Source: an uncultured Melioribacter sp.
GTDB lineage: Bacteria > Bacteroidota > Ignavibacteria > Kapaibacteriales > Kapaibacteriaceae
DNA: 64,000 bases
Direction of reading: 5' to 3'
NCBI GenBank assembly: GCA_964393485.1
Contig: CAYMTW010000001.1
Location: forward strand, 64,832-128,831
Within the stretch, counting starts at the first letter, position 1; every line of letters begins with the position of its first letter. The notes below the pieces were generated by a model, which had not been told where the DNA came from, made no database searches, and saw only the letters and a list, made by a program, of their open reading frames with translations. Positions 1 to 64,000 of this stretch are shown one piece after another. Position numbers and translations under genes: made by a program.

Positions 1-888
1 GGTGTGTTCAATGTCATCCACGGTGATGGTGAGGCGGGCTCGGCCATTGTTGAGCATCCCGCTGTGCGCGTTGTGGGATTCACAGGATCGACGCAGACCG
101 GCACAGCAATCGCCGCCCGCTGTGGTCAGCTGAACAAGAAAGTCTCTCTGGAAATGGGAGGCAAGAATGCGCAGATCGTCATGGAAGATGCCGATCTTGA
201 TCTTGCACTCGACGGTGTTCTCTGGGGTGCGTTCGGCACTACTGGTCAGCGCTGCACGGCAACAAGCCGTCTGATCCTGCATGAATCGATCCACGACCAG
301 TTCGTACTACGGCTAATCGATGCTGCCTCGAAGATCGTCCTCGGTGACGGTCGAGTTGACGGAACTCAGGTCGGTCCGGTGATCAATCAGCGTCAGCTTG
401 ACAAGATCCTCTCCTATATCGCCATCGGCAAGGAGGAAGCAACGTGTGTTGCCGGCGGTGAGCGCGATTCAGACGGAGCAAAGGCACAGGGCTACTTCGT
501 CAAGCCCACCATCTTTACCAATGTTAAGCCCCATCATAGGATCTTCCAGGAAGAGATTTTTGGTCCAGTGCTCAGTATTGCCAAGGCCCGGACTTTTGAC
601 GAGGCCATTGCCATGGCTAACAACTGTCAGTACGGGTTGTCCTCAAGTATCTACACCCGCGACGTCAACCGTGCTTTTGCAGCCATCAGGGATATCGAGG
701 CCGGTATCACGTACATCAACGCTCCCACGATCGGCGCAGAGGCTCACATGCCGTTTGGCGGAATCAAGGGTACAGGCAATGGACATCGTGAAGGGGGCTG
801 GACAGTGTTCGATATCTTCACGGAATGGAAGACCGTGTACGTCGATTACTCGGGTCACTTACAGCGTGCCCAGATCGACAACTACTGA
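1..888 (+). CDS. aldehyde dehydrogenase family protein (C-terminal ~295 aa; 5' end outside window)
   Basis: Frame open from base 1; ALDH hallmark motifs LEMGGKN (catalytic Glu) and GQRCTA (catalytic Cys); C-terminal [16 protein letters not shown]. Confidence 0.9.
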
Positions 889-901
889 GGATTGTCGCAG
901 C

Positions 902-1258
902 CTAGTTGCGTTGAGTCGCGATGAGGGCTATGCCGGAGAGAACGAGAGCCATGCCAATCACCAGCGACAGTGATGGGCGGTCCGAACCGGCGATCAGTCC
1001 GACTCCGATCGTCAGCAGAAATGTTGTGGCCGTGTTTAGCGGTATGAACACCGATACCTTAGTCAGCGACAGCATGTGGGACATCACCAGAAAACCCAGA
1101 AAGAGCATCAGTGAGCCGGCCATTCCGCGGATACTCAACAGCGATAGTGCTGTACTGATGATGGTCTGATCTTTTCCCTGCAAAGCATCGTGCAGCATTC
1201 GTATACCGCCGACGCTGAGTGCAGATTGAACAAAGCTCAATACCACGATGCGAATCAT
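902..1258 (-). CDS. small EamA/DMT-like (SMR/ArnE-like) membrane protein
   Basis: 118 aa with four hydrophobic segments; start ATG overlaps the upstream stop (ATGA at 1255-1258). Confidence 0.55.
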   Translation of the reverse strand: MIRIVVLSFVQSALSVGGIRMLHDALQGKDQTIISTALSLLSIRGMAGSLMLFLGFLVMSHMLSLTKVSVFIPLNTATTFLLTIGVGLIAGSDRPSLSLVIGMALVLSGIALIATQRN

Positions 1259-4200
1259 GGTGTTTTACCCTGGGATAATCTTTGACGCTGCAGAGCCTCG
1301 AAGTACTGCCGGATGATGTTCTCGTAATCTGCGGTATAGCCCTGACGCAGCTGCTCGATCGCTGAACGAGACATCACCTGTTGTCGCTGCAGATCTATCT
1401 CGGCCGGTGAGCGCTTATCAACGTCCTTGCCGGAAGTTGACTCCCTGTTCTTTTCATAATCACGTTCGTTCATTGACCGTGAAGCGTCTAGGAGTCTCGA
1501 CAGGATACGCTCCTGACGAAGTCGAGTATCTGCTGTGATGTTCCCTGTCTGCATATCAGACATCACCTCTTCCATATCCTTGGCAATGCGGTTCAGATCA
1601 CCGAGTGGCTGCTTCTGTCCGTTTGCATTTTTCTTTTGTTCCTCGATCTCTTGCAGCGACTTCAGGGCGCGCCCTTGCTGTCCTGCCAGACGTCCCATTT
1701 CTGCACGCTGCTGCTGTGACATTTGGCCGCTCTGACCGATGCTGTTCATGCCATTATTGATCGACTGCTGCTGGTCAGCAAGCTGCTGCAGACGTTGAAA
1801 GGGGCTCATCCCGCGACCTTCACCCTGACCCGGCATCTGACCGTTTCCGCCTTGGCCCGCTCCTTCACCTTGCATCATTTGCGCCATGGCGCTGCCCATT
1901 TTGGATGCCGCCCCGTTCATAGCCTTCATCGCCGACGATTGCGACTGCATAGCCTGCATTCCATTGCGGTCAGCCATGGACTTCATCGCGTCCCGCATGG
2001 CCTGCAGCGCGTCTCCCATATCTTGGGCCATTTCCGGAGTGACGGCCGTGGACTTCTGTCCGAGCTGCATCATATTGTTGGCGATGTTCTGCATCGACTC
2101 CTGAAGGCGCTGCTGCTGCTGTGCAAGCTGCGACATTTGCATGGAGTTCGGGTCAAGCCCCTTCATCTGTTCACGGAGCGATTCCTGCTGCTTTGACAGT
2201 TGTGTGAGGTCATCCGTGCTCTTCTGCATTTGGCGCATTGCTTCACGTTGGCTGTTGCGGCGCATCTCGCGCTTCATGTTCTTCATCTGCTGCGCAAAGC
2301 GCTGTAGATTCTGAGAGGCCTGCTTCTGCTTTTCCGATGCCTGGTCGTTCTGACCTTGACGCATCTGTTCTTCGGCCCTTTCCATCTGGTTCTGAGTCTC
2401 GGGCGCATTCAAGTCATTCTGTGCCTGCTGCATCTTTTCCTGAGGCATTTCCTGGCCGATCTCCTTCATGAGCTGCTCGAGATCTTTGGATTCCTGTGCA
2501 AGGCGGTCGAGTTCCTCTTGAAGCTTCTTCTGTTCCTCCGCTAGTCGCTGATTCTCGGCTTTGTTACTAGGGTTCGATTGTTCGGTGCGCTGACGAAGTT
2601 CATCTTGCTTGCGCGCTAACTCTTCGGCCCGCTTTGCCAGTTCGTCTGTCTTCTGCTCGGCCTGCATGCGTTTGAGAAGTGACAGCTGACGGTCGAGGTT
2701 CTTCCGGAACTCTTCTTCGTTAAACTTAAAGTCCTTCATCATGCGCTGGAGCTCTTCGGGAGAGATCTCGTCCATGGCCTTGCGCATCTGTTCCTGCATG
2801 CGGGAAAGGTCCGGATTCTTTACCTCACGCATCAATTGCTGGAGCTCCTGGTACTTTTTAAGAGTCTCCTCACTGATTGCCTGATTATCACGAAGTTTCT
2901 CGGTCATTTCTTGCACTTTGTCTGCCATCTTCTCCATGCGCTGCTCAAGTTCCTGCTGACGCTTGATCAGGTCTTCGGCTTTCTTCTTATCGGCCCACGA
3001 AGCTTCCATTTGCTGTTTCGACTGCTGCTTCTGGAGTTCTCGCTGAAGCTGTTCAGCTTCTTTCTTGATGTTTTCAGCCTCCTTCGCAAGGTTCTTCATC
3101 TCCTTGCGAACGTCCCCCTGCTGGCGATCAGTCTCAGCAAAGACCTCGTCGAGCGAGGGCATCCGCACCGATATCGTGGCCGTCTTTGCCGTCTTTGGTC
3201 CACCAATAACATCGTTATCAGCCACTTCGAGGTAGAATTCGTACGTGTCCTCTGGCGTCATGTCCACGGTTGCCAGATCCCATGCATAGCGGATATCCTG
3301 TGACGTAGCTGGTCCCGACAGAGGAATCGCTATCGTCCTGAAGTTCTTTTCGGGCAGAGCGTAGCGAGAAGCAGTAAGTCGATAGTAGAGTTTGAGCCCC
3401 GAAAAGCCGAAGTCATCACTGACCGAAACCTCGATCGGCATGATAGCTGTCTGGCGCAGTTCGACGTTTTCTCGGGGCGTAACGAGCGAGATCAACGGAT
3501 ACGAATCCGTCAGCGATACGATGCTAGCCTTCAGCGGATCGACATTCGTAGTTCCATCGCGGTCTTCCAGCCAGATCGTGTACGACCCGGTCCGGCGAAC
3601 CATAAAGCCCCCTAAAGCAGAATTCCCCGAGACGGTCATATCGACAACGGAAGTGTCTACTGCCGATGAATCGTTGCTGGCGGCTTTCATCACAATGTAG
3701 GCCCGGCGAAGGGGCTTGTTACTTTCAATGTTCAATCGAACCACCGAGCCGGCTATCGTCGTGACGTCGGCATGTGTGGCATCAAGTCTTGACGATGCCA
3801 GGCGCGTGTATGTTGGCGGTGTGACGCTGCCACTCAGTGCGCGGATAAGCGGACGATCGATCACTGATATTCGGGCGGTGTCGCTGCTGACGCGTGTATC
3901 CAGCCATGGACTCTCGGCAAAGAACTCTACTGATTGCGTGAGACCTGAGAAGAGGTAAGAATACACATTGCCTGAGTCACGGCGGATCGTATGCTGTGCA
4001 AACGTTTGCTGTCCGGCTTCCCGAACGTTAAATGTTACCGTTTCGGGCGGTACACCCTTTGCCGTCACGACAACCTTTGTTGCTGTCCCACGCATCAGCG
4101 TATCCTGAGCTGCCACGATCGTCAGCGTAAATGGAGCCGGCGGAAGATAGGAATTGGTGTGATCGACCAGACGATGCCATGCGCTGCCAAACGAATCCGG

Positions 4201-4716
4201 CAGGACCGTTAGAGCGGTGGTTACCGATAGACAGCTGAGGACCATCCAAAGGGCAGCCATACGGGCTGGACGACGGTCGATTACAACTGAGAAGTCGAGA
4301 GGTTCGGTCGCAGCGGCTACGCCCTCGAAAGCAGCTTCGGCAAGCTCGCCGCCCAAATCGGGTTGACGTGTAAGCTGCAGGGCATTACAGAGCGTATCGT
4401 TGACATCAGGATAGGCTCGGCCGACGCGCAGAGCCAGCTGCTCGTGGCTTTCCGTTGCAAGTAGGCCAACAAGACGTAAAACAGGAGGAACGATCAACAT
4501 GCCAGCTGACAGTCCGGCTAGACCAATACCAGCCCACCAAACAATTGTGCGCATTGGTACGCCCATGTGCAGCCATGCTTCGAGGCCTCCGGCAAGCAGC
4601 ATAGCAATGCATACGATCGTTGTCGTATGGCCAACACCTCTGAGCAGGTCATATCCTTGTTCGGCTCTGGTAACTGCGTTCAGGCGTTGAATGATAGTGG
4701 CACGACGTAGGGACAT
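1255..4716 (-). CDS. DUF4175-like membrane-anchored protein with a very long Q/E/K/M-rich coiled-coil/low-complexity region
   Basis: N-terminal hydrophobic helices (IVCIAMLLAGGL, TIVWWAGIGLAGLSAGMLIV), then a beta-rich middle and ~500 aa of charged heptad-like sequence. C-terminus is RILSRLLDASRS...YENIIRQYFEAL. Start set to ATG 4716 (MSLRR...) to avoid overlapping the upstream gene; the ORF is open to 4752. Confidence 0.7.
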   Translation of the reverse strand: MSLRRATIIQRLNAVTRAEQGYDLLRGVGHTTTIVCIAMLLAGGLEAWLHMGVPMRTIVWWAGIGLAGLSAGMLIVPPVLRLVGLLATESHEQLALRVGRAYPDVNDTLCNALQLTRQPDLGGELAEAAFEGVAAATEPLDFSVVIDRRPARMAALWMVLSCLSVTTALTVLPDSFGSAWHRLVDHTNSYLPPAPFTLTIVAAQDTLMRGTATKVVVTAKGVPPETVTFNVREAGQQTFAQHTIRRDSGNVYSYLFSGLTQSVEFFAESPWLDTRVSSDTARISVIDRPLIRALSGSVTPPTYTRLASSRLDATHADVTTIAGSVVRLNIESNKPLRRAYIVMKAASNDSSAVDTSVVDMTVSGNSALGGFMVRRTGSYTIWLEDRDGTTNVDPLKASIVSLTDSYPLISLVTPRENVELRQTAIMPIEVSVSDDFGFSGLKLYYRLTASRYALPEKNFRTIAIPLSGPATSQDIRYAWDLATVDMTPEDTYEFYLEVADNDVIGGPKTAKTATISVRMPSLDEVFAETDRQQGDVRKEMKNLAKEAENIKKEAEQLQRELQKQQSKQQMEASWADKKKAEDLIKRQQELEQRMEKMADKVQEMTEKLRDNQAISEETLKKYQELQQLMREVKNPDLSRMQEQMRKAMDEISPEELQRMMKDFKFNEEEFRKNLDRQLSLLKRMQAEQKTDELAKRAEELARKQDELRQRTEQSNPSNKAENQRLAEEQKKLQEELDRLAQESKDLEQLMKEIGQEMPQEKMQQAQNDLNAPETQNQMERAEEQMRQGQNDQASEKQKQASQNLQRFAQQMKNMKREMRRNSQREAMRQMQKSTDDLTQLSKQQESLREQMKGLDPNSMQMSQLAQQQQRLQESMQNIANNMMQLGQKSTAVTPEMAQDMGDALQAMRDAMKSMADRNGMQAMQSQSSAMKAMNGAASKMGSAMAQMMQGEGAGQGGNGQMPGQGEGRGMSPFQRLQQLADQQQSINNGMNSIGQSGQMSQQQRAEMGRLAGQQGRALKSLQEIEEQKKNANGQKQPLGDLNRIAKDMEEVMSDMQTGNITADTRLRQERILSRLLDASRSMNERDYEKNRESTSGKDVDKRSPAEIDLQRQQVMSRSAIEQLRQGYTADYENIIRQYFEALQRQRLSQGKTP
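1618..3150 (-). other. compositionally biased (Gln/Glu/Lys/Met) coiled-coil-like region inside the DUF4175-like CDS
   Basis: Translated aa ~535-1045 are dominated by Q, E, K, M, A and R. The DNA is rich in CAG/GAG/AAG codons, which creates long stop-free antisense frames. Confidence 0.8.
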
Positions 4717-4729
4717 GTTCGTGTAGTGG

Positions 4730-5401
4730 TTATCTCGACAGTGCATAGACAATGATGTTCGTGCCCATTTTCAGGGCCGCTTGTCGGCGTTCAGGAGGGT
4801 CGTTATGCACCTCCGGATCTACCCAACCGTCGCTCGGATTTGTTTCATAGGTGTAGAACACGCAGACCTTCCCATCATGAAACAGAGCCAGACCCTCAGG
4901 GGGCTTATTGTCATGTTCATGGATCTTAGGAAGCCCCTTGGGGAAATCGTAGTGGCAATGGTAGATCGGGTGTGAGAAAGGCAGCTCTCGTAGGGGTTGA
5001 TCAGGAAAAACCCTCTTGAGTTCGCGGCGAATGGACTCATCCATGCCGTAGTCATCATCGATATAGAGAAAGCCACCATTGGTTAGGTAGGCACGAAGGT
5101 TCCGCAATTCCGCCTCGGTGAGGCTAACCGTGCCATGCCCCGTCATGAAAAGCATCGGGTACAGAAACAAGTTGTCAGTTCCAAGATCGACGTATTCATA
5201 GACTGGATCGACCGTGATCGAAGTGTGAGCTCGTACGTATCGAAGTAGGTTGATCTCTGCACTGGGATCATTGTACCAGTCTCCCCCGCCCGAGTATTTG
5301 ACACGGGCGATCTTGACGGCGGAACCCGATGAAGGAGTGTTCTGTGCAGCCGCGCGGGAATGAATTCCGACAACAGCGAGAAGTACTATGAGAATCGGCA
5401 C
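4730..5401 (-). CDS. DUF4159 domain-containing secreted protein
   Basis: Signal peptide MPILIVLLAVVGIHSRAAAQ; family-typical KYSGGGDWYNDP and FLYIDDDYG motifs as I recall them; 13 nt upstream of the DUF4175-like gene. Confidence 0.7.
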   Translation of the reverse strand: MPILIVLLAVVGIHSRAAAQNTPSSGSAVKIARVKYSGGGDWYNDPSAEINLLRYVRAHTSITVDPVYEYVDLGTDNLFLYPMLFMTGHGTVSLTEAELRNLRAYLTNGGFLYIDDDYGMDESIRRELKRVFPDQPLRELPFSHPIYHCHYDFPKGLPKIHEHDNKPPEGLALFHDGKVCVFYTYETNPSDGWVDPEVHNDPPERRQAALKMGTNIIVYALSR

Positions 5402-6051
5402 ACGACCACTTTCTTTTCGTCCTGAGTGAACATGGGAACACCGAAGATCTCCAATGGAATCACTTCAATGCGTAGGCCCTTGAATGTTGCTTTTGCCTCA
5501 GCGATCTCTTCATCGAGGTATCCACCCTTGAGAAAGGCGCAGACAGCGGTGGGCTTGACCAGCGGTCGAACCCATTCAAGAAGGACTGCCGTTCGAGCAA
5601 CGGCACGGGAGATAACAACGTCAAACGAGCCAATATAGTGGGGCTCCCGCGCCAGATCCTCACATCGTGCAGCTTGGACGCTGATATCCTTGAGCATCGT
5701 GTGTTGGGCGAACATCGCTGCCATGGTGGCCTTTTTTTTGATGGAGTCCACCAGAAACATCTTCAGATCCGGGCGGGCAATCTTGATTGGGATCCCCGGC
5801 AAGCCCCCTCCGGTACCCACATCCAGCACACGTGCCTTTGGTCGGATGTTCACATACTTCAGGATCGTCAGAGAATGCAGAATATGACGGTCCCAGACGT
5901 TGACCTCATCCTTGCGGGAGATCATGTTGACCTTGGCATTCCAGTAGATCAACTCGTCATGATAGCGCTTCAGGGCATCGACCTGCTCCTTTTCCAGCAG
6001 GATATCGTTAGCCGAGCAGGTCGTCCAAAAGTCAAGGGGAGTCATTGACAT
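5386..6051 (-). CDS. rsmG: 16S rRNA (guanine527-N7)-methyltransferase RsmG (GidB)
   Basis: SAM-binding VLDVGTGGGLPGIPIKI, typical ~220 aa length, RsmG-like N-terminus. Confidence 0.9.
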   Translation of the reverse strand: MSMTPLDFWTTCSANDILLEKEQVDALKRYHDELIYWNAKVNMISRKDEVNVWDRHILHSLTILKYVNIRPKARVLDVGTGGGLPGIPIKIARPDLKMFLVDSIKKKATMAAMFAQHTMLKDISVQAARCEDLAREPHYIGSFDVVISRAVARTAVLLEWVRPLVKPTAVCAFLKGGYLDEEIAEAKATFKGLRIEVIPLEIFGVPMFTQDEKKVVVCRFS

Positions 6052-6098
6052 GCATTCAACGCAGGGATGGTGGATATGAGGTCGTAGTTTCGCACAGT

Positions 6099-6731
6099 AT
6101 GCATGTTCCCTTTTTCAGCGTGATCATCTGCACCTATCAGCGTGCAGCGTTGATTCCCCGGGCTCTGGACTCCCTTCTTCGTCAGGACGAGACCGACTGG
6201 GAGGCGATCATCGTCGATGACGGGTCAACAGATCCCACGAGCTGGGTGGTGCAAAAATACACCGATGCCGACGCGCGATTCCGGTATTTCCATCGCGAGC
6301 ATGGCGGTGTTGCCAGATCCCGGAACTATGGAGTTTCTCAGGCAAAGGGGCTTTTTGTGACCTTCCTCGACAGTGATGATGAGTTTCTCGTTGATCACCT
6401 TTCGAGCCGGCAACAGATGCTCCTGGCTAATCCGGAAGTTATGCTGCTGCATGGCGGCGTGGAGATCATTGGTGATTCAATGGTCCGGGACCGTCGTGAC
6501 CCGTCGCTTTGGATCCATCTCGATGAATGTGTCATCGGTGGCACGTTTGTCATCCGTCGTGATCTGTTCGATCGTGTTGGCACGTTCTCAGAGATCGACT
6601 ATGGTGATGATGCAGAATTTTTTGAGCGCGCAGCTGCCTCTGGAGTGATTATCGCCCGGACGGACCACCCGACGTATCGTTACTATCGCAACACCCAAGA
6701 TGCCCTGACGAGGACCTATGGCACGACGTGA
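6099..6731 (+). CDS. glycosyltransferase family 2
   Basis: FSVIICTYQR...IIVDDGSTD...FLDSDDE (GT2 DXD). Start set to ATG 6099 (MHVPFF); the ORF is open from 6045. Confidence 0.85.
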   Translation: MHVPFFSVIICTYQRAALIPRALDSLLRQDETDWEAIIVDDGSTDPTSWVVQKYTDADARFRYFHREHGGVARSRNYGVSQAKGLFVTFLDSDDEFLVDHLSSRQQMLLANPEVMLLHGGVEIIGDSMVRDRRDPSLWIHLDECVIGGTFVIRRDLFDRVGTFSEIDYGDDAEFFERAAASGVIIARTDHPTYRYYRNTQDALTRTYGTT

Positions 6732-7374
6732 ATCAAAACAGGCTAAGTCCATTCGTCTCAATATGATCCTGGATCGACTTACCATCGCCTACCCAGATGC
6801 ACGGGTTGGACTTGACTTCACATCACCTCTTGAGCTGCTGATCGCCACGATCCTATCCGCCCAGTGCACCGATGAGCGTGTGAACAAGGTCACCCCGCCA
6901 CTCTTTGCCCAGTTCAAGAACGTCAGAGATTATGCCGAGGCCTCTCTCGATGAACTAGAAGAGTATGTCCGGACTACCGGTTTCTATAAAAACAAGGCCA
7001 AGAATATCCGGGAATGCTGCCGTCAGCTCCTTGATCGATTCTCGGGTGAGGTTCCGCGGACACTTGAGGAACTCGTCACGCTGCCGGGTGTAGGACGCAA
7101 GACGGCGAACTGTGTTCTGAGTAACTGCTTTGACATACCTGGTTTGACGGTCGATACTCATGTTACACGGATCACCAATCTTCTTGGGTTTGTTGACACG
7201 CAGGATGCTGTGAAGATTGAGTTTGCCTTGATGGAGATCCTCAATCCGGTGCGATGGAATCAGTTTGACACATTGATCATCAACCATGGACGGCGAACAT
7301 GTGTTGCCCGAAAACCACGATGTATCGACTGTACAATCATCGATCTTTGCCCATCCAAGAAAAAAACACCGTAG
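6718..7374 (+). CDS. nth: endonuclease III
   Basis: HhH-GPD motif LPGVGRKTANCVL and C-terminal 4Fe-4S cluster CX6CX2CX5C (CVARKPRCIDCTIIDLC). Confidence 0.95.
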   Translation: MARRESKQAKSIRLNMILDRLTIAYPDARVGLDFTSPLELLIATILSAQCTDERVNKVTPPLFAQFKNVRDYAEASLDELEEYVRTTGFYKNKAKNIRECCRQLLDRFSGEVPRTLEELVTLPGVGRKTANCVLSNCFDIPGLTVDTHVTRITNLLGFVDTQDAVKIEFALMEILNPVRWNQFDTLIINHGRRTCVARKPRCIDCTIIDLCPSKKKTP

Positions 7375-7438
7375 CGAAGTGTCACGAAATGCTCGCCAGA
7401 TTGCTCAATGGCCGAAACCACCGGAGAACACTTCGACC

Positions 7439-9445
7439 ATGATCCTTCGCCTGACGGGGTACCTGCCCCACTCCCTTTTGTGCGTTCTTACCATCACTCT
7501 GCTACTATGCCCAGCGGCTCGGGCGCAGCCCGTTGGTATCATCGCCGGTCTGAGCATTCCCACTCCGTCTGCAGATTTTCGACAGCTCGGGACCTATCCC
7601 TCCTGCTGTCCTCGCTTCACCGACGGCAGTGGGTCGGGGTTTCAGTTCGGCGGTTGGTACGAGCGGGATTTAACGGGACCCTTGAGTTTGTCGACACGGC
7701 TGATGCTCACGTACGAGTCCGTGAACTTTGCTTTTGATGAACGAAGTTTCGTGGCAGACCTTCGTGACACGCCGCGAGTGGTTCCGGCCGTGTTCCGTCA
7801 TCAGCTCGCTTCAACTCAAGCACAGATTGTTCTTGAGCCTCTGTTGTCAGTGCGATTCGCCGGAAACGGCAGTCTGATGTTCGGACCACGTCTCGGGGCT
7901 GCGGTGACATCAACCTTTCAGCAGACTGAGTCGCTTATCGAACCCGCAGAGTTCGGCTCGTTTATCAATTCCGGACGTGTTTGGATTGATCATTCCGGGA
8001 ACATTCCTTCGACACCAGCTCTTAGCCTAGCCCTCACCGGGGGCGTGCGATGGTCGCTCAGACTCACCACGTCCGGTAGTGCCGTGATGCTCCCGGAGCT
8101 TTCGTTCTCCTACGCATTGACACCTGTTTCTCAGGGAGCTGATTGGTACGCACATGCCATTCGACTCTCGGTTGCGCTTGGGTGGAGGCCCGGCCTCGGA
8201 CAACCAGTACCGGAAAAGGTTCCAGCATCGACATTACCGCCACCAGTCTTGACACGTCGCGCTCCCGATCGGCCGGAACCACCGAAGATCACGCTTCGAG
8301 TTCTGGGTGTCAATGATGACGGAACCACCACCCCAGACCCGGTGATCAGCCGACGAGAGGTCTTTATCCGCACCCTGCATCCGATACTCGGAAACATCTA
8401 CTTTGACGAAGGTTCGTGGCAAATCCCTGACCGCTATGAGCGTGGAATTGCCCGTGCTCAGCGCGATACGCTCTCACTAAGCCCTCTCGAAGCACTGCAC
8501 GGTGAGTTGGCCATCATTGCCGCTCGCATCAAGAATCGTCCGCAGGCCCGCCTTCGTATTGGCGGCATGACCTCCAATACCCCCCGAGATCAGGGGGCTT
8601 CTCTTGCTCGACGCCGAGCCGAGACGGTGCGTGATAAGCTCGTCGAACTAGGTGTCGAGCCTCAGCGCATCGATCTGATCCCAGGTTCTGGCTTGTTCCC
8701 CGCCACACGGGCCTCTGACAGCCTGCAGAAGCCCCTTGCCATCGAAGAGAACCAACGTGTGGAGGTTTCCTGTTCCGATTTCGTGGTCATGGCGCCGATT
8801 ACGCTGGGAATGACAGATGTTACGGTGCAACCTCGACGAATTCGGATACTAGACACCGTTGCCTCGAGTGCACTCACAGAAGTAAACGGTCATGTGCGCG
8901 TCGATGATCAACGGATGCCGGTCGAACGAATGAGGAGTGCTCGGAGCGGTTCGGAAGATGTTGATGTTTCGTCACTGGTTGCCTCCTCGCGATCATCCAG
9001 CCTTGAGGTTCAGATCCAAGCGAAGGATACTGCCGGACAGTCCAGCATGCAGAAGATCGCTGTCCCGATCAGACAGCAATCTGTGGAAAAGTGGCGTGCC
9101 GAGCGCACTGGCGACCTGTTGATTGAACGATACGGGCTTGTCCTGTTTGAGTTTAATAATGCAGGCCTCGGGGACCTGCACCGCAAGATCATCGATATCA
9201 TCCGCTCGCGTATTACCCCACAGACTACCATTTCGATCCTAGGAATGACCGACGTTTTGGGGTCAGACGACTACAACAGAGACCTCTCGCTGCGTCGCGC
9301 AAAGGAGGTTGCCAAAGTCCTTGGTGTCGCATCGGTGACGGTTGACGGAAAAGGCGCGTCTGCACCGCAGTTTTCGAATGATTTACCAGAAGGACGAGCT
9401 TCAAACCGGACCGTAGTTATCGAGTTGAAAACAAAGGTTCCCTGA
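7439..9445 (+). CDS. outer-membrane protein: putative N-terminal beta-barrel plus two OmpA_C-like peptidoglycan-binding domains (paralogue 1)
   Basis: Signal peptide ...LLLCPAARAQ, then ~250 aa with a beta-strand pattern. Central OmpA-like domain is RRRAETVRDKL...NQRVEV. C-terminal OmpA-like domain is GSDDYNRDLSLRRAKEVAKVL...NRTVVIEL. Start set to ATG 7439; the ORF is open from 7286 and overlaps nth. Confidence 0.8.
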   Translation: MILRLTGYLPHSLLCVLTITLLLCPAARAQPVGIIAGLSIPTPSADFRQLGTYPSCCPRFTDGSGSGFQFGGWYERDLTGPLSLSTRLMLTYESVNFAFDERSFVADLRDTPRVVPAVFRHQLASTQAQIVLEPLLSVRFAGNGSLMFGPRLGAAVTSTFQQTESLIEPAEFGSFINSGRVWIDHSGNIPSTPALSLALTGGVRWSLRLTTSGSAVMLPELSFSYALTPVSQGADWYAHAIRLSVALGWRPGLGQPVPEKVPASTLPPPVLTRRAPDRPEPPKITLRVLGVNDDGTTTPDPVISRREVFIRTLHPILGNIYFDEGSWQIPDRYERGIARAQRDTLSLSPLEALHGELAIIAARIKNRPQARLRIGGMTSNTPRDQGASLARRRAETVRDKLVELGVEPQRIDLIPGSGLFPATRASDSLQKPLAIEENQRVEVSCSDFVVMAPITLGMTDVTVQPRRIRILDTVASSALTEVNGHVRVDDQRMPVERMRSARSGSEDVDVSSLVASSRSSSLEVQIQAKDTAGQSSMQKIAVPIRQQSVEKWRAERTGDLLIERYGLVLFEFNNAGLGDLHRKIIDIIRSRITPQTTISILGMTDVLGSDDYNRDLSLRRAKEVAKVLGVASVTVDGKGASAPQFSNDLPEGRASNRTVVIELKTKVP

Positions 9446-9543
9446 GGAAACGTTTTGGTCTTTTGGTTGTCTATCTTGTCCGTTCACATCTTGGCCGACA
9501 AGACCTACTTCTGCGCCGGCGTTCAAATCATCGAGGAATTCGA

Positions 9544-12500
9544 ATGAAGCACCTAGTCAGTATTGCCGTTATTGCATGTTTGGTTGCTAACGCGATAGAC
9601 AACTTCGCACAAGCTGACGCTACAAGGTACGTTCCGGTGCGGATCCGCCCACTAGATGCACAAACTATAGAGTGTCGTTTTGCGGTCTTTCAGTCAGATC
9701 CGGCTATACCCATCATGATAGCTGACATCGATCGGGGACAGATAGCGGAAAACGGAGCATTCGTTGAAGCGAGTACCGTCACGTTCAAGCGTGACACGGC
9801 CCGAACGGCTCGCAATCTGTCGTTGTTAGTGGCATTGGACCTCTCGAAATCAAATGATGTAAAGCTGTCATCCAACGTTACCCCGCTGGAGATTGCCAAG
9901 AAAGCAGCGATGGCCGCTTCGGGCTTTATGGACATGACCTATGATGAGGTTGGATTGGTAGGTGTGGATGCCTTGGCCGAGCTATCCTGCGGTCTAACAA
10001 CCGACAAATCATCATTTAACAGTGCCGTCGCTGGTGTTTCGACAACGGGAGGGTTCAATCTCCGACGTGGACTGTTTGATGTTCCCGGTGGTGCTCTCGT
10101 TCAACTACAAAATGCCCGCAATGCCAGAGCTCTGATAATCTATACAGATGGATCTTCGACCTTTAATACAAAGTCGGCAATCGAGATTGCTCGTACATAC
10201 GGAATTCGAGTATACGTGATTGGTATCGGTACGAGAGTCAATTCCGACTTGAATGCTCTGGCCGACTCATCTGGTGGTGGAAGTGTTGACATGGTAACCA
10301 CGGTCAACGAGGCTATTAGCTATTCGGTTGCCTATCTCACGGACGCAAAGTATCGGCAGCTCCATACCATAACATGGAAGACAAAGATCCCGTGCGATAC
10401 CACACGCACACTTAGATTGGGTAGCCTAGGGGCGCGTGAGACACCGTTCACATACCCAGCATCATTTGTCCGTACCCTCATGGTATCAGATAAGGGTGTC
10501 GATTTTGGGATCGTGCCGCAGGGACAGGCTGTCACAGAAACGGTTACGCTCACGGCTGTCAATGGACCCGTTACGATCAGTTCCTTCGATCTTGTGCAGT
10601 CCGGCGGATTTGAGCTCGTCAACCCCCCAGTGGTGCCACGAACGGTCAATCCTGATCAGAGCGCAACATTTACGTTCAAGTATACTTCGGCAACAACTGA
10701 TGCCGTCTATGCGCGGTTAAACATCGTTACTGATGCATGTGATGTGCAGCCCTTGGTGCTGAGAGCTGGTTCGGTCTATTCCGGTGAGAAACTTCAACTG
10801 GTGTCTCCCACTGCAAACGATCAATTCATTGCCGGGAAAGACACGCTGATCCGTTGGACCAATGCCCTACCGGATGAGTTTGTCCGACTTGAAGTGAGTT
10901 ACGACAATGGCGTAACGTGGTACAGCATTACGGAGAGTGCTACCGGTCTGGCCTATAAATGGAATCCAGGTCCTCTAACTGGAGAACGGTGCCAGATGCG
11001 CGTATCATCAACCGTCATTGACCAGCGCAGTGTAATCGAGCTCAAGGGACAGACGCAGCCCCTTTACAGCTGCATCTTCACTGAGGATGACAAGTTGGTC
11101 CTTACCGGTGGTGACGATGGGTCCGTGCGGGCGTGGGATGCGCGCACAGGGCAGCAGACACGTATCGTCGGAATTCACGGTAATTGGGTGTGGTCACTGG
11201 CGCAGCAGCCCGGGTCCTCGATCGTGGCCTCAGCAAGCCACGACGGCACTGTTCGCGTCTGGGATTTCGGCTCAAGCAAACGTGTTGCAACCATCAATGT
11301 TGATTCCAGGGCATGGTCCGTAGCATTTAGTGCCGATGGAAAATCACTTGTCATTGGTACCGATAAGTCCATCCTCCGTGTAGCGACCGATTCGTGGTCA
11401 GTTGACAAGATCACTCCCGCGCTTGATGGTCCGGTGTATGATATCCATTCGATGACGGGCGGCCGCATCATCTCTGCTGAAGGCCGTCGAGTCGTCGCTC
11501 GTGATCTAGGAAGTCTAGATACACTGAAGTCTTTTTCAGACCCTCAACAGAAAGGGGCCGTGTACGCCGTCAGCTCACCTGCAAACGGCGACGTCATCGT
11601 GACGGGAGGCGCTGATTTTGTGCTGAGGAAGTACTCATTCAGTGACGCAAAACTCGTTGGGAAGACAACGCCAGGCGTTGGAAGCATCCTGGCACTGTCC
11701 TACTCACCTGACGACACCAAGATCCTTACTGCTGGGGGTGATGCTACCGCCAAACTTTACTCAGCCGACAACCTTTCTCCGCTGGCCGCATTAGCTGGCC
11801 ACTCAGGCATCGTGTACTCAGCGATGTATTCACATGACGGAAAGAATGTAGCTACTGCTTCCACCGACTATACGGGCCGCATCTGGCCCCTTGATAGACT
11901 CGGTATTATCAGCGACATATCTGATGGTGTTTTCAGCATCAGTGGCGGAACTGTTGAATCATCCGATGTCTCAATGGGTGATGTAGTACTTGGCGAGGGG
12001 GCTGATAAGCTCGCCACCGTGATTCGCAATACAGGGACTGCACCATTAGTGATCCGGTCGCTACGTGTGACATCCGAAGGAGATCCAACAGACTTCGATC
12101 TCACGACACCACCACTTCCTATGACACTCGCTGCCGGTGAAGCGTTCCAAGTGGATGTGTCATTTACACCTTCTGAGCAGGGATTGCGCACCACTACGGC
12201 AGAGATTCAGACGGGTCGAGGTCCCTCGACGATCACCATCACCGGCAATGGCTCATTGCCAGCTCTCAGAGCTCCTGAAACACTCAACTTCGGACGTCAG
12301 ATTGCCAACGCAGCGGTCGTTGATAGCGTGATCACACTTACGGCCAACGGTGACCCATCGACAACCTACACGATCGCGCTAACGCAGATTCTCGAGTATC
12401 AGCGCTCTGTGTTCAGCATCGTCTCCGGAGGAGGACCATTCACAATGAAGGGTGGAGAAACGCGACGCATCACCGTTCGATTTGATCCTAAGTCGTTTGG

Positions 12501-13896
12501 TCGATTTGCTGCCCTCCTAAACATCCGAATTGATTCGCGCCCATCTCAGGTGGTCCGCCTTTACGGTGAAGCTACTGGTGAAGGGCGTCTATCAGCAACA
12601 TCATCGGTACTATATCCATCCTCGCCCTGCACGTCATTACCGAGTCAACGAAGCATACTCCTTCGTAACTCCGGGAACTCAGAGACGATCCTTTACTCGA
12701 TCGGTCTCGAGGGTTCTAACACTGATGAGTTCGAGATCCTCTCGCCCCCTACCTTCCCGTATACCATGGCAGCAAAGGACAGTCTTTCTCTAACTATACG
12801 ATTCGATCCAAAGCGTGTTGGCGTTAAGGACGTTCGTGTTGTTACCTCTTCAAATGCTTCGAATGCCATCAACGGTCGTACCGTTGTCAGTCTCATCGCT
12901 CGCCGAGATTCCGTCGGTTTCGAACTTTCTCGAACAACGGTAGACCTCGGGAATGTTGCTGAAGGAGAAACACAGAGTGATCGATTGCAGATCTTGAACA
13001 CGGGTACCATTACACTCCAGTGGCCACGCGGTGGCATCGTGTTGGGTCCATTCCGTATTGACAGTATAACCCCAGATATCACGCCCGGACGCCGAAGTTC
13101 GGACATGCTCGTTACCTTCACGGGCGGTCAGGCCGGGAGAATGTATGAGACCACGTACACTTTTGTTGATACAATCTGTAATCGAAGTCAGACGGTAACA
13201 CTTAAGGCCTACGTCAAGAGCATCATTGGTGGACGCGTTCGCATTGGCAAGGTTGATGCACGTAGCGGGGAGCTCGTCTCCGTTCCGGTGTACGTTTCGA
13301 ATCTGACCAATATGGACCGCACTACCGCAAGGGAATTCGTCTTGTACTGCAGTGTCAATGGACGCATCCTTACCCCATCCGGCGCCACTCCGGTCGGCAC
13401 TCTCAAATCGGATGGTACTCGGAGTTTTAGCATTCCGGTTCCATTGACATCAAAAGACTCTGTTGCAACGATGATGACTTTTCAGACAACATGGGGCAAC
13501 GACACGTCATCATTCATCAGAATCGACAGTATTACTGTAGCCGATACACTGCAGTTTCGAACGTTCAACGGTGAGGTTCGTCTGGTGGACCTATGTCGTA
13601 TCGGTGGACGTGCGCGTTTGATTTCTCTTCAGACCAATGGTGTCGGTGTTGCAATAAACCCAACGCCCGCTTCAAGTCAGGCATCGGTTACACTTGATCT
13701 TGTCGAACGAGGCCGCACCAGTGTGCGCCTGTATGATACGCAGGGACGCAGTCTCGCTCTGCTTTTTGACGAAGTCACGCCGGCTGGTCGTTGGACTGTA
13801 CCAGTAGAACTATCCTCACTGCACAATGGGACCTACTTTGTGGTCATGACAACTCCATCGGAAACATTCACTCAGCGCCTTGAGGTGATCCGATGA
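9544..13896 (+). CDS. giant secreted T9SS cargo: vWA (MIDAS) + 5 ASH/PapD-like beta-sandwiches + WD40 propeller + cohesin-like module + T9SS C-terminal sorting domain
   Basis: Signal peptide MKHLVSIAVIACLVANAIDNFAQA.
- vWA with DLSKS (9838-9852) and IIYTDG.
- WD40 repeats (GGDDGSVRAWD, ASHDGTVRVWD, GGDATAKLYS, ASTDYTGRIWP) at ~11035-11898.
- Repeated ~100-aa units ending ...F.P...G at ~11926-13212.
- Por-type tail ...VRLYDTQGRSLALLFDE...GTYFVVMTT...QRLEVIR. Confidence 0.85.
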   Translation: MKHLVSIAVIACLVANAIDNFAQADATRYVPVRIRPLDAQTIECRFAVFQSDPAIPIMIADIDRGQIAENGAFVEASTVTFKRDTARTARNLSLLVALDLSKSNDVKLSSNVTPLEIAKKAAMAASGFMDMTYDEVGLVGVDALAELSCGLTTDKSSFNSAVAGVSTTGGFNLRRGLFDVPGGALVQLQNARNARALIIYTDGSSTFNTKSAIEIARTYGIRVYVIGIGTRVNSDLNALADSSGGGSVDMVTTVNEAISYSVAYLTDAKYRQLHTITWKTKIPCDTTRTLRLGSLGARETPFTYPASFVRTLMVSDKGVDFGIVPQGQAVTETVTLTAVNGPVTISSFDLVQSGGFELVNPPVVPRTVNPDQSATFTFKYTSATTDAVYARLNIVTDACDVQPLVLRAGSVYSGEKLQLVSPTANDQFIAGKDTLIRWTNALPDEFVRLEVSYDNGVTWYSITESATGLAYKWNPGPLTGERCQMRVSSTVIDQRSVIELKGQTQPLYSCIFTEDDKLVLTGGDDGSVRAWDARTGQQTRIVGIHGNWVWSLAQQPGSSIVASASHDGTVRVWDFGSSKRVATINVDSRAWSVAFSADGKSLVIGTDKSILRVATDSWSVDKITPALDGPVYDIHSMTGGRIISAEGRRVVARDLGSLDTLKSFSDPQQKGAVYAVSSPANGDVIVTGGADFVLRKYSFSDAKLVGKTTPGVGSILALSYSPDDTKILTAGGDATAKLYSADNLSPLAALAGHSGIVYSAMYSHDGKNVATASTDYTGRIWPLDRLGIISDISDGVFSISGGTVESSDVSMGDVVLGEGADKLATVIRNTGTAPLVIRSLRVTSEGDPTDFDLTTPPLPMTLAAGEAFQVDVSFTPSEQGLRTTTAEIQTGRGPSTITITGNGSLPALRAPETLNFGRQIANAAVVDSVITLTANGDPSTTYTIALTQILEYQRSVFSIVSGGGPFTMKGGETRRITVRFDPKSFGRFAALLNIRIDSRPSQVVRLYGEATGEGRLSATSSVLYPSSPCTSLPSQRSILLRNSGNSETILYSIGLEGSNTDEFEILSPPTFPYTMAAKDSLSLTIRFDPKRVGVKDVRVVTSSNASNAINGRTVVSLIARRDSVGFELSRTTVDLGNVAEGETQSDRLQILNTGTITLQWPRGGIVLGPFRIDSITPDITPGRRSSDMLVTFTGGQAGRMYETTYTFVDTICNRSQTVTLKAYVKSIIGGRVRIGKVDARSGELVSVPVYVSNLTNMDRTTAREFVLYCSVNGRILTPSGATPVGTLKSDGTRSFSIPVPLTSKDSVATMMTFQTTWGNDTSSFIRIDSITVADTLQFRTFNGEVRLVDLCRIGGRARLISLQTNGVGVAINPTPASSQASVTLDLVERGRTSVRLYDTQGRSLALLFDEVTPAGRWTVPVELSSLHNGTYFVVMTTPSETFTQRLEVIR

Positions 13897-15911
13897 AATG
13901 CTTCCCCTTTTTGGCTCTGACTCTCGTCTTCATCGGATTCAGTGGCATTCAATCTTCTTCACAGGCACCAGATGAGCGTCGGGCTCGTGTCGGTGCCGTT
14001 CTGCAAGGGAGTCTGGACTTTCATTCAGCATCCTTTACGCGTTTGCCTGAGATCGACAACTGCTGTCCGGGCTTTACTGGCGGATCTGGCATGGGGTGGT
14101 CGGTTGGACTTTCCTACAACACTCCACTGGCGTCTCCGTGGTCACTCGATGTCCGTGCGGGTTATCAGCATGGTAACGTTGATATGGTGACCCGAGAATC
14201 GAAACTCATCGCACAGACCGACGGAACGGCTCAAACCGCCACTATACGCCACGATATGTCGCTGGGCGTTTCTCGGATGACCATTGAGCCCCTTGCCGTC
14301 TATGCACTTAGCCCTCGCATGGGACTTCGCATGGGGCTCTGGGGTGCCTATCAGCTCAACGGCACATATGGCCAGGGAGAAGCTCTGGAAACCCCATCCA
14401 ACGCGGTGTTTGATAATGGACAAAAGCTTCGCAATCAGTCCGAGGGAAAGCTCACATCTCTGGCAAGCATAAACCTTGGTCTGACCGTCGGCCTTGGTAC
14501 AGAGCTACCGTTGAACTCGGATGGTACTCTGATTATGTCACCTGAGCTGTTGTTTACCTTCGCACCGACCAACATCCTGCAGAATACATCGTGGTCGATG
14601 GCCATGATTCGTGCGGGAGTTGTCGTGTCTTTCTCTCCGGAGGAGGAAAAGGATGAGATTTCAGATCTGGAACTATTCGAGGTAGCCCGCACGGTGACGC
14701 GCGCCCCATCGGATGTCGGAGAGCCGCTCGCCGTGCCGGTTGTTTCCTACACTGGACTTCTGGAGAGTGGCAGTGTGAGTGACCGTAAGACGATACGGGT
14801 AGAGGAGTTTGCCTCGAACCGCGTTCGTCCTCTGTTGCCCTATGTATTCTTTGACTCAAAGTCAAATACACTCTCACCGCGCTACCGTCAGCTCTCGTCA
14901 GAACAGGTTGAATCGTATTCCCTGGCGAATTTCTACAACCTCGACGCAATGGTCACGTATTACCAGCTCCTTAACGTCATTGGAAAACGCATGCAGGAGA
15001 ATCTGGAGGCCAGCATCTCTATCACCGGCTGCACGGATTCCAAGGAAGCAGAGTCAACCGAGGATCTCGGTAAGCGCCGTGCAACAGTAGTTCGAAATTA
15101 CCTGGTTGATACATGGAAGATAGCCTCATCACGGATCGCCGTTGACCAGCGTGCTGTGCCATTGGCCGCATCAAATGAGTCCGATGCCGATGGAGCAGCC
15201 GAGAACCGTCGTGTTGAGATCTCCAGCTCTGATCCTACGATCTTGGCCGCCGTGACTTCTAATGACACGATGCGGGTCTTTGATCCCCCTGCCGTGCGAT
15301 TCAACCTTGCCGTGAACAATTCTACCGCGCTCAAGTCCTGGACGCTTTTTGTCTCGGAGGGAGATCGGATCATCAAAACATTCCATGGTTCCGGTGCGCC
15401 ACCTCAGGAGGTTGATTGGCGCATTGCCGAGCAGGCTCGTTTCATTCCTCGTGGTACACGTAAACTTGAATACATGCTTGTCGTTCAGGATTCCAACGGT
15501 ACCGTTATCCCAACGGAATCGGCAACAATCCCTGTCAGCGAGGTCACCATCGCAGAAAAGCGTTCAGGGGGCAGCACTGATAAGTCCATTGACCGGTTCT
15601 CTCTGATCCTGTTCGGTTTTGACAAGTCTGATGTTACACCAGAGCATCAGGGTACGCTCGGAAGTGTCAAGCGTGCCATTACCCCGACGTCCACAGTCAC
15701 CATTACTGGGTACACTGATCGAAGCGGTGCAGAGGAGTACAACCGGCGTCTTAGTGAGCAGCGAGCTCGTGCCGTAGCTACGGCACTAGGCACGCAACGT
15801 GCAGCAGTAGTCGGTCAAGGTGAAATTCTGCCTCTCTATGACAACACAACTCCTGAAGGTCGATTCTACTCGAGGACGGTGGAAGTCATCGTTGAGACGC
15901 CAATGAAGTAA
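13893..15911 (+). CDS. outer-membrane protein: putative N-terminal beta-barrel plus two OmpA_C-like domains (paralogue 2)
   Basis: Same architecture as 7439-9445. Signal peptide MKCFPFLALTLVFIGFSGIQSSS. OmpA-like domains are KRRATVVRNYL...NRRVEIS and GAEEYNRRLSEQRARAVATAL...SRTVEVIVE. ATGA overlap with the cargo stop. Confidence 0.8.
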   Translation: MKCFPFLALTLVFIGFSGIQSSSQAPDERRARVGAVLQGSLDFHSASFTRLPEIDNCCPGFTGGSGMGWSVGLSYNTPLASPWSLDVRAGYQHGNVDMVTRESKLIAQTDGTAQTATIRHDMSLGVSRMTIEPLAVYALSPRMGLRMGLWGAYQLNGTYGQGEALETPSNAVFDNGQKLRNQSEGKLTSLASINLGLTVGLGTELPLNSDGTLIMSPELLFTFAPTNILQNTSWSMAMIRAGVVVSFSPEEEKDEISDLELFEVARTVTRAPSDVGEPLAVPVVSYTGLLESGSVSDRKTIRVEEFASNRVRPLLPYVFFDSKSNTLSPRYRQLSSEQVESYSLANFYNLDAMVTYYQLLNVIGKRMQENLEASISITGCTDSKEAESTEDLGKRRATVVRNYLVDTWKIASSRIAVDQRAVPLAASNESDADGAAENRRVEISSSDPTILAAVTSNDTMRVFDPPAVRFNLAVNNSTALKSWTLFVSEGDRIIKTFHGSGAPPQEVDWRIAEQARFIPRGTRKLEYMLVVQDSNGTVIPTESATIPVSEVTIAEKRSGGSTDKSIDRFSLILFGFDKSDVTPEHQGTLGSVKRAITPTSTVTITGYTDRSGAEEYNRRLSEQRARAVATALGTQRAAVVGQGEILPLYDNTTPEGRFYSRTVEVIVETPMK

Positions 15912-17017
15912 TGAAGATCGTCATCTTCAACTGGCAGGACCGTACGCATCCCCAGGCGGGTGGTGCCGAAACGCACCTGCACGAGATTTTCGGACGTATG
16001 GTCAAGCGAGGCCACAGCGTAACTCTTGTTGCGTGTGACTATGACGGTGCACCATCGGAAGAAGTCATCGATGGTATCACCGTGATCCGTATCGGGAGCC
16101 GTGCCACGTACAATTTCGCGCTACCAATATGGTGGCAGAGACACGGCCGAGAATGTGGGTTTGATCTTGTTGTTGACGATATCAACAAGATCCCTGTCTT
16201 CAGCCCGCTCTTTGTCGATGTACCAGTTCTGGCCCTTATACATCACCTTTTCGGTTCTTCGATCTTTTCTGAAGCGGGAGCCGTTGCTGGTTCGTACGTC
16301 TGGTTGGCAGAGCGGCTGATCCCTCGAGTCTATCATGACACTCCCCTTGCCGTTGTTTCAGAGAGCACACGTCGTGAGTGCATCGAGGCAGGCCTTGCTG
16401 AGAGAAATCTCGACATTGTATACAACGGTGTCGATATCGAGCACTTTCCAATGAGAGTGTGCGAGAAGAACGAGAAGCCGACCGTAGCCTACTTTGGGCG
16501 ATTGAAGAGATACAAGTCGGTAGATCATGTCGTACGTGCTATGAAGATCGTTGTGCAACAACTTCCTTCGGCACGACTCGAGATTCTTGGAAGGGGCGAT
16601 GATGAGCCTCGTCTGCGAACATTAGTGGCTGAGACTGGGCTTGCCAACCATGTGACATTTCATGGTTTTGTGAACGATGAAGCTAAGGTTCGACTTTTAT
16701 CCAAGGCACATGTGGTAGTGAATCCCTCGAAAAAGGAAGGTTGGGGAATCACAAATCTTGAGGCAAATGCATGCGGCACGCCGGTCATTTCTGCCGATTC
16801 CCCCGGACTACGAGATTCGGTCAATAATGGCGTATCGGGTCTTCTGTATCCCTATGGCGATATTGAGGTTCTTGCACAGAGGATCATGTCCGTCATTACA
16901 GATGCGAACCTGTCTTCAACACTCTGCAAGGGTTCTGTCGAGTGGGCTCGTCAGTTTTCATGGGATCGATCGTCTATCGAAATGGAAGCAGTATGTCGCC
17001 GCACAATCTCTCGTTGA
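15911..17017 (+). CDS. glycosyltransferase family 4 (GT-B, group 1)
   Basis: N-terminal GGAETHLHEI and C-terminal VNPSKKEGWGITNLEANACGTPVI (E-X7-E type motif); TAATG junction with the upstream gene. Confidence 0.85.
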   Translation: MKIVIFNWQDRTHPQAGGAETHLHEIFGRMVKRGHSVTLVACDYDGAPSEEVIDGITVIRIGSRATYNFALPIWWQRHGRECGFDLVVDDINKIPVFSPLFVDVPVLALIHHLFGSSIFSEAGAVAGSYVWLAERLIPRVYHDTPLAVVSESTRRECIEAGLAERNLDIVYNGVDIEHFPMRVCEKNEKPTVAYFGRLKRYKSVDHVVRAMKIVVQQLPSARLEILGRGDDEPRLRTLVAETGLANHVTFHGFVNDEAKVRLLSKAHVVVNPSKKEGWGITNLEANACGTPVISADSPGLRDSVNNGVSGLLYPYGDIEVLAQRIMSVITDANLSSTLCKGSVEWARQFSWDRSSIEMEAVCRRTISR

Positions 17018-18975
17018 TACGGCTTTTATCGGCATTGCTGCTGGTTGGGTCTGTTGCGTCTGCCCAAAACATTAGAGATAGTCGAGGAAGTGATTTTTGG
17101 CTGGCGGTGCCACCCAATGAAAACTCGGCATCGACAGTTGCGGATCCCTCTTTCGTATCGCTGCTTGTTGCATCGGATACGATTCAGACAACCGTCATTG
17201 TGTTTGCACGGCGAAGAACTGGTGAGACCGATACCGTTGTCACGGTGGTGCCGCCATCGACGCTATGGGAGATCCGTCTTGCACAATACACTCGCTACCA
17301 GCTGCAGGGAGTTGAATCTCTCAATGGTCAAAGCCCTGATGGAGAGCGGCCCACACCTGCCAGCATACACGTCATGACGTCGCATGACGTTTCACTGTAT
17401 GCCGTACTGCGTGCCCCTTTATCAAGCGATGCCTGGCTTGTTTTGCCGACTAATGCCCTATCGACGGACTACCTTGTCATGTCCTACCCATCGAGCTATG
17501 CGACAACAGGGCTCACCCCCACTCTGTATCCAAGTCAGTTTGTGGTGGTAGCTACCGAGGACTCCACGGTAGTGAATGTGATTCTCAGTGCTGACCGTTC
17601 CGACCGTGCTCTCGGAAGGAACAGGACTGTCACACTCGCCAAAGGCGAGTCGTACCTAGTACAGGCCAAAGTCGACAACACGAGGCGCGATGACTTAACA
17701 GGCTCTTCTGTGACGTCAAACAAACCTATCGTTGTGCTTGGTGGACATCGGCGTGCCCTTGTTCCCGTTACCCTTCCAAAGACATCCCGGGACTGTCTAG
17801 TCGAGCAGTTACCCGGTATTGAGACATGGGGCCGCCAGATCATTGTACCACCGCTGATTCCGCCGACAGACGCTGATGTCAGTGGGCCTAGTGATGTTCC
17901 CATCTGCCGCGTGCTAGCTGCTAACGACTCGACACTCATCACCGTGAACTCGCAGCCACCATATCTGCTCAATAAGGGGGCATTCTGGGACCTCCCCCTC
18001 GATCAAGCTCTGGTTTTCTCTGCAACGAAACCAATACTTGCCGCGATCATTGATCGATCAGCCAACGCTTCTCAATCCTCACGACTTACCGGCGACCCAT
18101 CGATGCTGATCGTGCCGCCGGTAGAGCAGTATCTGCGCTCATACATCGTCGGTAGCGTTGGGCCCAACTCCAGTGGCCGACAGATCTACACGACGCATAA
18201 CATCACCGTCATCGTTCCGACAGTTGCTGTTCCCTCTCTGACTCTTGACGGAGGTCCCAACTTTACGTCGGTGACGTCCGTTCTTGGTACAGCCTACTCC
18301 GTAGCCTCTGCTCGCGTCTCACCAGGAGCACATCGCGTCCGGTCTGATTCGGCCTTGGGCATCTTTGTCTATGGCTATGGTCCAGCGGAGTCATATGGCT
18401 ACACGGGAGGTATGGCCTTTGAGCGCCTTTATGATCCTGTCATCCGGCTTAAAGCACTCAACGCTGCCGGGACTCCAGGAAAGCGGGATACAATAACCGT
18501 GATCATCGATAGTGTCGACCGTCGAAACACGGAAGCCCTTGCCGGAGTTAGAAGCCTACGTTTTCGTCTTCGATTTGATGCCACCTCATTCGTAATGAGA
18601 CAAGCAGGTGAGCTTGACTCAACACGATCACAGTATATTCTGCACCTAAGCACGACTGTGTTGACCATCAAGCCTGGCGACACGCTCGCTCAGATCGTGG
18701 GGAACCATACGCTTGGTCTTGCTGATTCATCAGCTATCGAAGTAGATTCAGCCACGTGGTACTCCGGTGACCGACGACCTCTGTCTATCATCACGACGTA
18801 CGTTCCGGGCGAACTCCTCACGCTTGGAGTTTGCGAAGCAGATAATCGACAGCGACTGTTTGATCCCCGCAAGCCCCTTCCAGCGATCATGCGTCCAGGG
18901 TATTATGACATCCGCGGAGCGTACGTCGGTGAGTCACTTGATGATATGGCTCCAGGCGTGTACTTCCGCCGATGA
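16993..18975 (+). CDS. secreted IgGFc-binding-N-terminal-domain-like protein with cohesin-like module and probable T9SS tail
   Basis: Signal peptide ...LLLVGSVASAQ. Motifs I associate with the IgGFc_binding family: GSDFWLAVPPN, DCLVEQLPGIETWG, GDPSMLIVPP, YGYGPAESYGYTGG. C-terminus is YYDIRGAYVGESLDDMAPGVYFRR. Start set to ATG 16993. Confidence 0.65.
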   Translation: MSPHNLSLIRLLSALLLVGSVASAQNIRDSRGSDFWLAVPPNENSASTVADPSFVSLLVASDTIQTTVIVFARRRTGETDTVVTVVPPSTLWEIRLAQYTRYQLQGVESLNGQSPDGERPTPASIHVMTSHDVSLYAVLRAPLSSDAWLVLPTNALSTDYLVMSYPSSYATTGLTPTLYPSQFVVVATEDSTVVNVILSADRSDRALGRNRTVTLAKGESYLVQAKVDNTRRDDLTGSSVTSNKPIVVLGGHRRALVPVTLPKTSRDCLVEQLPGIETWGRQIIVPPLIPPTDADVSGPSDVPICRVLAANDSTLITVNSQPPYLLNKGAFWDLPLDQALVFSATKPILAAIIDRSANASQSSRLTGDPSMLIVPPVEQYLRSYIVGSVGPNSSGRQIYTTHNITVIVPTVAVPSLTLDGGPNFTSVTSVLGTAYSVASARVSPGAHRVRSDSALGIFVYGYGPAESYGYTGGMAFERLYDPVIRLKALNAAGTPGKRDTITVIIDSVDRRNTEALAGVRSLRFRLRFDATSFVMRQAGELDSTRSQYILHLSTTVLTIKPGDTLAQIVGNHTLGLADSSAIEVDSATWYSGDRRPLSIITTYVPGELLTLGVCEADNRQRLFDPRKPLPAIMRPGYYDIRGAYVGESLDDMAPGVYFRR

Positions 18976-19550
18976 TCATTGCATTGAATAAGCCCTGGGG
19001 CGTGCTGTCACAGTTCACACCAGAGCCGGGAAGTCGGTACTCGACACTTGACCAGTTTGGTCTGCCTGAACACGTGTATCCGATCGGACGCCTTGATGCC
19101 GACAGCGAGGGCCTTCTTCTGCTGAGTGATGAAAAGGCGCTAGTATCTCGCCTTCTTGAACCAGTTCACGCCCATCAACGTACATATTGGGTGCAAGTCG
19201 AGGGTATTCCCGCTGCAGAGTCATTGCATGTTCTGGAAACTGGTGTCGACCTCAAGGGAACCATGACTTCTCCCTGCAAAGTCCGGTTCCTTCAACCGGA
19301 ACCACAGGTCTGGCAACGCACACCGCCAATTCGGAATCGTAAGTCAATACCGACATCGTGGTTGGAACTGACGCTCACGGAGGGTAGGAACCGACAAGTC
19401 CGCCGCATGACGGCCAAGGTAGGACACCCTACGTTGCGTCTGATCCGCGTCTCGAGCGGGGGCCTAGGACTTGATGTTCTTGAGCTAGGATCAGGAGCTT
19501 GGCGCATCCTGGGTGCTGACCAACGAGCTCTTCTTTTTCAAAGTCGTTAG
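18972..19550 (+). CDS. rluE: 23S rRNA pseudouridine synthase RluE-like (no S4 domain)
   Basis: Catalytic GRLDADSEGLLLLS; long match to the remembered E. coli RluE segment PPIR.RKSIPTSWL..TL.EGRNRQVRRMTA.VG.PTLRLIR. Confidence 0.85.
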   Translation: MIIALNKPWGVLSQFTPEPGSRYSTLDQFGLPEHVYPIGRLDADSEGLLLLSDEKALVSRLLEPVHAHQRTYWVQVEGIPAAESLHVLETGVDLKGTMTSPCKVRFLQPEPQVWQRTPPIRNRKSIPTSWLELTLTEGRNRQVRRMTAKVGHPTLRLIRVSSGGLGLDVLELGSGAWRILGADQRALLFQSR

Positions 19551-21824
19551 CGCACGTCCGATCGAAAGTCCAAAGCCGGCAACCATGGCGATCACGCCAA
19601 ACCAGACCAACGATATAAGGGGCTTATCACTGAACTCGACTGTGAACTCTTCACGCCCCACCGGCATCGGTTTTGCGGTGTCGTAGAACGCCAACGTGCC
19701 TGTTGACTTCGTCGGATCATCGTTGTTGCGTTGAATCTCAACGAGTCCAACTGCATACGTTGATCCAGGAAGCGTCTGCCAGACGGGATCGAACATCGGC
19801 CCTGAACTTCCGGTGGTGATCCTGGTGAGAAGGCGCAGATCACCGCGCTGCATCCCATACGGGTCAGTAACCTTGACGATGCCGGCCATTTGCATGCGAC
19901 CATCTGCAGATGCCCCTTCCTCCATTGGCATTGTAAACCGCTCGAGCAAGAGTCGCATGGAGGAGTCTATCGGAGCCGTGATCGTGGTTCCGCGCATGAC
20001 AACGGTCGAGTAGAAGACATCCTCCCGCCCGGTTGCCTTCGGTGAAACATAAAGGTCTGTGGTTAGACCCCATGCAATTCCCGGCTCCAGGAATGCCGAC
20101 TGACGCTGATTGAAATCACTCCAATAGAGGACTGGAGCAACCACGCGACGTTTACCGTCACGCTCGATACGAACGTAATACCTGAACTTCTCACGATCCT
20201 TGAACTGGCGTTCAACCTGTTCCTTGCCGAGATACGTTAGAGTGTACGGCCCAACCTGCTTGGGGAGTCCATGCAGCAAAACGGCGTGGTAACTCGTTGA
20301 ATACGAGGAGGTGCAGATAACACCAAACATGAGCATGGCAATGCCCATGTGTGAAACGTAGGCACCGATCATTGCCGGACCAGATCGTAGGAGACGAAGT
20401 GCCTCGCGCAGGTTCACGGCCAATGAGAACCATGCGGCAAACCCAAGGGCAAGTGGCCAGAGTGAACGGATGCCAAAGGCAAACAAGAGCGCCATCCCCC
20501 CAGCGGCTACGAGCACTGACGGTAACAAACCACGGCGCAGTCGATCAGCCGATGTTGAGCGCCAGAGAACGACCAAAGAAACGCCATTGACCAGAAGAAC
20601 TGCAGGCACGAGCCATTGATGGATCTGGTTGTAGAAGTCAACGGCTACGGCAACTTTAGGAAGTCCAAGCACCTCCATGATCACGGGCCATGATGTCCCG
20701 ACGGTAATGAAGATGGCACTGGCCATGGTCAGAGAGGCACCAATCGAGAGCATGAACTCGCGCGTCGTCGGTGCGAACTCTTCCTTACTCACATTCATGT
20801 CTCGCCGACGCAGAAGCACGAGTCCCGCACCTATCAGAACAAAGACCACCATAAACGCCAGCAGGATCCAGAAGGCGAACTTCCCAGGGTCAACAAACGA
20901 GTGTACCGACGTGTCACCAAGCACGCCACTTCGTGTCAGAAAGGTCGAGTACAACACCATCACAAAGCTGACCACGGCCAATATCATGTTAGTCTTGACA
21001 AGGCCTCTTGTACGCTTCTGAACAAGCATTGTGTGAACCAGTGCTACCACAACGAGCCACGGGATCAGCGATGAGTTCTCTACTGGGTCCCAACCCCAGA
21101 ATCCTCCCCAACCAAGAGTTTCATACGCCCAAAAGCCCCCTAACATGATGCCGAAGCCAAGCACGGCAGTACCAAACAGGGTCCATGGAAGGGCAATTTC
21201 GATCCAGCGGTGGTACTCGCGTCGGACTAGTCCAGCCATGGCAAATGCAAAGCTTACGGACATCGAGGCAAAGCCTGTGAAAAGGATCGGAGGATGAATT
21301 GTGATCCAAGCGTTATGCAGCAGCGGATTCAATCCTCGACCGTTTTCGGGAATATCAGCTGACGTGATACCGCTGGCTGCGAAGGACTCGTAGTAGTAGG
21401 CAAAGGGATTCTTTGCCACAAGCAGGAGCGTTAGAAAGCTGAGAATCAGTCCATAGAAGAGCATCACGGCTGATTCATAGCCATGACGCAGAGCATAGGG
21501 CTGCAAGAAACTGCCGATTCCCGCAACTAGAAGTGTCCATAACAGGATGCTACCCTCCTGACCCGAATAAAAGCAGGCAACTAGAAGATGCAGTGGCAGT
21601 TCCTTGGAGGAGTAGTTCCAGACGTAGGTATATCCGAACTGATGTGTGACGATGAGATAGACCAAGCCAATCGCTGAGACAACGAGTCCGCCTGTCATGA
21701 TTCGGAATAGCCACCGCCCTGTCGTTGCCAAAAGGTCCGAACCATTGCGCAGTGCCAGGGCGTAGAGTACCGTACAGGACACTGCCAGACCGAAGAGTAA
21801 ATGGATGCCCAGTTGTCCGATCAT
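19491..21824 (-). CDS. ccmF: cytochrome c-type biogenesis heme lyase CcmF
   Basis: Polytopic 777-aa protein with WWD-type motif WGGFWGWDPVENSSLIPW; sits directly after ccmE in the ccm cluster. Confidence 0.9.
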   Translation of the reverse strand: MIGQLGIHLLFGLAVSCTVLYALALRNGSDLLATTGRWLFRIMTGGLVVSAIGLVYLIVTHQFGYTYVWNYSSKELPLHLLVACFYSGQEGSILLWTLLVAGIGSFLQPYALRHGYESAVMLFYGLILSFLTLLLVAKNPFAYYYESFAASGITSADIPENGRGLNPLLHNAWITIHPPILFTGFASMSVSFAFAMAGLVRREYHRWIEIALPWTLFGTAVLGFGIMLGGFWAYETLGWGGFWGWDPVENSSLIPWLVVVALVHTMLVQKRTRGLVKTNMILAVVSFVMVLYSTFLTRSGVLGDTSVHSFVDPGKFAFWILLAFMVVFVLIGAGLVLLRRRDMNVSKEEFAPTTREFMLSIGASLTMASAIFITVGTSWPVIMEVLGLPKVAVAVDFYNQIHQWLVPAVLLVNGVSLVVLWRSTSADRLRRGLLPSVLVAAGGMALLFAFGIRSLWPLALGFAAWFSLAVNLREALRLLRSGPAMIGAYVSHMGIAMLMFGVICTSSYSTSYHAVLLHGLPKQVGPYTLTYLGKEQVERQFKDREKFRYYVRIERDGKRRVVAPVLYWSDFNQRQSAFLEPGIAWGLTTDLYVSPKATGREDVFYSTVVMRGTTITAPIDSSMRLLLERFTMPMEEGASADGRMQMAGIVKVTDPYGMQRGDLRLLTRITTGSSGPMFDPVWQTLPGSTYAVGLVEIQRNNDDPTKSTGTLAFYDTAKPMPVGREEFTVEFSDKPLISLVWFGVIAMVAGFGLSIGRALTTLKKKSSLVSTQDAPSS

Positions 21825-22174
21825 GGAAACAGAACCTGCGTTGCGTGAAAGATCGGCGAATCCCCACCATGAACGTGCCCGACAAATCGGACCCGATTTC
21901 CTGATTGAAGGGGGCGTGATGGAGCTGAGCCAGTGTATTGAATACTGAATGGTCGTCCAGTAACATCAGTTGCTGCAATGGCCGACAAATCAGCAGCATC
22001 GACAACCACGACGTCCATCAGGACCTTGGAGGCAGGATCGGACTCACTCGTGTGCTGGGTCTTTTCGATCGCCTCAGAAAATGATACACTGGGTGGCTGA
22101 CCGTATTGAATGGCCAGGTACACGATCACCGGGACACTCAAGAGCGTGCCGGCAATGATGATCTTGCGAATCAC
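21821..22174 (-). CDS. CcmE-like OB-fold membrane-anchored protein lacking the heme-binding motif (truncated paralogue)
   Basis: N-terminal TM IIIAGTLLSVPVIVYLAI. Its C-terminal part aligns by eye with the adjacent CcmE (G..P....G..P...V..G....F.A..VL) but ends at ...ATQVLFP. GTG start overlaps the ccmE stop. Confidence 0.5.
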   Translation of the reverse strand: MIRKIIIAGTLLSVPVIVYLAIQYGQPPSVSFSEAIEKTQHTSESDPASKVLMDVVVVDAADLSAIAATDVTGRPFSIQYTGSAPSRPLQSGNRVRFVGHVHGGDSPIFHATQVLFP

Positions 22175-22575
22175 TGCTCTGCCTGTCCCTCATACTTGGA
22201 AGGACACTTCGTCAAAACAGCGGATGCTTTGAATACTCCGTCCTCCATGCGCCCCTTTGCCACGACACTCACGGCAATCTCGAAGTTGTTTGGCTTGGCT
22301 CCGCTCAGTATGACGGGAACGATCTTCCCCTGCTGATCCTTGAGCGAGAACGAAAAGAGATTTCGGTGCTGATCGTACTCCATACCTCGCTCCTTGACCC
22401 ACGTGCCGACAATCTGTACGGTCTTGCCCAGCTGCTCGGCGCGATCGACATTGGTGTACTCAACTGAGCTTGACATCAGGGCGGACACCCCAAGTGCGGC
22501 AAACCCAACAATCACCAACGAGGCAATGACGAGCTTCCAAGGAAAGGTGCGGTTGGTAGATGATGTTGTATGCAT
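22171..22575 (-). CDS. ccmE: cytochrome c maturation heme chaperone CcmE, Cys-type (CXXXY) variant
   Basis: TM anchor WKLVIASLVIVGFAALGVSALM, OB-fold-like body, and C-terminal VLTKCPSKYE aligning with canonical VLAKHDENY. Start set to ATG 22575 (MHTTSS); the ORF is open to 22686. Confidence 0.8.
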   Translation of the reverse strand: MHTTSSTNRTFPWKLVIASLVIVGFAALGVSALMSSSVEYTNVDRAEQLGKTVQIVGTWVKERGMEYDQHRNLFSFSLKDQQGKIVPVILSGAKPNNFEIAVSVVAKGRMEDGVFKASAVLTKCPSKYEGQAEQ

Positions 22576-22582
22576 GGCGTTG

Positions 22583-22717
22583 TTAACGATCGACGGACTT
22601 TTCAAGTTCACCGACGCGTGTGTCAATACGCTGCAGGTACAGCGCAATACCACCCCAGAGCACAAGGATCGTGACGAGCACGACATACATGGGATTCTGC
22701 GAGAGAAATTCGATCAT
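22583..22717 (-). CDS. ccmD: CcmD-like small membrane protein (44 aa; below the ORF-track cutoff)
   Basis: Hand translation gives MIEFLSQNPMYVVLVTILVLWGGIALYLQRIDTRVGELEKSVDR. It has a single TM helix followed by a charged tail. The ATG overlaps the ccmC stop (ATGA), and it lies between ccmC and ccmE. Confidence 0.6.
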   Translation of the reverse strand: MIEFLSQNPMYVVLVTILVLWGGIALYLQRIDTRVGELEKSVDR

Positions 22718-23751
22718 GCTGACTCCAATGATTCAGCATGGTGGCGTTCTGCACGCGCTATGCGCACGCGTAGATTCACCAGCCACGCAAAGACCATGGT
22801 AAAGGAAAAGAGTGCGAGGCCGAAAACGGCATTCTTCGTAGGATTGATCGCATCAGACCGCGGACTTAACAGTGGTCCGATGTTGGAATCGTCAGCGCTT
22901 CCCGGATGCAGACCCGGTAGAAGTCGTGGTAAGACAAACATGAGAAATGGTACGGTTGCAAAGGCAACGATCGCATACACTGCCGCCAGACGCGCGCGTC
23001 GTTGTTCATCGTCGATGGATGAACGCAGCAGAAAGTAGGCAGCATAGATCAGTAGCAACAGAAGTATCGACGTCTGGCGGGGATCCCAGTTCCAGAATGT
23101 GCCCCAGTTGAATTTTGCCCACACCGCACCTGTGGTGGTAGCCAATATTGTGAACAGAGTGCCGACAGAGGCAGTTGCTGCGGACATCTCATCATGAGCG
23201 ATCTGCCCCGTTCGAAGGTATCGTATAGCCGCGATCATCGCCAGGCAATAGGCAATAACAGCGCACCACGACATCGGGACATGGAAAAAGAGAATCCGAG
23301 CCCGCTCATCAAGCCCGACGATGTACGGCATGGTCAGAACAGGGTCCACCACCGAGATATCGAGTACCTCAAACGAACGATCGCTATCTAGGCGACGTAA
23401 CCGAGCGATGACCGCCGTGGATGGGTCGATAGATCGCAAGGTCGCACGAACCGCATCCGATGCGGCGTACGAGACGTTTACTCGTGCATCGCGGGCATCA
23501 TGGAGCTCGCTGGTCGAGGCATCGACACGAACAAGCGTAGGAACTGCCTTTGTGGAGTCAGCCCGGTGTTGAACGACGACATCTGTAATGCTTCCGGCTA
23601 GCGGCGGGAATATCCCAAGGATACACGTCACGGCCACAGATGCTATGATGAGCAACCGCCACCAGAGAGGCTTTGCCTCATCGATACGTCCCGGGCGGTA
23701 CATCAGCACCAGAGCACTGATGACGCCAGCCAGCATGATCACGAATTTCAT
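22714..23751 (-). CDS. ccmC: heme exporter/heme-delivery protein CcmC with N-terminal extension
   Basis: WWD motif WGTFWNWDPRQTS and conserved FFHVP His; 345 aa versus ~245 aa for the classical protein. Confidence 0.85.
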   Translation of the reverse strand: MKFVIMLAGVISALVLMYRPGRIDEAKPLWWRLLIIASVAVTCILGIFPPLAGSITDVVVQHRADSTKAVPTLVRVDASTSELHDARDARVNVSYAASDAVRATLRSIDPSTAVIARLRRLDSDRSFEVLDISVVDPVLTMPYIVGLDERARILFFHVPMSWCAVIAYCLAMIAAIRYLRTGQIAHDEMSAATASVGTLFTILATTTGAVWAKFNWGTFWNWDPRQTSILLLLLIYAAYFLLRSSIDDEQRRARLAAVYAIVAFATVPFLMFVLPRLLPGLHPGSADDSNIGPLLSPRSDAINPTKNAVFGLALFSFTMVFAWLVNLRVRIARAERHHAESLESA

Positions 23752-23790
23752 TGCGCGAAGTTACGGCGAAGCAAATCAGTTATGACAGGT

Positions 23791-24195
23791 TCATTCGGCG
23801 GTGAAACAAACACCGGTTGCTCGCAATTCGGGGATGCGGCTGCGTCCAATGATGGTATCTCGCACTCTGCCCTTGACTCGTACCCTGCTCCCCTTGGAAA
23901 TGACAGGTATTCCCAGACCATTCTCATCGACGTAGCGGACCGTTAACTCACGCGATCTGTCGGAAACAATGAACCAGCATCCCTCGTCACGACACACATC
24001 GTGAATATGACCCTCGATCACAACAGTCTTTCCGAGCGAACGGCGCTCGAATGCCTCTGAGAGGGTCACTGTCGGGCCATCGACATCGCCACCGAAAGAG
24101 GTTTGATCAGCGCATCCAACGACCATACAGCACAAGGCACAGGCCACGATCAGGCATGGTAGTCGGGCAAAACGAGATGGCGACGGTTTGTACAT
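23791..24195 (-). CDS. DUF4920-like lipoprotein with CX4CW motif
   Basis: Lipobox MVVGC with ATG 24195 (MYKPSP...); conserved-looking HDVCRDEGCWF. The alternative upstream ATG at 24231 lies inside the tRNA terminator hairpin. Confidence 0.6.
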   Translation of the reverse strand: MYKPSPSRFARLPCLIVACALCCMVVGCADQTSFGGDVDGPTVTLSEAFERRSLGKTVVIEGHIHDVCRDEGCWFIVSDRSRELTVRYVDENGLGIPVISKGSRVRVKGRVRDTIIGRSRIPELRATGVCFTAE

Positions 24196-24206
24196 GGATT
24201 TGGTAC

Positions 24207-24240
24207 GAAAAAGCCCCCTGACATATGGCATCAGGGGGCT
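24207..24240 (-). terminator. rho-independent terminator-like hairpin after tRNA-Thr
   Basis: Minus strand reads (A)GCCCCCTGA-TGCCATATG-TCAGGGGGC(T) followed by a T-run (TTTTT). The stem is 8-10 bp and G/C-rich. Confidence 0.6.
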
Positions 24241-24244
24241 GTCG

Positions 24245-24317
24245 AGCCAATGACCGGACTTGAACCGGTGACCTGCTCATTACGAATGAGCTGCTCTACC
24301 AGCTGAGCTACATTGGC
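24245..24317 (-). tRNA. tRNA-Thr (anticodon CGU)
   Basis: 73-nt cloverleaf folded by hand. Acceptor GCCAATG/CATTGGC, D stem GCTC/GAGC, anticodon stem GCTCA/TGAGC with loop TTCGTAA, T arm ACCGG-TTCAAGT-CCGGT. No encoded CCA. Confidence 0.95.
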
Positions 24318-24380
24318 GTTAGCGGAGGGCGAAAATACGCCAATGGCCAATGACGACCAAACGCCGCAACCGAGTAGAGA

Positions 24381-27300
24381 TCACCGATGAATGATGACGG
24401 GAACACTCAGCATACCGGACGAGGTTCGGGTGCGGAGCAGATAGATTCCATCAGGCAAATCTCTAACAGAAACAGACAAGACTTGCTCGCCAGAGGTCAG
24501 ATTCTGGGACGAAGATGAGGACACCAGTCTTCCCTGCAGATCGACGAACTCCATGGTAATCTGGTCATCATAGCGGGAACGTACCAACACAGAAACAACA
24601 TCACGTGCGGGTTGTGGCCCGATGATGCGGACCGACTGCCCATCCTGCTCGTCTTCATCCACAGATGTTCCGCCATTAATGCGCAACACTGCTGCCGCAG
24701 AACTCGTTGTACCGCATGCGCCAGTAATGTCGCAGGTGTAGGATCCCTCGTCAGCCTTGGTGGCGGCGGTAATAGTGAGTGTAGCAGATGTCGCACTGGC
24801 CAGTTTTGATCCATCTTTGTTCCACTGGTAGGTCAGCCCTGGACCTGTAGCTACGACGGACAGAGTCACCAGCTTGCCCTCATCGACTGACTGTCCCGAT
24901 GGTTGAGTCGTGATGACCGGCTTGGCTGATATCGTAACAGTTGCTGGCTGTGATGTAACGGCAGGCGGACAGTCGCCGGTAATCACACAATCATAACGAC
25001 CAGCCATGGCTGCCGTGGCATTGTCGGCTGAATACGTTGGGCTTGTTGCACCGGCAATGTTGACACCGTCTTTACGCCAATGGTACTTTGCAGCGACACT
25101 GGAAGCCGTGACTGACAGTGTGAGAGTAGCCCCTTCGCAGACCGTTGTTGCTGCTGGCTGCTTCGTTATCGTCGGAGCGATGTCGATCATAAATGGCGTA
25201 GTGAGTTCGCTCACGTGCCCGTTGACCGTTGAGATACGGATCCTGTAGGAACCAGCCACGGCGTTCGTAGGGATCTTCCACAGGTAGGAACGTCCGCCAA
25301 TGCTCTTAACCACATCTGCCCATTTGCCAGATCCTTCCAGTGAGTACTCGATACGGAACTTGGTAGTATCAGATACCCCCGAGGCATCCCATGCAAGGGG
25401 CTTGCTTGCTCCAACACAATACACTTCCCCACCTTTGGGTGTGACAATCTCAAGGATCCCAGGAGAGAATTTTGTGAGGTATCCATCGGAACCACCTATG
25501 CGCTTGCTGTAGGCGGAGTCGTGCGTGCGGAGATTACCAGATGTCGTGTTAGCAGCAAGTAGTGCATCGCCTCGGAAGTCGAGCAGATAATCCACCACGG
25601 TATCCGCTTCAAGCCCCGTGAGCAAACTCGATTGCGAAACAGAAGCAAAGTTCATCATCGAAAAGAAACCATCTGTGACACCGAAGCGTTCCGTCATGGC
25701 ACCTACACCTTCGATCGGGAAATCCATTGAGTTCGTGGCACCACCGATGAGGAACGCCGAGGTGCGTCCACTAGGACGCACGGAGCGAATGATGTCGTCG
25801 CCATTGCCGCCAAAGTACGTACCGTTAAGAACCTGGGTTCCGTTATTGGCCATCTGTATCACGAAACCGTCCTGTTTGCCTAGGGCTGTTGGGTATATAG
25901 AACCGGATGTGGGCAGATTTGTTGATGTCGTGTTGCCACCAACATAGATCTTGCCATCGTCATCAAGCCACATGGCCGTTGGCTCTTCTTCCTTGTTTCC
26001 ACCGAGCAAAGTTGCAAACGTGATGCCATCGGTTTGTGAGAATGTAAGACCACTACTCATCTTCAGTACAAAAGCATCCGTCGTGCCTCCATTGAACGTA
26101 CGATCGTATGGGGCGCGTCCGCTCCACGTGGCATGGGCAACAGGAATCGCCTCAAAGCCCGTGGAAGTCGTCGTTCCGGTAAGGACAACATAACCAAGGC
26201 CGTCAACCGCAACCTTGGTAAAGATCTCGTTGCCCCCTTGACCATAAAATCTCGAGCGTTGCATGCTGCCCGTGGGAGAGTAGATGGCCACAAAGCCATC
26301 GCTCTGCCCCATATTGAGGTTGCCGCTTGTAATAGTGACGGTTGTGGTCTTCGTGTCCCGACCTTCCTGGTACTGCCACGTGACATTAGCAGTGGCAGGC
26401 ATGTTGTTCGGGAAATTCGCCGTTGACAATGTTCCACCTGCGAGGTAGATCACTCCATTGGCATCAACTGCAATGCTTCGAGGTGAGTCATCCCTGTTGC
26501 CGCCATGGTAGAAGCCTGAAAGCAATTTCGTAAGTGTTGAATCAAGCCGAGCGACATAGGCATCGTATCCTGACTTAAGAGTCTTGAACTGCGCAGCAGG
26601 CGTTGTCGGCATATCCGTAGAATTCGTCTCCACGGCAATGTAGATGTTGTTGTCTTTGTCACGCGTGAGAGCCCGGACCCTATCTGTTCCTGAACCTCCG
26701 ATGAAGGTCATTGCTGATACCCGCTGGAACTTTGCGTCGCAGATCAGGATGAACGCATCATGATCTCCTTTGATGGTCTTGACGTATCCGCCTACGCCAG
26801 CCGGGAAATCCATCTGCGTGGTGGTGCCTGACACAACGAGAGACCCGTTGGGCATCATCTCCATGGCTGCAATGGCGTCGAACTGTGCTCCGCCAAGGTA
26901 TGACCCATACACAAACGAGCCAGCGCGAGTCGCATCCATTGTGGACTGACCCACGTCGCCCCTTCTGAGAATCGCAACCGTAGAAGCAAGGTGCTCATCT
27001 CCCTTTCTCAGCGATCGCATAACGCGACCATCGTCTGAGACCGACAGGTTGAGTACTGCACCGCTTTCAAACTGAAAAGCAACAGCATCACTGCGTGATG
27101 CTGTTGCAATCAATGGCGTGTTAGAGCCATTACGGAAGAATGTCAAAGTCGAGGCGTCCGATGGCACCGGGGTTTCAATGACGGTTGCGCCGGCAAAGTA
27201 CTCTTCGATAACGGTACCTGTGCGCCAGTCACCATCTGCAGTGTATTCATCAACGATCACACCGGTAGAGGTGATCCATACGTCAACGCCCTGCGTGTGG

Positions 27301-27440
27301 CTGTATGCAATCACGTTTTGCGGCCATTGGCCCGCATTTCGCACGAGACCTAACGGCTGCACATCGCCTTGAGCAGCATTGACATTACCACCCGAAAACA
27401 GCACCGCTGTGGTGATGGCCAGAACAACCAACTTTTGCAT
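24381..27440 (-). CDS. secreted beta-propeller-repeat (SBBP-like) protein with two Ig I-set-like domains and T9SS C-terminal sorting domain
   Basis: Signal peptide MQKLVVLAITTAVLFSGGNVNAAQG. Repeated ...G(G)...D.g..IAVD..G.IY.aG.T.S..FP...DAFV.K motifs. Ig-like tandem has ...GRYDCVITG and ...GSYTCDITGACG. Tail is ...FVDLQGRLV...DGIYLLRTRT...VPVIIHR. Confidence 0.8.
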   Translation of the reverse strand: MQKLVVLAITTAVLFSGGNVNAAQGDVQPLGLVRNAGQWPQNVIAYSHTQGVDVWITSTGVIVDEYTADGDWRTGTVIEEYFAGATVIETPVPSDASTLTFFRNGSNTPLIATASRSDAVAFQFESGAVLNLSVSDDGRVMRSLRKGDEHLASTVAILRRGDVGQSTMDATRAGSFVYGSYLGGAQFDAIAAMEMMPNGSLVVSGTTTQMDFPAGVGGYVKTIKGDHDAFILICDAKFQRVSAMTFIGGSGTDRVRALTRDKDNNIYIAVETNSTDMPTTPAAQFKTLKSGYDAYVARLDSTLTKLLSGFYHGGNRDDSPRSIAVDANGVIYLAGGTLSTANFPNNMPATANVTWQYQEGRDTKTTTVTITSGNLNMGQSDGFVAIYSPTGSMQRSRFYGQGGNEIFTKVAVDGLGYVVLTGTTTSTGFEAIPVAHATWSGRAPYDRTFNGGTTDAFVLKMSSGLTFSQTDGITFATLLGGNKEEEPTAMWLDDDGKIYVGGNTTSTNLPTSGSIYPTALGKQDGFVIQMANNGTQVLNGTYFGGNGDDIIRSVRPSGRTSAFLIGGATNSMDFPIEGVGAMTERFGVTDGFFSMMNFASVSQSSLLTGLEADTVVDYLLDFRGDALLAANTTSGNLRTHDSAYSKRIGGSDGYLTKFSPGILEIVTPKGGEVYCVGASKPLAWDASGVSDTTKFRIEYSLEGSGKWADVVKSIGGRSYLWKIPTNAVAGSYRIRISTVNGHVSELTTPFMIDIAPTITKQPAATTVCEGATLTLSVTASSVAAKYHWRKDGVNIAGATSPTYSADNATAAMAGRYDCVITGDCPPAVTSQPATVTISAKPVITTQPSGQSVDEGKLVTLSVVATGPGLTYQWNKDGSKLASATSATLTITAATKADEGSYTCDITGACGTTSSAAAVLRINGGTSVDEDEQDGQSVRIIGPQPARDVVSVLVRSRYDDQITMEFVDLQGRLVSSSSSQNLTSGEQVLSVSVRDLPDGIYLLRTRTSSGMLSVPVIIHR

Positions 27441-27559
27441 TAGGAACCCCAGATTTTTCACGCGCAAAATAACTCACGCACGCGGTTTGGAGTATACGCT
27501 AACCACCAAAAATGTCTCCTGTCCCTGCTAGTTGGATTCCACGAATACTGGATGTAGAA

Positions 27560-28288
27560 CTACCTCGTCAGAAACTCCATCTGAACAGTAATGCTGGCAG
27601 TCTTCTTGCGGCTTGTCGTGTTGAATGCGCCGCCCCAGGTGTACTCTTCATCACTGTTGGGAGCAGTAATCTGGAACGTTCCCATGTTGGCTTGGTACAG
27701 TTTGCCAAGACCGCCACCAGAATTGACGGCAATGGCCTTGGCGCGTTCCATTCCGTCGGCTGATGCCTGCTTAAGCAGGTCGATCTTGAGATCCTTGAGC
27801 TTTGAGTAATAATACTTGGGTACCTCAGACTGAAGCGCAAGACCAGTGTTGAGCAGTTCGGAGATCTCTCGACTTACCATCTCGATGTGATCGACGTTCC
27901 GGCTCTCGATCTTGACGGTCTGTGTAAGGAGATATCCATCGAACTTCGAGACGAGATTGTCACCTACTGGGACTTCAGTGGTTGCCTTCTTGATCTCGAC
28001 GGCTCCAATGACGACTTCTTTCGGATTTACGCCCTTTTGCGTCAAATAGTTTCGCACGGCATCGGCATCACTCTTGATCATCGAATACGCCTGATTCAAC
28101 TCCATTGCCTTGCGCTCGAACGTTCCCTGCCAGACAATAACGTCACTCGTGAAATCAACCTGGGCAAGCCCCGTAACCGATATCTGCTCTCGCTTTGACA
28201 TCGACGACATGATGGTGTAAGCAATAATCGAGGCGGCTGTGACAATCGACACAGCTAGCAGTGTTGTGGGCAACCATTCGCGTTTCAC
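27560..28288 (-). CDS. SIMPL (DUF541) domain periplasmic protein
   Basis: N-terminal TM then ISVTGLAQVDFTSD...; size and overall pattern match the 26-kDa periplasmic immunogenic protein family; GTG start. Confidence 0.7.
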   Translation of the reverse strand: MKREWLPTTLLAVSIVTAASIIAYTIMSSMSKREQISVTGLAQVDFTSDVIVWQGTFERKAMELNQAYSMIKSDADAVRNYLTQKGVNPKEVVIGAVEIKKATTEVPVGDNLVSKFDGYLLTQTVKIESRNVDHIEMVSREISELLNTGLALQSEVPKYYYSKLKDLKIDLLKQASADGMERAKAIAVNSGGGLGKLYQANMGTFQITAPNSDEEYTWGGAFNTTSRKKTASITVQMEFLTR

Positions 28289-28335
28289 GGGGGCACTCCG
28301 TAACAGATTCTAAAAGGGTGGCTATTATTGATGGG

Positions 28336-29469
28336 ATGAACAGCCTCAACATACAATTATTTGTCCACGACCTTACGGATGCGGCCGTAAAGCGACGTGT
28401 TGAGATGCTCACCCTCGCTGGTGCTGACGTCAGTGTCGCTGGTTTCGTGCGTGACCCTGATCGTCTACCGTCATTTCCTAAGATGGTGGTTTTGGGGACA
28501 ACTCACAATGCACGGTTCATCCATCGAATTGGTGCGGTCGTAGTCCAGGCCTTCCGACTGTTGCGTGGACATGGCCTGCCACCGGCCGCCGGCGTGATTA
28601 TTGCCCGTAATCTGGAAATGCTACTGCTGGCCCATATCGTTCGTTTACGCTCACCAGTGGATACTTCAGTCGTTTACGAATGTCTCGACATCCATCGCCT
28701 GATGCTTGGAAAGGGACTCCTATCTTCTCTGCTCCGACGTCTCGAACGCGCGCTGCTGGAGAGATCTGCTGGCCTTATCACGAGCTCTCCTGCCTACATC
28801 AACGAATATTTTCATCCGATCGCAAAGGTATCACCAGAGGTGATCCTCATAGAAAACCGGGTCTTTGGGTTGCCGGTTATCTCAAGCCCCATGTCGGAGT
28901 TGCAGGGTCCACCCTGGACCATCGTTTGGAACGGCGCTATCCGCTGCGCCAAGAGTCTCACCATCCTGCATCGCGCAGCAGCAATTGCCAATGGCCGCAT
29001 CCGGGTCGTGATCAACGGTAAGGTTTCGTATGATCAGATTCCGGATTTCGATGCCATTGTTGAATCCTCTGCGTGGATCGAGTTTCGTGGTGCATACCGA
29101 TACCCGGAAGATCTCGAATCCATCTACTTGGGAGTCCATTTTAACTGGACCATTGACATGTTCTGGGAGGGTCAGAACTCAACCTGGGCGCTTGCTAATC
29201 GCATTTATGAAGGGGGCCGGGCTGGCATTGTGCCTATCGCTCAGGCATCGGTTGAGACTGGTAGGTTTTACCAGAGGCTTGGAATTGGACTATTGTTTGA
29301 CGATCTGTCTCCCGAAGCGATTGCAACCAGGCTGTCATCGCTTGAACAACCTGCCTATCATCAACTCCGCAATGACTGCCTCAGCATTGATCCGGAAACG
29401 TGGACTCTCACAACTGAAGGCGCTCAAAAGATCCTTAACTCGATCCGTTCAGTTGCAGAGAAAACCTGA
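28336..29469 (+). CDS. glycosyltransferase, ExoL-like (GT-B)
   Basis: N-terminus IQLFVHDLTDAAVKRRVEMLTLAGADVSVAGFVRD resembles the remembered ExoL-type succinoglycan glycosyltransferases; start set to ATG 28336. Confidence 0.55.
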   Translation: MNSLNIQLFVHDLTDAAVKRRVEMLTLAGADVSVAGFVRDPDRLPSFPKMVVLGTTHNARFIHRIGAVVVQAFRLLRGHGLPPAAGVIIARNLEMLLLAHIVRLRSPVDTSVVYECLDIHRLMLGKGLLSSLLRRLERALLERSAGLITSSPAYINEYFHPIAKVSPEVILIENRVFGLPVISSPMSELQGPPWTIVWNGAIRCAKSLTILHRAAAIANGRIRVVINGKVSYDQIPDFDAIVESSAWIEFRGAYRYPEDLESIYLGVHFNWTIDMFWEGQNSTWALANRIYEGGRAGIVPIAQASVETGRFYQRLGIGLLFDDLSPEAIATRLSSLEQPAYHQLRNDCLSIDPETWTLTTEGAQKILNSIRSVAEKT

Positions 29470-29481
29470 AATGCTGTGTGG

Positions 29482-30189
29482 TCACGCAACACATGCTCGA
29501 ATAGTCTCGACATATAATGAGACGTATTGGCTGACCTGATTGCGGCGATATTGCATGATGAATCGGGGGTGGTCAAGGTAGATCACATCTCTAACCCCAA
29601 CGTGCTCCCGAACATTCCTCTCCATGAAGGTTCTAAGCTTACCCGACCCGAGCAATATTGTGGTATCCCTTCGCACACCGGCATCGAAGGTTCTTTTCAT
29701 CCAAGTGATGATCTGTGGCGACATCATCATCTCGAGTTCGGCATCGTCATAGAAGTTGATGTTCACCCCATTGCGAATGAATCCAAGGGGAGAAAGTGCA
29801 GTCATAAAAACATCGCTATAGAATGCGCCCGGTCCACCGTAGGCTTCGATCACGCGTGAAATGAACTCAGCTGACATTTCCCGGCGCCCGGTAATGGATG
29901 TCGTGATCCCGAGATCATGCTCTACAGCCCAGGGGTCGGTAAATGCCAGCCCCGTGAGACCCGCGCCAAACCTTCCCGGGTTGATACCCCATACTCCGAT
30001 TCGTGGTCTCCTGGACGCATAGTAGCGGGAGCACATTTCATGTACAACCCGACGTGCCTCGACGTTGCTGTAGGGATAAAGTATCTCGATTCCTTCTGGC
30101 AGTGTACCGTCGATGGATAGCGTTGTAAGAAACGTCTCGACGAACCGACCAAAGGATCTAGAAGCCATAGACGTCGCGGGCCTTGGCAC
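29482..30189 (-). CDS. uracil-DNA glycosylase superfamily protein (DUF4918 / SMUG2-like)
   Basis: Motif-1-like GINPGRFGAGLTGLAFTDP and motif-2-like LDHPRF; ~230 aa. Confidence 0.55.
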   Translation of the reverse strand: MPRPATSMASRSFGRFVETFLTTLSIDGTLPEGIEILYPYSNVEARRVVHEMCSRYYASRRPRIGVWGINPGRFGAGLTGLAFTDPWAVEHDLGITTSITGRREMSAEFISRVIEAYGGPGAFYSDVFMTALSPLGFIRNGVNINFYDDAELEMMMSPQIITWMKRTFDAGVRRDTTILLGSGKLRTFMERNVREHVGVRDVIYLDHPRFIMQYRRNQVSQYVSLYVETIRACVA

Positions 30190-31654
30190 CGACGTAATCG
30201 AGAAAGTCCTTTGCAGTCAGGGGGCGACCACAAACGCGCCGTGCGATCTCTTCCGGTGTCTCGGTCCGGCCGTGACGATGGATCTTCTCACGTAGCCACG
30301 CCAGGATCGGGGCAAAATCGCCCTGGGAGATACGCTGGCGCACGTCGGGAATGTCGGTCTGCATGGCATTCCACTCCATCGCCGCGTAGAGTTTACCCAA
30401 TGTATAGGACGGGAAGTAACCGATCCCGCCGAATGACCAGTGAACATCTTGAAGGCATCCCTCGGCATCGTTTGGTGGCACCACCCCGAGTGACGATTGC
30501 ATCTTGTCGTTCCAAACCGTTGGGATATCCCGCACACTGAGGGTCCCGGCAATCAACTCTCGTTCGATCTCAAAACGAAGAATGATATGCAGATTGTATG
30601 TCAGTTCGTCGCTTTCTACGCGGTTAAGCGACGGACGCATCACATTGATTGCTTGATAGAACGACCTGACCGTTTGGTCGGCCAGCTGCTCGGGGAACTG
30701 CTTCTGCAGGATTGGAAATGCCCACGTCCAGAATTCTTCAGAGCGGGCAATGACGTTTTCCCAGAACAGCGACTGTGATTCGTGAATACCCATGCTGGCT
30801 CCGCCCCCTGCCGAGGTGCGATTCAGATCATCGGCTATCCCCTGTTCGTACATGCCATGTCCAGCCTCATGAATAAGACCAAACAGACACGAGCGTAGAT
30901 CGTTATTCCGGATGCGTGTTGTGAGTCGCACATCACGATTGCCGAAGTTGGTACAGAACGGATGCGCCGATAGATCGACGCGCCCTATTGACAGGTTAAA
31001 CCCCAGCGATGTGATGATCGATGTCGCCAATTCCTTCTGTTGTGAACTGGAGTATGACCTATACAGCACGTCATCTGAGACTCGGCCCTGAACCTGACCG
31101 ATCGCTCGGATCAATTCGACCGTTCCGGCACGAAGCTCATCAAACACCGGCGAAACATTCGCTACCGTGAGACCTGGTTCAAACTGGTCCAGCAGATTGT
31201 CATACGGATGAGCGGCCGGCCCCAGGAGATCTGCTTCACGGCGCTTTAGCTCAACGATGCGTTCGAGAAGGGGCTGGAAGATGGTGAAATCCGATGCGGC
31301 TCGGGCGCGTTTCCACGCATCCTGCGCCATCGACGCCGTACGGGCCATGTCTTCGACATGGTCACCCGGAAGCTTCTTGGCCATATCGTAGTCACGCAGG
31401 AACATCGCAGATACTCGGCGCTGACGGTCATCGTACCCGGACATCTCCAATCTCACGCGTTCGGCGACCTCCGTGGCACGCACGCCAGTCACGGTCTCAT
31501 GCACCAGGCCCGAAAGTGTGGCAAGCTGATCGGCACGTCCGCCGACGGATCCGTCGGGCATGTATGTTTCCTGGTCCCAACCCAGAACGGATGCAGCCGC
31601 ACTGAGGTCAGCAGCGGTGTTCATCACACGCTGCAATTCCGCATAAGCACTCAT
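30158..31654 (-). CDS. carboxypeptidase M32 (Taq-type thermostable carboxypeptidase family)
   Basis: HEXXH zinc site HEAGHGMYEQG, HESQS, and DVHWSFGGIGYFPSYTLG. Confidence 0.9.
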   Translation of the reverse strand: MSAYAELQRVMNTAADLSAAASVLGWDQETYMPDGSVGGRADQLATLSGLVHETVTGVRATEVAERVRLEMSGYDDRQRRVSAMFLRDYDMAKKLPGDHVEDMARTASMAQDAWKRARAASDFTIFQPLLERIVELKRREADLLGPAAHPYDNLLDQFEPGLTVANVSPVFDELRAGTVELIRAIGQVQGRVSDDVLYRSYSSSQQKELATSIITSLGFNLSIGRVDLSAHPFCTNFGNRDVRLTTRIRNNDLRSCLFGLIHEAGHGMYEQGIADDLNRTSAGGGASMGIHESQSLFWENVIARSEEFWTWAFPILQKQFPEQLADQTVRSFYQAINVMRPSLNRVESDELTYNLHIILRFEIERELIAGTLSVRDIPTVWNDKMQSSLGVVPPNDAEGCLQDVHWSFGGIGYFPSYTLGKLYAAMEWNAMQTDIPDVRQRISQGDFAPILAWLREKIHRHGRTETPEEIARRVCGRPLTAKDFLDYVGAKARDVYGF

Positions 31655-31675
31655 AGACTCTCCGTTACAACGAGA

Positions 31676-32707
31676 TCAGATGATCATCAACGCATCGCCG
31701 TAAGCAAACAGGCGATAGTCCGACTTCATTGCGCGCTTGTATGCTTTGAACATCGCATCCTTACCTCCGGCAAAGGCCGTGGCTACGAGCAGGGACGGCG
31801 AGGCCGGCTGGTGGAAGTTGGTGATAAACCGGTTGGCAATCTTGAACTCATATGGCGGATGGATGAACTTATCTGTCCAACCTCGGTTTGGCTTGACAAT
31901 GCCGCTGGTCAGGACACTGGATTCAAGGGCTCGAACAACGCTACAGCCCACGGCGTAAACGTTGCGCTTCGACTTAAGAGCCTTGTTGATAACGTCAGCT
32001 GAGTCCTTGGTGATCTCGAAATACTCGCTATACATACGGTGCTTGGTGAGGTCTTCAACTTCGATTGTTTCAAACACACCCTGACCAATGTTTAGCTGAA
32101 CAGTAGCGATCTTGACGCCTTTCTTCTCTGCGGCTTTGAGCAACTTTTCTGAGAAATGCAGTCCGGCGGTTGGCGGTGCGATCGATCCCACCTTGCCGGG
32201 ATTGGCGAAGACACACTGATAGTCCTTCTTATCGTCTTCGGTCGATTCCCGCTTGATGTACTCAGGGATCGTTTCGATCACTTCGTGGAGGTCTCCATCG
32301 TACGAAAAGCGTACTGTTCGCCCCCTCGATGTCGTGTTATCGATAATCTCACAGTAGAATCGGTTGTTGTCGAAGTAGATCTTGTTTCCGATCCGGACCT
32401 TCCGAGCTGGTTCGACCAGGACGTCCCAGATGCGCTCCTGTGCCTTCAGTTCGCGAAGAAGCATGACCTCAATCTTCGCGTTGGTCTTTTCCTTCTTACC
32501 AAATAGACGGGCCGGGAACACCTTGGTGTCGTTGAGAACGATCACATCCCCAGCGTTCATGTAAGAAATGATGTCTTTAAACGTTTTGTCCTGGATTTCG
32601 CCCGTTTCCCTGTTCATCACCATCATTTTGGCGCTTTCACGGGGCTTTACCGGATTTTTCGCGATAGAGTTCTTCGGAACGGAGAATTTGAACTCGGAGA
32701 GCTTCAT
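31676..32707 (-). CDS. queA: S-adenosylmethionine:tRNA ribosyltransferase-isomerase
   Basis: Full-length QueA pattern: MKLSEFKF..P...IA..P...R..AK.MV, VLNDTKVFPARL, PPTAGLHF, YGDALMI. Confidence 0.95.
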   Translation of the reverse strand: MKLSEFKFSVPKNSIAKNPVKPRESAKMMVMNRETGEIQDKTFKDIISYMNAGDVIVLNDTKVFPARLFGKKEKTNAKIEVMLLRELKAQERIWDVLVEPARKVRIGNKIYFDNNRFYCEIIDNTTSRGRTVRFSYDGDLHEVIETIPEYIKRESTEDDKKDYQCVFANPGKVGSIAPPTAGLHFSEKLLKAAEKKGVKIATVQLNIGQGVFETIEVEDLTKHRMYSEYFEITKDSADVINKALKSKRNVYAVGCSVVRALESSVLTSGIVKPNRGWTDKFIHPPYEFKIANRFITNFHQPASPSLLVATAFAGGKDAMFKAYKRAMKSDYRLFAYGDALMII

Positions 32708-32738
32708 TGAGGGGCAGTTTCACAGTGGGGAAAGGGAG

Positions 32739-32746
32739 CAAAGATA
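32739..32746 (-). promoter_or_regulatory. Bacteroidota-type -7 promoter element TAnnTTTG upstream of queA
   Basis: Minus strand reads CGTATCTTTGC; 31 nt separate the motif from the queA ATG. Confidence 0.45.
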
Positions 32747-32790
32747 CGGCGATTTTATGCCGAGTGCCACCTCTTTTCCGCTCTTTTCGC

Positions 32791-34200
32791 TTACCGATAC
32801 CAGACGAGGTTGAGAAGATGCTCAACCTGGACGGCGACGACAACTATGACTAGCATTGTCAACGCCTTACGCTTATCATTCAAGACTTCTATAAATCCAC
32901 TTTCAGTGCTTTGATGCCAAGCAAACACGCTGGCAGTCGCGCAGATCATCACCGGAACAAAGGGCAAATGGTACTTGGCCAGTGAAAACGCCAAGATATG
33001 TGGTACAATGATTGAGGCCAGGACTGCGATCTGAAAGGGGCGAGTGAGCCCCATCGAACCCCCTCCTTGAACGAGGTAGAATAGCCAGCCGAGCAGGATG
33101 ACAAGAAAGAACCCACCCTCAACGAGCATAACACTCGCAAATACTCTGTCTGAATAGCCGAAAACCAGTTGCATTTCCCGTGCGGCCGTGTAATCACATC
33201 CAAAAAAGCCCCGTACCCTGTTTGACATGCGCCACAGTGTGCGTAGTGGATGATCGAGCATGTACGCCGTTGCCGAATCCAACATTCGCTGACGTTGCGT
33301 TGCGGTGGCAGGCTCGGCAGTCTCGGTCGTGAAAAACTGACGGACATATGACTGTGCGGCCGGATCAAGGTCGGCTATGGCTCGTTGGCCGAAGTGACCG
33401 GTCTTGTAATCTGGTGTATACGCATTGTTGGCCAGTAAGATGTTCCACTCCGAGTTCGTGGCCAGCGTGAGGCCGTGTCCACGGGAGGCATGAAAGAGTC
33501 CAACCGGTAGGCAAAGAGTGGCAACGGCAATTCCGATGAGAGCCGACGGAATGAGGATCTGACGCAAACTCCGTGCAGATCGGTCCGACGTGAACCACGT
33601 CATGCCCACGATGACAACTGGCAGCAAAAGTGTACCGGGACGCACCAGCATAGCCCCTCCGCAGGCCAAACCACAGATGATCCACCAGATGGTAGATCGA
33701 CGTCGCTGAGCTCTTACGCTTGAAGCGATCGCTACACTAATGAGTGCTGCAGTCAGGGGAAGGGACGAGATCTGCGCCGTGGAAAGCAGAACGTGTGGAT
33801 AGACCACACTGATCAGCGTAGCGAAGAAGACGGCCTTTGACGAGTCAAGGATGGTACGAGCAAAGAAGACAGTACTGAGGAGAAACACCACGCCGATAAC
33901 AAACCCGGCCAGATGTTCAGTGACCACTGAAATACCTGCCACTGAGAACACGGGTAGCGTGAAGAACGCTGTTCCAGGTGGAAAATAGAAGTGATCAACG
34001 GTACCCGAAAGGATCGAGCGCGCCTGTTGGACGTAGGCCGGTCCGTCCCCCATCTGCGGCATGGAGCCCGCGAGGCCAAACGCTACGATGAGTCGCAGGA
34101 CGATGCCAACGACAATCGTTAGTCTGATTCGATGGTCCCAGGACGCATTTTCAGCCGAATTATCATGAACGGGCACTGTCATCCTGCGAATATCGTTCAT
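32791..34200 (-). CDS. glycosyltransferase family 39/83-like (PMT_2 / ArnT-like) polytopic membrane protein
   Basis: More than 10 hydrophobic helices with an N-terminal periplasmic-loop pattern typical of ArnT/PMT-like enzymes. Start set to ATG 34200; the longer ORF to 34401 overlaps uvrB. Confidence 0.65.
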
Positions 34201-34243
34201 AGACCGTACGTTCGCAGTTTGTACCTCGACGAAATGCCAGATC

Positions 34244-36277
34244 ATGCCGGAATTTGAGCTTGTAACGAAATACCTCCCAAGTGGAGACCAGCCTAAGGCA
34301 ATCGACGAGCTTGTCGATGGACTGGAAACTGGTCGACGAGAGCAGACCCTGCTCGGGGTGACCGGATCTGGCAAAACGTTTACCATGTCAAATGTCATCA
34401 CGCGTGTTCAGAAGCCAACGCTGGTGATCTCCCCCAACAAAACACTTGCCGCGCAGTTGTACGGTGAATTCAAGTCGTTCTTTCCGAACAACGCCGTCGA
34501 GTTCTTTATCTCGTACTACGACTATTACCAGCCGGAGGCCTACGTGCCATCGACGGATCTCTTTATCGAGAAGGACTTCTCGATAAACGATGAGATCGAC
34601 CGGCTGCGCCTGCGGGCTACGACTTCTTTGGTAGAGGGACGGAGAGACGTCATTGTCGTCGCCTCGGTCTCCTGCATCTACGGAATCGGCGCAAAGGCCG
34701 ATTTCAAGGACCAGCTGTTCTTGATCAAGACCGGCATGGAGCTTACACGGCAGCGCCTGCTGTACAGACTCAATGACATTCACTACACCCGCAATGATTT
34801 TGAATTCTCGCGCGGGACATTTCGTGTTCGAGGTGACGTGGTTGACATCATGCCTGCCGACGAAGATCAGAAAGCTATTCGAGTAGAGCTCTTCGATGAC
34901 GTGGTAGAACGTGTTTCGTGGATCGACCGACGTGACGGCAAGGTCATTGAGCGTGTCGAGAGTATCCTGTTATACCCAGCTCGCCTGTTTGTGACCTCAC
35001 AGGCACAGCTAGCCCGGGCAATGAACGACGTCAAAGATGAACTGGTCTCGCGGCTGAAGGAGCTCCGTGAGATCGACAAAGTCCTGGAGGCGCAGCGACT
35101 TGAGCAGCGAACACTGTATGACCTGGAAATGATGAAGGAGGTCGGCTACTGTTCGGGTATCGAGAACTATTCGATGCATCTTTCCGGGCGCAAACCTGGC
35201 GATCCTCCGAACTGTCTGATGGACTACTTCCCGGATGACTTTCTGTTGGTAATCGACGAGAGTCACGTGACCATACCACAGCTTAGGGCTATGTACAACG
35301 GTGACCGGCAGCGAAAAATGACACTTGTCGAGCACGGGTTTCGCCTTCCTAGTGCTCTCGAGAATCGCCCCTTGAGGTTTGAGGAGTTCGAATCGCATAT
35401 CCACCAGGCGATCTACGTTTCGGCAACACCCGGAGATTATGAGTTTGAACGGTGTATGGGCGTTGTTACCGAACAGGTCATCAGACCCACGGGACTTCTG
35501 GATCCGCGCATCGAAGTCCGACCGGTCCGCAATCAGATCGATGATCTTGTCGCAGAGATACGTTCTCGCGTTAGCCGTCAGGAACGGGTGCTCGTAACCA
35601 CGCTCACCAAGCGTATGGCCGAAGACCTGACGGACTATTTACAGAACCTATCGATCCGTGTCGCCTACATCCACAGCGATGTTGATTCCCTCGAGCGCGT
35701 GGAGATCATTAGAAATCTCCGGCTGGGCAACTTTGACGTCCTTGTCGGTGTGAACCTCCTGCGAGAGGGACTAGACCTACCGGAGGTCTCGCTGGTGGCG
35801 ATTCTGGATGCAGATCGCGAGGGATTTCTCCGGAGCGAACGCTCCCTGATGCAAACTGCTGGACGCACCGCCCGCAACGCAGAGGGCCTCGTCATCTTCT
35901 ACGCTGACAACATCACGCGATCCATGAAGGCCGTCATGGACGAGACCAATCGTCGGCGTGAACTCCAGCATGCCTATAACGTCGAGCATGGAATTGAGCC
36001 CAAGACCGTGTACAAGTCACTTGAGGAGATTCTGGAATCGACCAGCGTGGCAGACATTCAATCATCCCGGACACAGAAATCAGCTGAGAAATCACGTCAG
36101 CCAATGAAGGCGGCGGCGGAGCCCCTTCTCAGCTACTTGCCTGCTGAAGAGCGCCAGAATGCCATTGACCAGATGTTCATGGAAATGAAGGCGGCCGCTC
36201 GTGACTTAGACTTTGAACGGGCAGCTAATCTTCGTGATGAGATCCAACGCCTGCGTGAGCTTCAAGGGGGCTCGTAA
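34244..36277 (+). CDS. uvrB: excinuclease ABC subunit B
   Basis: Walker [15 protein letters not shown] box VIDESHVT, helicase motifs, C-terminal UVR domain ([16 protein letters not shown]). Confidence 0.97.
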
Positions 36278-36304
36278 AACACGCTATGGAGCGCTCCAGC
36301 GTCG

Positions 36305-36312
36305 TAACTTTG
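36305..36312 (+). promoter_or_regulatory. Bacteroidota-type -7 promoter element TAnnTTTG upstream of the wzz-like gene
   Basis: CGTAACTTTGC; 28 nt separate the motif from ATG 36341. Confidence 0.45.
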
Positions 36313-36340
36313 CCGAATCGCACATTACAGACCGCACGCT

Positions 36341-37477
36341 ATGACCGAAACGTTCCCCACGGCCGATGTCCTGCGCCATTTGCTCCGTTTCAAATGGTTG
36401 ATCATCGGCCTGGCTGCCGTGGCAACGATCGCCGGCTATCTCTACGCCTACTCACTTCCCCCTTACTACAAGTCGACGGTGAATTGTGTGCCCCCTTCGT
36501 CGGATGTCGGAGGAATGGGTGGTGCCCTCGGAGGCATATCATCCACACTCAAAGACATCGGTCTAGCCAAGCTTGGTGGTAAGTCCGGAGAAAGTTACGA
36601 GTTGATCGCTCTGCTGTTCTCCCGAACCATCCGTGATTCAATGATCTCCGAATTCAAATTGCGCGATGAGTATGGGCTTCATGGCAAGACAATGGACGAT
36701 GTACGCGATGAGTTTGAGGATAACATCGAAGTCAACCTCCATGCAGAGGGCAACTATGAGATCAGCATGTGGAGCAAAGACCCGCAAAAGTCCGTGCAGA
36801 TGTGCCGAAGTTTCATTGCGCACGTGAATGATATCTCGAATCGAATCTCGCGCACCGAGGCCACAAAGAACGCCGCATATCTCGAGACCCGTCTTGCGAT
36901 GATGGATTCGACACTTGCACTTCTCACGGATTCACTCAGTGACTACTCCAGGAAGTATCGAGTATACTCGCCTCTCGACCAGGCATCTGCCTCAGCAAAG
37001 GCTCTTGCCGAAGTGAAGGGTGAGCTTTTGAAGCAAGAGACCTTGCTTGGTATTCTCGAGACCAATTACGGAAAAAGTGATCCGCAGGTGCGTAATGCGG
37101 CGGCAATCGTCGAGCGCCTTAAGACGCAGTATGAAGAAGCCCAAACCAAACCGGGATTTGCTGGAAACTTTGCTCTTAGTGATGCTGCCGGGATTGGAGC
37201 GTCATACTTGCGCATGTATGCCGAATTCGAAGCCTTTACAAAGCTCAAGGCATTCATGCTGCCGACACTCGAGCAGGCACGGCTGGACATGAACAAGACT
37301 GCTCCGGTACTTCTCGTCGTTGACGAGCCTGCTCTGGCTGAGGAAAAAGACAAACCGCGCCGACTAGTCATCGCTCTCGGAGCTGGTATTGGCATGTTTG
37401 TTACCATGATCATCGCCCTTTTGTTAGGACGAGCCTGGAAGATGACGATGTCCACCGTCGGAGAGGCTCGTGCCTGA
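36341..37477 (+). CDS. Wzz/polysaccharide co-polymerase-like chain-length determinant protein
   Basis: N-terminal TM after FKWLIIGLAAVATIAGYLYAY, long coiled periplasmic region, C-terminal TM LVIALGAGIGMFVTMIIALLLG. Confidence 0.7.
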   Translation: MTETFPTADVLRHLLRFKWLIIGLAAVATIAGYLYAYSLPPYYKSTVNCVPPSSDVGGMGGALGGISSTLKDIGLAKLGGKSGESYELIALLFSRTIRDSMISEFKLRDEYGLHGKTMDDVRDEFEDNIEVNLHAEGNYEISMWSKDPQKSVQMCRSFIAHVNDISNRISRTEATKNAAYLETRLAMMDSTLALLTDSLSDYSRKYRVYSPLDQASASAKALAEVKGELLKQETLLGILETNYGKSDPQVRNAAAIVERLKTQYEEAQTKPGFAGNFALSDAAGIGASYLRMYAEFEAFTKLKAFMLPTLEQARLDMNKTAPVLLVVDEPALAEEKDKPRRLVIALGAGIGMFVTMIIALLLGRAWKMTMSTVGEARA

Positions 37478-38837
37478 CGCGTCGCTTCTGCCCGTTATTG
37501 CTCTTCCGGCCGTTGCCAGCGCCCTCGGCTTCTTTGCGCTGCTCATATCACGTCCTCGCATCTGGCTGTCGCTATTCATGGCTACCGTACCGTTCTTTGC
37601 CACGGATACTGGGCAGGGACTGACGGCATCTGAGGCGATCACAGGTGGCATTCTCCTATCCAGCATCTCGCTGTGGTTTGTCTGGCATCTTGCTTCTGAC
37701 AGGGGGCCTCTTCTTCGCTCATGGGCAGATTTTCTCCTGGTCAGCTTCATTATTGTTGCTGTTCTAAATCTGGCCGTTGCAATGGCTAATGATCTCGAGT
37801 TCTTCGGCTGGGCCGTTGATTGGTCGTACTTCATCCTCATGCTCTACTATTTCCCGCTACGGGAGGAATTCGGCAAGGATCTTCCGTCACTACGCAAGTT
37901 CCTGGGAATCATCGGGATGATCAGCCTGATCATGTCTGTTCAGAGTGCATTGAACTTTAGGAACCGTCTAGCAGAAAATCTTGTGTATGCCTACCAGATC
38001 GTGGCATCACGTTCGACTCTACTTGGCCCGTTTTTCCTTCTCGCCGTTTGTATTTCGGTAGTACTTGCCGTCTCAGCTGAAGAGCGTCGGACGAAGTTTC
38101 TGGCCTACGGTATCCTCATGGCAAACCTCGGTGCACTTGCTCTAACGTTCACTCGCACGATCTGGGTCTTTGCTGTGGCGTGCATCGGTCTGTCAATGCT
38201 GTTTCTGCGTCTTCGTAACAATGTTCGGATCATCCTGAGCATGACAATCATTGGCATCGTCGCCTTTGCCGCTGCCTATGTATACAATCCACGCATCACC
38301 AATGTCATTGTAGCGATGGTGAAGACGCGGTTTGCTTCATCGACACAGTTTTCTGGCGGCGACCATTCCTTTGAGACCCGCATCATCGAAGTCACAGATG
38401 TGATGCGCAAGGTAAAACAAGCCCCCTTGGGTGGACACGGTCTGCGAGCGACCTTCGTTACGTGGGCTCCGATCGATCAAGCGCATCATATCACCTCCTA
38501 CGTCCATATCGGGTATGTCGGTCTGGTTCATAAAGTCGGGCTACCGACGGCTTTGCTGATGTTCGCCGTGATTGTCATCTTCGGATATCGAAGTGTGCGG
38601 GTTGCGTGGATGTCACGTGCTGAAGGAGTTGATATCGGACTTCGAGCTCTGGCCGTTGGAACCTTTGTCTACTACCCAGCTATGTTAGCCGTAATCTTTA
38701 TGTCCGGCATGTTCGATCAGCGCCATGGTAATGCACTCTTTGCGTTCATGTTCGCCTCTATAGCAATGTGTGAAGGGCTACTAACTGCGTCAATACCGAC
38801 AGACCCTCGGCAACACGCCGCGCAGGAGGCTGTGTGA
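37470..38837 (+). CDS. O-antigen ligase/polymerase (Wzy_C)-like polytopic membrane protein
   Basis: About 11 TM segments, LTFTRTIWVFAV, and a large loop with PLGGHGL followed by YVHIGYVGLVHKVGLP. GTG start overlaps the Wzz-like stop by 8 nt. Confidence 0.65.
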   Translation: MPDASLLPVIALPAVASALGFFALLISRPRIWLSLFMATVPFFATDTGQGLTASEAITGGILLSSISLWFVWHLASDRGPLLRSWADFLLVSFIIVAVLNLAVAMANDLEFFGWAVDWSYFILMLYYFPLREEFGKDLPSLRKFLGIIGMISLIMSVQSALNFRNRLAENLVYAYQIVASRSTLLGPFFLLAVCISVVLAVSAEERRTKFLAYGILMANLGALALTFTRTIWVFAVACIGLSMLFLRLRNNVRIILSMTIIGIVAFAAAYVYNPRITNVIVAMVKTRFASSTQFSGGDHSFETRIIEVTDVMRKVKQAPLGGHGLRATFVTWAPIDQAHHITSYVHIGYVGLVHKVGLPTALLMFAVIVIFGYRSVRVAWMSRAEGVDIGLRALAVGTFVYYPAMLAVIFMSGMFDQRHGNALFAFMFASIAMCEGLLTASIPTDPRQHAAQEAV

Positions 38838-40798
38838 GCTTCAAGCATCTCGACTCAGAATTCGGATCAGAGGAGCGGTTTCGGATCTTCCGGATCGCGG
38901 CAATGGTGATCTGTATCGTTTTTGCTGCACGCCTGGGCTGGCTTCAGATCATTCAGGGTAACCGCTATAAGTTGAAGGCCGAATCTCAGGCGATAAAACA
39001 GATCGCAACCGAACCGTTTCGGGGAATGATCTTCGATCGTAACGGACGGGCCATCGTTCAAAATGCTCCGGGCTTTTCGATCACAGTCACGCCCTATGAG
39101 TTTACACGACAAGCCAGTCAGCGCCTGTCGGCGATTCTTGGCGTAGAGGACAGTCTCCTTTGGCGTGAAGCCCAACGTGCGGCGCGATTCAACAAGTTCG
39201 CAGCGACGAAACTCAGCTATGGCCGTGATGTGTCGTTCGACATCGTGTCCAAGATCGAAGAGCTACGAGACTCCCTTCCTGGTGTGGACATGATCATCGA
39301 TCCCAAGCGACTCTATGCCTTCGATGGCAATGCATCGCACTTGCTTGGCTTTACACGCGAAGTTGCCGAGTGGGAGCTCAAGGAGCTTGGTGACGCCTAC
39401 GCGCCTGGAGACGTGACTGGCAAAGCTGGACTGGAAAAGTCCTACGAGGCGGCAATCCGTGGTCAGAAGGGACTGCAGTTTGTAGCGGTTAACAAAAACG
39501 GTCAAAAGGTAGAGAGCTTTAATGACGGAAAGAGCGATACACCTGGACTCGAAGGTGACGACCTCTACCTTGGGATTGATACGGATCTGCAGGAACTGGC
39601 AGAAAAGCTTCTTCAGGGGGCACGTGGCTCGGTGGTAGCGCTTGATCCGTCGAATGGTGAAATCCTTTGTTATGCCAGTAAACCGGACTTTGACCTACGC
39701 AAATTCACCGGAAAGACGGCCAGGTCTTACTACAACGAGCTCGCCAGTGACCCATCGATCCCGATGTTCAATCGGGCCTCGAACTCGATGTATCACCCTG
39801 GTTCAACCTGGAAGCCCCTTATGACCCTTATGGCCTTGCAGGAAGGTGTAATCACACCCAAGACAAAGCTCCCCTGTCAAGGCGGCTTCAGCTTCGGAAA
39901 CAGGTTTGCTCTCTGTCATGGTGGTGTGCATGGCATGATTGACTGCTCATTTGCTCTGCAGGTTTCGTGCAACTCGTTCTACTACCAGCTTGGCCTGAAA
40001 ATGGGAGCTGAGCGGTTCTACAAGTACGGATCGATGTTCGGATTCGGAGCTCGTACAAAGGTCGACATCCCCTCTGGCGAGGATGGCCGTGGGGTATTGC
40101 CATCACGTCCCTACATGGACCGCATTTACGGACCCAAGAACTGGACGTCCTACGCTTTTATGAACTGGGGCATTGGTCAGGGCGAGGTGAACGTTACTCC
40201 GCTTCAGCTTGTGGCGTACACAGCAGCTATTGCCAATGGTGGAACGTGGCATCAACCGCATGCCGTCAGAGCGATCTACAGCAAAACCCTTCATCGGCGC
40301 AATACGATTGCCTATGAATCGCGGCCGATTCCGATCAACAAGGAATACTTCGACATCGTCAAGCAGGCAATGCGATTGGTCGTCAGCAGCGGAACAGCTC
40401 GTGGGGCAGATCTTCCCGGGTTAGAGGTCTGCGGTAAAACCGGTACCGCTCAGACATCAGGGGGTAAACAAGATCAGTCATGGTTCATCTGTTTTGCCCC
40501 TAAGGATAATCCGAAGATCGCCATGGTCGTCACGGGCGAAGGCAAAGGCTTCGGCGCGCAATTTGCCGTTCCGATCGCGCAGAAACTCCTCGATTTGTAT
40601 TTCAATTCCCGGTGGCCAGTAGATGTAGGCAGAGATTCAACCTGGCTCCGAAAACCAGGAATCACCCCACAATCACAGCCCGCTCAGGATTCTGCGCCGG
40701 ACCATCAGGGGCCATTTGCCAATCATGAGCCTTCTCGCAGTCCTGCGAGAAAGTCGGAGACGGCCCAGATCGTTTCGACGTCAAACACGTCACGATGA
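38834..40798 (+). CDS. mrdA: penicillin-binding protein 2 (elongation transpeptidase)
   Basis: N-terminal anchor plus RG.I.DRNG pattern; transpeptidase motifs STWKP (SXXK), SCN (SXN) and KTGTAQ (KTG). GTG start overlaps the upstream stop (GTGA). Confidence 0.85.
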   Translation: MSFKHLDSEFGSEERFRIFRIAAMVICIVFAARLGWLQIIQGNRYKLKAESQAIKQIATEPFRGMIFDRNGRAIVQNAPGFSITVTPYEFTRQASQRLSAILGVEDSLLWREAQRAARFNKFAATKLSYGRDVSFDIVSKIEELRDSLPGVDMIIDPKRLYAFDGNASHLLGFTREVAEWELKELGDAYAPGDVTGKAGLEKSYEAAIRGQKGLQFVAVNKNGQKVESFNDGKSDTPGLEGDDLYLGIDTDLQELAEKLLQGARGSVVALDPSNGEILCYASKPDFDLRKFTGKTARSYYNELASDPSIPMFNRASNSMYHPGSTWKPLMTLMALQEGVITPKTKLPCQGGFSFGNRFALCHGGVHGMIDCSFALQVSCNSFYYQLGLKMGAERFYKYGSMFGFGARTKVDIPSGEDGRGVLPSRPYMDRIYGPKNWTSYAFMNWGIGQGEVNVTPLQLVAYTAAIANGGTWHQPHAVRAIYSKTLHRRNTIAYESRPIPINKEYFDIVKQAMRLVVSSGTARGADLPGLEVCGKTGTAQTSGGKQDQSWFICFAPKDNPKIAMVVTGEGKGFGAQFAVPIAQKLLDLYFNSRWPVDVGRDSTWLRKPGITPQSQPAQDSAPDHQGPFANHEPSRSPARKSETAQIVSTSNTSR

Positions 40799-41901
40799 AC
40801 TCACCGTACCGGTTGATGATTGAGCTCGTGCGCAGTACCGCGCTAGCTATTGTGTTGATGACTGTGATCGTTGGCTGCCGCAATGACGATTCACGCACAG
40901 TCGTGCGATTCTGGCACTTCTGGTCCGAGCCCCGTCAGCGTGCCGTCGTTGATTCTCTTGTTACGGCATTTGAACGCGAGCACCCAGAGATCGACGTACG
41001 AGTGACTATTCTTTCGTGGGGTGACGGCAAGACGAAACTTCAGGTCGCCTTCAATGCCGGTACCCCACCAGATCTCGTTCACTTGGGAATGGATTGGTTC
41101 GCTGAGTTTGATCAAGCGACATCGTTCATTGAGTTGCCGGAAGAACTGGCTACCGACACGAAGCACTCCAGTCGCTGGCTGGTCAATGTACGAGCCTTCG
41201 TTACTTCCGACACATCATCTGTCACGACCGGCATTGGGGGACTGTGTGTATCCGACCCTCACAACGTTATCAAGCGGGTGCTTCCGCTGCTCTGGGAGCG
41301 AGGTAGTAGGCTGTACCAACGGCTGCCTATCTCATCGGATCTGAACGATACGCTCGCTCAGGCAATCTGGTCGGTCATCTCATCATCGCACGGAGTCGTA
41401 CGGGACCGGTCTCGCCAACTTGATGATCTTCTGTTGCAGGGCCGGATACGTTCGGCATTGACCGGCGCATGGATCATTGATATGGCACGGGAACAGTCGA
41501 ATGAGAATCTCCGCGTTCGACCAATGCGCTCGATTCTTAACGCCGACGTGCTGGCTGTTCCTGCGACATCATCTTCACAGACCCCTGCGGTCCTGCTGCT
41601 CCGCCAGTTGAGCTCCTACGAAGCATCACGCGAGTTCTGCCGCCGCGTGAGCGATGCAGGCTTCCCCACCGACCTCAACCGTGCCAAGAAGGACAGCATC
41701 TTCACGACCGATCCCCTCACGAGGGGATTTCTCGAAACAGCAGTTCTCTCTCGCCCCCTTATCCATTCAGCCCGTTTGCTGGCCATCGAACCTTTGGTAG
41801 AGAGACTGCTTGAGAAGAGTTACTCTGCCACAAGCCTCGAAGCGGTGCGAGACCTCGTCAGCTCCGCACGGACCGAGGTGAAGACACTCGAATCACGCTG
41901 A
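40795..41901 (+). CDS. extracellular solute-binding (ABC family-1-like) lipoprotein, orphan
   Basis: Lipobox VIVGC; FWHFWSEPRQ...ILSWGDGKTKLQVAFNAGTPPDLVHLGMDW is typical of sugar-type SBPs; ATGA overlap with mrdA. Confidence 0.6.
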   Translation: MNSPYRLMIELVRSTALAIVLMTVIVGCRNDDSRTVVRFWHFWSEPRQRAVVDSLVTAFEREHPEIDVRVTILSWGDGKTKLQVAFNAGTPPDLVHLGMDWFAEFDQATSFIELPEELATDTKHSSRWLVNVRAFVTSDTSSVTTGIGGLCVSDPHNVIKRVLPLLWERGSRLYQRLPISSDLNDTLAQAIWSVISSSHGVVRDRSRQLDDLLLQGRIRSALTGAWIIDMAREQSNENLRVRPMRSILNADVLAVPATSSSQTPAVLLLRQLSSYEASREFCRRVSDAGFPTDLNRAKKDSIFTTDPLTRGFLETAVLSRPLIHSARLLAIEPLVERLLEKSYSATSLEAVRDLVSSARTEVKTLESR

Positions 41902-42342
41902 TTCGAGCAGGCGCTTGGTGGCAGCCTGACGAAATGCGAACATGGCTTCGACCTGACGGCGGATGACGAGCGCGTTGGCGATCCTGCCGAGAACTCCGAA
42001 CGGGGCTTCATACTCGACGATATCCGTCAACTCAGTCTTACCGTTCACCGTTTGTAGCCGCCGGGTTTGCTTCCATGATGCAAAAGGCCCACGCACCTGC
42101 TCATCGACCATCAGAACAGGGGGCTGATAGGCCGTGATCTTTACGTGCCAGCGCATGACGAAGCTCGCGAACTGGCGGATCTTAAGCGTGACCTCATATC
42201 CGAGACCGGGATTCCCCATCGTCTCAATCGACACCTTGATGTTTGGCGGCGTGATTTTCAAAAGGTTGTTTGTGTCGTCATGGAAATGAAACACCCGCTC
42301 AATGGGGGCATCAATTACAACTGTTTGCTCAATGCGTTCCAT
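41893..42342 (-). CDS. SRPBCC (START/polyketide-cyclase-like) family protein
   Basis: 149 aa starting MERIEQTVVIDAPIERVFHFHDD..N...I.P, typical of SRPBCC proteins. Confidence 0.65.
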   Translation of the reverse strand: MERIEQTVVIDAPIERVFHFHDDTNNLLKITPPNIKVSIETMGNPGLGYEVTLKIRQFASFVMRWHVKITAYQPPVLMVDEQVRGPFASWKQTRRLQTVNGKTELTDIVEYEAPFGVLGRIANALVIRRQVEAMFAFRQAATKRLLESA

Positions 42343-42887
42343 TTACGTGCCATGCGGAGCATGGATTCTTCAGTGGTGTAGTGTTCAATTGATAGGACTG
42401 GTACCCATGCCAGATCATGCGATTCTTCGCTGACGATGTGACGGCTATGCCCAGCATGGACAACGTAACGCACATCGTAGTGAAGATGTTCCGGATCATT
42501 CGCTCGCGCAGGTATCACATGAACGTCGAGATCAAATATGATCGGAGATAATGATCGAACATCATCAATCCCTGACTCCTCCCTGGCTTCGGTCAGTGCC
42601 ACTTTGAGAATATCAGACTCACCATCGGCATGCCCTCCGAGTTGAAGCCACTTGTTCAGCTTTCGATGATGGGTCAGTAAGGTGTGCGTGCGCCGATTGT
42701 CAACAACCCATGCAGATCCGGTGATATGCCCTTCAATAGTCGACCGTTCGAAGCATCGTGGTTGGCTAGTCACAAAGTCCCTGAACTGCTCCACCACCCG
42801 CTTCTCGTCGGGATGCCGTTGCTCGTAATCGTCAATAGCCGCCAGAAGGAGCCCCCTCCCGGCATCAAGTTCCCTATCTTGCTTCAT
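42315..42887 (-). CDS. NUDIX hydrolase
   Basis: Nudix-box-like GGHADGESDILKVALTEAREESGI; 190 aa. Confidence 0.7.
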   Translation of the reverse strand: MKQDRELDAGRGLLLAAIDDYEQRHPDEKRVVEQFRDFVTSQPRCFERSTIEGHITGSAWVVDNRRTHTLLTHHRKLNKWLQLGGHADGESDILKVALTEAREESGIDDVRSLSPIIFDLDVHVIPARANDPEHLHYDVRYVVHAGHSRHIVSEESHDLAWVPVLSIEHYTTEESMLRMARKWNALSKQL

Positions 42888-43665
42888 GTCACGCTTCCGT
42901 TTTTCAATCGAGTACGAAGGTACGCGCTATTCAGGTTGGCAGGTTCAGAAGAATGCCAGGACTGTTCAGGGAGAGATCATTGGCGCATTAAAGCAGGTCC
43001 TGGGCAACGATAATTTCGAGTTCATGGGGTCTGGCCGAACAGATGCTGGTGTTCATGCGCTGGGGCAGGTTGCGCACCTCGAAGCTAAAACAATGCTTTC
43101 ACCGCACGTCATGCGAATGAAGATTAATGATCTTCTTCCGTCGGATGTGAACATCATCGAGATCAGCAAAGCACAGCCGAAGTTTCATGCCCGGCATCAT
43201 GCCATTTCCCGTTCGTACGTGTACCAGATCTCTCAGCGTCGAACTGCGTTCGGAAAACGATACGTATGGTGGATTAAGGACGAGCTAAACATCGAAGCGA
43301 TGAAGGGGGCCTGCAGAATATTCGAGGGATTTCATGATTTCCGGTCATTCACCCAGGATGATCCCGAAGCCAAGTCAACGACGGTTGACCTCGAGGCCTG
43401 CCAGCTGCATACCGAGGGGCCAATGATCCTCGTCAATATCCGAGGCTCGCACTTTCTCTGGCGCATGGTTCGCCAGATGATCGGCATGATCGTTGAATGT
43501 GGAAGAGGTACTCTGACTCCAGAGCACCTCGTCGAACTTTTGCGCACTGAATCGTCGTTTCCAGCTACCAAAACGGCACCTCCTTCAGGTCTGTTTCTCC
43601 ATCATGTACAATACGACAAGCACGAAGAGCGTCCACCGGTACAACCAATGATACAGATACGATGA
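42886..43665 (+). CDS. truA: tRNA pseudouridine(38-40) synthase
   Basis: IEYEGTRYSGWQVQ and catalytic GSGRTDAGVHALGQV. Confidence 0.95.
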   Translation: MSRFRFSIEYEGTRYSGWQVQKNARTVQGEIIGALKQVLGNDNFEFMGSGRTDAGVHALGQVAHLEAKTMLSPHVMRMKINDLLPSDVNIIEISKAQPKFHARHHAISRSYVYQISQRRTAFGKRYVWWIKDELNIEAMKGACRIFEGFHDFRSFTQDDPEAKSTTVDLEACQLHTEGPMILVNIRGSHFLWRMVRQMIGMIVECGRGTLTPEHLVELLRTESSFPATKTAPPSGLFLHHVQYDKHEERPPVQPMIQIR

Positions 43666-44174
43666 CAGCACACGTTCTACTCCTTGCCGCACTTATTGGA
43701 ATTGCCTACACTCCACCTGCTCAGCAAGGCACGGGCAAGACAGTAACGATCTACTCGACTTCAACTCGAAAGGCCATAGCGATGCAGCGAATCACCAAGA
43801 CTGATGAAGAATGGCGCAAGGAGCTGTCGGAAGAAGAGTTCCGCATTGCCCGCAAGAAGGGCACTGAACGCGCATTCACCGGCAAGTATTGGAACCACCA
43901 TGAAGATGGCACCTATACCTGCCGATGTTGCGAAACAGAACTGTTCCCAAGTGGTACGAAGTACGAATCAGGAAGCGGATGGCCGTCATTCTATGATCCA
44001 GTGGCCAAGACCAACGTCGAGCTTCATGAGGACAACTCCCTCATGATGGATCGGGTTGAAGTAACCTGTGCACGATGCGGCGCGCACCTCGGCCACGTCT
44101 TTGACGACGGGCCGAAGCCAACAGGACTTCGCTACTGCATCAATAGTGCATCGCTGGGCTTCAAGAAGAAGTAA
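43662..44174 (+). CDS. msrB: peptide-methionine (R)-S-oxide reductase MsrB (possibly exported; alternative start 43782)
   Basis: CRCCETELF...GWPSF...CARCGAHLGHVF...RYCINS. The first 40 codons encode a signal-peptide-like segment. Confidence 0.9.
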   Translation: MTAHVLLLAALIGIAYTPPAQQGTGKTVTIYSTSTRKAIAMQRITKTDEEWRKELSEEEFRIARKKGTERAFTGKYWNHHEDGTYTCRCCETELFPSGTKYESGSGWPSFYDPVAKTNVELHEDNSLMMDRVEVTCARCGAHLGHVFDDGPKPTGLRYCINSASLGFKKK

Positions 44175-47100
44175 GTGCTCCGGAGGCACGCTCGGCACGG
44201 GACCTACGCAGTTGTTTCTTGATTCCACGTCGCGCTAGGATGTAGTACATGCATGGCACGACCACCAGTGTTAGGAATGTCGAAAAGCCCAGACCATAGA
44301 CAATCGCCCATGCCAGCGGACCCCAGAACGCCACACTGTCTGAACCAATGTGGAAGTGCGGATTACGCAGGTTGATCAATTCCCAGAAGTCGACATTCAG
44401 GCCGATCGCCAAGGGCACCAGACCAAGGATCGTAGCCCCGGCTGTAAGAATGACCGGATTAAAGCGGATCGCCCCGCCTTCGATGACAGCGCGGCGCAGA
44501 CTCCATCCTTGCGATAGCAGCACATCGGTGAAGTCCAGAAGCACGATGCCATTCCGAACGACGATTCCCCCGAGGGCTACGATGCCCACACCGGTGATGG
44601 CAATGGAGAATGTCATCTGGAATATCACAAAGCCCAGCAGCACTCCGATCAAGCTGAATACTACCGTCACCATTACCAGCAGGGGTTTTGCGACGGAGTT
44701 AAACTGCGTTACCATGATGAGGAAGATCAGCAGCGCGGCAATCAGAAACGCAAACCCAAGGAAGCTTGCACTTTCCTGCTGCTCTTCCTGCGCCCCGGTG
44801 AGCTTTACCGTGTAACCATCCGGTAGCTGATAGCCCTGCAGTGCTGCGCGGATCTCGGTGTTAACGGCATTCTCGTTATATCCTTCGAGCAGATTCGACC
44901 CCAGCGTAACCACGCGACGTTGATTTTTGCGATTGATGCCAGCGTACGTCGATGTGTACTGCAACGACGCAATCGACGCCACTGGTACCTGGCGATACCG
45001 TCCGGTGCTCATATCCATGAAGGACACCGGCTGATTCATCAGTGCCTCGGCATCGGTGCGGACACGCTCGATCGAACGAACCTGCACAGGATACTCGTCT
45101 TCTCCGGAGCGGAACTTCGTTGCCTCGGAGCCGTACATACTGCTACGCAGTATCATGCCGACCTGAACAGTACTGATGCCCTCGGCATTGGCCTTCTCCC
45201 GGTCGATGATGACCGCAAGCTCGGGCTTGTTACGAACAAGGTCACTGCGCAGGCGTTCGACACCGGCGATCTTCGCCGTATCCGACAGATACACGCGGAT
45301 CTGTTCGGCAAGTGCCGTCAATGTCTCAAAGTCATCACCGGCGATCTCAATGTTCACCGGCTTACCGGTTGGTGGACCATTGGATTCTTTATCGACCACG
45401 ATCTCTACACCCGGCAAGTCAGCCAGCACCTTACGGAAACGGCCGAGATACTCACCCGTGCTCTTACCGCCACGTTTCTGATACTCGACAAAGGCGACCG
45501 TTACTTTGCCCTTGTGCGGCGTGACCGTGCGATCGGGATTACGTGGATCGCCTGCCCCTAAGCCCACATTGGAGATCACGGACTTCACGAGTGGGTTCGA
45601 TGGCCCCAGCTCCTTCTGAATGCGCTGCTCAACGATCTTGACAACGCTATCGGTTTCAACGGCATCTGTCCCGATCGGTAGCTGCACGTACACAAAGGCA
45701 TAATTGGGCTCGCCTTCGGGGAAAAATGTCGGCGGCCGCATGGCTACGATCGTGATGGCAAATGTTGCGAACAGCAGGGCTACCATCGAGGCGAGAATCA
45801 CGTACGGGCGCTTGCCGTGGAGAGACCAATGCAGCGTTGAGCGGTAGGCCGACATAATCGCCGGCAATGTCCTGTGCTGAAACGGAAGAATGAGTCGAGG
45901 CGTGATATAGCGTCGGTTGACATACCAGAACACCAACGTGAAAAGCGCTAGCGTCGTGATCCACAGCTGCCCGGTAACAATACCCAAGGCCGATAACAGT
46001 CCGACACCACCACCGGTGATCATCAGGCGTCGCTTCGTCATCTCGATTGGACGACGCTCCATGAAGTCCACTGCAAAAACGGGATTCATGATATAGGCCA
46101 CGATCAACGATGCCGTAAGCGTGATGATCAGCACAGCCGGAAGATAGACCATGAATTCACCGACAAGCCCCGGCCAGAACAGGAGCGGAAAGAATGGAGC
46201 AAGCGTCGTTAGCGTACCGGCAACAACCGGTGCAAACACTTCGGCAGCAGCATACTTTGTAGCTGTCTTGACATCTAGATCATGTTTCGTGTGCAGTCGG
46301 TGCGTATTCTCGATCACAACGATGGCATCATCAACCACGATGCCCAGTGCGAGCAGAAACGCAAACGTCACAACGATGTTAAATGTAAAGTCCAACCCTG
46401 GCATCACCAGGAATGCTATGAAGGATGAAAGGGGTGTGGCGAGTCCAACAAAGAGAGCGTTCTGGACACCCATGAAAAACATTAGCACCACCGTTACGAG
46501 CAGGAATCCGATGATAATTGTATTGATCAGATCCGCAAGGTTGATGCGTGTTGCTGTGGACTGATCATTCGTGATGGTAACTGTGACCGTTGATGGAAGT
46601 CGCTTTTCGCTGTACTCGCGCACGATCTCCTGAATCTTATCTGAGGCAGCAATAAGGTTCTCCCCTGCCTTCTTCAGAACGGCAATCGTGACGACTTCCT
46701 TGCCGTCAAGTCGGGCAAAGCTCTGCTGCTCCTTGGTCGTCTCCCGCACAGTCGCTACGTCACGGACATAGGCGGTAACACCTCGGAAACTGCGCACCAC
46801 AACGTTATTGATCTGATCAACAGATGCGAATTCACCGCTAACCTGCAGATTTCGCCGCACGCCAGCATTGAGTAGCTCACCACCTGAGATGTTTACGTTC
46901 TCCGATGCTATCGCGCGTGACACATCGTCAAACGACAGTCCGAGAGCCTGGAGTCGATATGGATCTACATCAACGCGGACTTCCCGTTCGAGTGCACCGA
47001 TAACGTCCGTACGACGAATCTCTGGTAGGGCCTCAAGTTTATCCTTCAACTCGTCGGCATACTGCTTTAAGGCCTCCAGACCAACAGTACCCGATATATT

Positions 47101-47544
47101 GATGTTCATGATCGGGAATTCCGAGAAGTCGATCTCCGCTACCTGCGGTTCCTTTGTGAGCTGCGTCGGAAGTTCCGTTCGCGCGCGGTCAACAGCATCA
47201 TTGACGCGTTGCTTAGCTACTACAGGATCGATATCGGTGGTGAACTCGACAACGACGATGGAAGCATCCTGAATGCTGTTGCTTGTGACCTTCTTTACGT
47301 CGGCCACCGACTTCATTTGCTTCTCTATTGGACGGGTGATCAGATTTTCGATATCTGTCGGGGACGTACCGGCATTGATCGTCGATACGAGAATGGTCGG
47401 AACGACGATATCCGGAAACTGCTCTTTCGGAAGCCGGACGTAGGTCAGGATGCCAAGAACACTGATGATGACCATCAACACGTAGATCGTTGTACGATTT
47501 TCGACAGCCCACGCGGTGATGGGAAAGCTCTTATGATGTTGCAT
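44161..47544 (-). CDS. efflux RND transporter permease (AcrB/HAE family)
   Basis: 1127 aa with 12-TM/2-large-loop organisation and an N-terminus (...AVENRTTIYVLMVIISVLGILTYVRLPKEQFPDI) typical of RND pumps. Confidence 0.95.
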   Translation of the reverse strand: MQHHKSFPITAWAVENRTTIYVLMVIISVLGILTYVRLPKEQFPDIVVPTILVSTINAGTSPTDIENLITRPIEKQMKSVADVKKVTSNSIQDASIVVVEFTTDIDPVVAKQRVNDAVDRARTELPTQLTKEPQVAEIDFSEFPIMNINISGTVGLEALKQYADELKDKLEALPEIRRTDVIGALEREVRVDVDPYRLQALGLSFDDVSRAIASENVNISGGELLNAGVRRNLQVSGEFASVDQINNVVVRSFRGVTAYVRDVATVRETTKEQQSFARLDGKEVVTIAVLKKAGENLIAASDKIQEIVREYSEKRLPSTVTVTITNDQSTATRINLADLINTIIIGFLLVTVVLMFFMGVQNALFVGLATPLSSFIAFLVMPGLDFTFNIVVTFAFLLALGIVVDDAIVVIENTHRLHTKHDLDVKTATKYAAAEVFAPVVAGTLTTLAPFFPLLFWPGLVGEFMVYLPAVLIITLTASLIVAYIMNPVFAVDFMERRPIEMTKRRLMITGGGVGLLSALGIVTGQLWITTLALFTLVFWYVNRRYITPRLILPFQHRTLPAIMSAYRSTLHWSLHGKRPYVILASMVALLFATFAITIVAMRPPTFFPEGEPNYAFVYVQLPIGTDAVETDSVVKIVEQRIQKELGPSNPLVKSVISNVGLGAGDPRNPDRTVTPHKGKVTVAFVEYQKRGGKSTGEYLGRFRKVLADLPGVEIVVDKESNGPPTGKPVNIEIAGDDFETLTALAEQIRVYLSDTAKIAGVERLRSDLVRNKPELAVIIDREKANAEGISTVQVGMILRSSMYGSEATKFRSGEDEYPVQVRSIERVRTDAEALMNQPVSFMDMSTGRYRQVPVASIASLQYTSTYAGINRKNQRRVVTLGSNLLEGYNENAVNTEIRAALQGYQLPDGYTVKLTGAQEEQQESASFLGFAFLIAALLIFLIMVTQFNSVAKPLLVMVTVVFSLIGVLLGFVIFQMTFSIAITGVGIVALGGIVVRNGIVLLDFTDVLLSQGWSLRRAVIEGGAIRFNPVILTAGATILGLVPLAIGLNVDFWELINLRNPHFHIGSDSVAFWGPLAWAIVYGLGFSTFLTLVVVPCMYYILARRGIKKQLRRSRAERASGALTSS

Positions 47545-47552
47545 AGTGCGCC

Positions 47553-48668
47553 TTACCCCACGATCCGGACGTTTTGACCAGCGGATACCATCGTGGCTCC
47601 CTTGACGATCACACGTTGTCCACGTTCAAGACCCGCCGTAATCTCCACGCTACCGCCCGAGGTCAGCCCGGTAGTTACGTTGGCACGACCTACAAGCCCC
47701 TTGTCATTCACATAGTAGACATACGAACCCTGATTATCCTGCAGCACGGCAGCCAGTGGCAGAACGAGTACGTTCTTCAGTGTGACGTCATTGATCGATA
47801 CACGACAGGTGGTGTTCGGACGAAGCGCCCCTGGCACGGGGCTTATCGGTATCTCGAGCCGGAAAGTGCGGCTGGCCGGATTGACCAGGCGTGACACGGC
47901 CTTGATAACCGTCGAGACCGTATCACCGATCTCCGGAAACTCGATCTTCACGCGGTCTCCAAGCGTAACGGTCGAGAGAAATGTCTCCGCTACATCCACA
48001 ACGACGCGCACATCGCTCATATTCACAATGGTCAATGCGGGCATACCCGGCATGGCCATCTCACCAACCTTGGCGGTGATATTCTCAGCGAAGCCGCTGC
48101 GAGGAGCAGTGATCCGTGACATGGCCCGCTGCTCCTGGAGAGACTCCATTCGGCGTTCCAGCGCTTCCAGTTGATTCTTTGCCGTCAGATACTGTATCTC
48201 ACTGCCGGCCTTTTGCTCGAAAATCCGCTTCTGCTTATCAAACAGTGTACGTGCGAAGTCTATCTGGACCTCTACCTCTTTGATACCCTTGCGGATGAGT
48301 TCATCGTCCATCTCTACGAGGACCTGCCCCGCGGTAACTACTTGACCCGAGATCACGTTGACGCGTGTAATTCGTCCGGCCATCAGAGGAGAGATTGTGA
48401 TCGTTGAACGTGCGTCAACCGTGCCTTTTGCATCAACCAGGTGCACGAGGTCCGACGTTGTCGCGGCAATCACCGAGACCGGCGTGGCGGAAGTTCCTCC
48501 TGCGTCAGCCGGCAATGATGCTTCAAGTTCTTTGATCTCCTTTTCAATACGGAGCTTTTCAGCTCGCAGCTGGTCAAGTCGCTGCTTCGATGAAGGGGCT
48601 TCAGATTTCCCGCAGGAGATCAATAGCACGGCGAAGGGCAGCAGCCAAAGTGGTCGATTCATAAACAT
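47553..48668 (-). CDS. efflux RND periplasmic adaptor (MFP)
   Basis: Lipoprotein-like signal (LLISCGK), coiled-coil hairpin, lipoyl/beta-barrel motifs; immediately upstream of the RND pump. Confidence 0.9.
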   Translation of the reverse strand: MFMNRPLWLLPFAVLLISCGKSEAPSSKQRLDQLRAEKLRIEKEIKELEASLPADAGGTSATPVSVIAATTSDLVHLVDAKGTVDARSTITISPLMAGRITRVNVISGQVVTAGQVLVEMDDELIRKGIKEVEVQIDFARTLFDKQKRIFEQKAGSEIQYLTAKNQLEALERRMESLQEQRAMSRITAPRSGFAENITAKVGEMAMPGMPALTIVNMSDVRVVVDVAETFLSTVTLGDRVKIEFPEIGDTVSTVIKAVSRLVNPASRTFRLEIPISPVPGALRPNTTCRVSINDVTLKNVLVLPLAAVLQDNQGSYVYYVNDKGLVGRANVTTGLTSGGSVEITAGLERGQRVIVKGATMVSAGQNVRIVG

Positions 48669-49378
48669 CAGTGTTTTGATTGTGAATAATGTTCTTCGGT
48701 CTCGACGATCCGCCCATCGCGAATCGAAATGATGCGGTCTGCACGCTTTGCAAACTCTACGTCGTGGGTGACCATGAGAATGGTCTGATGATACTCGGTC
48801 TTGAGGTCGTTCAGGATATCGAGCACCATCGAGGTATTCTTAGTATCAAGGTTACCAGTTGGCTCGTCTCCAAAAATGATCTTTGGCTCATTGATCAGCG
48901 CCCGTGCAATAGCGACGCGCTGCTGTTGTCCGCCGGAGAGCTTACTCGAACGCTTGGTAGCCTGATCTGCCACTCCCAGCAACGCGAGCGTCTTCATAGC
49001 CCGATCTTCCATCTCGTCTTTTGAGAGCAGACCGCGGCGCTGGGCCGGGAGCATGACGTTTTGCAGGACCGTGAAATCTGGCAGTAGATAATGGAACTGG
49101 AATACGAATCCGATCATCGAGTTCCGGAAGTCTGCAAGAGCGTTCTTGCTGAGTGTTTTTATATCCACACCGTCGATCATGATGGTACCATCATAGATCG
49201 TATCCAGGGTCGACAGCGTGTACATAAGCGTTGTCTTACCACTACCAGAGGGTCCGACAAGCACAACGAACTCTCCCCGCTTGACGTCCAATGAAATGTC
49301 GTTCAAGACCTTGAATTCCACAGGCTCTGTGAAGGTCTTGGTTACATGCGACGCGCTAATGATCGGTTGCGGTGTCAT
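48668..49378 (-). CDS. ABC transporter ATP-binding protein (MacB/LolD type)
   Basis: Walker [11 protein letters not shown]-loop FVFQ, signature LSGGQQQR, Walker [14 protein letters not shown]-loop VTHD. Confidence 0.95.
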
Positions 49379-50646
49379 CGGCTTCTAATGATCTCCACAG
49401 GATCGAACCGCGCCGCTTTACGTGCAGGGAAATACCCGGCTACTGCCGTCGATGTGAGCGCGAACAAGAAAGCTGCAAGGTAGAACAACGGGTTGAAGTT
49501 GATGATCAAGTATTGCACGCTGACGAATCCTTGGATGTTCAGCGGTATCATGCCGACGATCTTGGACGTAATGAATCCGAGGATGAGGCCGAGAACTCCT
49601 CCAGTAGAACCAATGGCAATTGACTCTATCAGAAAGATCACACGAACATCACCATCACGATATCCCATTGCTTTTAGAATTGCTATATCAGGCATCTTCT
49701 CGTAGATGATCGTCATTAGAATGTTGAAGATGCCGAACCCTGAAACCACGAGAATTGAGATAATGACAAACGATACCGTGAGATTCTGAATACGGAAGAT
49801 CCCAAAGACATTAGCATTGGCAGCCTTCCAGTCCTCGGCCTTGTATCCGTAGAGCGATGAATACTCTGTCGCAACAGACTGAGCGATATCAACGTCGCGC
49901 AGTCGGACATTGATGTCCGTGATGTAGGCAGCAGACTGTTGCAGAAGACGCTGCGAATTGCGGATCGAAACATAGGCACGCGTGTTGTCCTGCAGCGTAA
50001 TTCCCGTCTTTGAGATGCCAACAACCTTCATTTCGAGGGCAACACCCTTCGATGAGATCACCGTGATGTTGTCATCAAGACGCACCCCGAGCTTGTCGGC
50101 CAGACCATAACCAAGAATGATACCATTCGGTAGCGTTTCCATCCGCTGAAGCTGGCCGGATACGAGATTATCCTTGATATGAAAGAGCTGATCTTCGCGA
50201 AGAATATCAACACCAGCCAGCGTTGCCGCCTGTTGCGACATGCCATAGCGAAGAATCCCCTGTAAACCAAGGTATGGAGCAACCCCTTCTACACGCGGAT
50301 CTCGTTCGATGTCTTGTAAGATCTGATAGCCATTACGAACACGACGTTCCTCATCACGGGGCTTCTGGTTGCGCACAACATTCCATGTGCTTGATGTATC
50401 GGAATCGAGATCGAGCACTTGTGGTCGTGATGTTCGCACATCGTTGAAGATGTGGACATGTGCCGTGGTGTTAACCGTCTTTTCAATGAAGTACGTCTGA
50501 AGGCCCGTCAGCAGACCTGCCTGGAAAATGAAAACGGTCACGCCAAACATCACGCCAAGCATCGCCACGATGGTTTGTCTCTTCTTACTGAAGAGGTGAA
50601 CCCAGGCAATGCGCAGGAGAGGACGCTGTGCGAAGAATTGTTTCAC
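49375..50646 (-). CDS. ABC transporter permease, MacB-like (periplasmic core domain + FtsX domain)
   Basis: N-terminal TM, ~230-aa periplasmic domain, and three C-terminal TMs with an FtsX-like pattern (AILKAMGY...). Confidence 0.9.
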   Translation of the reverse strand: MKQFFAQRPLLRIAWVHLFSKKRQTIVAMLGVMFGVTVFIFQAGLLTGLQTYFIEKTVNTTAHVHIFNDVRTSRPQVLDLDSDTSSTWNVVRNQKPRDEERRVRNGYQILQDIERDPRVEGVAPYLGLQGILRYGMSQQAATLAGVDILREDQLFHIKDNLVSGQLQRMETLPNGIILGYGLADKLGVRLDDNITVISSKGVALEMKVVGISKTGITLQDNTRAYVSIRNSQRLLQQSAAYITDINVRLRDVDIAQSVATEYSSLYGYKAEDWKAANANVFGIFRIQNLTVSFVIISILVVSGFGIFNILMTIIYEKMPDIAILKAMGYRDGDVRVIFLIESIAIGSTGGVLGLILGFITSKIVGMIPLNIQGFVSVQYLIINFNPLFYLAAFLFALTSTAVAGYFPARKAARFDPVEIIRSR

Positions 50647-51752
50647 TTAACGACCTCATCTGCATCCGTGAGGCCAGATACGATCTCGATGTATCGCAGG
50701 TCTTCCACACCCGTCTTTACGCGAACAGTTTGTTCCCTACCCTCACGAAGCACGGTAAGGACCTTCGTCGAAGGAACGATCTCTCTGGGTAGCACAAGTG
50801 CCTTAGCGCGCCGATCGATAACAATGTTCGCTTCGAGCGACATTCCCGGAAGAAGCCGCAAACCATCCGTATTGATCCGTGCAGTGACGGATGCTGTCTT
50901 GTCCTGATTCGATACTCGCGGTGTTACGCTGGTTACGCTACCATTGAAGGTTCTGTCTTTAAATGCATCGAGAGAATAGACGACAGACTGACCTGGAACG
51001 ATAAGCGCAACATCGGTTTCATCGACATTGAGCTCAACTTCGACGAGTGAGCTGCTACCGATCTCGACAAGGGGCTGCTGAGGCATGACGAGTTCACCGA
51101 CCTTGGGAAGCACGTCATACACTCGGCCGCTCTCGGCAGCGGTGAGAACGAACTCGTCACGTATGGAGCGCTGAATCGATACGTTGAGCTCAGCTGCTTT
51201 CTTCTCCGTAGCTAGGCGCCGCTTTGTTGCCTGATACCCGTCAAAAGCTTTTTCAAATTGCCGGCGAGATACATCGAACTGCGTCTGTGCAGCATCATAT
51301 GACGATTGCGATGTTGCCTGCTGTGAAAGAAGCCGCCGAAGGCGTGAGGCATTCGTCGAGTCCAGCGCTAATCGTGCTCGTGCTGCTTCGAGGTCTGCTG
51401 CCACAGATCGAAGAAGAGCCCCCTCTCCACTGGCATTATCGCTGGCTAGTCCATACGCTTCCTGCGCGGTAGCCACGGCGAGTTCGGAGGACACAGCTCG
51501 TATTCGTAGCAGAGCCTGACCCTTGACGACGGTGTCTCCCGGTGTGACGAGAACCTCTTCAATAACTCCCGGCACCTTTGTTGATGCACGGTAGAAGCCC
51601 ACCGGAAAGATCTTTCCGGATGCGTACACAGCCTGCGTAATGGTTCTGCGCGTGGGACGAACCGTTCCCTTTTCTTTGGAACATCCATCAGCAAGAAGCA
51701 GTGCCAGCACCGATGAGGCAATGACCAGAAGGAGATCGGCATGACGATTCAT
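50643..51752 (-). CDS. efflux periplasmic adaptor, HlyD/MacA-like
   Basis: Lipoprotein-like signal (LLADGCSK), lipoyl motif GVIEEVLVTPGDTVVKGQALLRI, coiled-coil. Confidence 0.85.
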   Translation of the reverse strand: MNRHADLLLVIASSVLALLLADGCSKEKGTVRPTRRTITQAVYASGKIFPVGFYRASTKVPGVIEEVLVTPGDTVVKGQALLRIRAVSSELAVATAQEAYGLASDNASGEGALLRSVAADLEAARARLALDSTNASRLRRLLSQQATSQSSYDAAQTQFDVSRRQFEKAFDGYQATKRRLATEKKAAELNVSIQRSIRDEFVLTAAESGRVYDVLPKVGELVMPQQPLVEIGSSSLVEVELNVDETDVALIVPGQSVVYSLDAFKDRTFNGSVTSVTPRVSNQDKTASVTARINTDGLRLLPGMSLEANIVIDRRAKALVLPREIVPSTKVLTVLREGREQTVRVKTGVEDLRYIEIVSGLTDADEVVK

Positions 51753-52417
51753 TGTTGTTTCCCAGAATCAGTGACAGTCCCAGGCGATTGCAGACCACGG
51801 ATGATGAGTTTGACGATATCACCGAGGATGATTTCTTCGGTGTCATTGATCCACCCCGGCGGGATGAGATTGTTTCGAAGGATCATCACGGAGCCCTTCA
51901 TGGCGATGATGATCTCCGCAACGACTCGTCGGATCGGACCATGCAACTGGAAGTAGCCCTCACGAACACCCTGCTCGACGATCGACTCAACGATTGTTAT
52001 TAGCCGTTCGTTGATCGACACGAAGTCCGTTATAACAGGATTCTCTGCCACTGATGAGATCATCAGGCCCACGTTTGTATGGGTCATCATCTGATAGAAG
52101 AAGACATTTTCCTGCGAATACGAATGGAACGTTGTGAACGCCTGTTTAAGCTTTTCTGGTGGTGAAAGCGGGCTGTCAGCAACGATCGTGATCGACGCCG
52201 TCAGGGTTCTCAAGTCATCGGCAAGGAGCCCCATGAGAAGTTCTTCCCGATTCCGGAAATACAGATACAGCGTCCCCTTTGCGAGCTCTGCCTCCTGGGC
52301 AATGCGCTCCATCGTGGTCGTTGCGATACCGTGTTTCAGAAACGCCACGCGGGCAGAGGACAAAATGTCCCGACGCCTCTGATCGCGTTCGCGTTCTTTG
52401 CGTTGTGTCGTTCCCAT
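51749..52417 (-). CDS. TetR/AcrR family transcriptional regulator
   Basis: N-terminal HTH ILSSARVAFLKHGIATTTMERIAQEAELAKGTLYLYF. Confidence 0.9.
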   Translation of the reverse strand: MGTTQRKERERDQRRRDILSSARVAFLKHGIATTTMERIAQEAELAKGTLYLYFRNREELLMGLLADDLRTLTASITIVADSPLSPPEKLKQAFTTFHSYSQENVFFYQMMTHTNVGLMISSVAENPVITDFVSINERLITIVESIVEQGVREGYFQLHGPIRRVVAEIIIAMKGSVMILRNNLIPPGWINDTEEIILGDIVKLIIRGLQSPGTVTDSGKQQ

Positions 52418-52435
52418 ACGTTGGTGTCTGTGCGG

Positions 52436-53779
52436 TTACTTATTCAGCACTGACCGCAGGTACTTCTGGTCGATCTGTCCTGTTGCCCGATCGAAATCTG
52501 CACGTGTGACGTGATAGTCCACAAGGGCATTGATGGAATTGACCCGTGATTGAGCCAAGGATGTTTCAGCATCGGTGATCTCGAGCAGACTTCCGGTGCC
52601 TTCGCGATATCGAATCCTGGCGATCTCATACCCACGCTGTGCCTGATCAACCGTGGACTTCTGGGCTTTCGAGCGTTGCGCGGCCGATTCCAGCTGGTTG
52701 ATGAGTGTACGCACCTGAAGTTTGATCAGATCAGTCACCTGGGTGAGTCGCTCCTGTGCAGTGTTAACGTCAATACTTGCCTGCTCAACCTTCTCATTGG
52801 TCCTAAGACCATTAAACAGATTTATTGAGAAGTTCAGTCCCACGAGCATGCTTGAAGCACTCTTCCAGTCGTTAAATGTATCACTCTGTCCTTGGTTCTG
52901 CCACTGACCAAAGGCGGCTAGAGTAGGATAGTAATCGGCCCGGCTCAGGTCCACCATGCGACGGCCAACCTCGATCTGTTGAGAAATGGCTTTGAGATCG
53001 AGATTTTCCCTTAGAGCCATCGAGACAGATGCATCCGTCTCCGGAGTAGCTTCCGGCCCTGTCAGCGCCTCGTCCGAAACGGTGATAGAATCGGCGAGGT
53101 CCATACCGATATATGTCTGCAGAGCAGCAAAGGCGGCATAACGCCCGGACTTCGCCTGCAGTACCATCGGTTGGGCGTTGGCAACAGCTACATCAGCCCT
53201 GATCTTGTCAAACTCGGCTACAAGTCCTTCTTGAAACAGGGCTGTAATGGTACGCTGCACCTCGCGAATATTCGTGAGGGTCGCTTCCGCAACGGTCGCA
53301 TACCCAGAGGCAGCCACTGCCTGATAATAGCGTTTCTTCGTCTCAGTTACGACCTCTGCCGTTGCAGCTCGCAACTGGGCCTCGGCTGCATCGCTGTAGA
53401 GCTGCGATGCCGATATCGCTGTGAGTACCGAACTGTTAAACAGAATCTGCTGCACCTGCGTTGTGACGTTGTATCCGTTGGTCAGACCAAACCGCAATGG
53501 TGCAACCTGCCCAGTCGCTGGATTGGGAAAGAAAAAGACGGGCAGCTGAATGTTGTGGTTGAAACCAGCCGCGAAACTCACCGACGGCAAAGCCGTTCCG
53601 TAGGCTTCTCGGACCTGGGATTCGGCTCGAGAAACGGCAAGGCGCGCTACAGAAATCGATTTGTTCCGCTTGATGGCAAGCTCGATGGCTTCGTCAAGAC
53701 GTAGCGTCTGAGCCGTTAGGCCAACCGTGAGAAACGGAACCAGGTACAGACCGAAGAACAACACTCGTGACAAGGGCAT
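52436..53779 (-). CDS. TolC family outer-membrane efflux protein
   Basis: Signal peptide and LRLDEAIELAIKRN start; two OEP repeats. Confidence 0.9.
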   Translation of the reverse strand: MPLSRVLFFGLYLVPFLTVGLTAQTLRLDEAIELAIKRNKSISVARLAVSRAESQVREAYGTALPSVSFAAGFNHNIQLPVFFFPNPATGQVAPLRFGLTNGYNVTTQVQQILFNSSVLTAISASQLYSDAAEAQLRAATAEVVTETKKRYYQAVAASGYATVAEATLTNIREVQRTITALFQEGLVAEFDKIRADVAVANAQPMVLQAKSGRYAAFAALQTYIGMDLADSITVSDEALTGPEATPETDASVSMALRENLDLKAISQQIEVGRRMVDLSRADYYPTLAAFGQWQNQGQSDTFNDWKSASSMLVGLNFSINLFNGLRTNEKVEQASIDVNTAQERLTQVTDLIKLQVRTLINQLESAAQRSKAQKSTVDQAQRGYEIARIRYREGTGSLLEITDAETSLAQSRVNSINALVDYHVTRADFDRATGQIDQKYLRSVLNK

Positions 53780-53798
53780 GGCATTTCCTTTAGTACTA

Positions 53799-53830
53799 TG
53801 ACGGTCGGTCAGTTTCCTGACTAACGGTCA
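53799..53830. promoter_or_regulatory. imperfect 32-bp palindrome, candidate TetR operator of the efflux operon
   Basis: TGACGGTCGGTCAG-TTTC-CTGACTAACGGTCA. 11 of 14 arm positions are complementary. It lies 20 bp upstream of the TolC start and abuts a one-mismatch -7 element at 53831-53838. Confidence 0.4.
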
Positions 53831-53881
53831 CAAAATTGTAGAAAGGTCATTTCCCGTGCAAGTGGTCATTTGTTAACATGG

Positions 53882-53889
53882 TAGATTTG
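53882..53889 (+). promoter_or_regulatory. Bacteroidota-type -7 promoter element TAnnTTTG upstream of uvrA
   Basis: TAGATTTG; 42 nt separate the motif from ATG 53932. It lies downstream of the first in-frame ATG at 53878. Confidence 0.45.
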
Positions 53890-53931
53890 TTGTCCATTTC
53901 GAAGAAAGCTCCCCATTTGGCCACATCGGAC

Positions 53932-56790
53932 ATGACCGAAACTGAGATCACGGCGATCAGGATCCGAGGTGCTCGCGAGCACAACCTGAAAGGCATCGAC
54001 CTCGATATACCTCGCGATCAACTCGTTGTGATTACCGGGCTAAGCGGATCGGGAAAGTCATCCATTGCGTTCGATACTGTGTTTGCCGAAGGGCAACGCC
54101 GCTACGTCGAAAGTCTGTCCAGTTATGCACGACAGTTCCTCGGTGTCATGAAGAAGCCCGACGTCGACGTCATTGAGGGACTCTCCCCAGCCATCTCGAT
54201 CGAGCAAAAAAGTATTGGGATGAGTCCACGCTCGACGGTTGGCACCGTGACTGAGATCTACGACTACATGCGTCTGCTGTATGCAAAGGTTGGAGTCCAG
54301 TACTGCGTTTCATGCCAGATTCCGGTCAAGCAGCAAACTGTAGATCAGATCATTGCGTCCTTGCTCGCCCTGGGCGTAGGTACCCGCATTCAGATCCTTT
54401 CACCGGTGATCAAGGGGCGAAAAGGTCATTACCGTGAGCAATTGGATACGTTCAGGCGTCAGGGATTTGTGAGAGTGCGCATTGATGGTGAGTTGAAGGA
54501 GATCACCGAAGGCATGCAGCTGGCACGGTATAAGATGCATACCATTGAGTTAGTCATTGATCGACTGGTGATTGAGGATTCCCCTACCAAGCGGCTTACA
54601 GAGAGCATCGAAACAGCATTGAATCTCGGCGAGGGCGGCCTAACGGTGCTCTACGAAACGGCACCTGATTCCTGGCAAGAGAGCTTCTTCAGCACAAGCT
54701 ATGCGTGTCCGCAGTGCGGAACGTCCTACGAGACACCAGCTCCGAATATGTTCTCGTTTAATTCGCCCTACGGGGCATGCCAGACATGCGACGGACTCGG
54801 TGAAATGCAGGACTTCGATCCTTCTCTTGTGATTCCCGATCCGAATGTTTCCATCGCCAAAGGCGGCATCGCCCCACTTGGTCCACAGCGTGAGACGTGG
54901 TTATGGAAACAGGTTGTGGCGTACTGCCAAAAGAAGAACGTATCTCTGACGGAGCCGATCACTAAGATTCCACAGGAAACTTTGCATGATCTGCTTTTCG
55001 GACCCGACGGTGACTCGGATAGCGCGGCTGTGTATGGCACGACTTCCCAACACCGTTTCATTGGTGTCTGTCCGTCTCTGCGGCATCAATTCGAACACAC
55101 CACCTCTGCGTCGGTCAAGAAATCCATCGAAAAGTACTTTGCAACCGTATTGTGCCGAACCTGCCAAGGTGGACGTCTCAAGATCCCGCATCTTCACGTG
55201 CGGTTGGCAGAGGAATCGATTGATGCACTCTGCTCGCTTGATGTTGGAGAAACACGTTTGTGGTTTGAGGCACTGCCAGAAAAGCTAACAGACCGTCAGA
55301 ACCTCATTGCCCAGCTTATCCTGAAGGAGATCGGACATCGTCTGGAGTTTCTCGACGATGTCGGACTAGGTTACCTCACTCTGAATCGACGTGCCAGAAC
55401 GCTCTCAGGGGGAGAGTCTCAACGCATACGACTTGCATCGCAAATTGGATCGCGACTGGTCGGCGTAACATACGTACTGGATGAGCCGTCCATCGGCCTT
55501 CACCAACACGACAACAGGAAACTGATCGACTCGCTCAAACGGCTGCGCGATGCAGGCAACACTGTTCTCGTAGTTGAACACGATCGTGAGATGATCGAAG
55601 AAGCCGATACAATGATCGATGTGGGTCCGGGTGCTGGCGTACACGGCGGCTCAATTGTAGCAGTCGAGTCGCAACAACGCCTTCGCGCGCTGCTCGGGGG
55701 CAAGGTCAAAAACGCGTCAGACTCCGTTACACTCCGATATATCAGCGGTCAGGACACGGTATATCGACCGGCTGAGCGTCGCACTGGGAATGGCTTTCTC
55801 CTGGAGCTCAAAGGTGCCACGGGCAATAACCTGCGCGATGTTAACCTCGAGATTCCGCTCGGCACCTTCACATGTATCACCGGTATGAGTGGTTCAGGAA
55901 AGAGCTCGCTCATCAATGAAACGTTGTATCCGATCCTTGCCGCCAAACTTCATCGGGCGGAAGGCCAGCCCCTTGCCTATGAGTCGATTCACGGCCTTGA
56001 AAAGATTGACAAGGTGATCGAGATCGATCAGACACCGATCGGCCGCACGCCTCGTTCCAACCCTGCAACCTATACAGGGCTCTTTGGATTAATCCGTGAT
56101 TTCTATACGCTCCTTCCCGAAGCTCGCATCCGTGGATACAAGGTGGGGCGATTCTCCTTCAACGTCTCCGGTGGACGCTGCGAAGAGTGTGAAGGGGCCG
56201 GACTGAAGAAGATCGAAATGAATTTCCTGGCGGACGTGTATGTCCCCTGCGACACCTGTGGTGGCAAGCGCTACAATGCAGAAACGCTCACGGTAACATT
56301 CAAAGGAAAGTCGATCGCTGATGTTCTAGCCATGACCGTGGAGGAGGCATCAGTCTTCTTTGCCGATATCCCCAAAATCTCACATCGTCTAAAGACCCTT
56401 CTCGATGTTGGCCTTTCGTATATCACACTTGGACAGCAGGCTACGACCCTATCAGGGGGCGAGGCACAACGAGTGAAGCTGGCAACAGAGCTGGCAAAAT
56501 CATACACGGGGAAGACACTGTATCTCCTCGATGAGCCGACCACTGGATTACACTTCGAAGATGTAAGTCTTCTCATGAAGCTGCTGCACCAACTTGTTGA
56601 GCGTGGCAATACCGTGGTCGTCATCGAACACAACCTGGATGTAATCCTCAGTGCCGATCATCTGGTAGATCTCGGACCGGGAGGCGGCAAAGACGGTGGA
56701 AGAATTGTAGCAACCGGGACACCCGAACAAGTGGCCTGTGTACAGGATTCTCTGACAGGTCTATACATCGGCAAGGAACTGATAAAATAA
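53932..56790 (+). CDS. uvrA: excinuclease ABC subunit A
   Basis: IRIRGAREHNLKGIDLDIPRD..VVITGLSGSGKSS, two ABC modules (LSGGESQR, LSGGEAQR), zinc-finger CXXC pairs. Start set to ATG 53932 by homology to the UvrA N-terminus; the ORF is open from 53878. Confidence 0.97.
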   Translation: MTETEITAIRIRGAREHNLKGIDLDIPRDQLVVITGLSGSGKSSIAFDTVFAEGQRRYVESLSSYARQFLGVMKKPDVDVIEGLSPAISIEQKSIGMSPRSTVGTVTEIYDYMRLLYAKVGVQYCVSCQIPVKQQTVDQIIASLLALGVGTRIQILSPVIKGRKGHYREQLDTFRRQGFVRVRIDGELKEITEGMQLARYKMHTIELVIDRLVIEDSPTKRLTESIETALNLGEGGLTVLYETAPDSWQESFFSTSYACPQCGTSYETPAPNMFSFNSPYGACQTCDGLGEMQDFDPSLVIPDPNVSIAKGGIAPLGPQRETWLWKQVVAYCQKKNVSLTEPITKIPQETLHDLLFGPDGDSDSAAVYGTTSQHRFIGVCPSLRHQFEHTTSASVKKSIEKYFATVLCRTCQGGRLKIPHLHVRLAEESIDALCSLDVGETRLWFEALPEKLTDRQNLIAQLILKEIGHRLEFLDDVGLGYLTLNRRARTLSGGESQRIRLASQIGSRLVGVTYVLDEPSIGLHQHDNRKLIDSLKRLRDAGNTVLVVEHDREMIEEADTMIDVGPGAGVHGGSIVAVESQQRLRALLGGKVKNASDSVTLRYISGQDTVYRPAERRTGNGFLLELKGATGNNLRDVNLEIPLGTFTCITGMSGSGKSSLINETLYPILAAKLHRAEGQPLAYESIHGLEKIDKVIEIDQTPIGRTPRSNPATYTGLFGLIRDFYTLLPEARIRGYKVGRFSFNVSGGRCEECEGAGLKKIEMNFLADVYVPCDTCGGKRYNAETLTVTFKGKSIADVLAMTVEEASVFFADIPKISHRLKTLLDVGLSYITLGQQATTLSGGEAQRVKLATELAKSYTGKTLYLLDEPTTGLHFEDVSLLMKLLHQLVERGNTVVVIEHNLDVILSADHLVDLGPGGGKDGGRIVATGTPEQVACVQDSLTGLYIGKELIK

Positions 56791-56808
56791 TCCCCTCGTT
56801 TTCGGAGA

Positions 56809-59109
56809 TTGCACGATGCCTGGTACCAATTCGTCGTGGCGCCGGGCTTGCAGGGGCAATGGTGGCGTACGCAACGCCCAACGAACTATCAACAATCAGC
56901 TTTGAACGTGAATATCAGCATCAAGAACCAGCTTCAGAGGTGCCTGCGCGACATTGCCGAAGCATCGAACATCACTGAGGCGAATGCCATCTTCCATGAT
57001 CGCAGTCATGGATGCGTTGACGATGGTGGCATCATCATTGACCGCGTTGCCGAGGTCCTTCGAGATGTCGGTATTGCTGTCAGCGTCCACGCTCCCAGCG
57101 GGCCATTACCACATCTTGCTCACGGAGTAATGTGGTCGGATGAACGTGGCGACCTGCATCATGCGCATCGAACTGGATCATCACAATACTCGGTTCACGA
57201 TTATGGCTCGGGCACTGATACGGTCTATACCTTAGCAGAGATACTCGATGTCGTCAAGGCACACCCGTGTGTTGTCGTTCCGACCGTAGCACGATCTTTC
57301 CTGAATATGAGCGGGCAGGCAGGACCGAGTCTTGGACAAGGTGATACGGCACCACTGTCTCCGTCCTATTCACCGTCTGTGAAGTTCCGCACTGTCTGGC
57401 CGTTGATGAAGAACATTATCTCATCAGAACGCCGTGACATTCTTATCGTCGTTGTCTATTCGATTTTTGTCAGCCTACTCGGACTGGTTGTACCGCTGAG
57501 CAGTCAGGCTATCGTCAATGCAGTGGCACTTGGCGTCTTCAGTCGTCAGCTGGTCGTCTTGTGCATCGTGGTATTCTTCTCGATGATCGTAACGGCGGTG
57601 ATGGTTGTTTTTGAACGTCAACTGATCGACATCATACAACGACGGCTGTTCGTTACCACAGCGTTTGACATTGTTCATCGCATCCCAAAGATCCGAGAGG
57701 ATGCCGTGCGTAATATGTATATCCCTGAACTAGTGAACCGCTTCTTCGACGTTATTACGGTACAAAAGGTCGTCGGCAAGTTTCTTCTCGAAGGTGTAGG
57801 AGCTCTCCTGATGCTCCTCACGGGGTTGCTTGTTCTGTTTCTTTACCATCCGTTCTTTCTCATCTATGATCTGATCTTCCTTGCATTCATACCCGTGCTA
57901 GTGTTCGTACTTGGTCGTGGCTCGCTTACAACAGCTCTTGGTGTTTCGAATGCGAAATACGATACAGCCGCTTGGCTAGAAGAGGTTGCGAGAAATCAAC
58001 GATCTATCAAACTAGATTCCGACCCCGAGTTCTCTCCCGGCCGGCTTGATGGCATTACAGTTAGATACGTTGACGCCAAGGCGCGCCACTACCGCATCAT
58101 TGCCCGCCAGATGCTGGGTTCATACATTTTCAAGGCGTTTGCCACAGTCGGCATTCTTGCTCTCGGCGGCATTCTAGTGCTCGAACAAGCGATTTCGTTG
58201 GGCCAACTCGTTGCGGCCGAGATCATCATCATTATGATCATCGGAGCCATTGAAAAGTTGCTGACCCAATTCGACGAGTTCTATGACTTTGCGGCAGCGC
58301 TCTACAAACTTCAATCGATTGGCAAGCTTGCATCAGAGAGGGCCGATGGTGACGTTGTGCCCAAATTGGTTGGAGGGGGCTCTATCGAGCTTGACTCCGT
58401 TTCTTTTACTGAGGGCACGTCCTCGGTCGTACGCAACGTCACACTACGCATCAATGCCGGGGAACGTGTCAGTATCGTTGGAGGCAGTGGCAGTGGCAAG
58501 TCCACCGTTGCCAAGCTCGTTCTCGGTCTGTTATTGCCTACGACTGGTCATGTTCGGGTAAACGGTATCGATACGAAGGTTGCTGACCTTCAGTCACTGA
58601 GATCACATGTAGGCTACCTTGACCCCGACGACTCTCTCATGCCTGGCACAGTGCACGACAACATAGCGTTGGGCCGTCGTGCGTCGGCATCTGACGTTGA
58701 CGAAGTGCTGAGACTCTGTCTCTTGGATCAAGAGGTGCGCAACCTCCCTCTCGGATTGCGGACAGAAATTGTTGCACTTGGGGCAAACCTGTCCTACAGC
58801 GTTCGGCGCAGGATCCTTCTTGCTCGCGTTCTTTTGAGTAGACCTTCTGTCGTCATTATTGACAGTGCGTTCCAAGGACTTGAAGACGGCCTCAAGATGC
58901 GTCTTGTAGAATCACTCATGGAGAATACCTCGACAACGGTAGTCAACATATCGTTTGATACGGATATCATCGCCATGACCAGTCAGGTTCACGTGCTTTC
59001 TTCAGGTGAACTTGTATGCTCTGGAACTCTCGAGGACGTCTTACGAAAGCGACCTGACCTTGGCAGCCTCCTAATCCGCCGTAAGCCCCTTTCCGGAGGA
59101 CAGCAATGA
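56809..59109 (+). CDS. ABC exporter-like protein (N-terminal C39-like domain + 6-TM domain + degenerate NBD)
   Basis: TMD at ~aa 205-490. The NBD has an intact Walker A (GGSGSGKST), but the Q-loop, signature (LSYSV), Walker B (VVIIDS) and H-loop are degenerate. Start is uncertain: TTG 56809, and the first in-frame ATG is codon 108. Confidence 0.75.
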   Translation: MHDAWYQFVVAPGLQGQWWRTQRPTNYQQSALNVNISIKNQLQRCLRDIAEASNITEANAIFHDRSHGCVDDGGIIIDRVAEVLRDVGIAVSVHAPSGPLPHLAHGVMWSDERGDLHHAHRTGSSQYSVHDYGSGTDTVYTLAEILDVVKAHPCVVVPTVARSFLNMSGQAGPSLGQGDTAPLSPSYSPSVKFRTVWPLMKNIISSERRDILIVVVYSIFVSLLGLVVPLSSQAIVNAVALGVFSRQLVVLCIVVFFSMIVTAVMVVFERQLIDIIQRRLFVTTAFDIVHRIPKIREDAVRNMYIPELVNRFFDVITVQKVVGKFLLEGVGALLMLLTGLLVLFLYHPFFLIYDLIFLAFIPVLVFVLGRGSLTTALGVSNAKYDTAAWLEEVARNQRSIKLDSDPEFSPGRLDGITVRYVDAKARHYRIIARQMLGSYIFKAFATVGILALGGILVLEQAISLGQLVAAEIIIIMIIGAIEKLLTQFDEFYDFAAALYKLQSIGKLASERADGDVVPKLVGGGSIELDSVSFTEGTSSVVRNVTLRINAGERVSIVGGSGSGKSTVAKLVLGLLLPTTGHVRVNGIDTKVADLQSLRSHVGYLDPDDSLMPGTVHDNIALGRRASASDVDEVLRLCLLDQEVRNLPLGLRTEIVALGANLSYSVRRRILLARVLLSRPSVVIIDSAFQGLEDGLKMRLVESLMENTSTTVVNISFDTDIIAMTSQVHVLSSGELVCSGTLEDVLRKRPDLGSLLIRRKPLSGGQQ

Positions 59110-60329
59110 GTAATGGTCGATTTACAATGGATCTGCTAGGCAGCCCTACCATTCACCGCCGTCTTACCGTTGTGCTGACGGTGATTCTTTTCGGATCGAT
59201 ACTGTTTCTCGTTTTCGTGCCCTGGCAGCAATCGGTTGTCGGAAGTGGTCGCGTGACGTCGTTCACGCCTCAGGCTCGTCCGCAGACTGTTGAAAGTGCC
59301 ATCAGCGGCAGGATTATGCGCTGGTATGTCAAGGAAGGTGATCGCGTCGAAAAAGGTGATACGATCGTTGTCCTCGCAGACATCAACGTGAATTTCATGG
59401 ATTCCGAGATGATCGAGCGCATGCGCCTGCTGCGCAACCGCACGTTTGCTGCACAGGAACAGTCGATCGCTTCTGCTCTGCAACGTCGCAAGCAAGCTGA
59501 GCAGCGCTACGAAGCATCCCGCGCTCGTTACGACAACACAAAGGTGGAGACCGAAACAGCGCGCATTCGTTCAAATCGGGCTGACACGCTCTTCCGACAG
59601 GACCTCGTCTCGCGTCGAGAATTGGAATCTGCACAGCTTTCCTTGCAGAAGGCAGTCGCGGACTCTGCATCTGCTATGGCTGGCTTGCTTGCAGCACGTC
59701 AGGACATTGAGATGTTTTCTGCTGAGGAGGAACGAATCATAAACCAGGCCTACTCAACGATGCATGAGATGGATATCCGTGTGGCTAACGCTGAGGGCCG
59801 TAAAGGGGCTGGCGTTGTCACAGCTCCCATCGGAGGTACAATCGTGCGGATTGAACGCTACGGTGAGGGTATGATGGTCAAGGAAGGCACTCCGCTGGCT
59901 TTGATCGTCCCTGCCGGTGATGACCGCGCCGTCGAACTTTATGTCGGAAGCATGGATGCGGCTCTTGTCGAGCCTGGACGTCTGGTCTCGCTGCAGTTCA
60001 GCGGCTTTCCCGCGTTCCAGTTCTCGGGCTGGCGAAACATTCAGGTGGGAGTATTCCACGGTCGTGTGAAAGTGGTCGATGCCACAGATGATGGAAGCGG
60101 AAGGTTTCGCGTGCTTGTCGTCCCTGCCGAAGGCGATCCATATGTTCAATGGCCTAGCAACCGATACCTTCGTCAGGGTACAGACGCCACAGGCTGGGTG
60201 TTACTTGACGAGGTTGCAATTGGCTATGAACTCTGGCGGCAGCTCATGGGCTTCCCTCCACAGTACCCCGTAGCAGAGACCAAGTCAGGTAAAGACAAAA
60301 AGTCCACTGAAGTCAAAGGTGAGAAATGA
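59106..60329 (+). CDS. HlyD family secretion (membrane fusion) protein
   Basis: Single TM LTVVLTVILFGSILFLVFV, lipoyl-like GRIMRWYVKEGDRVEKGDTIVVL, long coiled-coil; ATGA overlap with the ABC gene. Confidence 0.85.
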   Translation: MSNGRFTMDLLGSPTIHRRLTVVLTVILFGSILFLVFVPWQQSVVGSGRVTSFTPQARPQTVESAISGRIMRWYVKEGDRVEKGDTIVVLADINVNFMDSEMIERMRLLRNRTFAAQEQSIASALQRRKQAEQRYEASRARYDNTKVETETARIRSNRADTLFRQDLVSRRELESAQLSLQKAVADSASAMAGLLAARQDIEMFSAEEERIINQAYSTMHEMDIRVANAEGRKGAGVVTAPIGGTIVRIERYGEGMMVKEGTPLALIVPAGDDRAVELYVGSMDAALVEPGRLVSLQFSGFPAFQFSGWRNIQVGVFHGRVKVVDATDDGSGRFRVLVVPAEGDPYVQWPSNRYLRQGTDATGWVLLDEVAIGYELWRQLMGFPPQYPVAETKSGKDKKSTEVKGEK

Positions 60330-61708
60330 TCATGCAGCTGTTCCGGTTTCGGCTACTGCTGTTCATCACGGCCATGATTCCAGTGACCGCATGGTCACAG
60401 CGCAACACCCCCCTGCGCGAGTTTCTTTCACTTGTCGAACGGACTAACCCAGCACTTCGGGCAGCTTCACTCGAGCCTGATGTTGCCGATGCAGATCTGC
60501 AAGCCGCACTGGGTCGGTTCGATCCGTTCCTCGCCGTCAGTTACGAATCGAAATTCAAGAGCGGACAGGACAAGCTCACTGTTCTTGAGGGGGCGATCGA
60601 ACAGCCCCTTGACATGCTTTTCGGACCGAAGATCAAGGCTGCGTATCAACGTGGTTCTGGTCTGTCAATCAATCCGGAAGATCTTACGGCCGGTGCCGGA
60701 GAAGCATCCTTCGGTGTCAGCCTTCCATTGCTGCAAGGCGTCTTTACAGATTCACGACGCAATCAACTGAGAAAAGCTGAATTGCGTCCGGATGCCGCAA
60801 AGGCACAGTTTACGATCGAGCGTAATGCCCTTCTCCGCGCGGCTGCGATGCGATACCTTGACTGGAGCGAGGCCGTCGAGAATGTCTCCGTGGCTGACAC
60901 GCTGCTCAGTCTCTCGAGGCGTAGGCAGGATTTTATTATCCGGCGCTCGGTAAGTGGCGAGGCAGCGATGATCGATTCGACAGAAGGCTCTCAGGAGGTT
61001 CGTCGGCGTGAGGGAGAACGGCTTCGTGCCCTTCGAATCGCAGAGCAGATTGGCATCGAGATCAACGGTCTTGTGTTCAGCAATGGCCTACGCACCTTTG
61101 ATCGCACTATTGAGCAACCGGCAATCTTGACGGGCGTTGTAGATTCTGTGCGCTCGGTTCAGAATGCGGTCAGCATTGCCTTCTCCGCCCGTCCGGAACT
61201 GCGCCGCGCTCAGTTGACTCTTCAGGCTGCACGGCTTGATTCTGGGCTTGCACGCGAATTCATGCGACCGAATCTCGAGTTTGATGCCGGCCTTGTAGCT
61301 CTCAATGCCTCGACACCGGGTTCGCTGGACTACAAGTTCGGCCTGCGCATGCAGCAGCCGTTATTATTCCGGCAAGCGTCTGCCGGAGTTCAGACAACAT
61401 CAATTGCGGTTAACCGAGCGGAGTTTGCCCTGCAGCTTGCCGAACGAGTCGTTGAGGTGGATGTGCGAAATGCCCTGATCGCGTTGGAACGATCGATAGA
61501 ACGCCGTGTGATCGCCGAAGAAGAAGTTCGGCTGGCCCTGATTATGGTCAATGCCGAACAGCGCCGCTTTTCGGCCGGTGACGCTTCCCTACTGACGGTC
61601 AACCTCCGAGAGCGATTCTACGGCGAAGCGCTACAACGTCTGGTTTCGGCTAAGGCGGACGTTGAGCGGGCCAACATTGCCCTTCTGTGGGCGATGGGTG
61701 TTATCTGA
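60326..61708 (+). CDS. TolC family outer-membrane protein
   Basis: Signal peptide ...ITAMIPVTAWSQ and two OEP-type repeats; ATGA overlap with the HlyD gene. Confidence 0.85.
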   Translation: MIMQLFRFRLLLFITAMIPVTAWSQRNTPLREFLSLVERTNPALRAASLEPDVADADLQAALGRFDPFLAVSYESKFKSGQDKLTVLEGAIEQPLDMLFGPKIKAAYQRGSGLSINPEDLTAGAGEASFGVSLPLLQGVFTDSRRNQLRKAELRPDAAKAQFTIERNALLRAAAMRYLDWSEAVENVSVADTLLSLSRRRQDFIIRRSVSGEAAMIDSTEGSQEVRRREGERLRALRIAEQIGIEINGLVFSNGLRTFDRTIEQPAILTGVVDSVRSVQNAVSIAFSARPELRRAQLTLQAARLDSGLAREFMRPNLEFDAGLVALNASTPGSLDYKFGLRMQQPLLFRQASAGVQTTSIAVNRAEFALQLAERVVEVDVRNALIALERSIERRVIAEEEVRLALIMVNAEQRRFSAGDASLLTVNLRERFYGEALQRLVSAKADVERANIALLWAMGVI

Positions 61709-61714
61709 TTGGCG

Positions 61715-61722
61715 TATCTTTG
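61715..61722 (+). promoter_or_regulatory. Bacteroidota-type -7 promoter element TAnnTTTG upstream of etfB
   Basis: CGTATCTTTGC, the same 11-mer as upstream of queA; 44 nt separate the motif from ATG 61767. Confidence 0.45.
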
Positions 61723-61766
61723 CAGCCCCATTTTTCAGAACATTTCATGACATTTCCGAGCATACC

Positions 61767-62513
61767 ATGAACATTCTCGTGTGCATCAGTCAGGTGCCGG
61801 ATACGACTACCAAGGTGGCCGTTGGACCAGACGGTACATCGATTAATACCGCTGGGGTGAAGTTCATCCTCAACCCCTATGATGAGTTTGCCATTGAAGA
61901 AGGACTACGTCAACGGGAAAAGCACGGTGGAACGGTCACGGCGGTCTCTGTCGGGCCCGATTCCGTCAAGGAAGTTCTTCGGACGGCGCTGGCCATGGGA
62001 GTTGATACTGCCGTGCATGTTAAGGACGACCAGCGTACAGATTCCTACGTCGTGGCAAGCTCCATCGCCGACATGGCCCGTGAGTCTGCACCAGACCTTG
62101 TCATCTTCGGCCGTCAGTCCATCGACTTCGATTCCTTCCAGCTACCGTCGATGGTTGCCGAGCTACTGGGATGGGCCGATATCGCAATGGTCTCATCTCT
62201 TGCCATCGATGGTGGTACGATCAACGCTGAAAGCGATATCGAAGGTGGTAAGATGTCCGTCACGGCTTCGCTGCCATGCGTTATCAGCGCCCAGAAGGGG
62301 CTCAATGATCCGCGCTATCCCAAGCTCCCGGACATTATGAAGGCCAAATCAAAGCCGATCGCCGAGCGTGCCCCTGTAACCTCGGAGCCGCGCGTTGCGA
62401 CCGTTGCAATGAGCCTACCCGTAACCAAGCGCCTGAATAAGGTGCTGGGCGATTCTGACGCCGACCTGCAGGAACTTGTCCGCCTCCTCCACGAAGAAGC
62501 AAAGGTGATCTGA
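61767..62513 (+). CDS. etfB: electron transfer flavoprotein subunit beta
   Basis: MNILVCISQVPDTTTKV...NPYDEFAIEEGLR; 248 aa. Start set to ATG 61767; the ORF is open from 61662 and overlaps TolC. Confidence 0.95.
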   Translation: MNILVCISQVPDTTTKVAVGPDGTSINTAGVKFILNPYDEFAIEEGLRQREKHGGTVTAVSVGPDSVKEVLRTALAMGVDTAVHVKDDQRTDSYVVASSIADMARESAPDLVIFGRQSIDFDSFQLPSMVAELLGWADIAMVSSLAIDGGTINAESDIEGGKMSVTASLPCVISAQKGLNDPRYPKLPDIMKAKSKPIAERAPVTSEPRVATVAMSLPVTKRLNKVLGDSDADLQELVRLLHEEAKVI

Positions 62514-62515
62514 TC

Positions 62516-63481
62516 ATGAGTATCCTCGTTCTCCTCGAACCACAAGGCTCCGGCCTGAAGCGCACATCGTATGAGGCCATTACGGCGGCATTGGGCATCT
62601 CCAATGGTGCTGCCGTCTGCGGTGTGATTTTCAATGCAACACCGGAACAGATCACAACGGCAGGCTCCTACGGACTGACGCGTGTGTTTCACATTAGCGG
62701 CGACCACTGGTCGGCTCTTCCCAATGCTCACATGGCCGCTGCGGTGGCAGAAGTGGCAACGACAACCGGCTCCAACATTTTGATCCTCGGAGCAAATTCT
62801 ACCGGTAAGAACCTAGCACCACGCGTTGCCGTGCGGCTCTCGGCGGGATTACTTGCCGACTGCGTGGAGCTTCACGGAGATGCCTCATCCCTTGAAGCCA
62901 CACGTCCGGTCTATGCCGGCAAGGCAATGATCCGCGTTCGTTCAACCACGGCAACCACCGTGCTCACGTTGCGTCCAAACCTCTTCACAGCCAAGAACAT
63001 CGGTGGCGCAGAACCATCAATTGAAATCTTTACGCCGGCACCATCAAATTCGCCGTCTCTTGTCGTCACCGGGGTCTCCCGTAACGAGGGTCAACTTGAC
63101 GTCTCAGAGGCTGATATCATTGTTTCCGGCGGACGCGGACTCAAGGGGCCAGAGCACTTCAACTTGATCGAAGGACTAGCCCGTAGCCTCGGCGCTGCCG
63201 TCGGCGCTTCACGAGCTGTTGTTGATGCTGGCTGGCGACCTCACCGCGAACAAGTTGGACAAACGGGCAAAACCGTCAGCCCGACGATGTACGTGGCCTG
63301 CGGTATCAGCGGCGCAGTGCAGCACCTTGCTGGCATGTCTTCCAGTAAGATTATTGTCGCAATCAATAAAGACAAGGACGCCCCTATCTTTAGCGTTGCT
63401 GACTACGGTGTAATCGGCGATGTGTTTGAGGTGCTTCCGCGCCTAACGCCGGCAATATCCGCCGTCACCGGTAAGAGCTAA
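62516..63481 (+). CDS. etfA: electron transfer flavoprotein subunit alpha
   Basis: FAD-binding C-terminal signature YVACGISGAVQHLAGM...IVAINKDKDAPIF. Confidence 0.95.
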   Translation: MSILVLLEPQGSGLKRTSYEAITAALGISNGAAVCGVIFNATPEQITTAGSYGLTRVFHISGDHWSALPNAHMAAAVAEVATTTGSNILILGANSTGKNLAPRVAVRLSAGLLADCVELHGDASSLEATRPVYAGKAMIRVRSTTATTVLTLRPNLFTAKNIGGAEPSIEIFTPAPSNSPSLVVTGVSRNEGQLDVSEADIIVSGGRGLKGPEHFNLIEGLARSLGAAVGASRAVVDAGWRPHREQVGQTGKTVSPTMYVACGISGAVQHLAGMSSSKIIVAINKDKDAPIFSVADYGVIGDVFEVLPRLTPAISAVTGKS

Positions 63482-63493
63482 AGGACTTCGTAC

Positions 63494-64000
63494 ATGGGTA
63501 AGGTTCAGGTAGATATTCTAGGAATCTCCGTCAATCCCAATTCACAGCGCGCCTATGCCCTGCTGCTTCGGGAGATCGATGGCGATCGTCGTCTGCCAAT
63601 CATCATTGGCGAGGCTGAGGCACAAGCTATCGCCAACGAACTTGAAGGTGTACGTCCACAGCGCCCCATGACTCATGATCTCTTGAAAAATGTCATTGAA
63701 GCGCTGGGCTCCTCCGTCAGGGAGATTGTGATTTCCTCGATCAAGGATGGTACCTACTATGCATCGATCAACTTTGAGTATTCAGACGTAGAAGTTGACG
63801 CTCGTCCGAGCGATGCTATTGCACTTGCCGTTCGCTGCCAAGTACCGATGTACGTGGACGAGGATGTGATGAATGATGAGTCGATCAAGGCCAGCGAGAT
63901 CCGAGAGGTCGAAGATTCTCCTGAACAGAGCGAACTCCCGCTGGCCCCATCCGAGTCTATGACGCCTCGTGAGCGTCTCGAACAGGAGCTTGATCAGGCA
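63494..64000 (+). CDS. bifunctional nuclease (DUF151/BFN) family protein, 3' end outside window
   Basis: Hand translation gives MGKVQVDILGISVNPNSQRAYALLLREIDGDRRLPIIIGEAEAQAIA...RPMTHDLL...ARPSDAIALAVR. The frame stays open to base 64000 and is not in the ORF track. Confidence 0.8.
   Translation, partial: MGKVQVDILGISVNPNSQRAYALLLREIDGDRRLPIIIGEAEAQAIANELEGVRPQRPMTHDLLKNVIEALGSSVREIVISSIKDGTYYASINFEYSDVEVDARPSDAIALAVRCQVPMYVDEDVMNDESIKASEIREVEDSPEQSELPLAPSESMTPRERLEQELDQA

What the first reader, a model, noticed from the sequence alone, without database searches (positions are those of the whole stretch)
7439..18975. Surface module: giant vWA-WD40 T9SS cargo bracketed by two paralogous barrel + double-OmpA proteins, then GT4 and a second T9SS cargo
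Five same-strand genes are tightly packed. There is an ATGA overlap at 13893, a TAATG junction at 15911, a 25-nt overlap at 16993 and an ATGA overlap into rluE at 18972.

The 1450-aa cargo (9544-13896) is flanked on both sides by paralogues of 668 and 672 aa with one shared architecture. Each has a signal peptide, then ~250 aa with an outer-membrane beta-barrel-like strand pattern, then two OmpA_C-like peptidoglycan-binding domains separated by a beta-rich linker.

I know of no described system in which a T9SS substrate is bracketed by duplicated peptidoglycan-anchored barrel proteins. The nearest precedents are the PorP/SprF-type barrel partners encoded next to type-B-CTD cargo in Flavobacterium, and the OmpA_C-containing PorE of Porphyromonas.

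My inference is a dedicated outer-membrane/peptidoglycan-tethered docking platform for a giant adhesin, possibly with a glycosylation step (GT4) and a co-displayed partner (16993-18975).
Basis: partly seen in the sequence, partly recalled or inferred. Interest (0 to 1): 0.7.

Follow-up and report, generated by a model that had tools for sequence, protein, structure and literature searches.

The report
Cell-wall-tethered anchor paired with secreted adhesins
Two OmpA-like outer-membrane proteins that grip the cell wall flank a giant secreted adhesin, and matched gain and loss of cysteines across related genomes suggests that such adhesins are fastened to these anchors by a disulfide bond, a way of holding type IX secretion cargo on the cell surface that I did not find described.

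Summary
It comes from a Kapabacteria/Ignavibacteria-type genome.

- **Flanking paralogues ("FAM").** Each has a signal peptide, an 8-stranded OmpA-like barrel and two OmpA_C domains around a beta-sandwich. They do not match PorP/SprF or PorE models.
- **Middle protein.** It is a VWA–WD40–Ig protein with a valid T9SS type A CTD.
- **"Second cargo".** It has an IgGFc_binding domain but only a vestigial CTD that no model recognises.

Results from 80+ related loci:
- FAM genes often lie directly beside T9SS cargo: 38 of 68 have cargo immediately upstream, against a 12% background.
- Every adjacent cargo (48/48) has a cohesin-fold module just before its CTD. Only 5 of 44 other CTD proteins do.
- The module ends in one conserved Cys, and FAM's first predicted extracellular loop has a conserved CC.
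- The two features co-vary. 59 of 60 cargos beside Cys-bearing FAMs keep the Cys, and 7 of 7 beside Cys-less FAMs lack it, sometimes within one genome.

Best reading: a wall-tethered anchor that holds cohesin-module cargo, probably by a disulfide. The pairing is inferred from genomes only and is not obligatory.

The parts
7439..9445 (+). FAM-A (668 aa): signal peptide, OmpA-like barrel region, OmpA-like domain 1 (degenerate, Ser in place of the usual Asp), beta-sandwich, OmpA_C domain 2.
   Evidence: ORF. Two OmpA stretches, 60.9 bits. Full-length 28% identity to B. Placed in the family alignment.
7604..7609 (+). Codons for Cys56-Cys57 of FAM-A (motif SCCPRF) in the loop between predicted barrel strands 1 and 2.
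   Evidence: 249 of 261 family representatives have two Cys in this loop.
9544..13896 (+). Cargo 1 (1450 aa): signal peptide, VWA, Ig, WD40 propeller, five choice-of-anchor-D/HYDIN-type Ig domains, cohesin-like module, T9SS type A CTD.
13255..13623 (+). Cohesin-like pre-CTD module of cargo 1 (aa ~1238-1360). It ends in the motif LCRIGGRARL.
   Evidence: Local iterative HMM. A profile of the module plus CTD hits cohesins 1g1k and 2vn5 at E 0.006-0.008 over the whole domain.
13594..13596 (+). Codon for Cys1351 of cargo 1, the junction Cys about 20 aa before the CTD.
   Evidence: Co-varies with the FAM loop Cys.
13660..13881 (+). T9SS type A C-terminal sorting domain of cargo 1 (aa 1373-1446).
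   Evidence: TIGR04183 26.5 bits, cut-off 23. PF18962 27.9 bits, cut-off 27.
13893..15911 (+). FAM-B (672 aa): signal peptide, 8-stranded barrel (32-247), OmpA-like domain 1 (282-450), beta-sandwich (454-551), OmpA_C domain 2 (563-671). Its start overlaps the cargo stop (ATGA).
14061..14066 (+). Codons for Cys57-Cys58 of FAM-B (motif NCCPGF) in predicted extracellular loop 1.
15911..17017 (+). GT4-family glycosyltransferase (368 aa) with no signal peptide. Conserved at this position only in the close Kapabacteria cluster.
16993..18975 (+). IgGFc_binding-domain protein (660 aa): signal peptide, PF17517 domain, cohesin-fold module (aa 492-623), Cys614, and a vestigial shortened CTD.
18832..18834 (+). 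Codon for Cys614 of the IgGFc protein (motif GVCEADNRQRLFDP), the junction Cys.
   Evidence: Kept in 94 of 95 orthologues.

Best explanation
What is shown:
- FAM-A and FAM-B belong to a large, unnamed family found in Ignavibacteria/Kapabacteria-type genomes.
- Each is built like an extended OmpA. An 8-stranded barrel sits in the outer membrane with long strands projecting outward. Two OmpA_C domains and a beta-sandwich lie on the periplasmic side and keep the Asp/Arg pair that binds peptidoglycan in solved OmpA_C domains.
- FAM genes are genetically coupled to a subclass of T9SS cargo. That subclass is defined by a cohesin-fold module placed directly before a type A-like CTD.

What is inferred:
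- The cargo crosses the outer membrane through the T9SS.
- Its single conserved Cys, at the module-CTD junction, then forms a disulfide with the conserved Cys-Cys pair at the tip of FAM's first extracellular loop.
- One plausible chemistry is attack of the cargo thiol on a strained vicinal disulfide made in the periplasm before barrel insertion.
- The adhesin would then be held covalently on a protein that is itself fixed to the cell wall.

In this window, two anchors (A, B) and two module-bearing proteins (the VWA-WD40 giant and the IgGFc_binding protein) give a 2:2 set. The role of GT4 is unknown. It may make a surface glycan used in the same display step.
For: Architecture:
- Pfam and NCBIfam domain hits.
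- AF2 model of B, pLDDT 89.5.
- Foldseek matches to OprF/OmpA/Pal domains and to OmpA/Ail/OpcA barrels.
- 27 of 67 family members hit PF13568.
- Asp609, Arg624 and Arg396 are invariant in the family alignment.

Family size:
- 2,600 clusters at 50% identity reach E<=1e-30. The top 150 are essentially all full length.

Genetic coupling:
- Outside the close synteny group, 38 of 68 FAM genes have a same-strand CTD protein directly upstream, ten of them with 4-nt start/stop overlaps. 10 of 69 have one directly downstream.
- The background is 40 of 332 ORFs. Odds ratio 9.2, p 6e-14.
- Coupling is seen in 15 or more FAM sequence clusters (average-linkage cut at about 38% identity), with unrelated passenger domains.
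- 8 of 8 tested neighbours hit PF18962.

Module:
- 48 of 48 adjacent cargos have the module, against 5 of 44 other CTD proteins. All five exceptions lie within a few kb of a FAM gene, and three of them directly beside one.
- Cohesin fold: Foldseek probability 1.0, TM 0.5-0.63 to CipA and other cohesins. Profile hits to cohesins as well.
- Negative control: 4 of 4 IgGFc+CTD paralogues without the module have no FAM nearby.

Cys coupling:
- The loop has 2 Cys in 249 of 261 representatives.
- A Cys within 30 aa before the CTD occurs in 56 of 62 module cargos against 8 of 44 others.
- Paired states: 59 of 60 cargos beside Cys-bearing FAMs have the junction Cys, and 7 of 7 beside Cys-less FAMs lack it. 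Fisher p 9e-9, not corrected for phylogeny.
- Two further checks started from Cys-less FAMs. P0118 was a clean prospective test, and both of its upstream cargos lack the Cys. P0271 led back to the L031 locus, whose Cys-less cargo had already been listed.
- Same-genome contrasts: L045 against L031, and L040 against L051.
- Loss inside a Cys-bearing clade: L043 against L030, 42% identity.
Against: - There are no experimental data of any kind, and no cargo-anchor complex model could be computed.
- The extracellular position of the CC loop rests on the standard OmpA topology applied to the AF2 secondary structure. No coordinates were inspected.
- Coupling is not obligatory. About a third to two fifths of FAM genes sit among housekeeping or LPS genes and many of these still keep CC.
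- Some module proteins stand alone (P0215, P0220).
- The reverse census, from module to FAM, could not be done without bias.
- The Cys-loss events number only about four or five lineages. One pair is discordant (L012), where the upstream protein ends right after the module with neither Cys nor CTD.
- Disulfide formation outside the cell and a vicinal disulfide in FAM are both conjecture.
- Type A cargo in studied species is attached to LPS by PorU. Nothing here shows that route is replaced.
Confidence: 0.5

Rival explanations
1. FAM is a cargo-specific export helper or shuttle, working like PorP/SprF does for type B CTD cargo. It would be needed to move module-bearing cargo through or away from the T9SS translocon, not to hold it on the surface afterwards. 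Any Cys-Cys link would be transient.
For: - Multiple paralogues per genome, each beside a different cargo, with translationally coupled gene pairs. This is the genomic signature of PorP/SprF-type B pairs (PMC12618676, PMC9143113).
- The coupled feature includes the CTD region.
Against: - No similarity to PorP/SprF was found. The barrel is a small 8-stranded OmpA/Ail type with no lumen to hold a CTD.
- Type A CTDs are reported to use the general PorV shuttle (PMC12618676).
- Two peptidoglycan-binding domains argue for a static tether.
- The IgGFc protein keeps the module and the Cys although its CTD has decayed.
Confidence: 0.15
2. FAM is simply a general OmpA-type envelope tether, a structural link between outer membrane and peptidoglycan. 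Large adhesin genes tend to insert beside it or be co-expressed with it. The two proteins do not touch.
For: - The architecture is essentially OmpA/OprF with extra periplasmic domains.
- Many FAM genes lie among housekeeping or LPS-core genes: GT9 heptosyltransferase, SufB, DXS.
- The window cluster itself sits between nth and rluE.
Against: - It does not explain why all 48 adjacent cargos, and almost no other CTD proteins in the same loci, carry the cohesin-fold module.
- It does not explain why the loop Cys and junction Cys are lost together, pair by pair, within single genomes.
Confidence: 0.15
3. The contact is non-covalent or periplasmic. Either the cohesin-fold module docks on FAM without a disulfide, or FAM's periplasmic beta-sandwich receives the cargo before export, much as PorE-PorP complexes are proposed to organise cargo. 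On this view the cysteines serve another shared purpose, such as a metal site or a folding checkpoint.
For: - Cohesin folds are protein-docking modules.
- FAM has a conserved beta-sandwich of unknown role between its OmpA domains.
- Cys-less pairs exist and keep both the module and the adjacency. The pairing therefore does not strictly need cysteines.
Against: - No dockerin-like segment was seen in FAM.
- The strictly matched presence and absence of one cargo Cys and the loop CC is most simply read as a bond between them.
- In half of the modules this is the only Cys.
Confidence: 0.2

Closest known systems
Type B CTD cargo with PorP/SprF-like and PorE-like proteins (Flavobacterium johnsoniae, Porphyromonas gingivalis PG1035-PorP-PorE)
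   Same: - T9SS cargo genes lie next to genes for a dedicated outer-membrane barrel partner, with several paralogous pairs per genome.
- Six F. johnsoniae porP-like genes also neighbour porE-like (OmpA_C) genes.
- A PorP-PorE link to the cell wall has been proposed for non-mobile cargo (PMC9143113, PMC12618676).
- FAM combines barrel and peptidoglycan binder in one chain.
   Different: - The cargo here has a type A-like CTD, not type B.
- The barrel is OmpA/Ail-like and gives no PorP/SprF hit.
- PorE's TPR, propeller and CRD domains are absent. NF052230 scores 33.8 bits against a cut-off of 600.
- The shared cargo signature is a cohesin-fold module with a junction Cys, which is not described for type B cargo.
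OmpA/OprF family outer-membrane proteins
   Same: - N-terminal 8-stranded barrel followed by a periplasmic OmpA_C peptidoglycan-binding domain.
- Foldseek matches both parts.
- The family keeps the Asp and Arg positions that bind peptidoglycan in solved OmpA_C domains.
   Different: - FAM has two OmpA_C-like domains with a beta-sandwich between them, and much longer barrel strands.
- It has a conserved CC-Pro loop motif.
- Its genes are systematically adjacent to T9SS cargo genes.
PorU/PorZ-mediated attachment of type A cargo to A-LPS (P. gingivalis, Tannerella, Prevotella)
   Same: Both retain type A CTD cargo covalently on the cell surface after export. GT4-type enzymes contribute to the glycan anchor in P. 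gingivalis (from my own knowledge of VimF; not tested here).
   Different: That anchor is a glycolipid joined by transpeptidation at the CTD cleavage site (PMC8545088, PMC7468200). Here the proposed anchor is a protein and the proposed bond is a disulfide. Whether both routes act on the same cargo is unknown.
Fibrobacter succinogenes OmpA-TPR-fibro-slime-cellulase surface complexes
   Same: In another FCB-group bacterium, OmpA-family proteins are proposed to tie complexes of T9SS-secreted surface proteins to peptidoglycan (PMC6851124).
   Different: That model rests on proteomics and co-fractionation. It reports no gene pairing, cohesin-fold module or Cys signature, and the authors state that cohesins are absent.
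Cellulosomal cohesin domains
   Same: The pre-CTD module has a cohesin fold: Foldseek probability 1.0, TM 0.5-0.63. Profile hits cover the whole domain.
   Different: - Sequence similarity is marginal. PF00963 scores 13.6 bits in cargo 1 against a cut-off of 24.1.
- No dockerin partner was found.
- The host is Gram-negative and the module sits directly before a T9SS signal.

Membership tests
OmpA family (PF00691, OmpA_C-like peptidoglycan-binding domain) | Domain match above the curated cut-off, plus the Asp and Arg that bind peptidoglycan in solved OmpA_C domains. | tested here: met
   A scores 60.9 bits and B 81.4 bits against a cut-off of 27.2, two stretches each. Domain 1 of B alone scores 32.4 bits. 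Foldseek matches OprF, OmpA, Pal and YfiB with TM 0.65-0.82. D609, R624 and R396 are invariant. A's first domain has Ser in place of Asp.
OmpA-like small outer-membrane beta-barrels (PF13505 / PF13568) | N-terminal membrane barrel matching the family models. | tested here: inconclusive
   B scores 21.2 bits on PF13505, below the 28.7 cut-off. A has no hit. 27 of 67 family members hit PF13568, best E 8.5e-12. The AF2 model shows eight long strands, and Foldseek matches the OmpA transmembrane domain, Ail, OpcA and OmpT.
PorP/SprF family (PF11751 / TIGR03519) | Sequence match to the PorP/SprF barrel model. | tested here: not met
   No PorP/SprF hit for A or B (Pfam at E<=0.01, NCBIfam at E<=0.1), nor for any of 67 family members in Pfam.
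PorE (NF052230) | TPR, beta-propeller, carboxypeptidase-regulatory-like and OmpA_C domains in a lipoprotein. | tested here: not met
   23.9 and 33.8 bits against a cut-off of 600, and only over the OmpA_C part. No TPR, WD40 or CRD in FAM.
T9SS type A sorting domain (TIGR04183 / PF18962), cargo 1 | C-terminal domain match above the curated cut-off at the extreme C-terminus, together with an N-terminal signal peptide. | tested here: met
   TIGR04183 26.5 bits (cut-off 23) at aa 1373-1446. PF18962 27.9 bits (cut-off 27). The profile hits solved CTDs of RgpB, mirolase and 8glk_D. The signal-peptide-like N-terminus is seen.
T9SS type A or type B sorting domain, protein 16993-18975 | C-terminal domain match to TIGR04183, PF18962 or TIGR04131. 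| tested here: not met
   No NCBIfam hit at E<=0.1 and no Pfam hit on the C-terminal 191 aa at E<=1. The alignment shows an internally deleted and truncated CTD remnant. The listed orthologues carry only PF17517 in their precomputed annotation.
Cohesin domain (PF00963) | Match to the cohesin model, or a cohesin jelly-roll fold. | tested here: inconclusive
   Sequence: 13.6 bits in cargo 1 (cut-off 24.1) and 28.6 bits in a relative's tandem copy. Profile against the PDB hits cohesins at E 0.006-0.46. Fold: the IgGFc protein model matches many cohesins with probability 1.0 and TM 0.5-0.63. Dockerin binding was not tested.
GT4 glycosyltransferases (PF00534 / PF13439) | Both GT-B halves match. | tested here: met
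   137.2 and 63.2 bits. No equivalog-level NCBIfam assignment.
IgGFc_binding domain proteins (PF17517) | Full-length domain match. | tested here: met
   208.7 bits over profile positions 1-297 of 297.

The most novel reading that the evidence does not exclude
Ignavibacteria/Kapabacteria-type bacteria have a third way of retaining T9SS cargo on the cell. It would be distinct from A-LPS attachment and from PorP/SprF binding. A cohesin-fold module before the CTD would present a single Cys that forms a disulfide with a vicinal Cys-Cys pair on the outward tip of a dedicated OmpA-like barrel. That barrel is in turn clamped to peptidoglycan by two OmpA_C domains. Cognate Cys-bearing and Cys-less pairs would coexist in one genome.
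Probability: 0.35. Interest if true: 0.85.

Novelty: new variant of a known kind. Interest (0 to 1): 0.7.

Why it matters
How T9SS cargo is kept on the cell surface is settled only for A-LPS attachment in a few oral Bacteroidota, and partly for PorP/SprF partners of type B cargo. For the many T9SS-bearing lineages outside Bacteroidia it is unknown.

This analysis defines three things:
- A large unnamed protein family, about 2,600 clusters at 50% identity.
- A cargo signature: a cohesin-fold module, a junction Cys and a CTD.
- A specific residue-level prediction that can be tested with one non-reducing gel or one cross-link mass-spectrometry experiment.

If true, it would give a covalent protein-to-protein anchor that runs from adhesin to cell wall. 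It would also give a simple sequence rule for predicting which secreted proteins stay cell-bound in these environmentally abundant bacteria.

Tried and rejected
- **PorP/SprF or PorE membership of FAM.** Searched with Pfam and NCBIfam on A, B and 67 relatives. No PorP/SprF hit, and PorE only through the shared OmpA_C part.
- **Reverse census from the cargo module.** A word-indexed protein search with the module profile returned one hit only. A degenerate DNA pattern was judged too unspecific and was not run.
- **Structure of the cargo module from an alignment of locus sequences.** The module was modelled inside the IgGFc protein instead.
- **Promoter and terminator scan of 6000-19700.** Promoter-like sites were at chance level. 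Terminator-like sites were about two standard deviations above it, but none was convincing or informative.
- **Genome-wide loss of extracytoplasmic cysteines as the cause of the co-variation.** Rejected because Cys-bearing and Cys-less pairs, or FAM copies, occur in the same MAGs.
- **VWA/WD40 content as the feature linked to FAM.** Rejected because partner cargos have unrelated passenger domains.
- **Cargo-anchor complex prediction.** Not possible with the tools available.

Full report
**1. What is in the window**

Five + strand ORFs occupy 7439-18975.
- ATGA at 13893.
- TAATG at 15909-15913.
- A 25-nt overlap between the GT4 stop (17017) and the ATG at 16993.
- ATGA at 18972 into rluE.

The flanks are housekeeping genes. 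Upstream are gidB, a GT2 and an endonuclease III-like gene. Downstream are rluE and the ccmF/E/C genes. Homologues carry source names such as Candidatus Kapabacteria, Ignavibacteria and Chlorobiota. The window therefore comes from that lineage.

**2. The two flanking proteins (called FAM here)**

A (668 aa) and B (672 aa) align over their full length at 28% identity, E 1e-59. Each has two OmpA (PF00691) stretches.

An AlphaFold2 model of B, built on 67 relatives, has mean pLDDT 89.5. It shows, in order:
- a signal helix;
- eight long strands (residues 32-247);
- a short helix;
- OmpA-like domain 1 (282-450);
- a beta-sandwich (454-551);
- OmpA-like domain 2 (563-671).

Foldseek against the PDB matches the C-terminal domains of OprF, OmpA, Pal and YfiB (TM 0.65-0.82). 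It also matches the barrels of OmpA, Ail, OpcA and OmpT. 27 of 67 relatives hit PF13568 (OMP_b-brl_2), and none hits PorP_SprF. PorE's NCBIfam model is matched only weakly, through the shared OmpA_C part.

FAM is therefore an extended OmpA/OprF-type protein. It is not a PorP/SprF or PorE homologue.

The family is large and uniform. A profile search of 1.84 billion representative proteins gives 2,600 clusters at E<=1e-30. The best 150 are essentially all full-length proteins of 600-900 aa. Sources that give these proteins any name call them only 'OmpA family protein', 'OmpA-like peptidoglycan-associated protein' or 'hypothetical protein'.

**3. The middle protein**

The 1450-aa product has the following parts:
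- a signal peptide;
- VWA;
- a WD40 propeller;
- five choice-of-anchor-D/HYDIN-type Ig domains;
- a C-terminal domain that passes both TIGR04183 (26.5 bits, cut-off 23) and PF18962 (27.9 bits, cut-off 27).

It is a genuine T9SS type A-like cargo by sequence criteria.

**4. The 'second cargo'**

Protein 16993-18975 has a signal peptide and a complete IgGFc_binding domain. It hits no CTD model, even at permissive thresholds.

Alignment with orthologues and with true cargo tails shows a CTD remnant. It lacks the first strands and, in this genome, the last strand as well.

About 100 listed clusters of this ~640-720 aa orthogroup carry only PF17517 in their precomputed annotation. The ~1000-aa paralogues mostly also carry PF18962. 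Calling it a T9SS cargo is therefore not justified by the usual test.

**5. Synteny**

The whole five-gene block, with the same flanks, recurs in genomes whose proteins are only 39-51% identical to the window's.

More informative is what happens in distant relatives. I fetched 80 genome loci anchored on FAM, called ORFs, and built local HMMs for the CTD. The close synteny group was excluded. Results:
- 38 of 68 FAM genes have a same-strand CTD protein directly upstream. Ten of these have 4-nt start/stop overlaps.
- 10 of 69 have one directly downstream.
- The background in the same loci is 40 of 332 ORFs. Odds ratio 9.2, p 6e-14.

All eight neighbours sent to Pfam hit PF18962. Their passenger domains are unrelated to each other: Ig_7, PKD, Kelch, HYDIN-type Ig.

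The pairing is spread over at least 15 FAM sequence clusters (average-linkage cut at about 38% identity). Several genomes contribute two or more FAM loci. Arrangements vary: cargo-FAM (commonest), FAM-cargo, cargo-FAM-cargo, cargo-FAM-FAM and cargo-FAM-cargo-FAM. The window's bracket is one variant.

Some FAM clades are consistently unpaired. They sit next to a GT9 heptosyltransferase, Rrf2-SufB or DXS.

**6. What the partner cargos share**

The window cargo aligns to the partner cargos through its last ~220 residues. An iterative HMM seeded on residues 1226-1368 finds a ~125-aa module directly before the CTD. Its distribution is:
- 48 of 48 FAM-adjacent CTD proteins have it.
- 5 of 44 other CTD proteins in the same loci have it. 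All five lie within a few kb of a FAM gene, and three of them directly beside one.
- The window's IgGFc protein and its orthologues have it.

A profile of module plus CTD hits solved T9SS CTDs with its second half. With its first half it hits cellulosomal cohesins (1g1k, 2vn5; E 0.006-0.008, whole domain).

An AF2 model of the IgGFc protein (pLDDT 90.3) matches many cohesins, with probability 1.0 and TM 0.5-0.63.

As a negative control I examined four IgGFc+CTD paralogues that lack the module. None has a FAM gene nearby.

The link is not absolute. Two distant module-bearing IgGFc proteins stand apart from any FAM gene. For one of them the contig ends just downstream.

**7. Cysteine co-variation**

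*The two conserved features.*
- The module ends in a motif C-x-x-G-G-x-R-L, about 15-20 residues before the CTD. In half of the modules this is the only Cys.
- A Cys within 30 residues before the CTD is found in 56 of 62 module cargos, against 8 of 44 other CTD proteins.
- FAM has a conserved P-x-C-C-P-x-F motif in the loop between barrel strands 1 and 2. 249 of 261 representatives have two Cys there, 7 have one and 5 have none.
- With the usual OmpA topology this loop is extracellular. The N-terminus and the C-terminal domains would be periplasmic, and the short turns 81-82 and 139-142 lie on the opposite side. This is an inference.

*Paired states across adjacent pairs.*
- FAM with loop Cys: 59 of 60 neighbouring cargos have the junction Cys.
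- FAM without loop Cys: 7 of 7 lack it (L043, L047, L069, L051, L031/L094, and two cargos in L092).
- Fisher p 9e-9. This is not corrected for relatedness.

*Two further checks, started from Cys-less FAM proteins chosen without using the neighbour's sequence.*
- P0118 has two upstream cargos, ending VSMAGGKRL and INYAGGAPRL. This was a clean prospective test.
- P0271's relative L094 proved to be the same sequence as L031. Its cargo (IVSEGGWRL) had already been listed as Cys-less, before I linked it to P0271. This case is therefore not fully blind.

*Evidence against a genome-wide cause.*
- One MAG has both a CC/Cys pair (L045) and a none/none pair (L031).
- Another MAG has a CC-bearing FAM (L040) and a none/none pair (L051).
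- L043 has lost both cysteines, although its FAM is 42% identical to that of L030, which keeps both.

*Other observations.*
- The single discordant case, L012, is an upstream protein that stops right after the module, with neither Cys nor CTD.
- In the IgGFc orthogroup 94 of 95 proteins keep the Cys. The one that lacks it has a real CTD and no FAM nearby.

**8. Mechanism proposed**

Shown: architecture, family, gene coupling, the shared module and the Cys co-variation.

Inferred:
- The cargo is exported by the T9SS.
- The cohesin-fold module ends up next to the membrane.
- Its junction Cys bonds to the CC tip of the FAM barrel.
- FAM holds the assembly to peptidoglycan through two OmpA_C domains that keep the Asp/Arg pair known to bind peptidoglycan in solved OmpA_C domains.

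A strained vicinal disulfide, formed in the periplasm and attacked by the cargo thiol after export, would need no outside oxidant. The C-C-P arrangement recalls the vicinal disulfide of the nicotinic receptor C-loop. That parallel is from my own knowledge and is not evidence.

The window has two anchors and two module-bearing proteins. Which pairs with which cannot be told. GT4 is conserved only in the close lineage and has no signal peptide. A role in making a surface glycan is a guess.

**9. Comparison with what is known**

- *Closest system.* Type B CTD cargo with PorP/SprF-like partners. Six F. johnsoniae porP-like genes neighbour porE-like OmpA_C genes, and a PorP-PorE link to the wall has been proposed (PMC9143113). 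Cognate shuttle specificity has been shown for type B, while all type A CTDs are said to use PorV (PMC12618676). Here the cargo signal is type A-like, the barrel is OmpA-like, barrel and wall binder are one chain, and the proposed bond is covalent.
- *A-LPS attachment by PorU/PorZ* (PMC8545088, PMC7468200). This is the known covalent route for type A cargo. Nothing here shows whether it also operates on these proteins.
- *Fibrobacter.* OmpA-family proteins have been proposed to tie T9SS-secreted enzyme complexes to the wall, but without gene pairing or a residue-level model (PMC6851124).
- *Literature search.* Searches of the held library for OmpA, cohesin or intermolecular disulfides together with type IX secretion found no description of this arrangement.

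**10. Verdict**

- The unit is a cohesin-module cargo plus an OmpA-like anchor.
- The unit is widespread in this lineage.
- It carries a testable disulfide signature.

All of this is computational. The coupling is frequent but not obligatory. The number of independent Cys-loss events is small.

Noticed in passing
window 16993-18975, and P0122-P0221: A whole orthogroup of ~640-720 aa IgGFc_binding proteins keeps the cohesin-fold module and the junction Cys, but its T9SS CTD has decayed to a short remnant. A few ~717-aa members still give weak CTD hits. In this genome and in L001 the gene ends at ...GVYF(R/H)R, right at the overlap with rluE. How such a protein would leave the periplasm is unexplained.
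   Followed up: partly
L058:10082-11173, L059:5944-7020, L064:2597-3658: One Cys-less, cargo-less FAM clade is followed, with a 4-nt overlap, by a GT9 heptosyltransferase (LPS core). This hints that some family members have a general envelope role.
   Followed up: partly
L084:11096-13540, L085:11042-13584, L086:11034-12728: IgGFc_binding+CTD paralogues that lack the module are followed by an S41 (CtpB-like) peptidase in 3 of 4 loci, and then by DUF3108 in two of those. In L085 the pair sits right after the same GT2-nth genes that precede the FAM cluster in the window.
   Followed up: no
L013:2137-5688, L017:9978-13529, L029:3706-7947, L030:2841-6437: Some partner cargos carry two tandem copies of the cohesin-like module before the CTD.
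   Followed up: no
window 24381-27467 (- strand): A second true T9SS cargo in the window (SBBP repeats, Ig_3, PF18962 31.2 bits). It has no cohesin-like module and no FAM neighbour, which fits the module-specific pairing.
   Followed up: yes
window 1255-5401 (- strand): DUF4175 (1165 aa) and DUF4159 genes lie upstream of gidB, and the same arrangement appears in L001/L002. Function unknown. They are not part of the cluster.
   Followed up: no
window 36341-40798 and L093:12779-17128: A Wzz-like, Wzy_C (O-antigen ligase-like) and PBP2-like gene trio occurs in the window. In L093 the same trio lies downstream of an orphan Cys-less FAM gene, with a DXP synthase gene in between.
   Followed up: no
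L028:10011-12782: In one locus the cargo-FAM pair is followed by a TPR-CHAT (caspase-like) protein.
   Followed up: no
L007, L010, L011, L015, L017, L038 (record titles): Several loci that clearly belong to this Kapabacteria/Ignavibacteria-type family are labelled Hyphomicrobiales, Patescibacteria, Armatimonadota, Chromatiales or Didemnitutus in their records. These are probably binning or labelling errors.
   Followed up: no
L012:1414-7866: A 2150-aa protein upstream of a CC-bearing FAM ends immediately after the cohesin-like module, with three stop codons and neither junction Cys nor CTD. It could be a truncated gene or a natural CTD-less variant.
   Followed up: partly

Follow-up and report, generated by a model that had tools for sequence, protein, structure and literature searches.

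A conserved, catalytically degenerate nucleotide-binding domain in the only ABC protein of a three-part export cassette

The only ABC protein encoded in a three-part export cassette of an uncultured Melioribacter species carries a nucleotide-binding domain (NBD) in which most of the catalytic elements have been replaced, and this degenerate NBD is a selected, conserved state and not the result of decay. The protein belongs to a large family spread over multiple phyla, in which the dead-NBD state is the commonest one. We tentatively read the protein as the sole, homodimeric inner-membrane subunit of a three-part exporter that would work without ATP hydrolysis and would perhaps be ion-driven, hydrolysis being dispensable in the family. 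The window referred to below is the whole stretch of DNA that was analysed, 64,000 nucleotides in length.

The coordinates of the genes, domains and motifs are listed in Table 1. The open frame of the ABC gene reaches upstream of the GTG start to a TTG codon at position 56809, which corresponds to a protein of 766 amino acids. Residue numbers such as Lys564, Pro606 and Ser686 refer to this longer frame, and the position of TM6 (residues 431 to 472) is given in the numbering of the 733-residue form (P0005).

Table 1. Features of the export cassette, with positions in the window; clade B is the clade of same-genus orthologues that keeps the catalytic residues
Feature	Position	Strand	Basis
ABC gene, 733 aa from GTG 56908	56908..59109	+	ORF list and identical 733-aa database form
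C39-peptidase-like domain (papain-like fold)	56908..57300	+	structure model, Foldseek, VIA-align
Membrane domain, TM1-TM6	57403..58329	+	helix boundaries from model
Family motif PELVNRFFD	57724-57750	+	membrane domain
Family motif YHP	57844-57852	+	membrane domain
Glu471, candidate ion-coupling residue	58219..58221	+	conservation and model
A-loop: Glu535 here, Tyr in clade B	58411..58413	+	orthologue alignment
Walker A GGSGSGKST, intact (Lys564)	58480..58506	+	translation, phmmer alignment
Q-loop: Pro606 replaces Gln	58624..58626	+	phmmer and orthologue alignments
Signature: LSYSV replaces LSGGQ	58789..58803	+	phmmer and orthologue alignments
Walker B VVIIDS: Asp685 kept, catalytic Glu replaced by Ser686 (58864-58866)	58849..58866	+	alignments
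D-loop: QGLE replaces SALD	58873..58884	+	phmmer and orthologue alignments
H-loop NISFDT: Phe716 (58954-58956) replaces His	58945..58962	+	phmmer and orthologue alignments
HlyD-type membrane fusion (adaptor) protein	59106..60329	+	Biotin_lipoyl_2, HlyD_3, HlyD_D23
TolC-like outer membrane factor	60326..61708	+	Pfam OEP 104 bits, two stretches

The ABC protein was composed of a C39-like domain, a six-helix type IV membrane domain and an NBD, in that order. The full-length structure model had a pLDDT of 88.8, with values mostly above 90 in the NBD, and showed the type IV exporter fold, with modelled helices TM1 to TM6, 2 coupling helices (residues 264 to 267 and 364 to 370) and a C-terminal NBD. 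In Foldseek searches with the whole model, PCAT1, HlyB, TmrAB, MsbA and PrtD were matched with E-values of 1e-26 to 1e-31. The best match was PCAT1 (E 4.5e-31), and the HlyB chain of the HlyB/D complex (8dck_A) was aligned over 725 columns with TM-scores of 0.76/0.81. The Pfam model ABC_tran (PF00005) scored 86.3 bits (cut-off 25) over residues 542 to 688, and ABC_membrane scored 21 bits, under its cut-off of 28. The best full-length bacterial match among solved structures in a phmmer search was ComA (E 2.3e-38). None of the NCBIfam subfamilies of type I secretion (HlyB, LssB, PrtD), bacteriocin and NHLP exporters reached its curated cut-off; the scores were 189 bits for TIGR03796 (cut-off 853), 187 for TIGR03375 (693), 179 for TIGR01842 (510), 175 for TIGR01193 (524) and 147 for TIGR01846, the HlyB model (726).

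The phmmer alignment to solved ABCB exporters paired GGSGSGKST with GSSGSGKST, and placed yldPd opposite lvsQe, LSYSV opposite LSGGQ, viiDSAfqgLE opposite lllDEATSALD and iSFD opposite iAHR. Of the residues expected in a competent ATPase, Lys564 in Walker A and Asp685 in Walker B were present and conserved, whereas the catalytic Glu, the H-loop His, the Q-loop Gln, the LSGGQ signature and the aromatic residue of the A-loop were all replaced. The sequence-only reading had assigned the motifs by eye, and its register was borne out by this alignment and by the ABC_tran match; translation and look-up of positions confirmed that its motif coordinates were all correct. It had also described Walker B as degenerate, which holds for the replacement of Glu by Ser but not for the hhhhD part of the motif, where Asp685 is intact. 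The replacement in the A-loop (Glu535) was not part of that description.

Contigs from 4 public DNA runs, each from a different study, covered the NBD at an identity of at least 99%. Over the motif sites that were compared, namely Walker A, Pro606, LSYSV, Ser686 and Phe716, the only difference was a synonymous C>T at position 58794. The possibility that the degenerate motifs originated from an assembly error was ruled out by these matching contigs.

The orthologues within the genus, for which all genomes are metagenome assemblies, fell into 3 clades. Clade B (14 loci) has kept the Lys, Asp-Glu, His and A-loop Tyr, clade A (8 loci, including the one in the window) has kept only Walker A and the Asp, and clade C (5 loci) has lost Walker A and the Asp as well. 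Clades A and C were sisters with a support value of 100 and were nested inside clade B. It was also noted that the 15 closest homologues in the database, which were 64% to 100% identical to the protein, all contained an intact Walker A motif and the Asp-Ser pair, and that the H-loop residue was Phe in 11 of them and Val in 4.

All 9 codons of Walker A varied synonymously among the 8 clade A orthologues with no change of amino acid. Synonymous turnover at unchanged amino acids was likewise observed in the codons for LSYSV, DPDD and DS, and the codon for Ser686 was AGT in all 8. The dN/dS ratio in the only unsaturated pair was 0.04 for the NBD (0.023/0.559) and 0.016 for the membrane domain; dS was saturated for most pairs, so that the estimates of selection come mainly from this one pair and from comparisons of dN. 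The ABC protein had diverged about as much as UvrA (dN of 0.092 and 0.084, respectively), and the adaptor, which was 95.6% identical to its orthologue in genome G015 (dN 0.027), was better conserved than UvrA. As a control, the membrane domain and the NBD of a canonical exporter of the same genomes had dN values of 0.091 and 0.094, respectively, compared with 0.065 and 0.102 for the corresponding domains of the ABC protein. The sequence-only reading had set selection against decay as the 2 explanations that a survey of homologues would separate, and both the 8 orthologues and the 15 homologues showed that the degeneracy is conserved, under purifying selection. The perfect conservation of Walker A in clade A argues that nucleotide still matters there. 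The system is dispensable, because the family member was absent from 5 of the 28 genomes in the same-genus sample, including G017 and G027, both rated 100% complete, and also from G034, a genome of the same bacterial family with the same rating.

Similar losses were widespread in the wider protein family. Among 150 representatives, the Walker A Lys was present in 129, the Asp in 135, the Glu in 66, the His in 50, the exact LSGGQ in 1 and the Q-loop Gln in 7, the last of these being the least certain tally because the Q-loop column lies next to gaps in wide alignments. The Glu position was occupied by Asp in 27 of the 150. A sample of 80 loci that covered roughly 12 phyla contained 26 with the same state as the protein in the window and only 14 that combined the Lys, Asp, Glu and His; the ABC frame was single in 79 of these loci and split in one. 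This family-wide reach of the dead state had escaped the sequence-only reading. Cultured bacteria also carry members of the family, among them Chloroherpeton thalassium ATCC 35110, Cyclobacterium, Arcicella and Rhodopirellula. Since the Lys, Asp, Glu and His have been kept in clade B and in 14 of the 80 wider loci, the ancestor of the family was probably a real ATPase, and some members may be real ATPases as well. At the other extreme, 3 Bacteroidota genomes encoded forms of 334 to 340 amino acids that ended after TM6 and had no NBD. These NBD-less forms have kept every motif of the membrane domain, and their genes are followed directly by those for the adaptor and the outer channel.

Within the family, conservation is highest in the membrane domain, ahead of the NBD. 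Across 141 representatives, 56 columns in the membrane domain were identical in at least 85% of the sequences, compared with 19 in the NBD, and the strongest conservation was seen where TM1, TM3/4 and TM5/6 reach the periplasm. The family motifs of this domain include LGQLVAAE in addition to those in Table 1, and no chain in the Protein Data Bank was retrieved at E ≤ 0.001 in a phmmer search with the membrane domain alone. In the model, Glu471 lies within TM6, about 7 residues in from its periplasmic end. This position was Glu in 97% of the 141 representatives, in all 34 of the aligned orthologues from the Kapabacteria group and in the 3 NBD-less forms. On the basis of this one conserved Glu, and by analogy with the proton-driven proteins discussed below, Glu471 is a candidate for the ion-coupling site.

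It was further observed that the protein starts with a C39-like domain, which the sequence-only reading had missed, followed by a low-complexity linker that extends to about position 57400. The model of the N-terminal domain had a pLDDT of 86, and its top Foldseek matches were to the C39-like domain of HlyB (7sgr, 3zua) at E-values of about 2e-3, with nothing at E ≤ 0.001 (best 1.6e-3). With VIA-align, Z-scores of 10 to 11 were obtained to the peptidase domains of LahT, PCAT1 and ComA, with 114 to 126 residues aligned, and of 8.9 to 10.2 to the C39-like domain of HlyB. No Pfam family matched the N-terminal 171 or 204 residues even at an E-value of 10, so that the fold was detectable by the structure model only; the corresponding region of 65 long family members gave no Pfam match either, Peptidase_C39 included. 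The catalytic Cys/His pair was not conserved in the alignment, as the Cys in clade A was absent from clade B and there was no conserved His.

The ABC gene is linked to genes for an HlyD-type adaptor and a TolC-type outer membrane factor, as in type I secretion operons. The start of the adaptor gene overlaps the stop of the ABC gene by 4 bases, and the start of the gene for the outer membrane factor overlaps the stop of the adaptor gene. The scores of the 2 proteins against the type_I_hlyD and type_I_sec_TolC models were 86 and 55 bits, respectively, both under the cut-offs. In 36 related loci that were fetched, the uvrA gene was located directly upstream in 25, the adaptor gene was next in 34 and the outer-channel gene was present in 33. 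The corresponding numbers in the multi-phylum sample were 75 of 80 loci for the adaptor and 66 of 80 for the outer membrane factor; in many of the other loci the contig came to an end. The 8 orthologues with the dead-NBD state shared the setting uvrA-ABC-MFP-OMP-etfBA. No candidate for a substrate gene was found in the conserved cassette, and neither RTX repeats (PF00353) nor a C39 peptidase (PF03412) were found in the genome. A scan of positions 53600 to 62000 gave 10 promoter-like sites (5.2±3.0 expected) and 5 terminator-like sites (6.7 expected), none of which exceeded the shuffled expectation. The window also contains a canonical ABC ATPase on the reverse strand (48668-49378), with motifs that include TH, which indicates that the other ABC proteins of the organism are ordinary. 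This ATPase is part of a MacB-type system (48668-53779, reverse strand), which was considered as an energy source for the cassette and rejected, as it includes a permease, an adaptor and an outer channel of its own in addition to the canonical ATPase.

The sequence-only reading had taken the presence of a sole ABC gene to mean that a homodimer would carry 2 crippled sites, and this held up, with one ABC gene between uvrA and the gene for the membrane fusion protein both here and in related loci. According to our preferred reading, the homodimer would form the inner-membrane part of the system together with the HlyD-type adaptor and the TolC-like channel. The NBD has kept its fold, the P-loop and the Mg-binding Asp, and would probably still bind nucleotide. 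With the general base and the conserved residues of the H-loop (His), the Q-loop (Gln) and the A-loop (Tyr) gone, and without a proper signature, neither composite site would be expected to turn over ATP at a useful rate. The selected function would reside in the conserved membrane domain and the adaptor, and the substrate would still exit through the membrane domain, the adaptor and the outer channel. An ion gradient or the membrane potential would supply the energy, with Glu471 as the likely coupling site, and the NBD would be left as a module for nucleotide sensing or for dimerisation and structure. Two of the options that had been raised from the sequence alone would find a place here: binding of ATP without hydrolysis would be consistent with the strictly conserved Walker A motif, and energisation by other means would be consistent with clade C, in which Walker A is missing, and with the natural NBD-less relatives.

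A precedent for an ABC-like membrane domain that is run by protons is provided by SbmA/BacA and by the membrane domain of LmrA. According to the available text of PMC8442886, SbmA/BacA has an ABC-exporter-like membrane domain without an NBD and is proton-driven via conserved glutamates, and earlier work is cited there to the effect that a proton gradient can energise NBD-less LmrA. In the available text of PMC6155054, Glu314 in TM6 of LmrA is needed for proton-coupled transport, and the NBD-less LmrA-MD conducts ions. The 3 NBD-less relatives resemble SbmA in having no NBD. However, SbmA lacks both the NBD and the coupling helices, whereas the protein in the window has an NBD and predicted coupling helices, and SbmA is an importer whereas the protein described here belongs to a three-part system of the export type. 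A broader interpretation, which is possible but doubtful, is that a multi-phylum family of three-part exporters, built on the HlyB/PCAT type of ABC scaffold, is abandoning ATP, with the NBD passing from a nucleotide sensor that does not hydrolyse to a nucleotide-blind structural stub and finally to deletion, while the membrane domain and the adaptor would do the work with ion-motive force, used via the Glu in TM6. All 4 stages of the NBD were found among living relatives, and 3 of them among positional orthologues in one genus.

Several other explanations were weighed against the preferred reading of an ion-driven exporter. We regard it as unlikely that the protein performs no active transport and that the dead dimer acts as a static scaffold or gate that nucleates or plugs the assembly of the adaptor and the outer channel, with the result either tethering the envelope or forming a passive conduit that is gated by nucleotide, in the manner of CFTR. 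The loss of catalytic residues with retention of Walker A recalls ATP-locked Glu-to-Gln mutants, the conserved periplasmic ends of the TM helices and the adaptor could represent an interface instead of a pathway, and no substrate gene is linked. However, a tether would hardly maintain the 56 membrane-domain columns at their level of identity (at least 85%) across phyla, including a buried Glu, and the proteins in clade C and the NBD-less forms could not be gated by nucleotide, yet they have kept the same membrane domain.

It also seems improbable that the protein is still driven by ATP as a low-flux exporter, through slow hydrolysis or through substitute residues such as the acidic ones in YLDPDD and QGLED. 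Slow or unconventional hydrolysis could in principle occur, perhaps helped by the acidic residues of YLDPDD at the Q-loop. Such an activity would be in line with the strict conservation of the P-loop and the Mg-binding Asp, with the conservation of the replacement motifs themselves and with the representatives that have Asp at the Glu position, since Asp at the position of the catalytic Glu occurs in active exporters. It is harder to reconcile with the joint loss of 5 elements (the A-loop Tyr, the Q-loop Gln, the second Gly and the Gln of the signature, the Glu and the His), with the sister clade, which has lost Walker A and the Asp as well while its membrane domain is still constrained, and with the existence of NBD-less forms.

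The sequence-only reading had further raised the possibility of an unlinked partner, in which case a consensus half-transporter encoded elsewhere would supply one working site in a heterodimer. Candidates exist, as the genome encodes 3 other half-transporters and one fused exporter, but these were at most 26% identical to the ABC protein, or 24% to 29% over the aligned parts, had motifs that were either canonical or SmdA/B-like, and looked like ordinary MsbA-like and SmdA/B-like proteins. A second ABC gene, paralogue or other exporter was not found beside the ABC gene in any of 116 related loci, and no paralogous second half-transporter was identified. A single family member was present in 91 of the 92 positive genomes. 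The number of PF00664 matches per genome was 5 to 8 in clade A, 6 to 9 in clade B and 7 in clade C, so by this crude partner test type IV exporters were no more numerous in the genomes with a dead NBD than in those that keep the Glu and His. The highly conserved, family-specific membrane domain also argues for self-pairing, and we consider a heterodimer very unlikely. Degenerate sites are usual in heterodimeric exporters, according to the available text of PMC7756269. In TM287/288, TmrAB, BmrCD and CFTR, substitutions of the same kind have removed the catalytic Glu, the His of the H-loop and the signature while ATP binding is kept, but these exporters retain one consensus site, contributed by a second gene or half, whereas here a single gene encodes both sites and both are degenerate. 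Our literature search, which extended to papers outside subscription, returned no account of a single-gene ABC exporter with 2 degenerate sites, nor of the family described here; for the Kapabacteria it yielded metagenome surveys only, and such a case is not mentioned in the available text of the reviews PMC7756269 and PMC8277102.

Recent pseudogenisation of the NBD, as might be suggested by the many lost motifs, by the genomes without the system and by genome G029 (locus L070), in which the gene is split by a TAG codon at the boundary between the membrane domain and the NBD, is already contradicted by the intact reading frame in all 8 clade A orthologues, by the low dN/dS of the NBD with only synonymous changes in the motifs and by the confident NBD model.

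The three-gene logic of the cassette is shared with the HlyB-HlyD-TolC system of E. coli (7sgr, 8dck), and HlyB has the same order of domains, with a non-catalytic C39-like domain followed by a type IV membrane domain and an NBD. HlyB needs ATP hydrolysis and has consensus catalytic motifs, which appear as the canonical residues in the phmmer alignments, whereas in the protein in the window the Glu, the His, the Gln, the LSGGQ signature and the Tyr of the A-loop are missing. Furthermore, unlike in the HlyB system, no RTX substrate was found in the genome, and the conserved part is the membrane domain and not the NBD. PCAT1, ComA and LahT provided the best structural matches to the N-terminal domain, and PCAT1 to the whole model. 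In contrast to these proteins, the protein described here lacks the conserved catalytic Cys and His, has a dead NBD and is partnered by an adaptor and an outer channel.

Hydrolysis of ATP is what defines ABC exporters, and degenerate sites have been deemed tolerable only if a second, consensus site remains. A single-gene exporter with 2 dead sites under strong selection raises the question of what powers or replaces transport. The series within the genus provides matched natural variants, in which the Glu and His are kept, only Walker A is kept, or nothing is kept. The family genes carry the database label 'ABC transporter ATP-binding protein' and would be counted as ATP-driven pumps in annotations. 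If the broader interpretation is true, the family would be a naturally occurring link from primary-active ABC exporters to secondary-active, SbmA-like transporters, one that exports and is coupled to a channel in the outer membrane.

The sequence-only reading had described an NBD in which every catalytic motif except Walker A was degenerate. With the register set by phmmer alignments to solved ABCB exporters, all motifs fell in the same positions as in that reading, and their coordinates were exact on position look-up. Pfam ABC_tran matched residues 542 to 688 with 86 bits (residues are counted from position 56809). Walker A (GGSGSGKST) was intact, the Q-loop Gln was replaced by Pro606, LSGGQ by LSYSV, SALD by QGLE and the H-loop His by Phe716. 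The Walker B motif hhhhDE, which is LLLDE in the aligned chain, was VVIIDS, with the Asp retained and the Glu replaced by Ser, and the A-loop position was occupied by Glu535, where related orthologues have Tyr. The same NBD was present in contigs of 4 DNA runs from 4 studies, and the sole change within the five motif sites with assigned coordinates was synonymous. The protein, encoded by a single ABC gene, has thus lost five catalytic elements and retained the P-loop and the Asp.

The outer factor gene is followed by etfB, etfA and a gene with a bifunctional-nuclease domain. The MacB-type system is divergent from uvrA, its ATPase has fully canonical motifs, and the adjacency is retained within the genus. 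DNA near-identical to positions 56700 to 61800, with at least half of the sampled words, was found in 18 metagenome runs from 8 studies (river, freshwater, reservoir and drinking water), of which 4 rows may be the assembly's own source.

Coordinates of the ABC operon and its upstream neighbours in the window
Feature	Coordinates	Strand	Remarks
MacB-type system, complete	48668-53779	minus	TolC-like factor, TetR regulator, adaptor, FtsX/MacB permease, 237-aa ATPase
uvrA	53878-56790		upstream of ABC gene
ABC gene, open frame	56809-59109	+	766 residues
ABC gene, database form P0005	GTG start 56908	+	733 residues, identical sequence
HlyD-type adaptor gene	59106-60329		downstream of ABC gene, stop/start overlap
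TolC-like outer membrane factor gene	60326-61708		downstream of adaptor gene, stop/start overlap

The degeneracy, which the sequence-only reading had left as either a selected feature or decay, proved to be conserved. The Asp-Ser pair and an intact Walker A were present in all 15 of the nearest database homologues (64% to 100% identity), with Phe (11) or Val (4) at the H-loop position. We examined 36 loci around relatives from the same genus, family and order; uvrA was located directly upstream in 25 of these, the adaptor gene was next in 34 and the outer factor gene was present in 33, and none contained a second ABC gene of the family. The gene order uvrA, ABC, adaptor, outer factor, etfB, etfA, nuclease was retained within the taxonomic family, and the relatives that share the uvrA-ABC-adaptor-outer factor setting are positional orthologues. 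Clade B (14 loci) retained Walker A, the A-loop Tyr, the Asp-Glu pair and the His, with a non-canonical signature (LSYGM, LALGV) and Pro, Ser or Ala at the Q-loop position. Clade A (8 loci, including the window) retained only Walker A and the Asp. Clade C (5 loci) had lost Walker A (e.g. GPKPLELTH) and the His, Asp-Glu was replaced by Asn-Asn or Asn-Gly, and the N-terminal domain was deleted. In a maximum-likelihood tree, clades A and C were sisters with a support of 100 and nested within clade B, with a long shared stem (0.52) and an even longer stem for clade C (0.95). The simplest reading is that the Glu and the His were lost once on the stem of A and C, and that nucleotide binding was later lost in C. 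At locus L070 of a same-family genome (G029:C14), the ABC gene was split by a TAG codon, roughly at the boundary between the membrane domain and the NBD, into frames of 467 aa (6698-8101) and 211 aa (8126-8761); the split may be natural, mark a pseudogene or stem from a sequencing error.

Purifying selection on the protein is strong over its whole length. For L053/L054, the sole pair of loci with unsaturated dS, the dN/dS values were 0.13 (N-terminal domain), 0.04 (NBD) and 0.016 (membrane domain); the values for the other pairs, 0.03 to 0.05, are indicative only, since dS was saturated (medians about 1.7 to 2.1). Among eight clade-A genes, all 9 codons of Walker A varied synonymously with no replacements, and the DPDD, LSYSV and DS motifs were likewise fixed at the protein level. 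Between the window's genome and genome G015, dN was 0.092 for the ABC protein, 0.084 for UvrA and 0.027 for the adaptor, a divergence of the ABC protein similar to that of UvrA and a far smaller one of the adaptor. A canonical MsbA-like exporter from the same genomes, used as a control, had dN values of 0.091 for the membrane domain and 0.094 for the NBD, compared with 0.065 and 0.102 for the clade-A protein. Because of this comparison, we conclude that constraint on the dead clade-A NBD matches that on a functional one, and that constraint on the membrane domain is stronger. In the two closest pairs of clade C, dN was 0.02 to 0.04 for the membrane domain and 0.17 to 0.20 for the NBD. It was also noted that dS for the MsbA-like exporter (L171, G000:C2:71270-73770, in the window's genome and L167 in G015) was only 0.23 to 0.27, and that the genes around the ABC operon were mostly saturated (dS >1), with only etfB lower (0.39); the low dS of the exporter hints at recent exchange or unusual codon constraint.

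To cover the family more widely, we searched a profile built from 27 relatives against 1.84 billion representatives and took the best 150, all above 520 bits and 3 of them truncated. The catalytic position held Glu in 66, Asp in 27 and Gly in 25. The Lys of Walker A was present in 129 and the Asp of Walker B in 135; 50 had the H-loop His, 7 had Gln in the Q-loop column and 1 had an exact LSGGQ. The membrane-domain patterns PE[LI]xNRFFD and [TS][LI]GQ[LF]VA[AS]E[LI] matched at least 600 stretches in a species-genome collection, from which 80 loci were kept. These were from Planctomycetota, Acidobacteriota, Bacteroidota, Myxococcota, Verrucomicrobiota, Gemmatimonadota, Armatimonadota and others, including Obscuribacterales, Caenarcaniphilales, Bdellovibrionales and Methylococcales. 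There was one ABC frame in 79 and a split frame in 1; the adaptor was next in 75 and the outer factor was present in 66, many of the remainder stopping at contig ends. When the four residues Lys, Asp, Glu and His were written out for each locus and every lost one was replaced by x, the loci were KDxx (the state in the window, 26), Kxxx (15, two of them truncated genes), KDEH (14), xDEx (7), KDEx (6), xDxx (6), KxEx (3), xDxH (2) and xxxx (1, a truncated gene).

The NBD of ABC exporters is usually better conserved than the membrane domain, the reverse of what was seen in this family. Across 141 representatives, 56 columns of the membrane domain versus 19 of the NBD had at least 85% identity, and the mean frequency of the top residue was 0.565 versus 0.445. 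Conservation peaked at the start of TM3 (NRFFD..TVQK), the periplasmic turn between TM3 and TM4 (YHP), and the turn joining TM5 and TM6 together with the upper end of TM6 (LGQLVAAE); Glu471 was present in 97%. What conservation is left in the NBD is at structural positions, namely glycines, the ARA motif, a Pro, and the Thr and Gly of the X-loop. An ESKxKY motif, located in the TM4 cytoplasmic extension ahead of coupling helix 2, had its Glu in 96% of the representatives. At this Glu position clade A has Val (Val379 in the window, 57943-57945) and clade B has Val, Thr or Ala; clade C and 6 of 7 remoter relatives within the order have retained the Glu.

A family member was found in 92 of 401 genomes sampled across the phylum (52 of 179 genera), and 3 of the 92 had open frames of just 334 to 349 residues. 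The three proteins, of 334 to 340 residues, end right after TM6 and retain ELVNRFFD, YHP and GQFVAAE; each gene is immediately followed by the adaptor gene, with overlapping starts, and then the outer factor gene, and no NBD frame was found at those loci.

The N-terminal 139 residues gave a structure model (pLDDT 86) with a papain-like C39 fold and VIA-align Z scores of 10 to 11 over 114 to 126 residues to the peptidase domains of LahT, PCAT1 and ComA, and of 8.9 to 10.2 to the C39-like domain of HlyB. Foldseek alone gave marginal matches (best E 1.6e-3), and Pfam assigned no family to this region in the protein or in 65 long relatives. Since no Cys/His pair was conserved in the relatives' alignment, the domain is C39-like and non-catalytic, as in HlyB. 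It has been lost in clade C (L066-L069, L071) and in four clade-B genes (L057, L058, L082, L083), and is therefore dispensable; a gap of about 50 bases separates uvrA from the ABC start in L057 and L058. The full-length model (pLDDT 88.8) matched PCAT1 with an E value of 4.5e-31 and HlyB in the HlyB/D complex with TM scores of 0.76/0.81 over 725 columns, which suggests that the protein is built and works like a HlyB/PCAT-type exporter. Against the curated models for type I secretion and for bacteriocin exporters it scored 147 to 189 bits, compared with cut-offs of 510 to 853, and by these scores it falls outside every named subfamily.

The protein would probably be a homodimer that binds nucleotide without hydrolysing it, and residual ATP hydrolysis would still be compatible with its sequence. 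Nucleotide presumably still matters in clade A, because Walker A is perfectly conserved there, and clade B together with the 14 KDEH loci may be true ATPases; both points, like the possible residual hydrolysis, count against a non-hydrolysing, ion-driven exporter. The absence of the system from five genomes of the same genus, including G017 and G027, and from the same-family genome G034, these three each rated 100% complete, is a further point against it. The sequence-only reading had also raised an unlinked partner with consensus motifs, which the genome searches did not bear out. In the window's genome (122 contigs, rated 100% complete), the next-best matches were only 24% to 29% identical: an MsbA-like protein with all consensus motifs, a SmdA-like protein with Asp-Asp in Walker B, a SmdB/MsbA-like protein (LSVGQ) and a fused ABCC-like protein. 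The latter (G000:C57:8172-11405, 1077 residues) has an unread base (X) in its second half. A dedicated unlinked partner is unlikely, because these exporters are remote and none is close to the operon, genomes with a clade A, B or C gene carry similar numbers of ABC_membrane matches (5 to 8, 6 to 9 and 7, respectively), and 91 of the 92 positive genomes contained exactly one family member.

Searches of the window's genome for RTX repeats and C39 peptidases, as pointers to a substrate, turned up neither, which also counts against a non-hydrolysing, ion-driven exporter. Searches of mostly open-access full texts, and passages of reviews, yielded no description of this family or of an exporter encoded by one gene and carrying two dead sites. 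Among published precedents, SbmA/BacA is similar to an ABC exporter's membrane domain and is proton-driven through glutamates (PMC8442886), Glu314 in TM6 of LmrA is required for proton-coupled transport and LmrA-MD without the NBD conducts ions (PMC6155054), and NBD-less LmrA can be energised by a proton gradient (earlier work, cited in PMC8442886). We infer that the conserved membrane domain, the adaptor and the outer factor would still export something, and that an ion gradient may supply the energy, for which Glu471 is the candidate residue of coupling.
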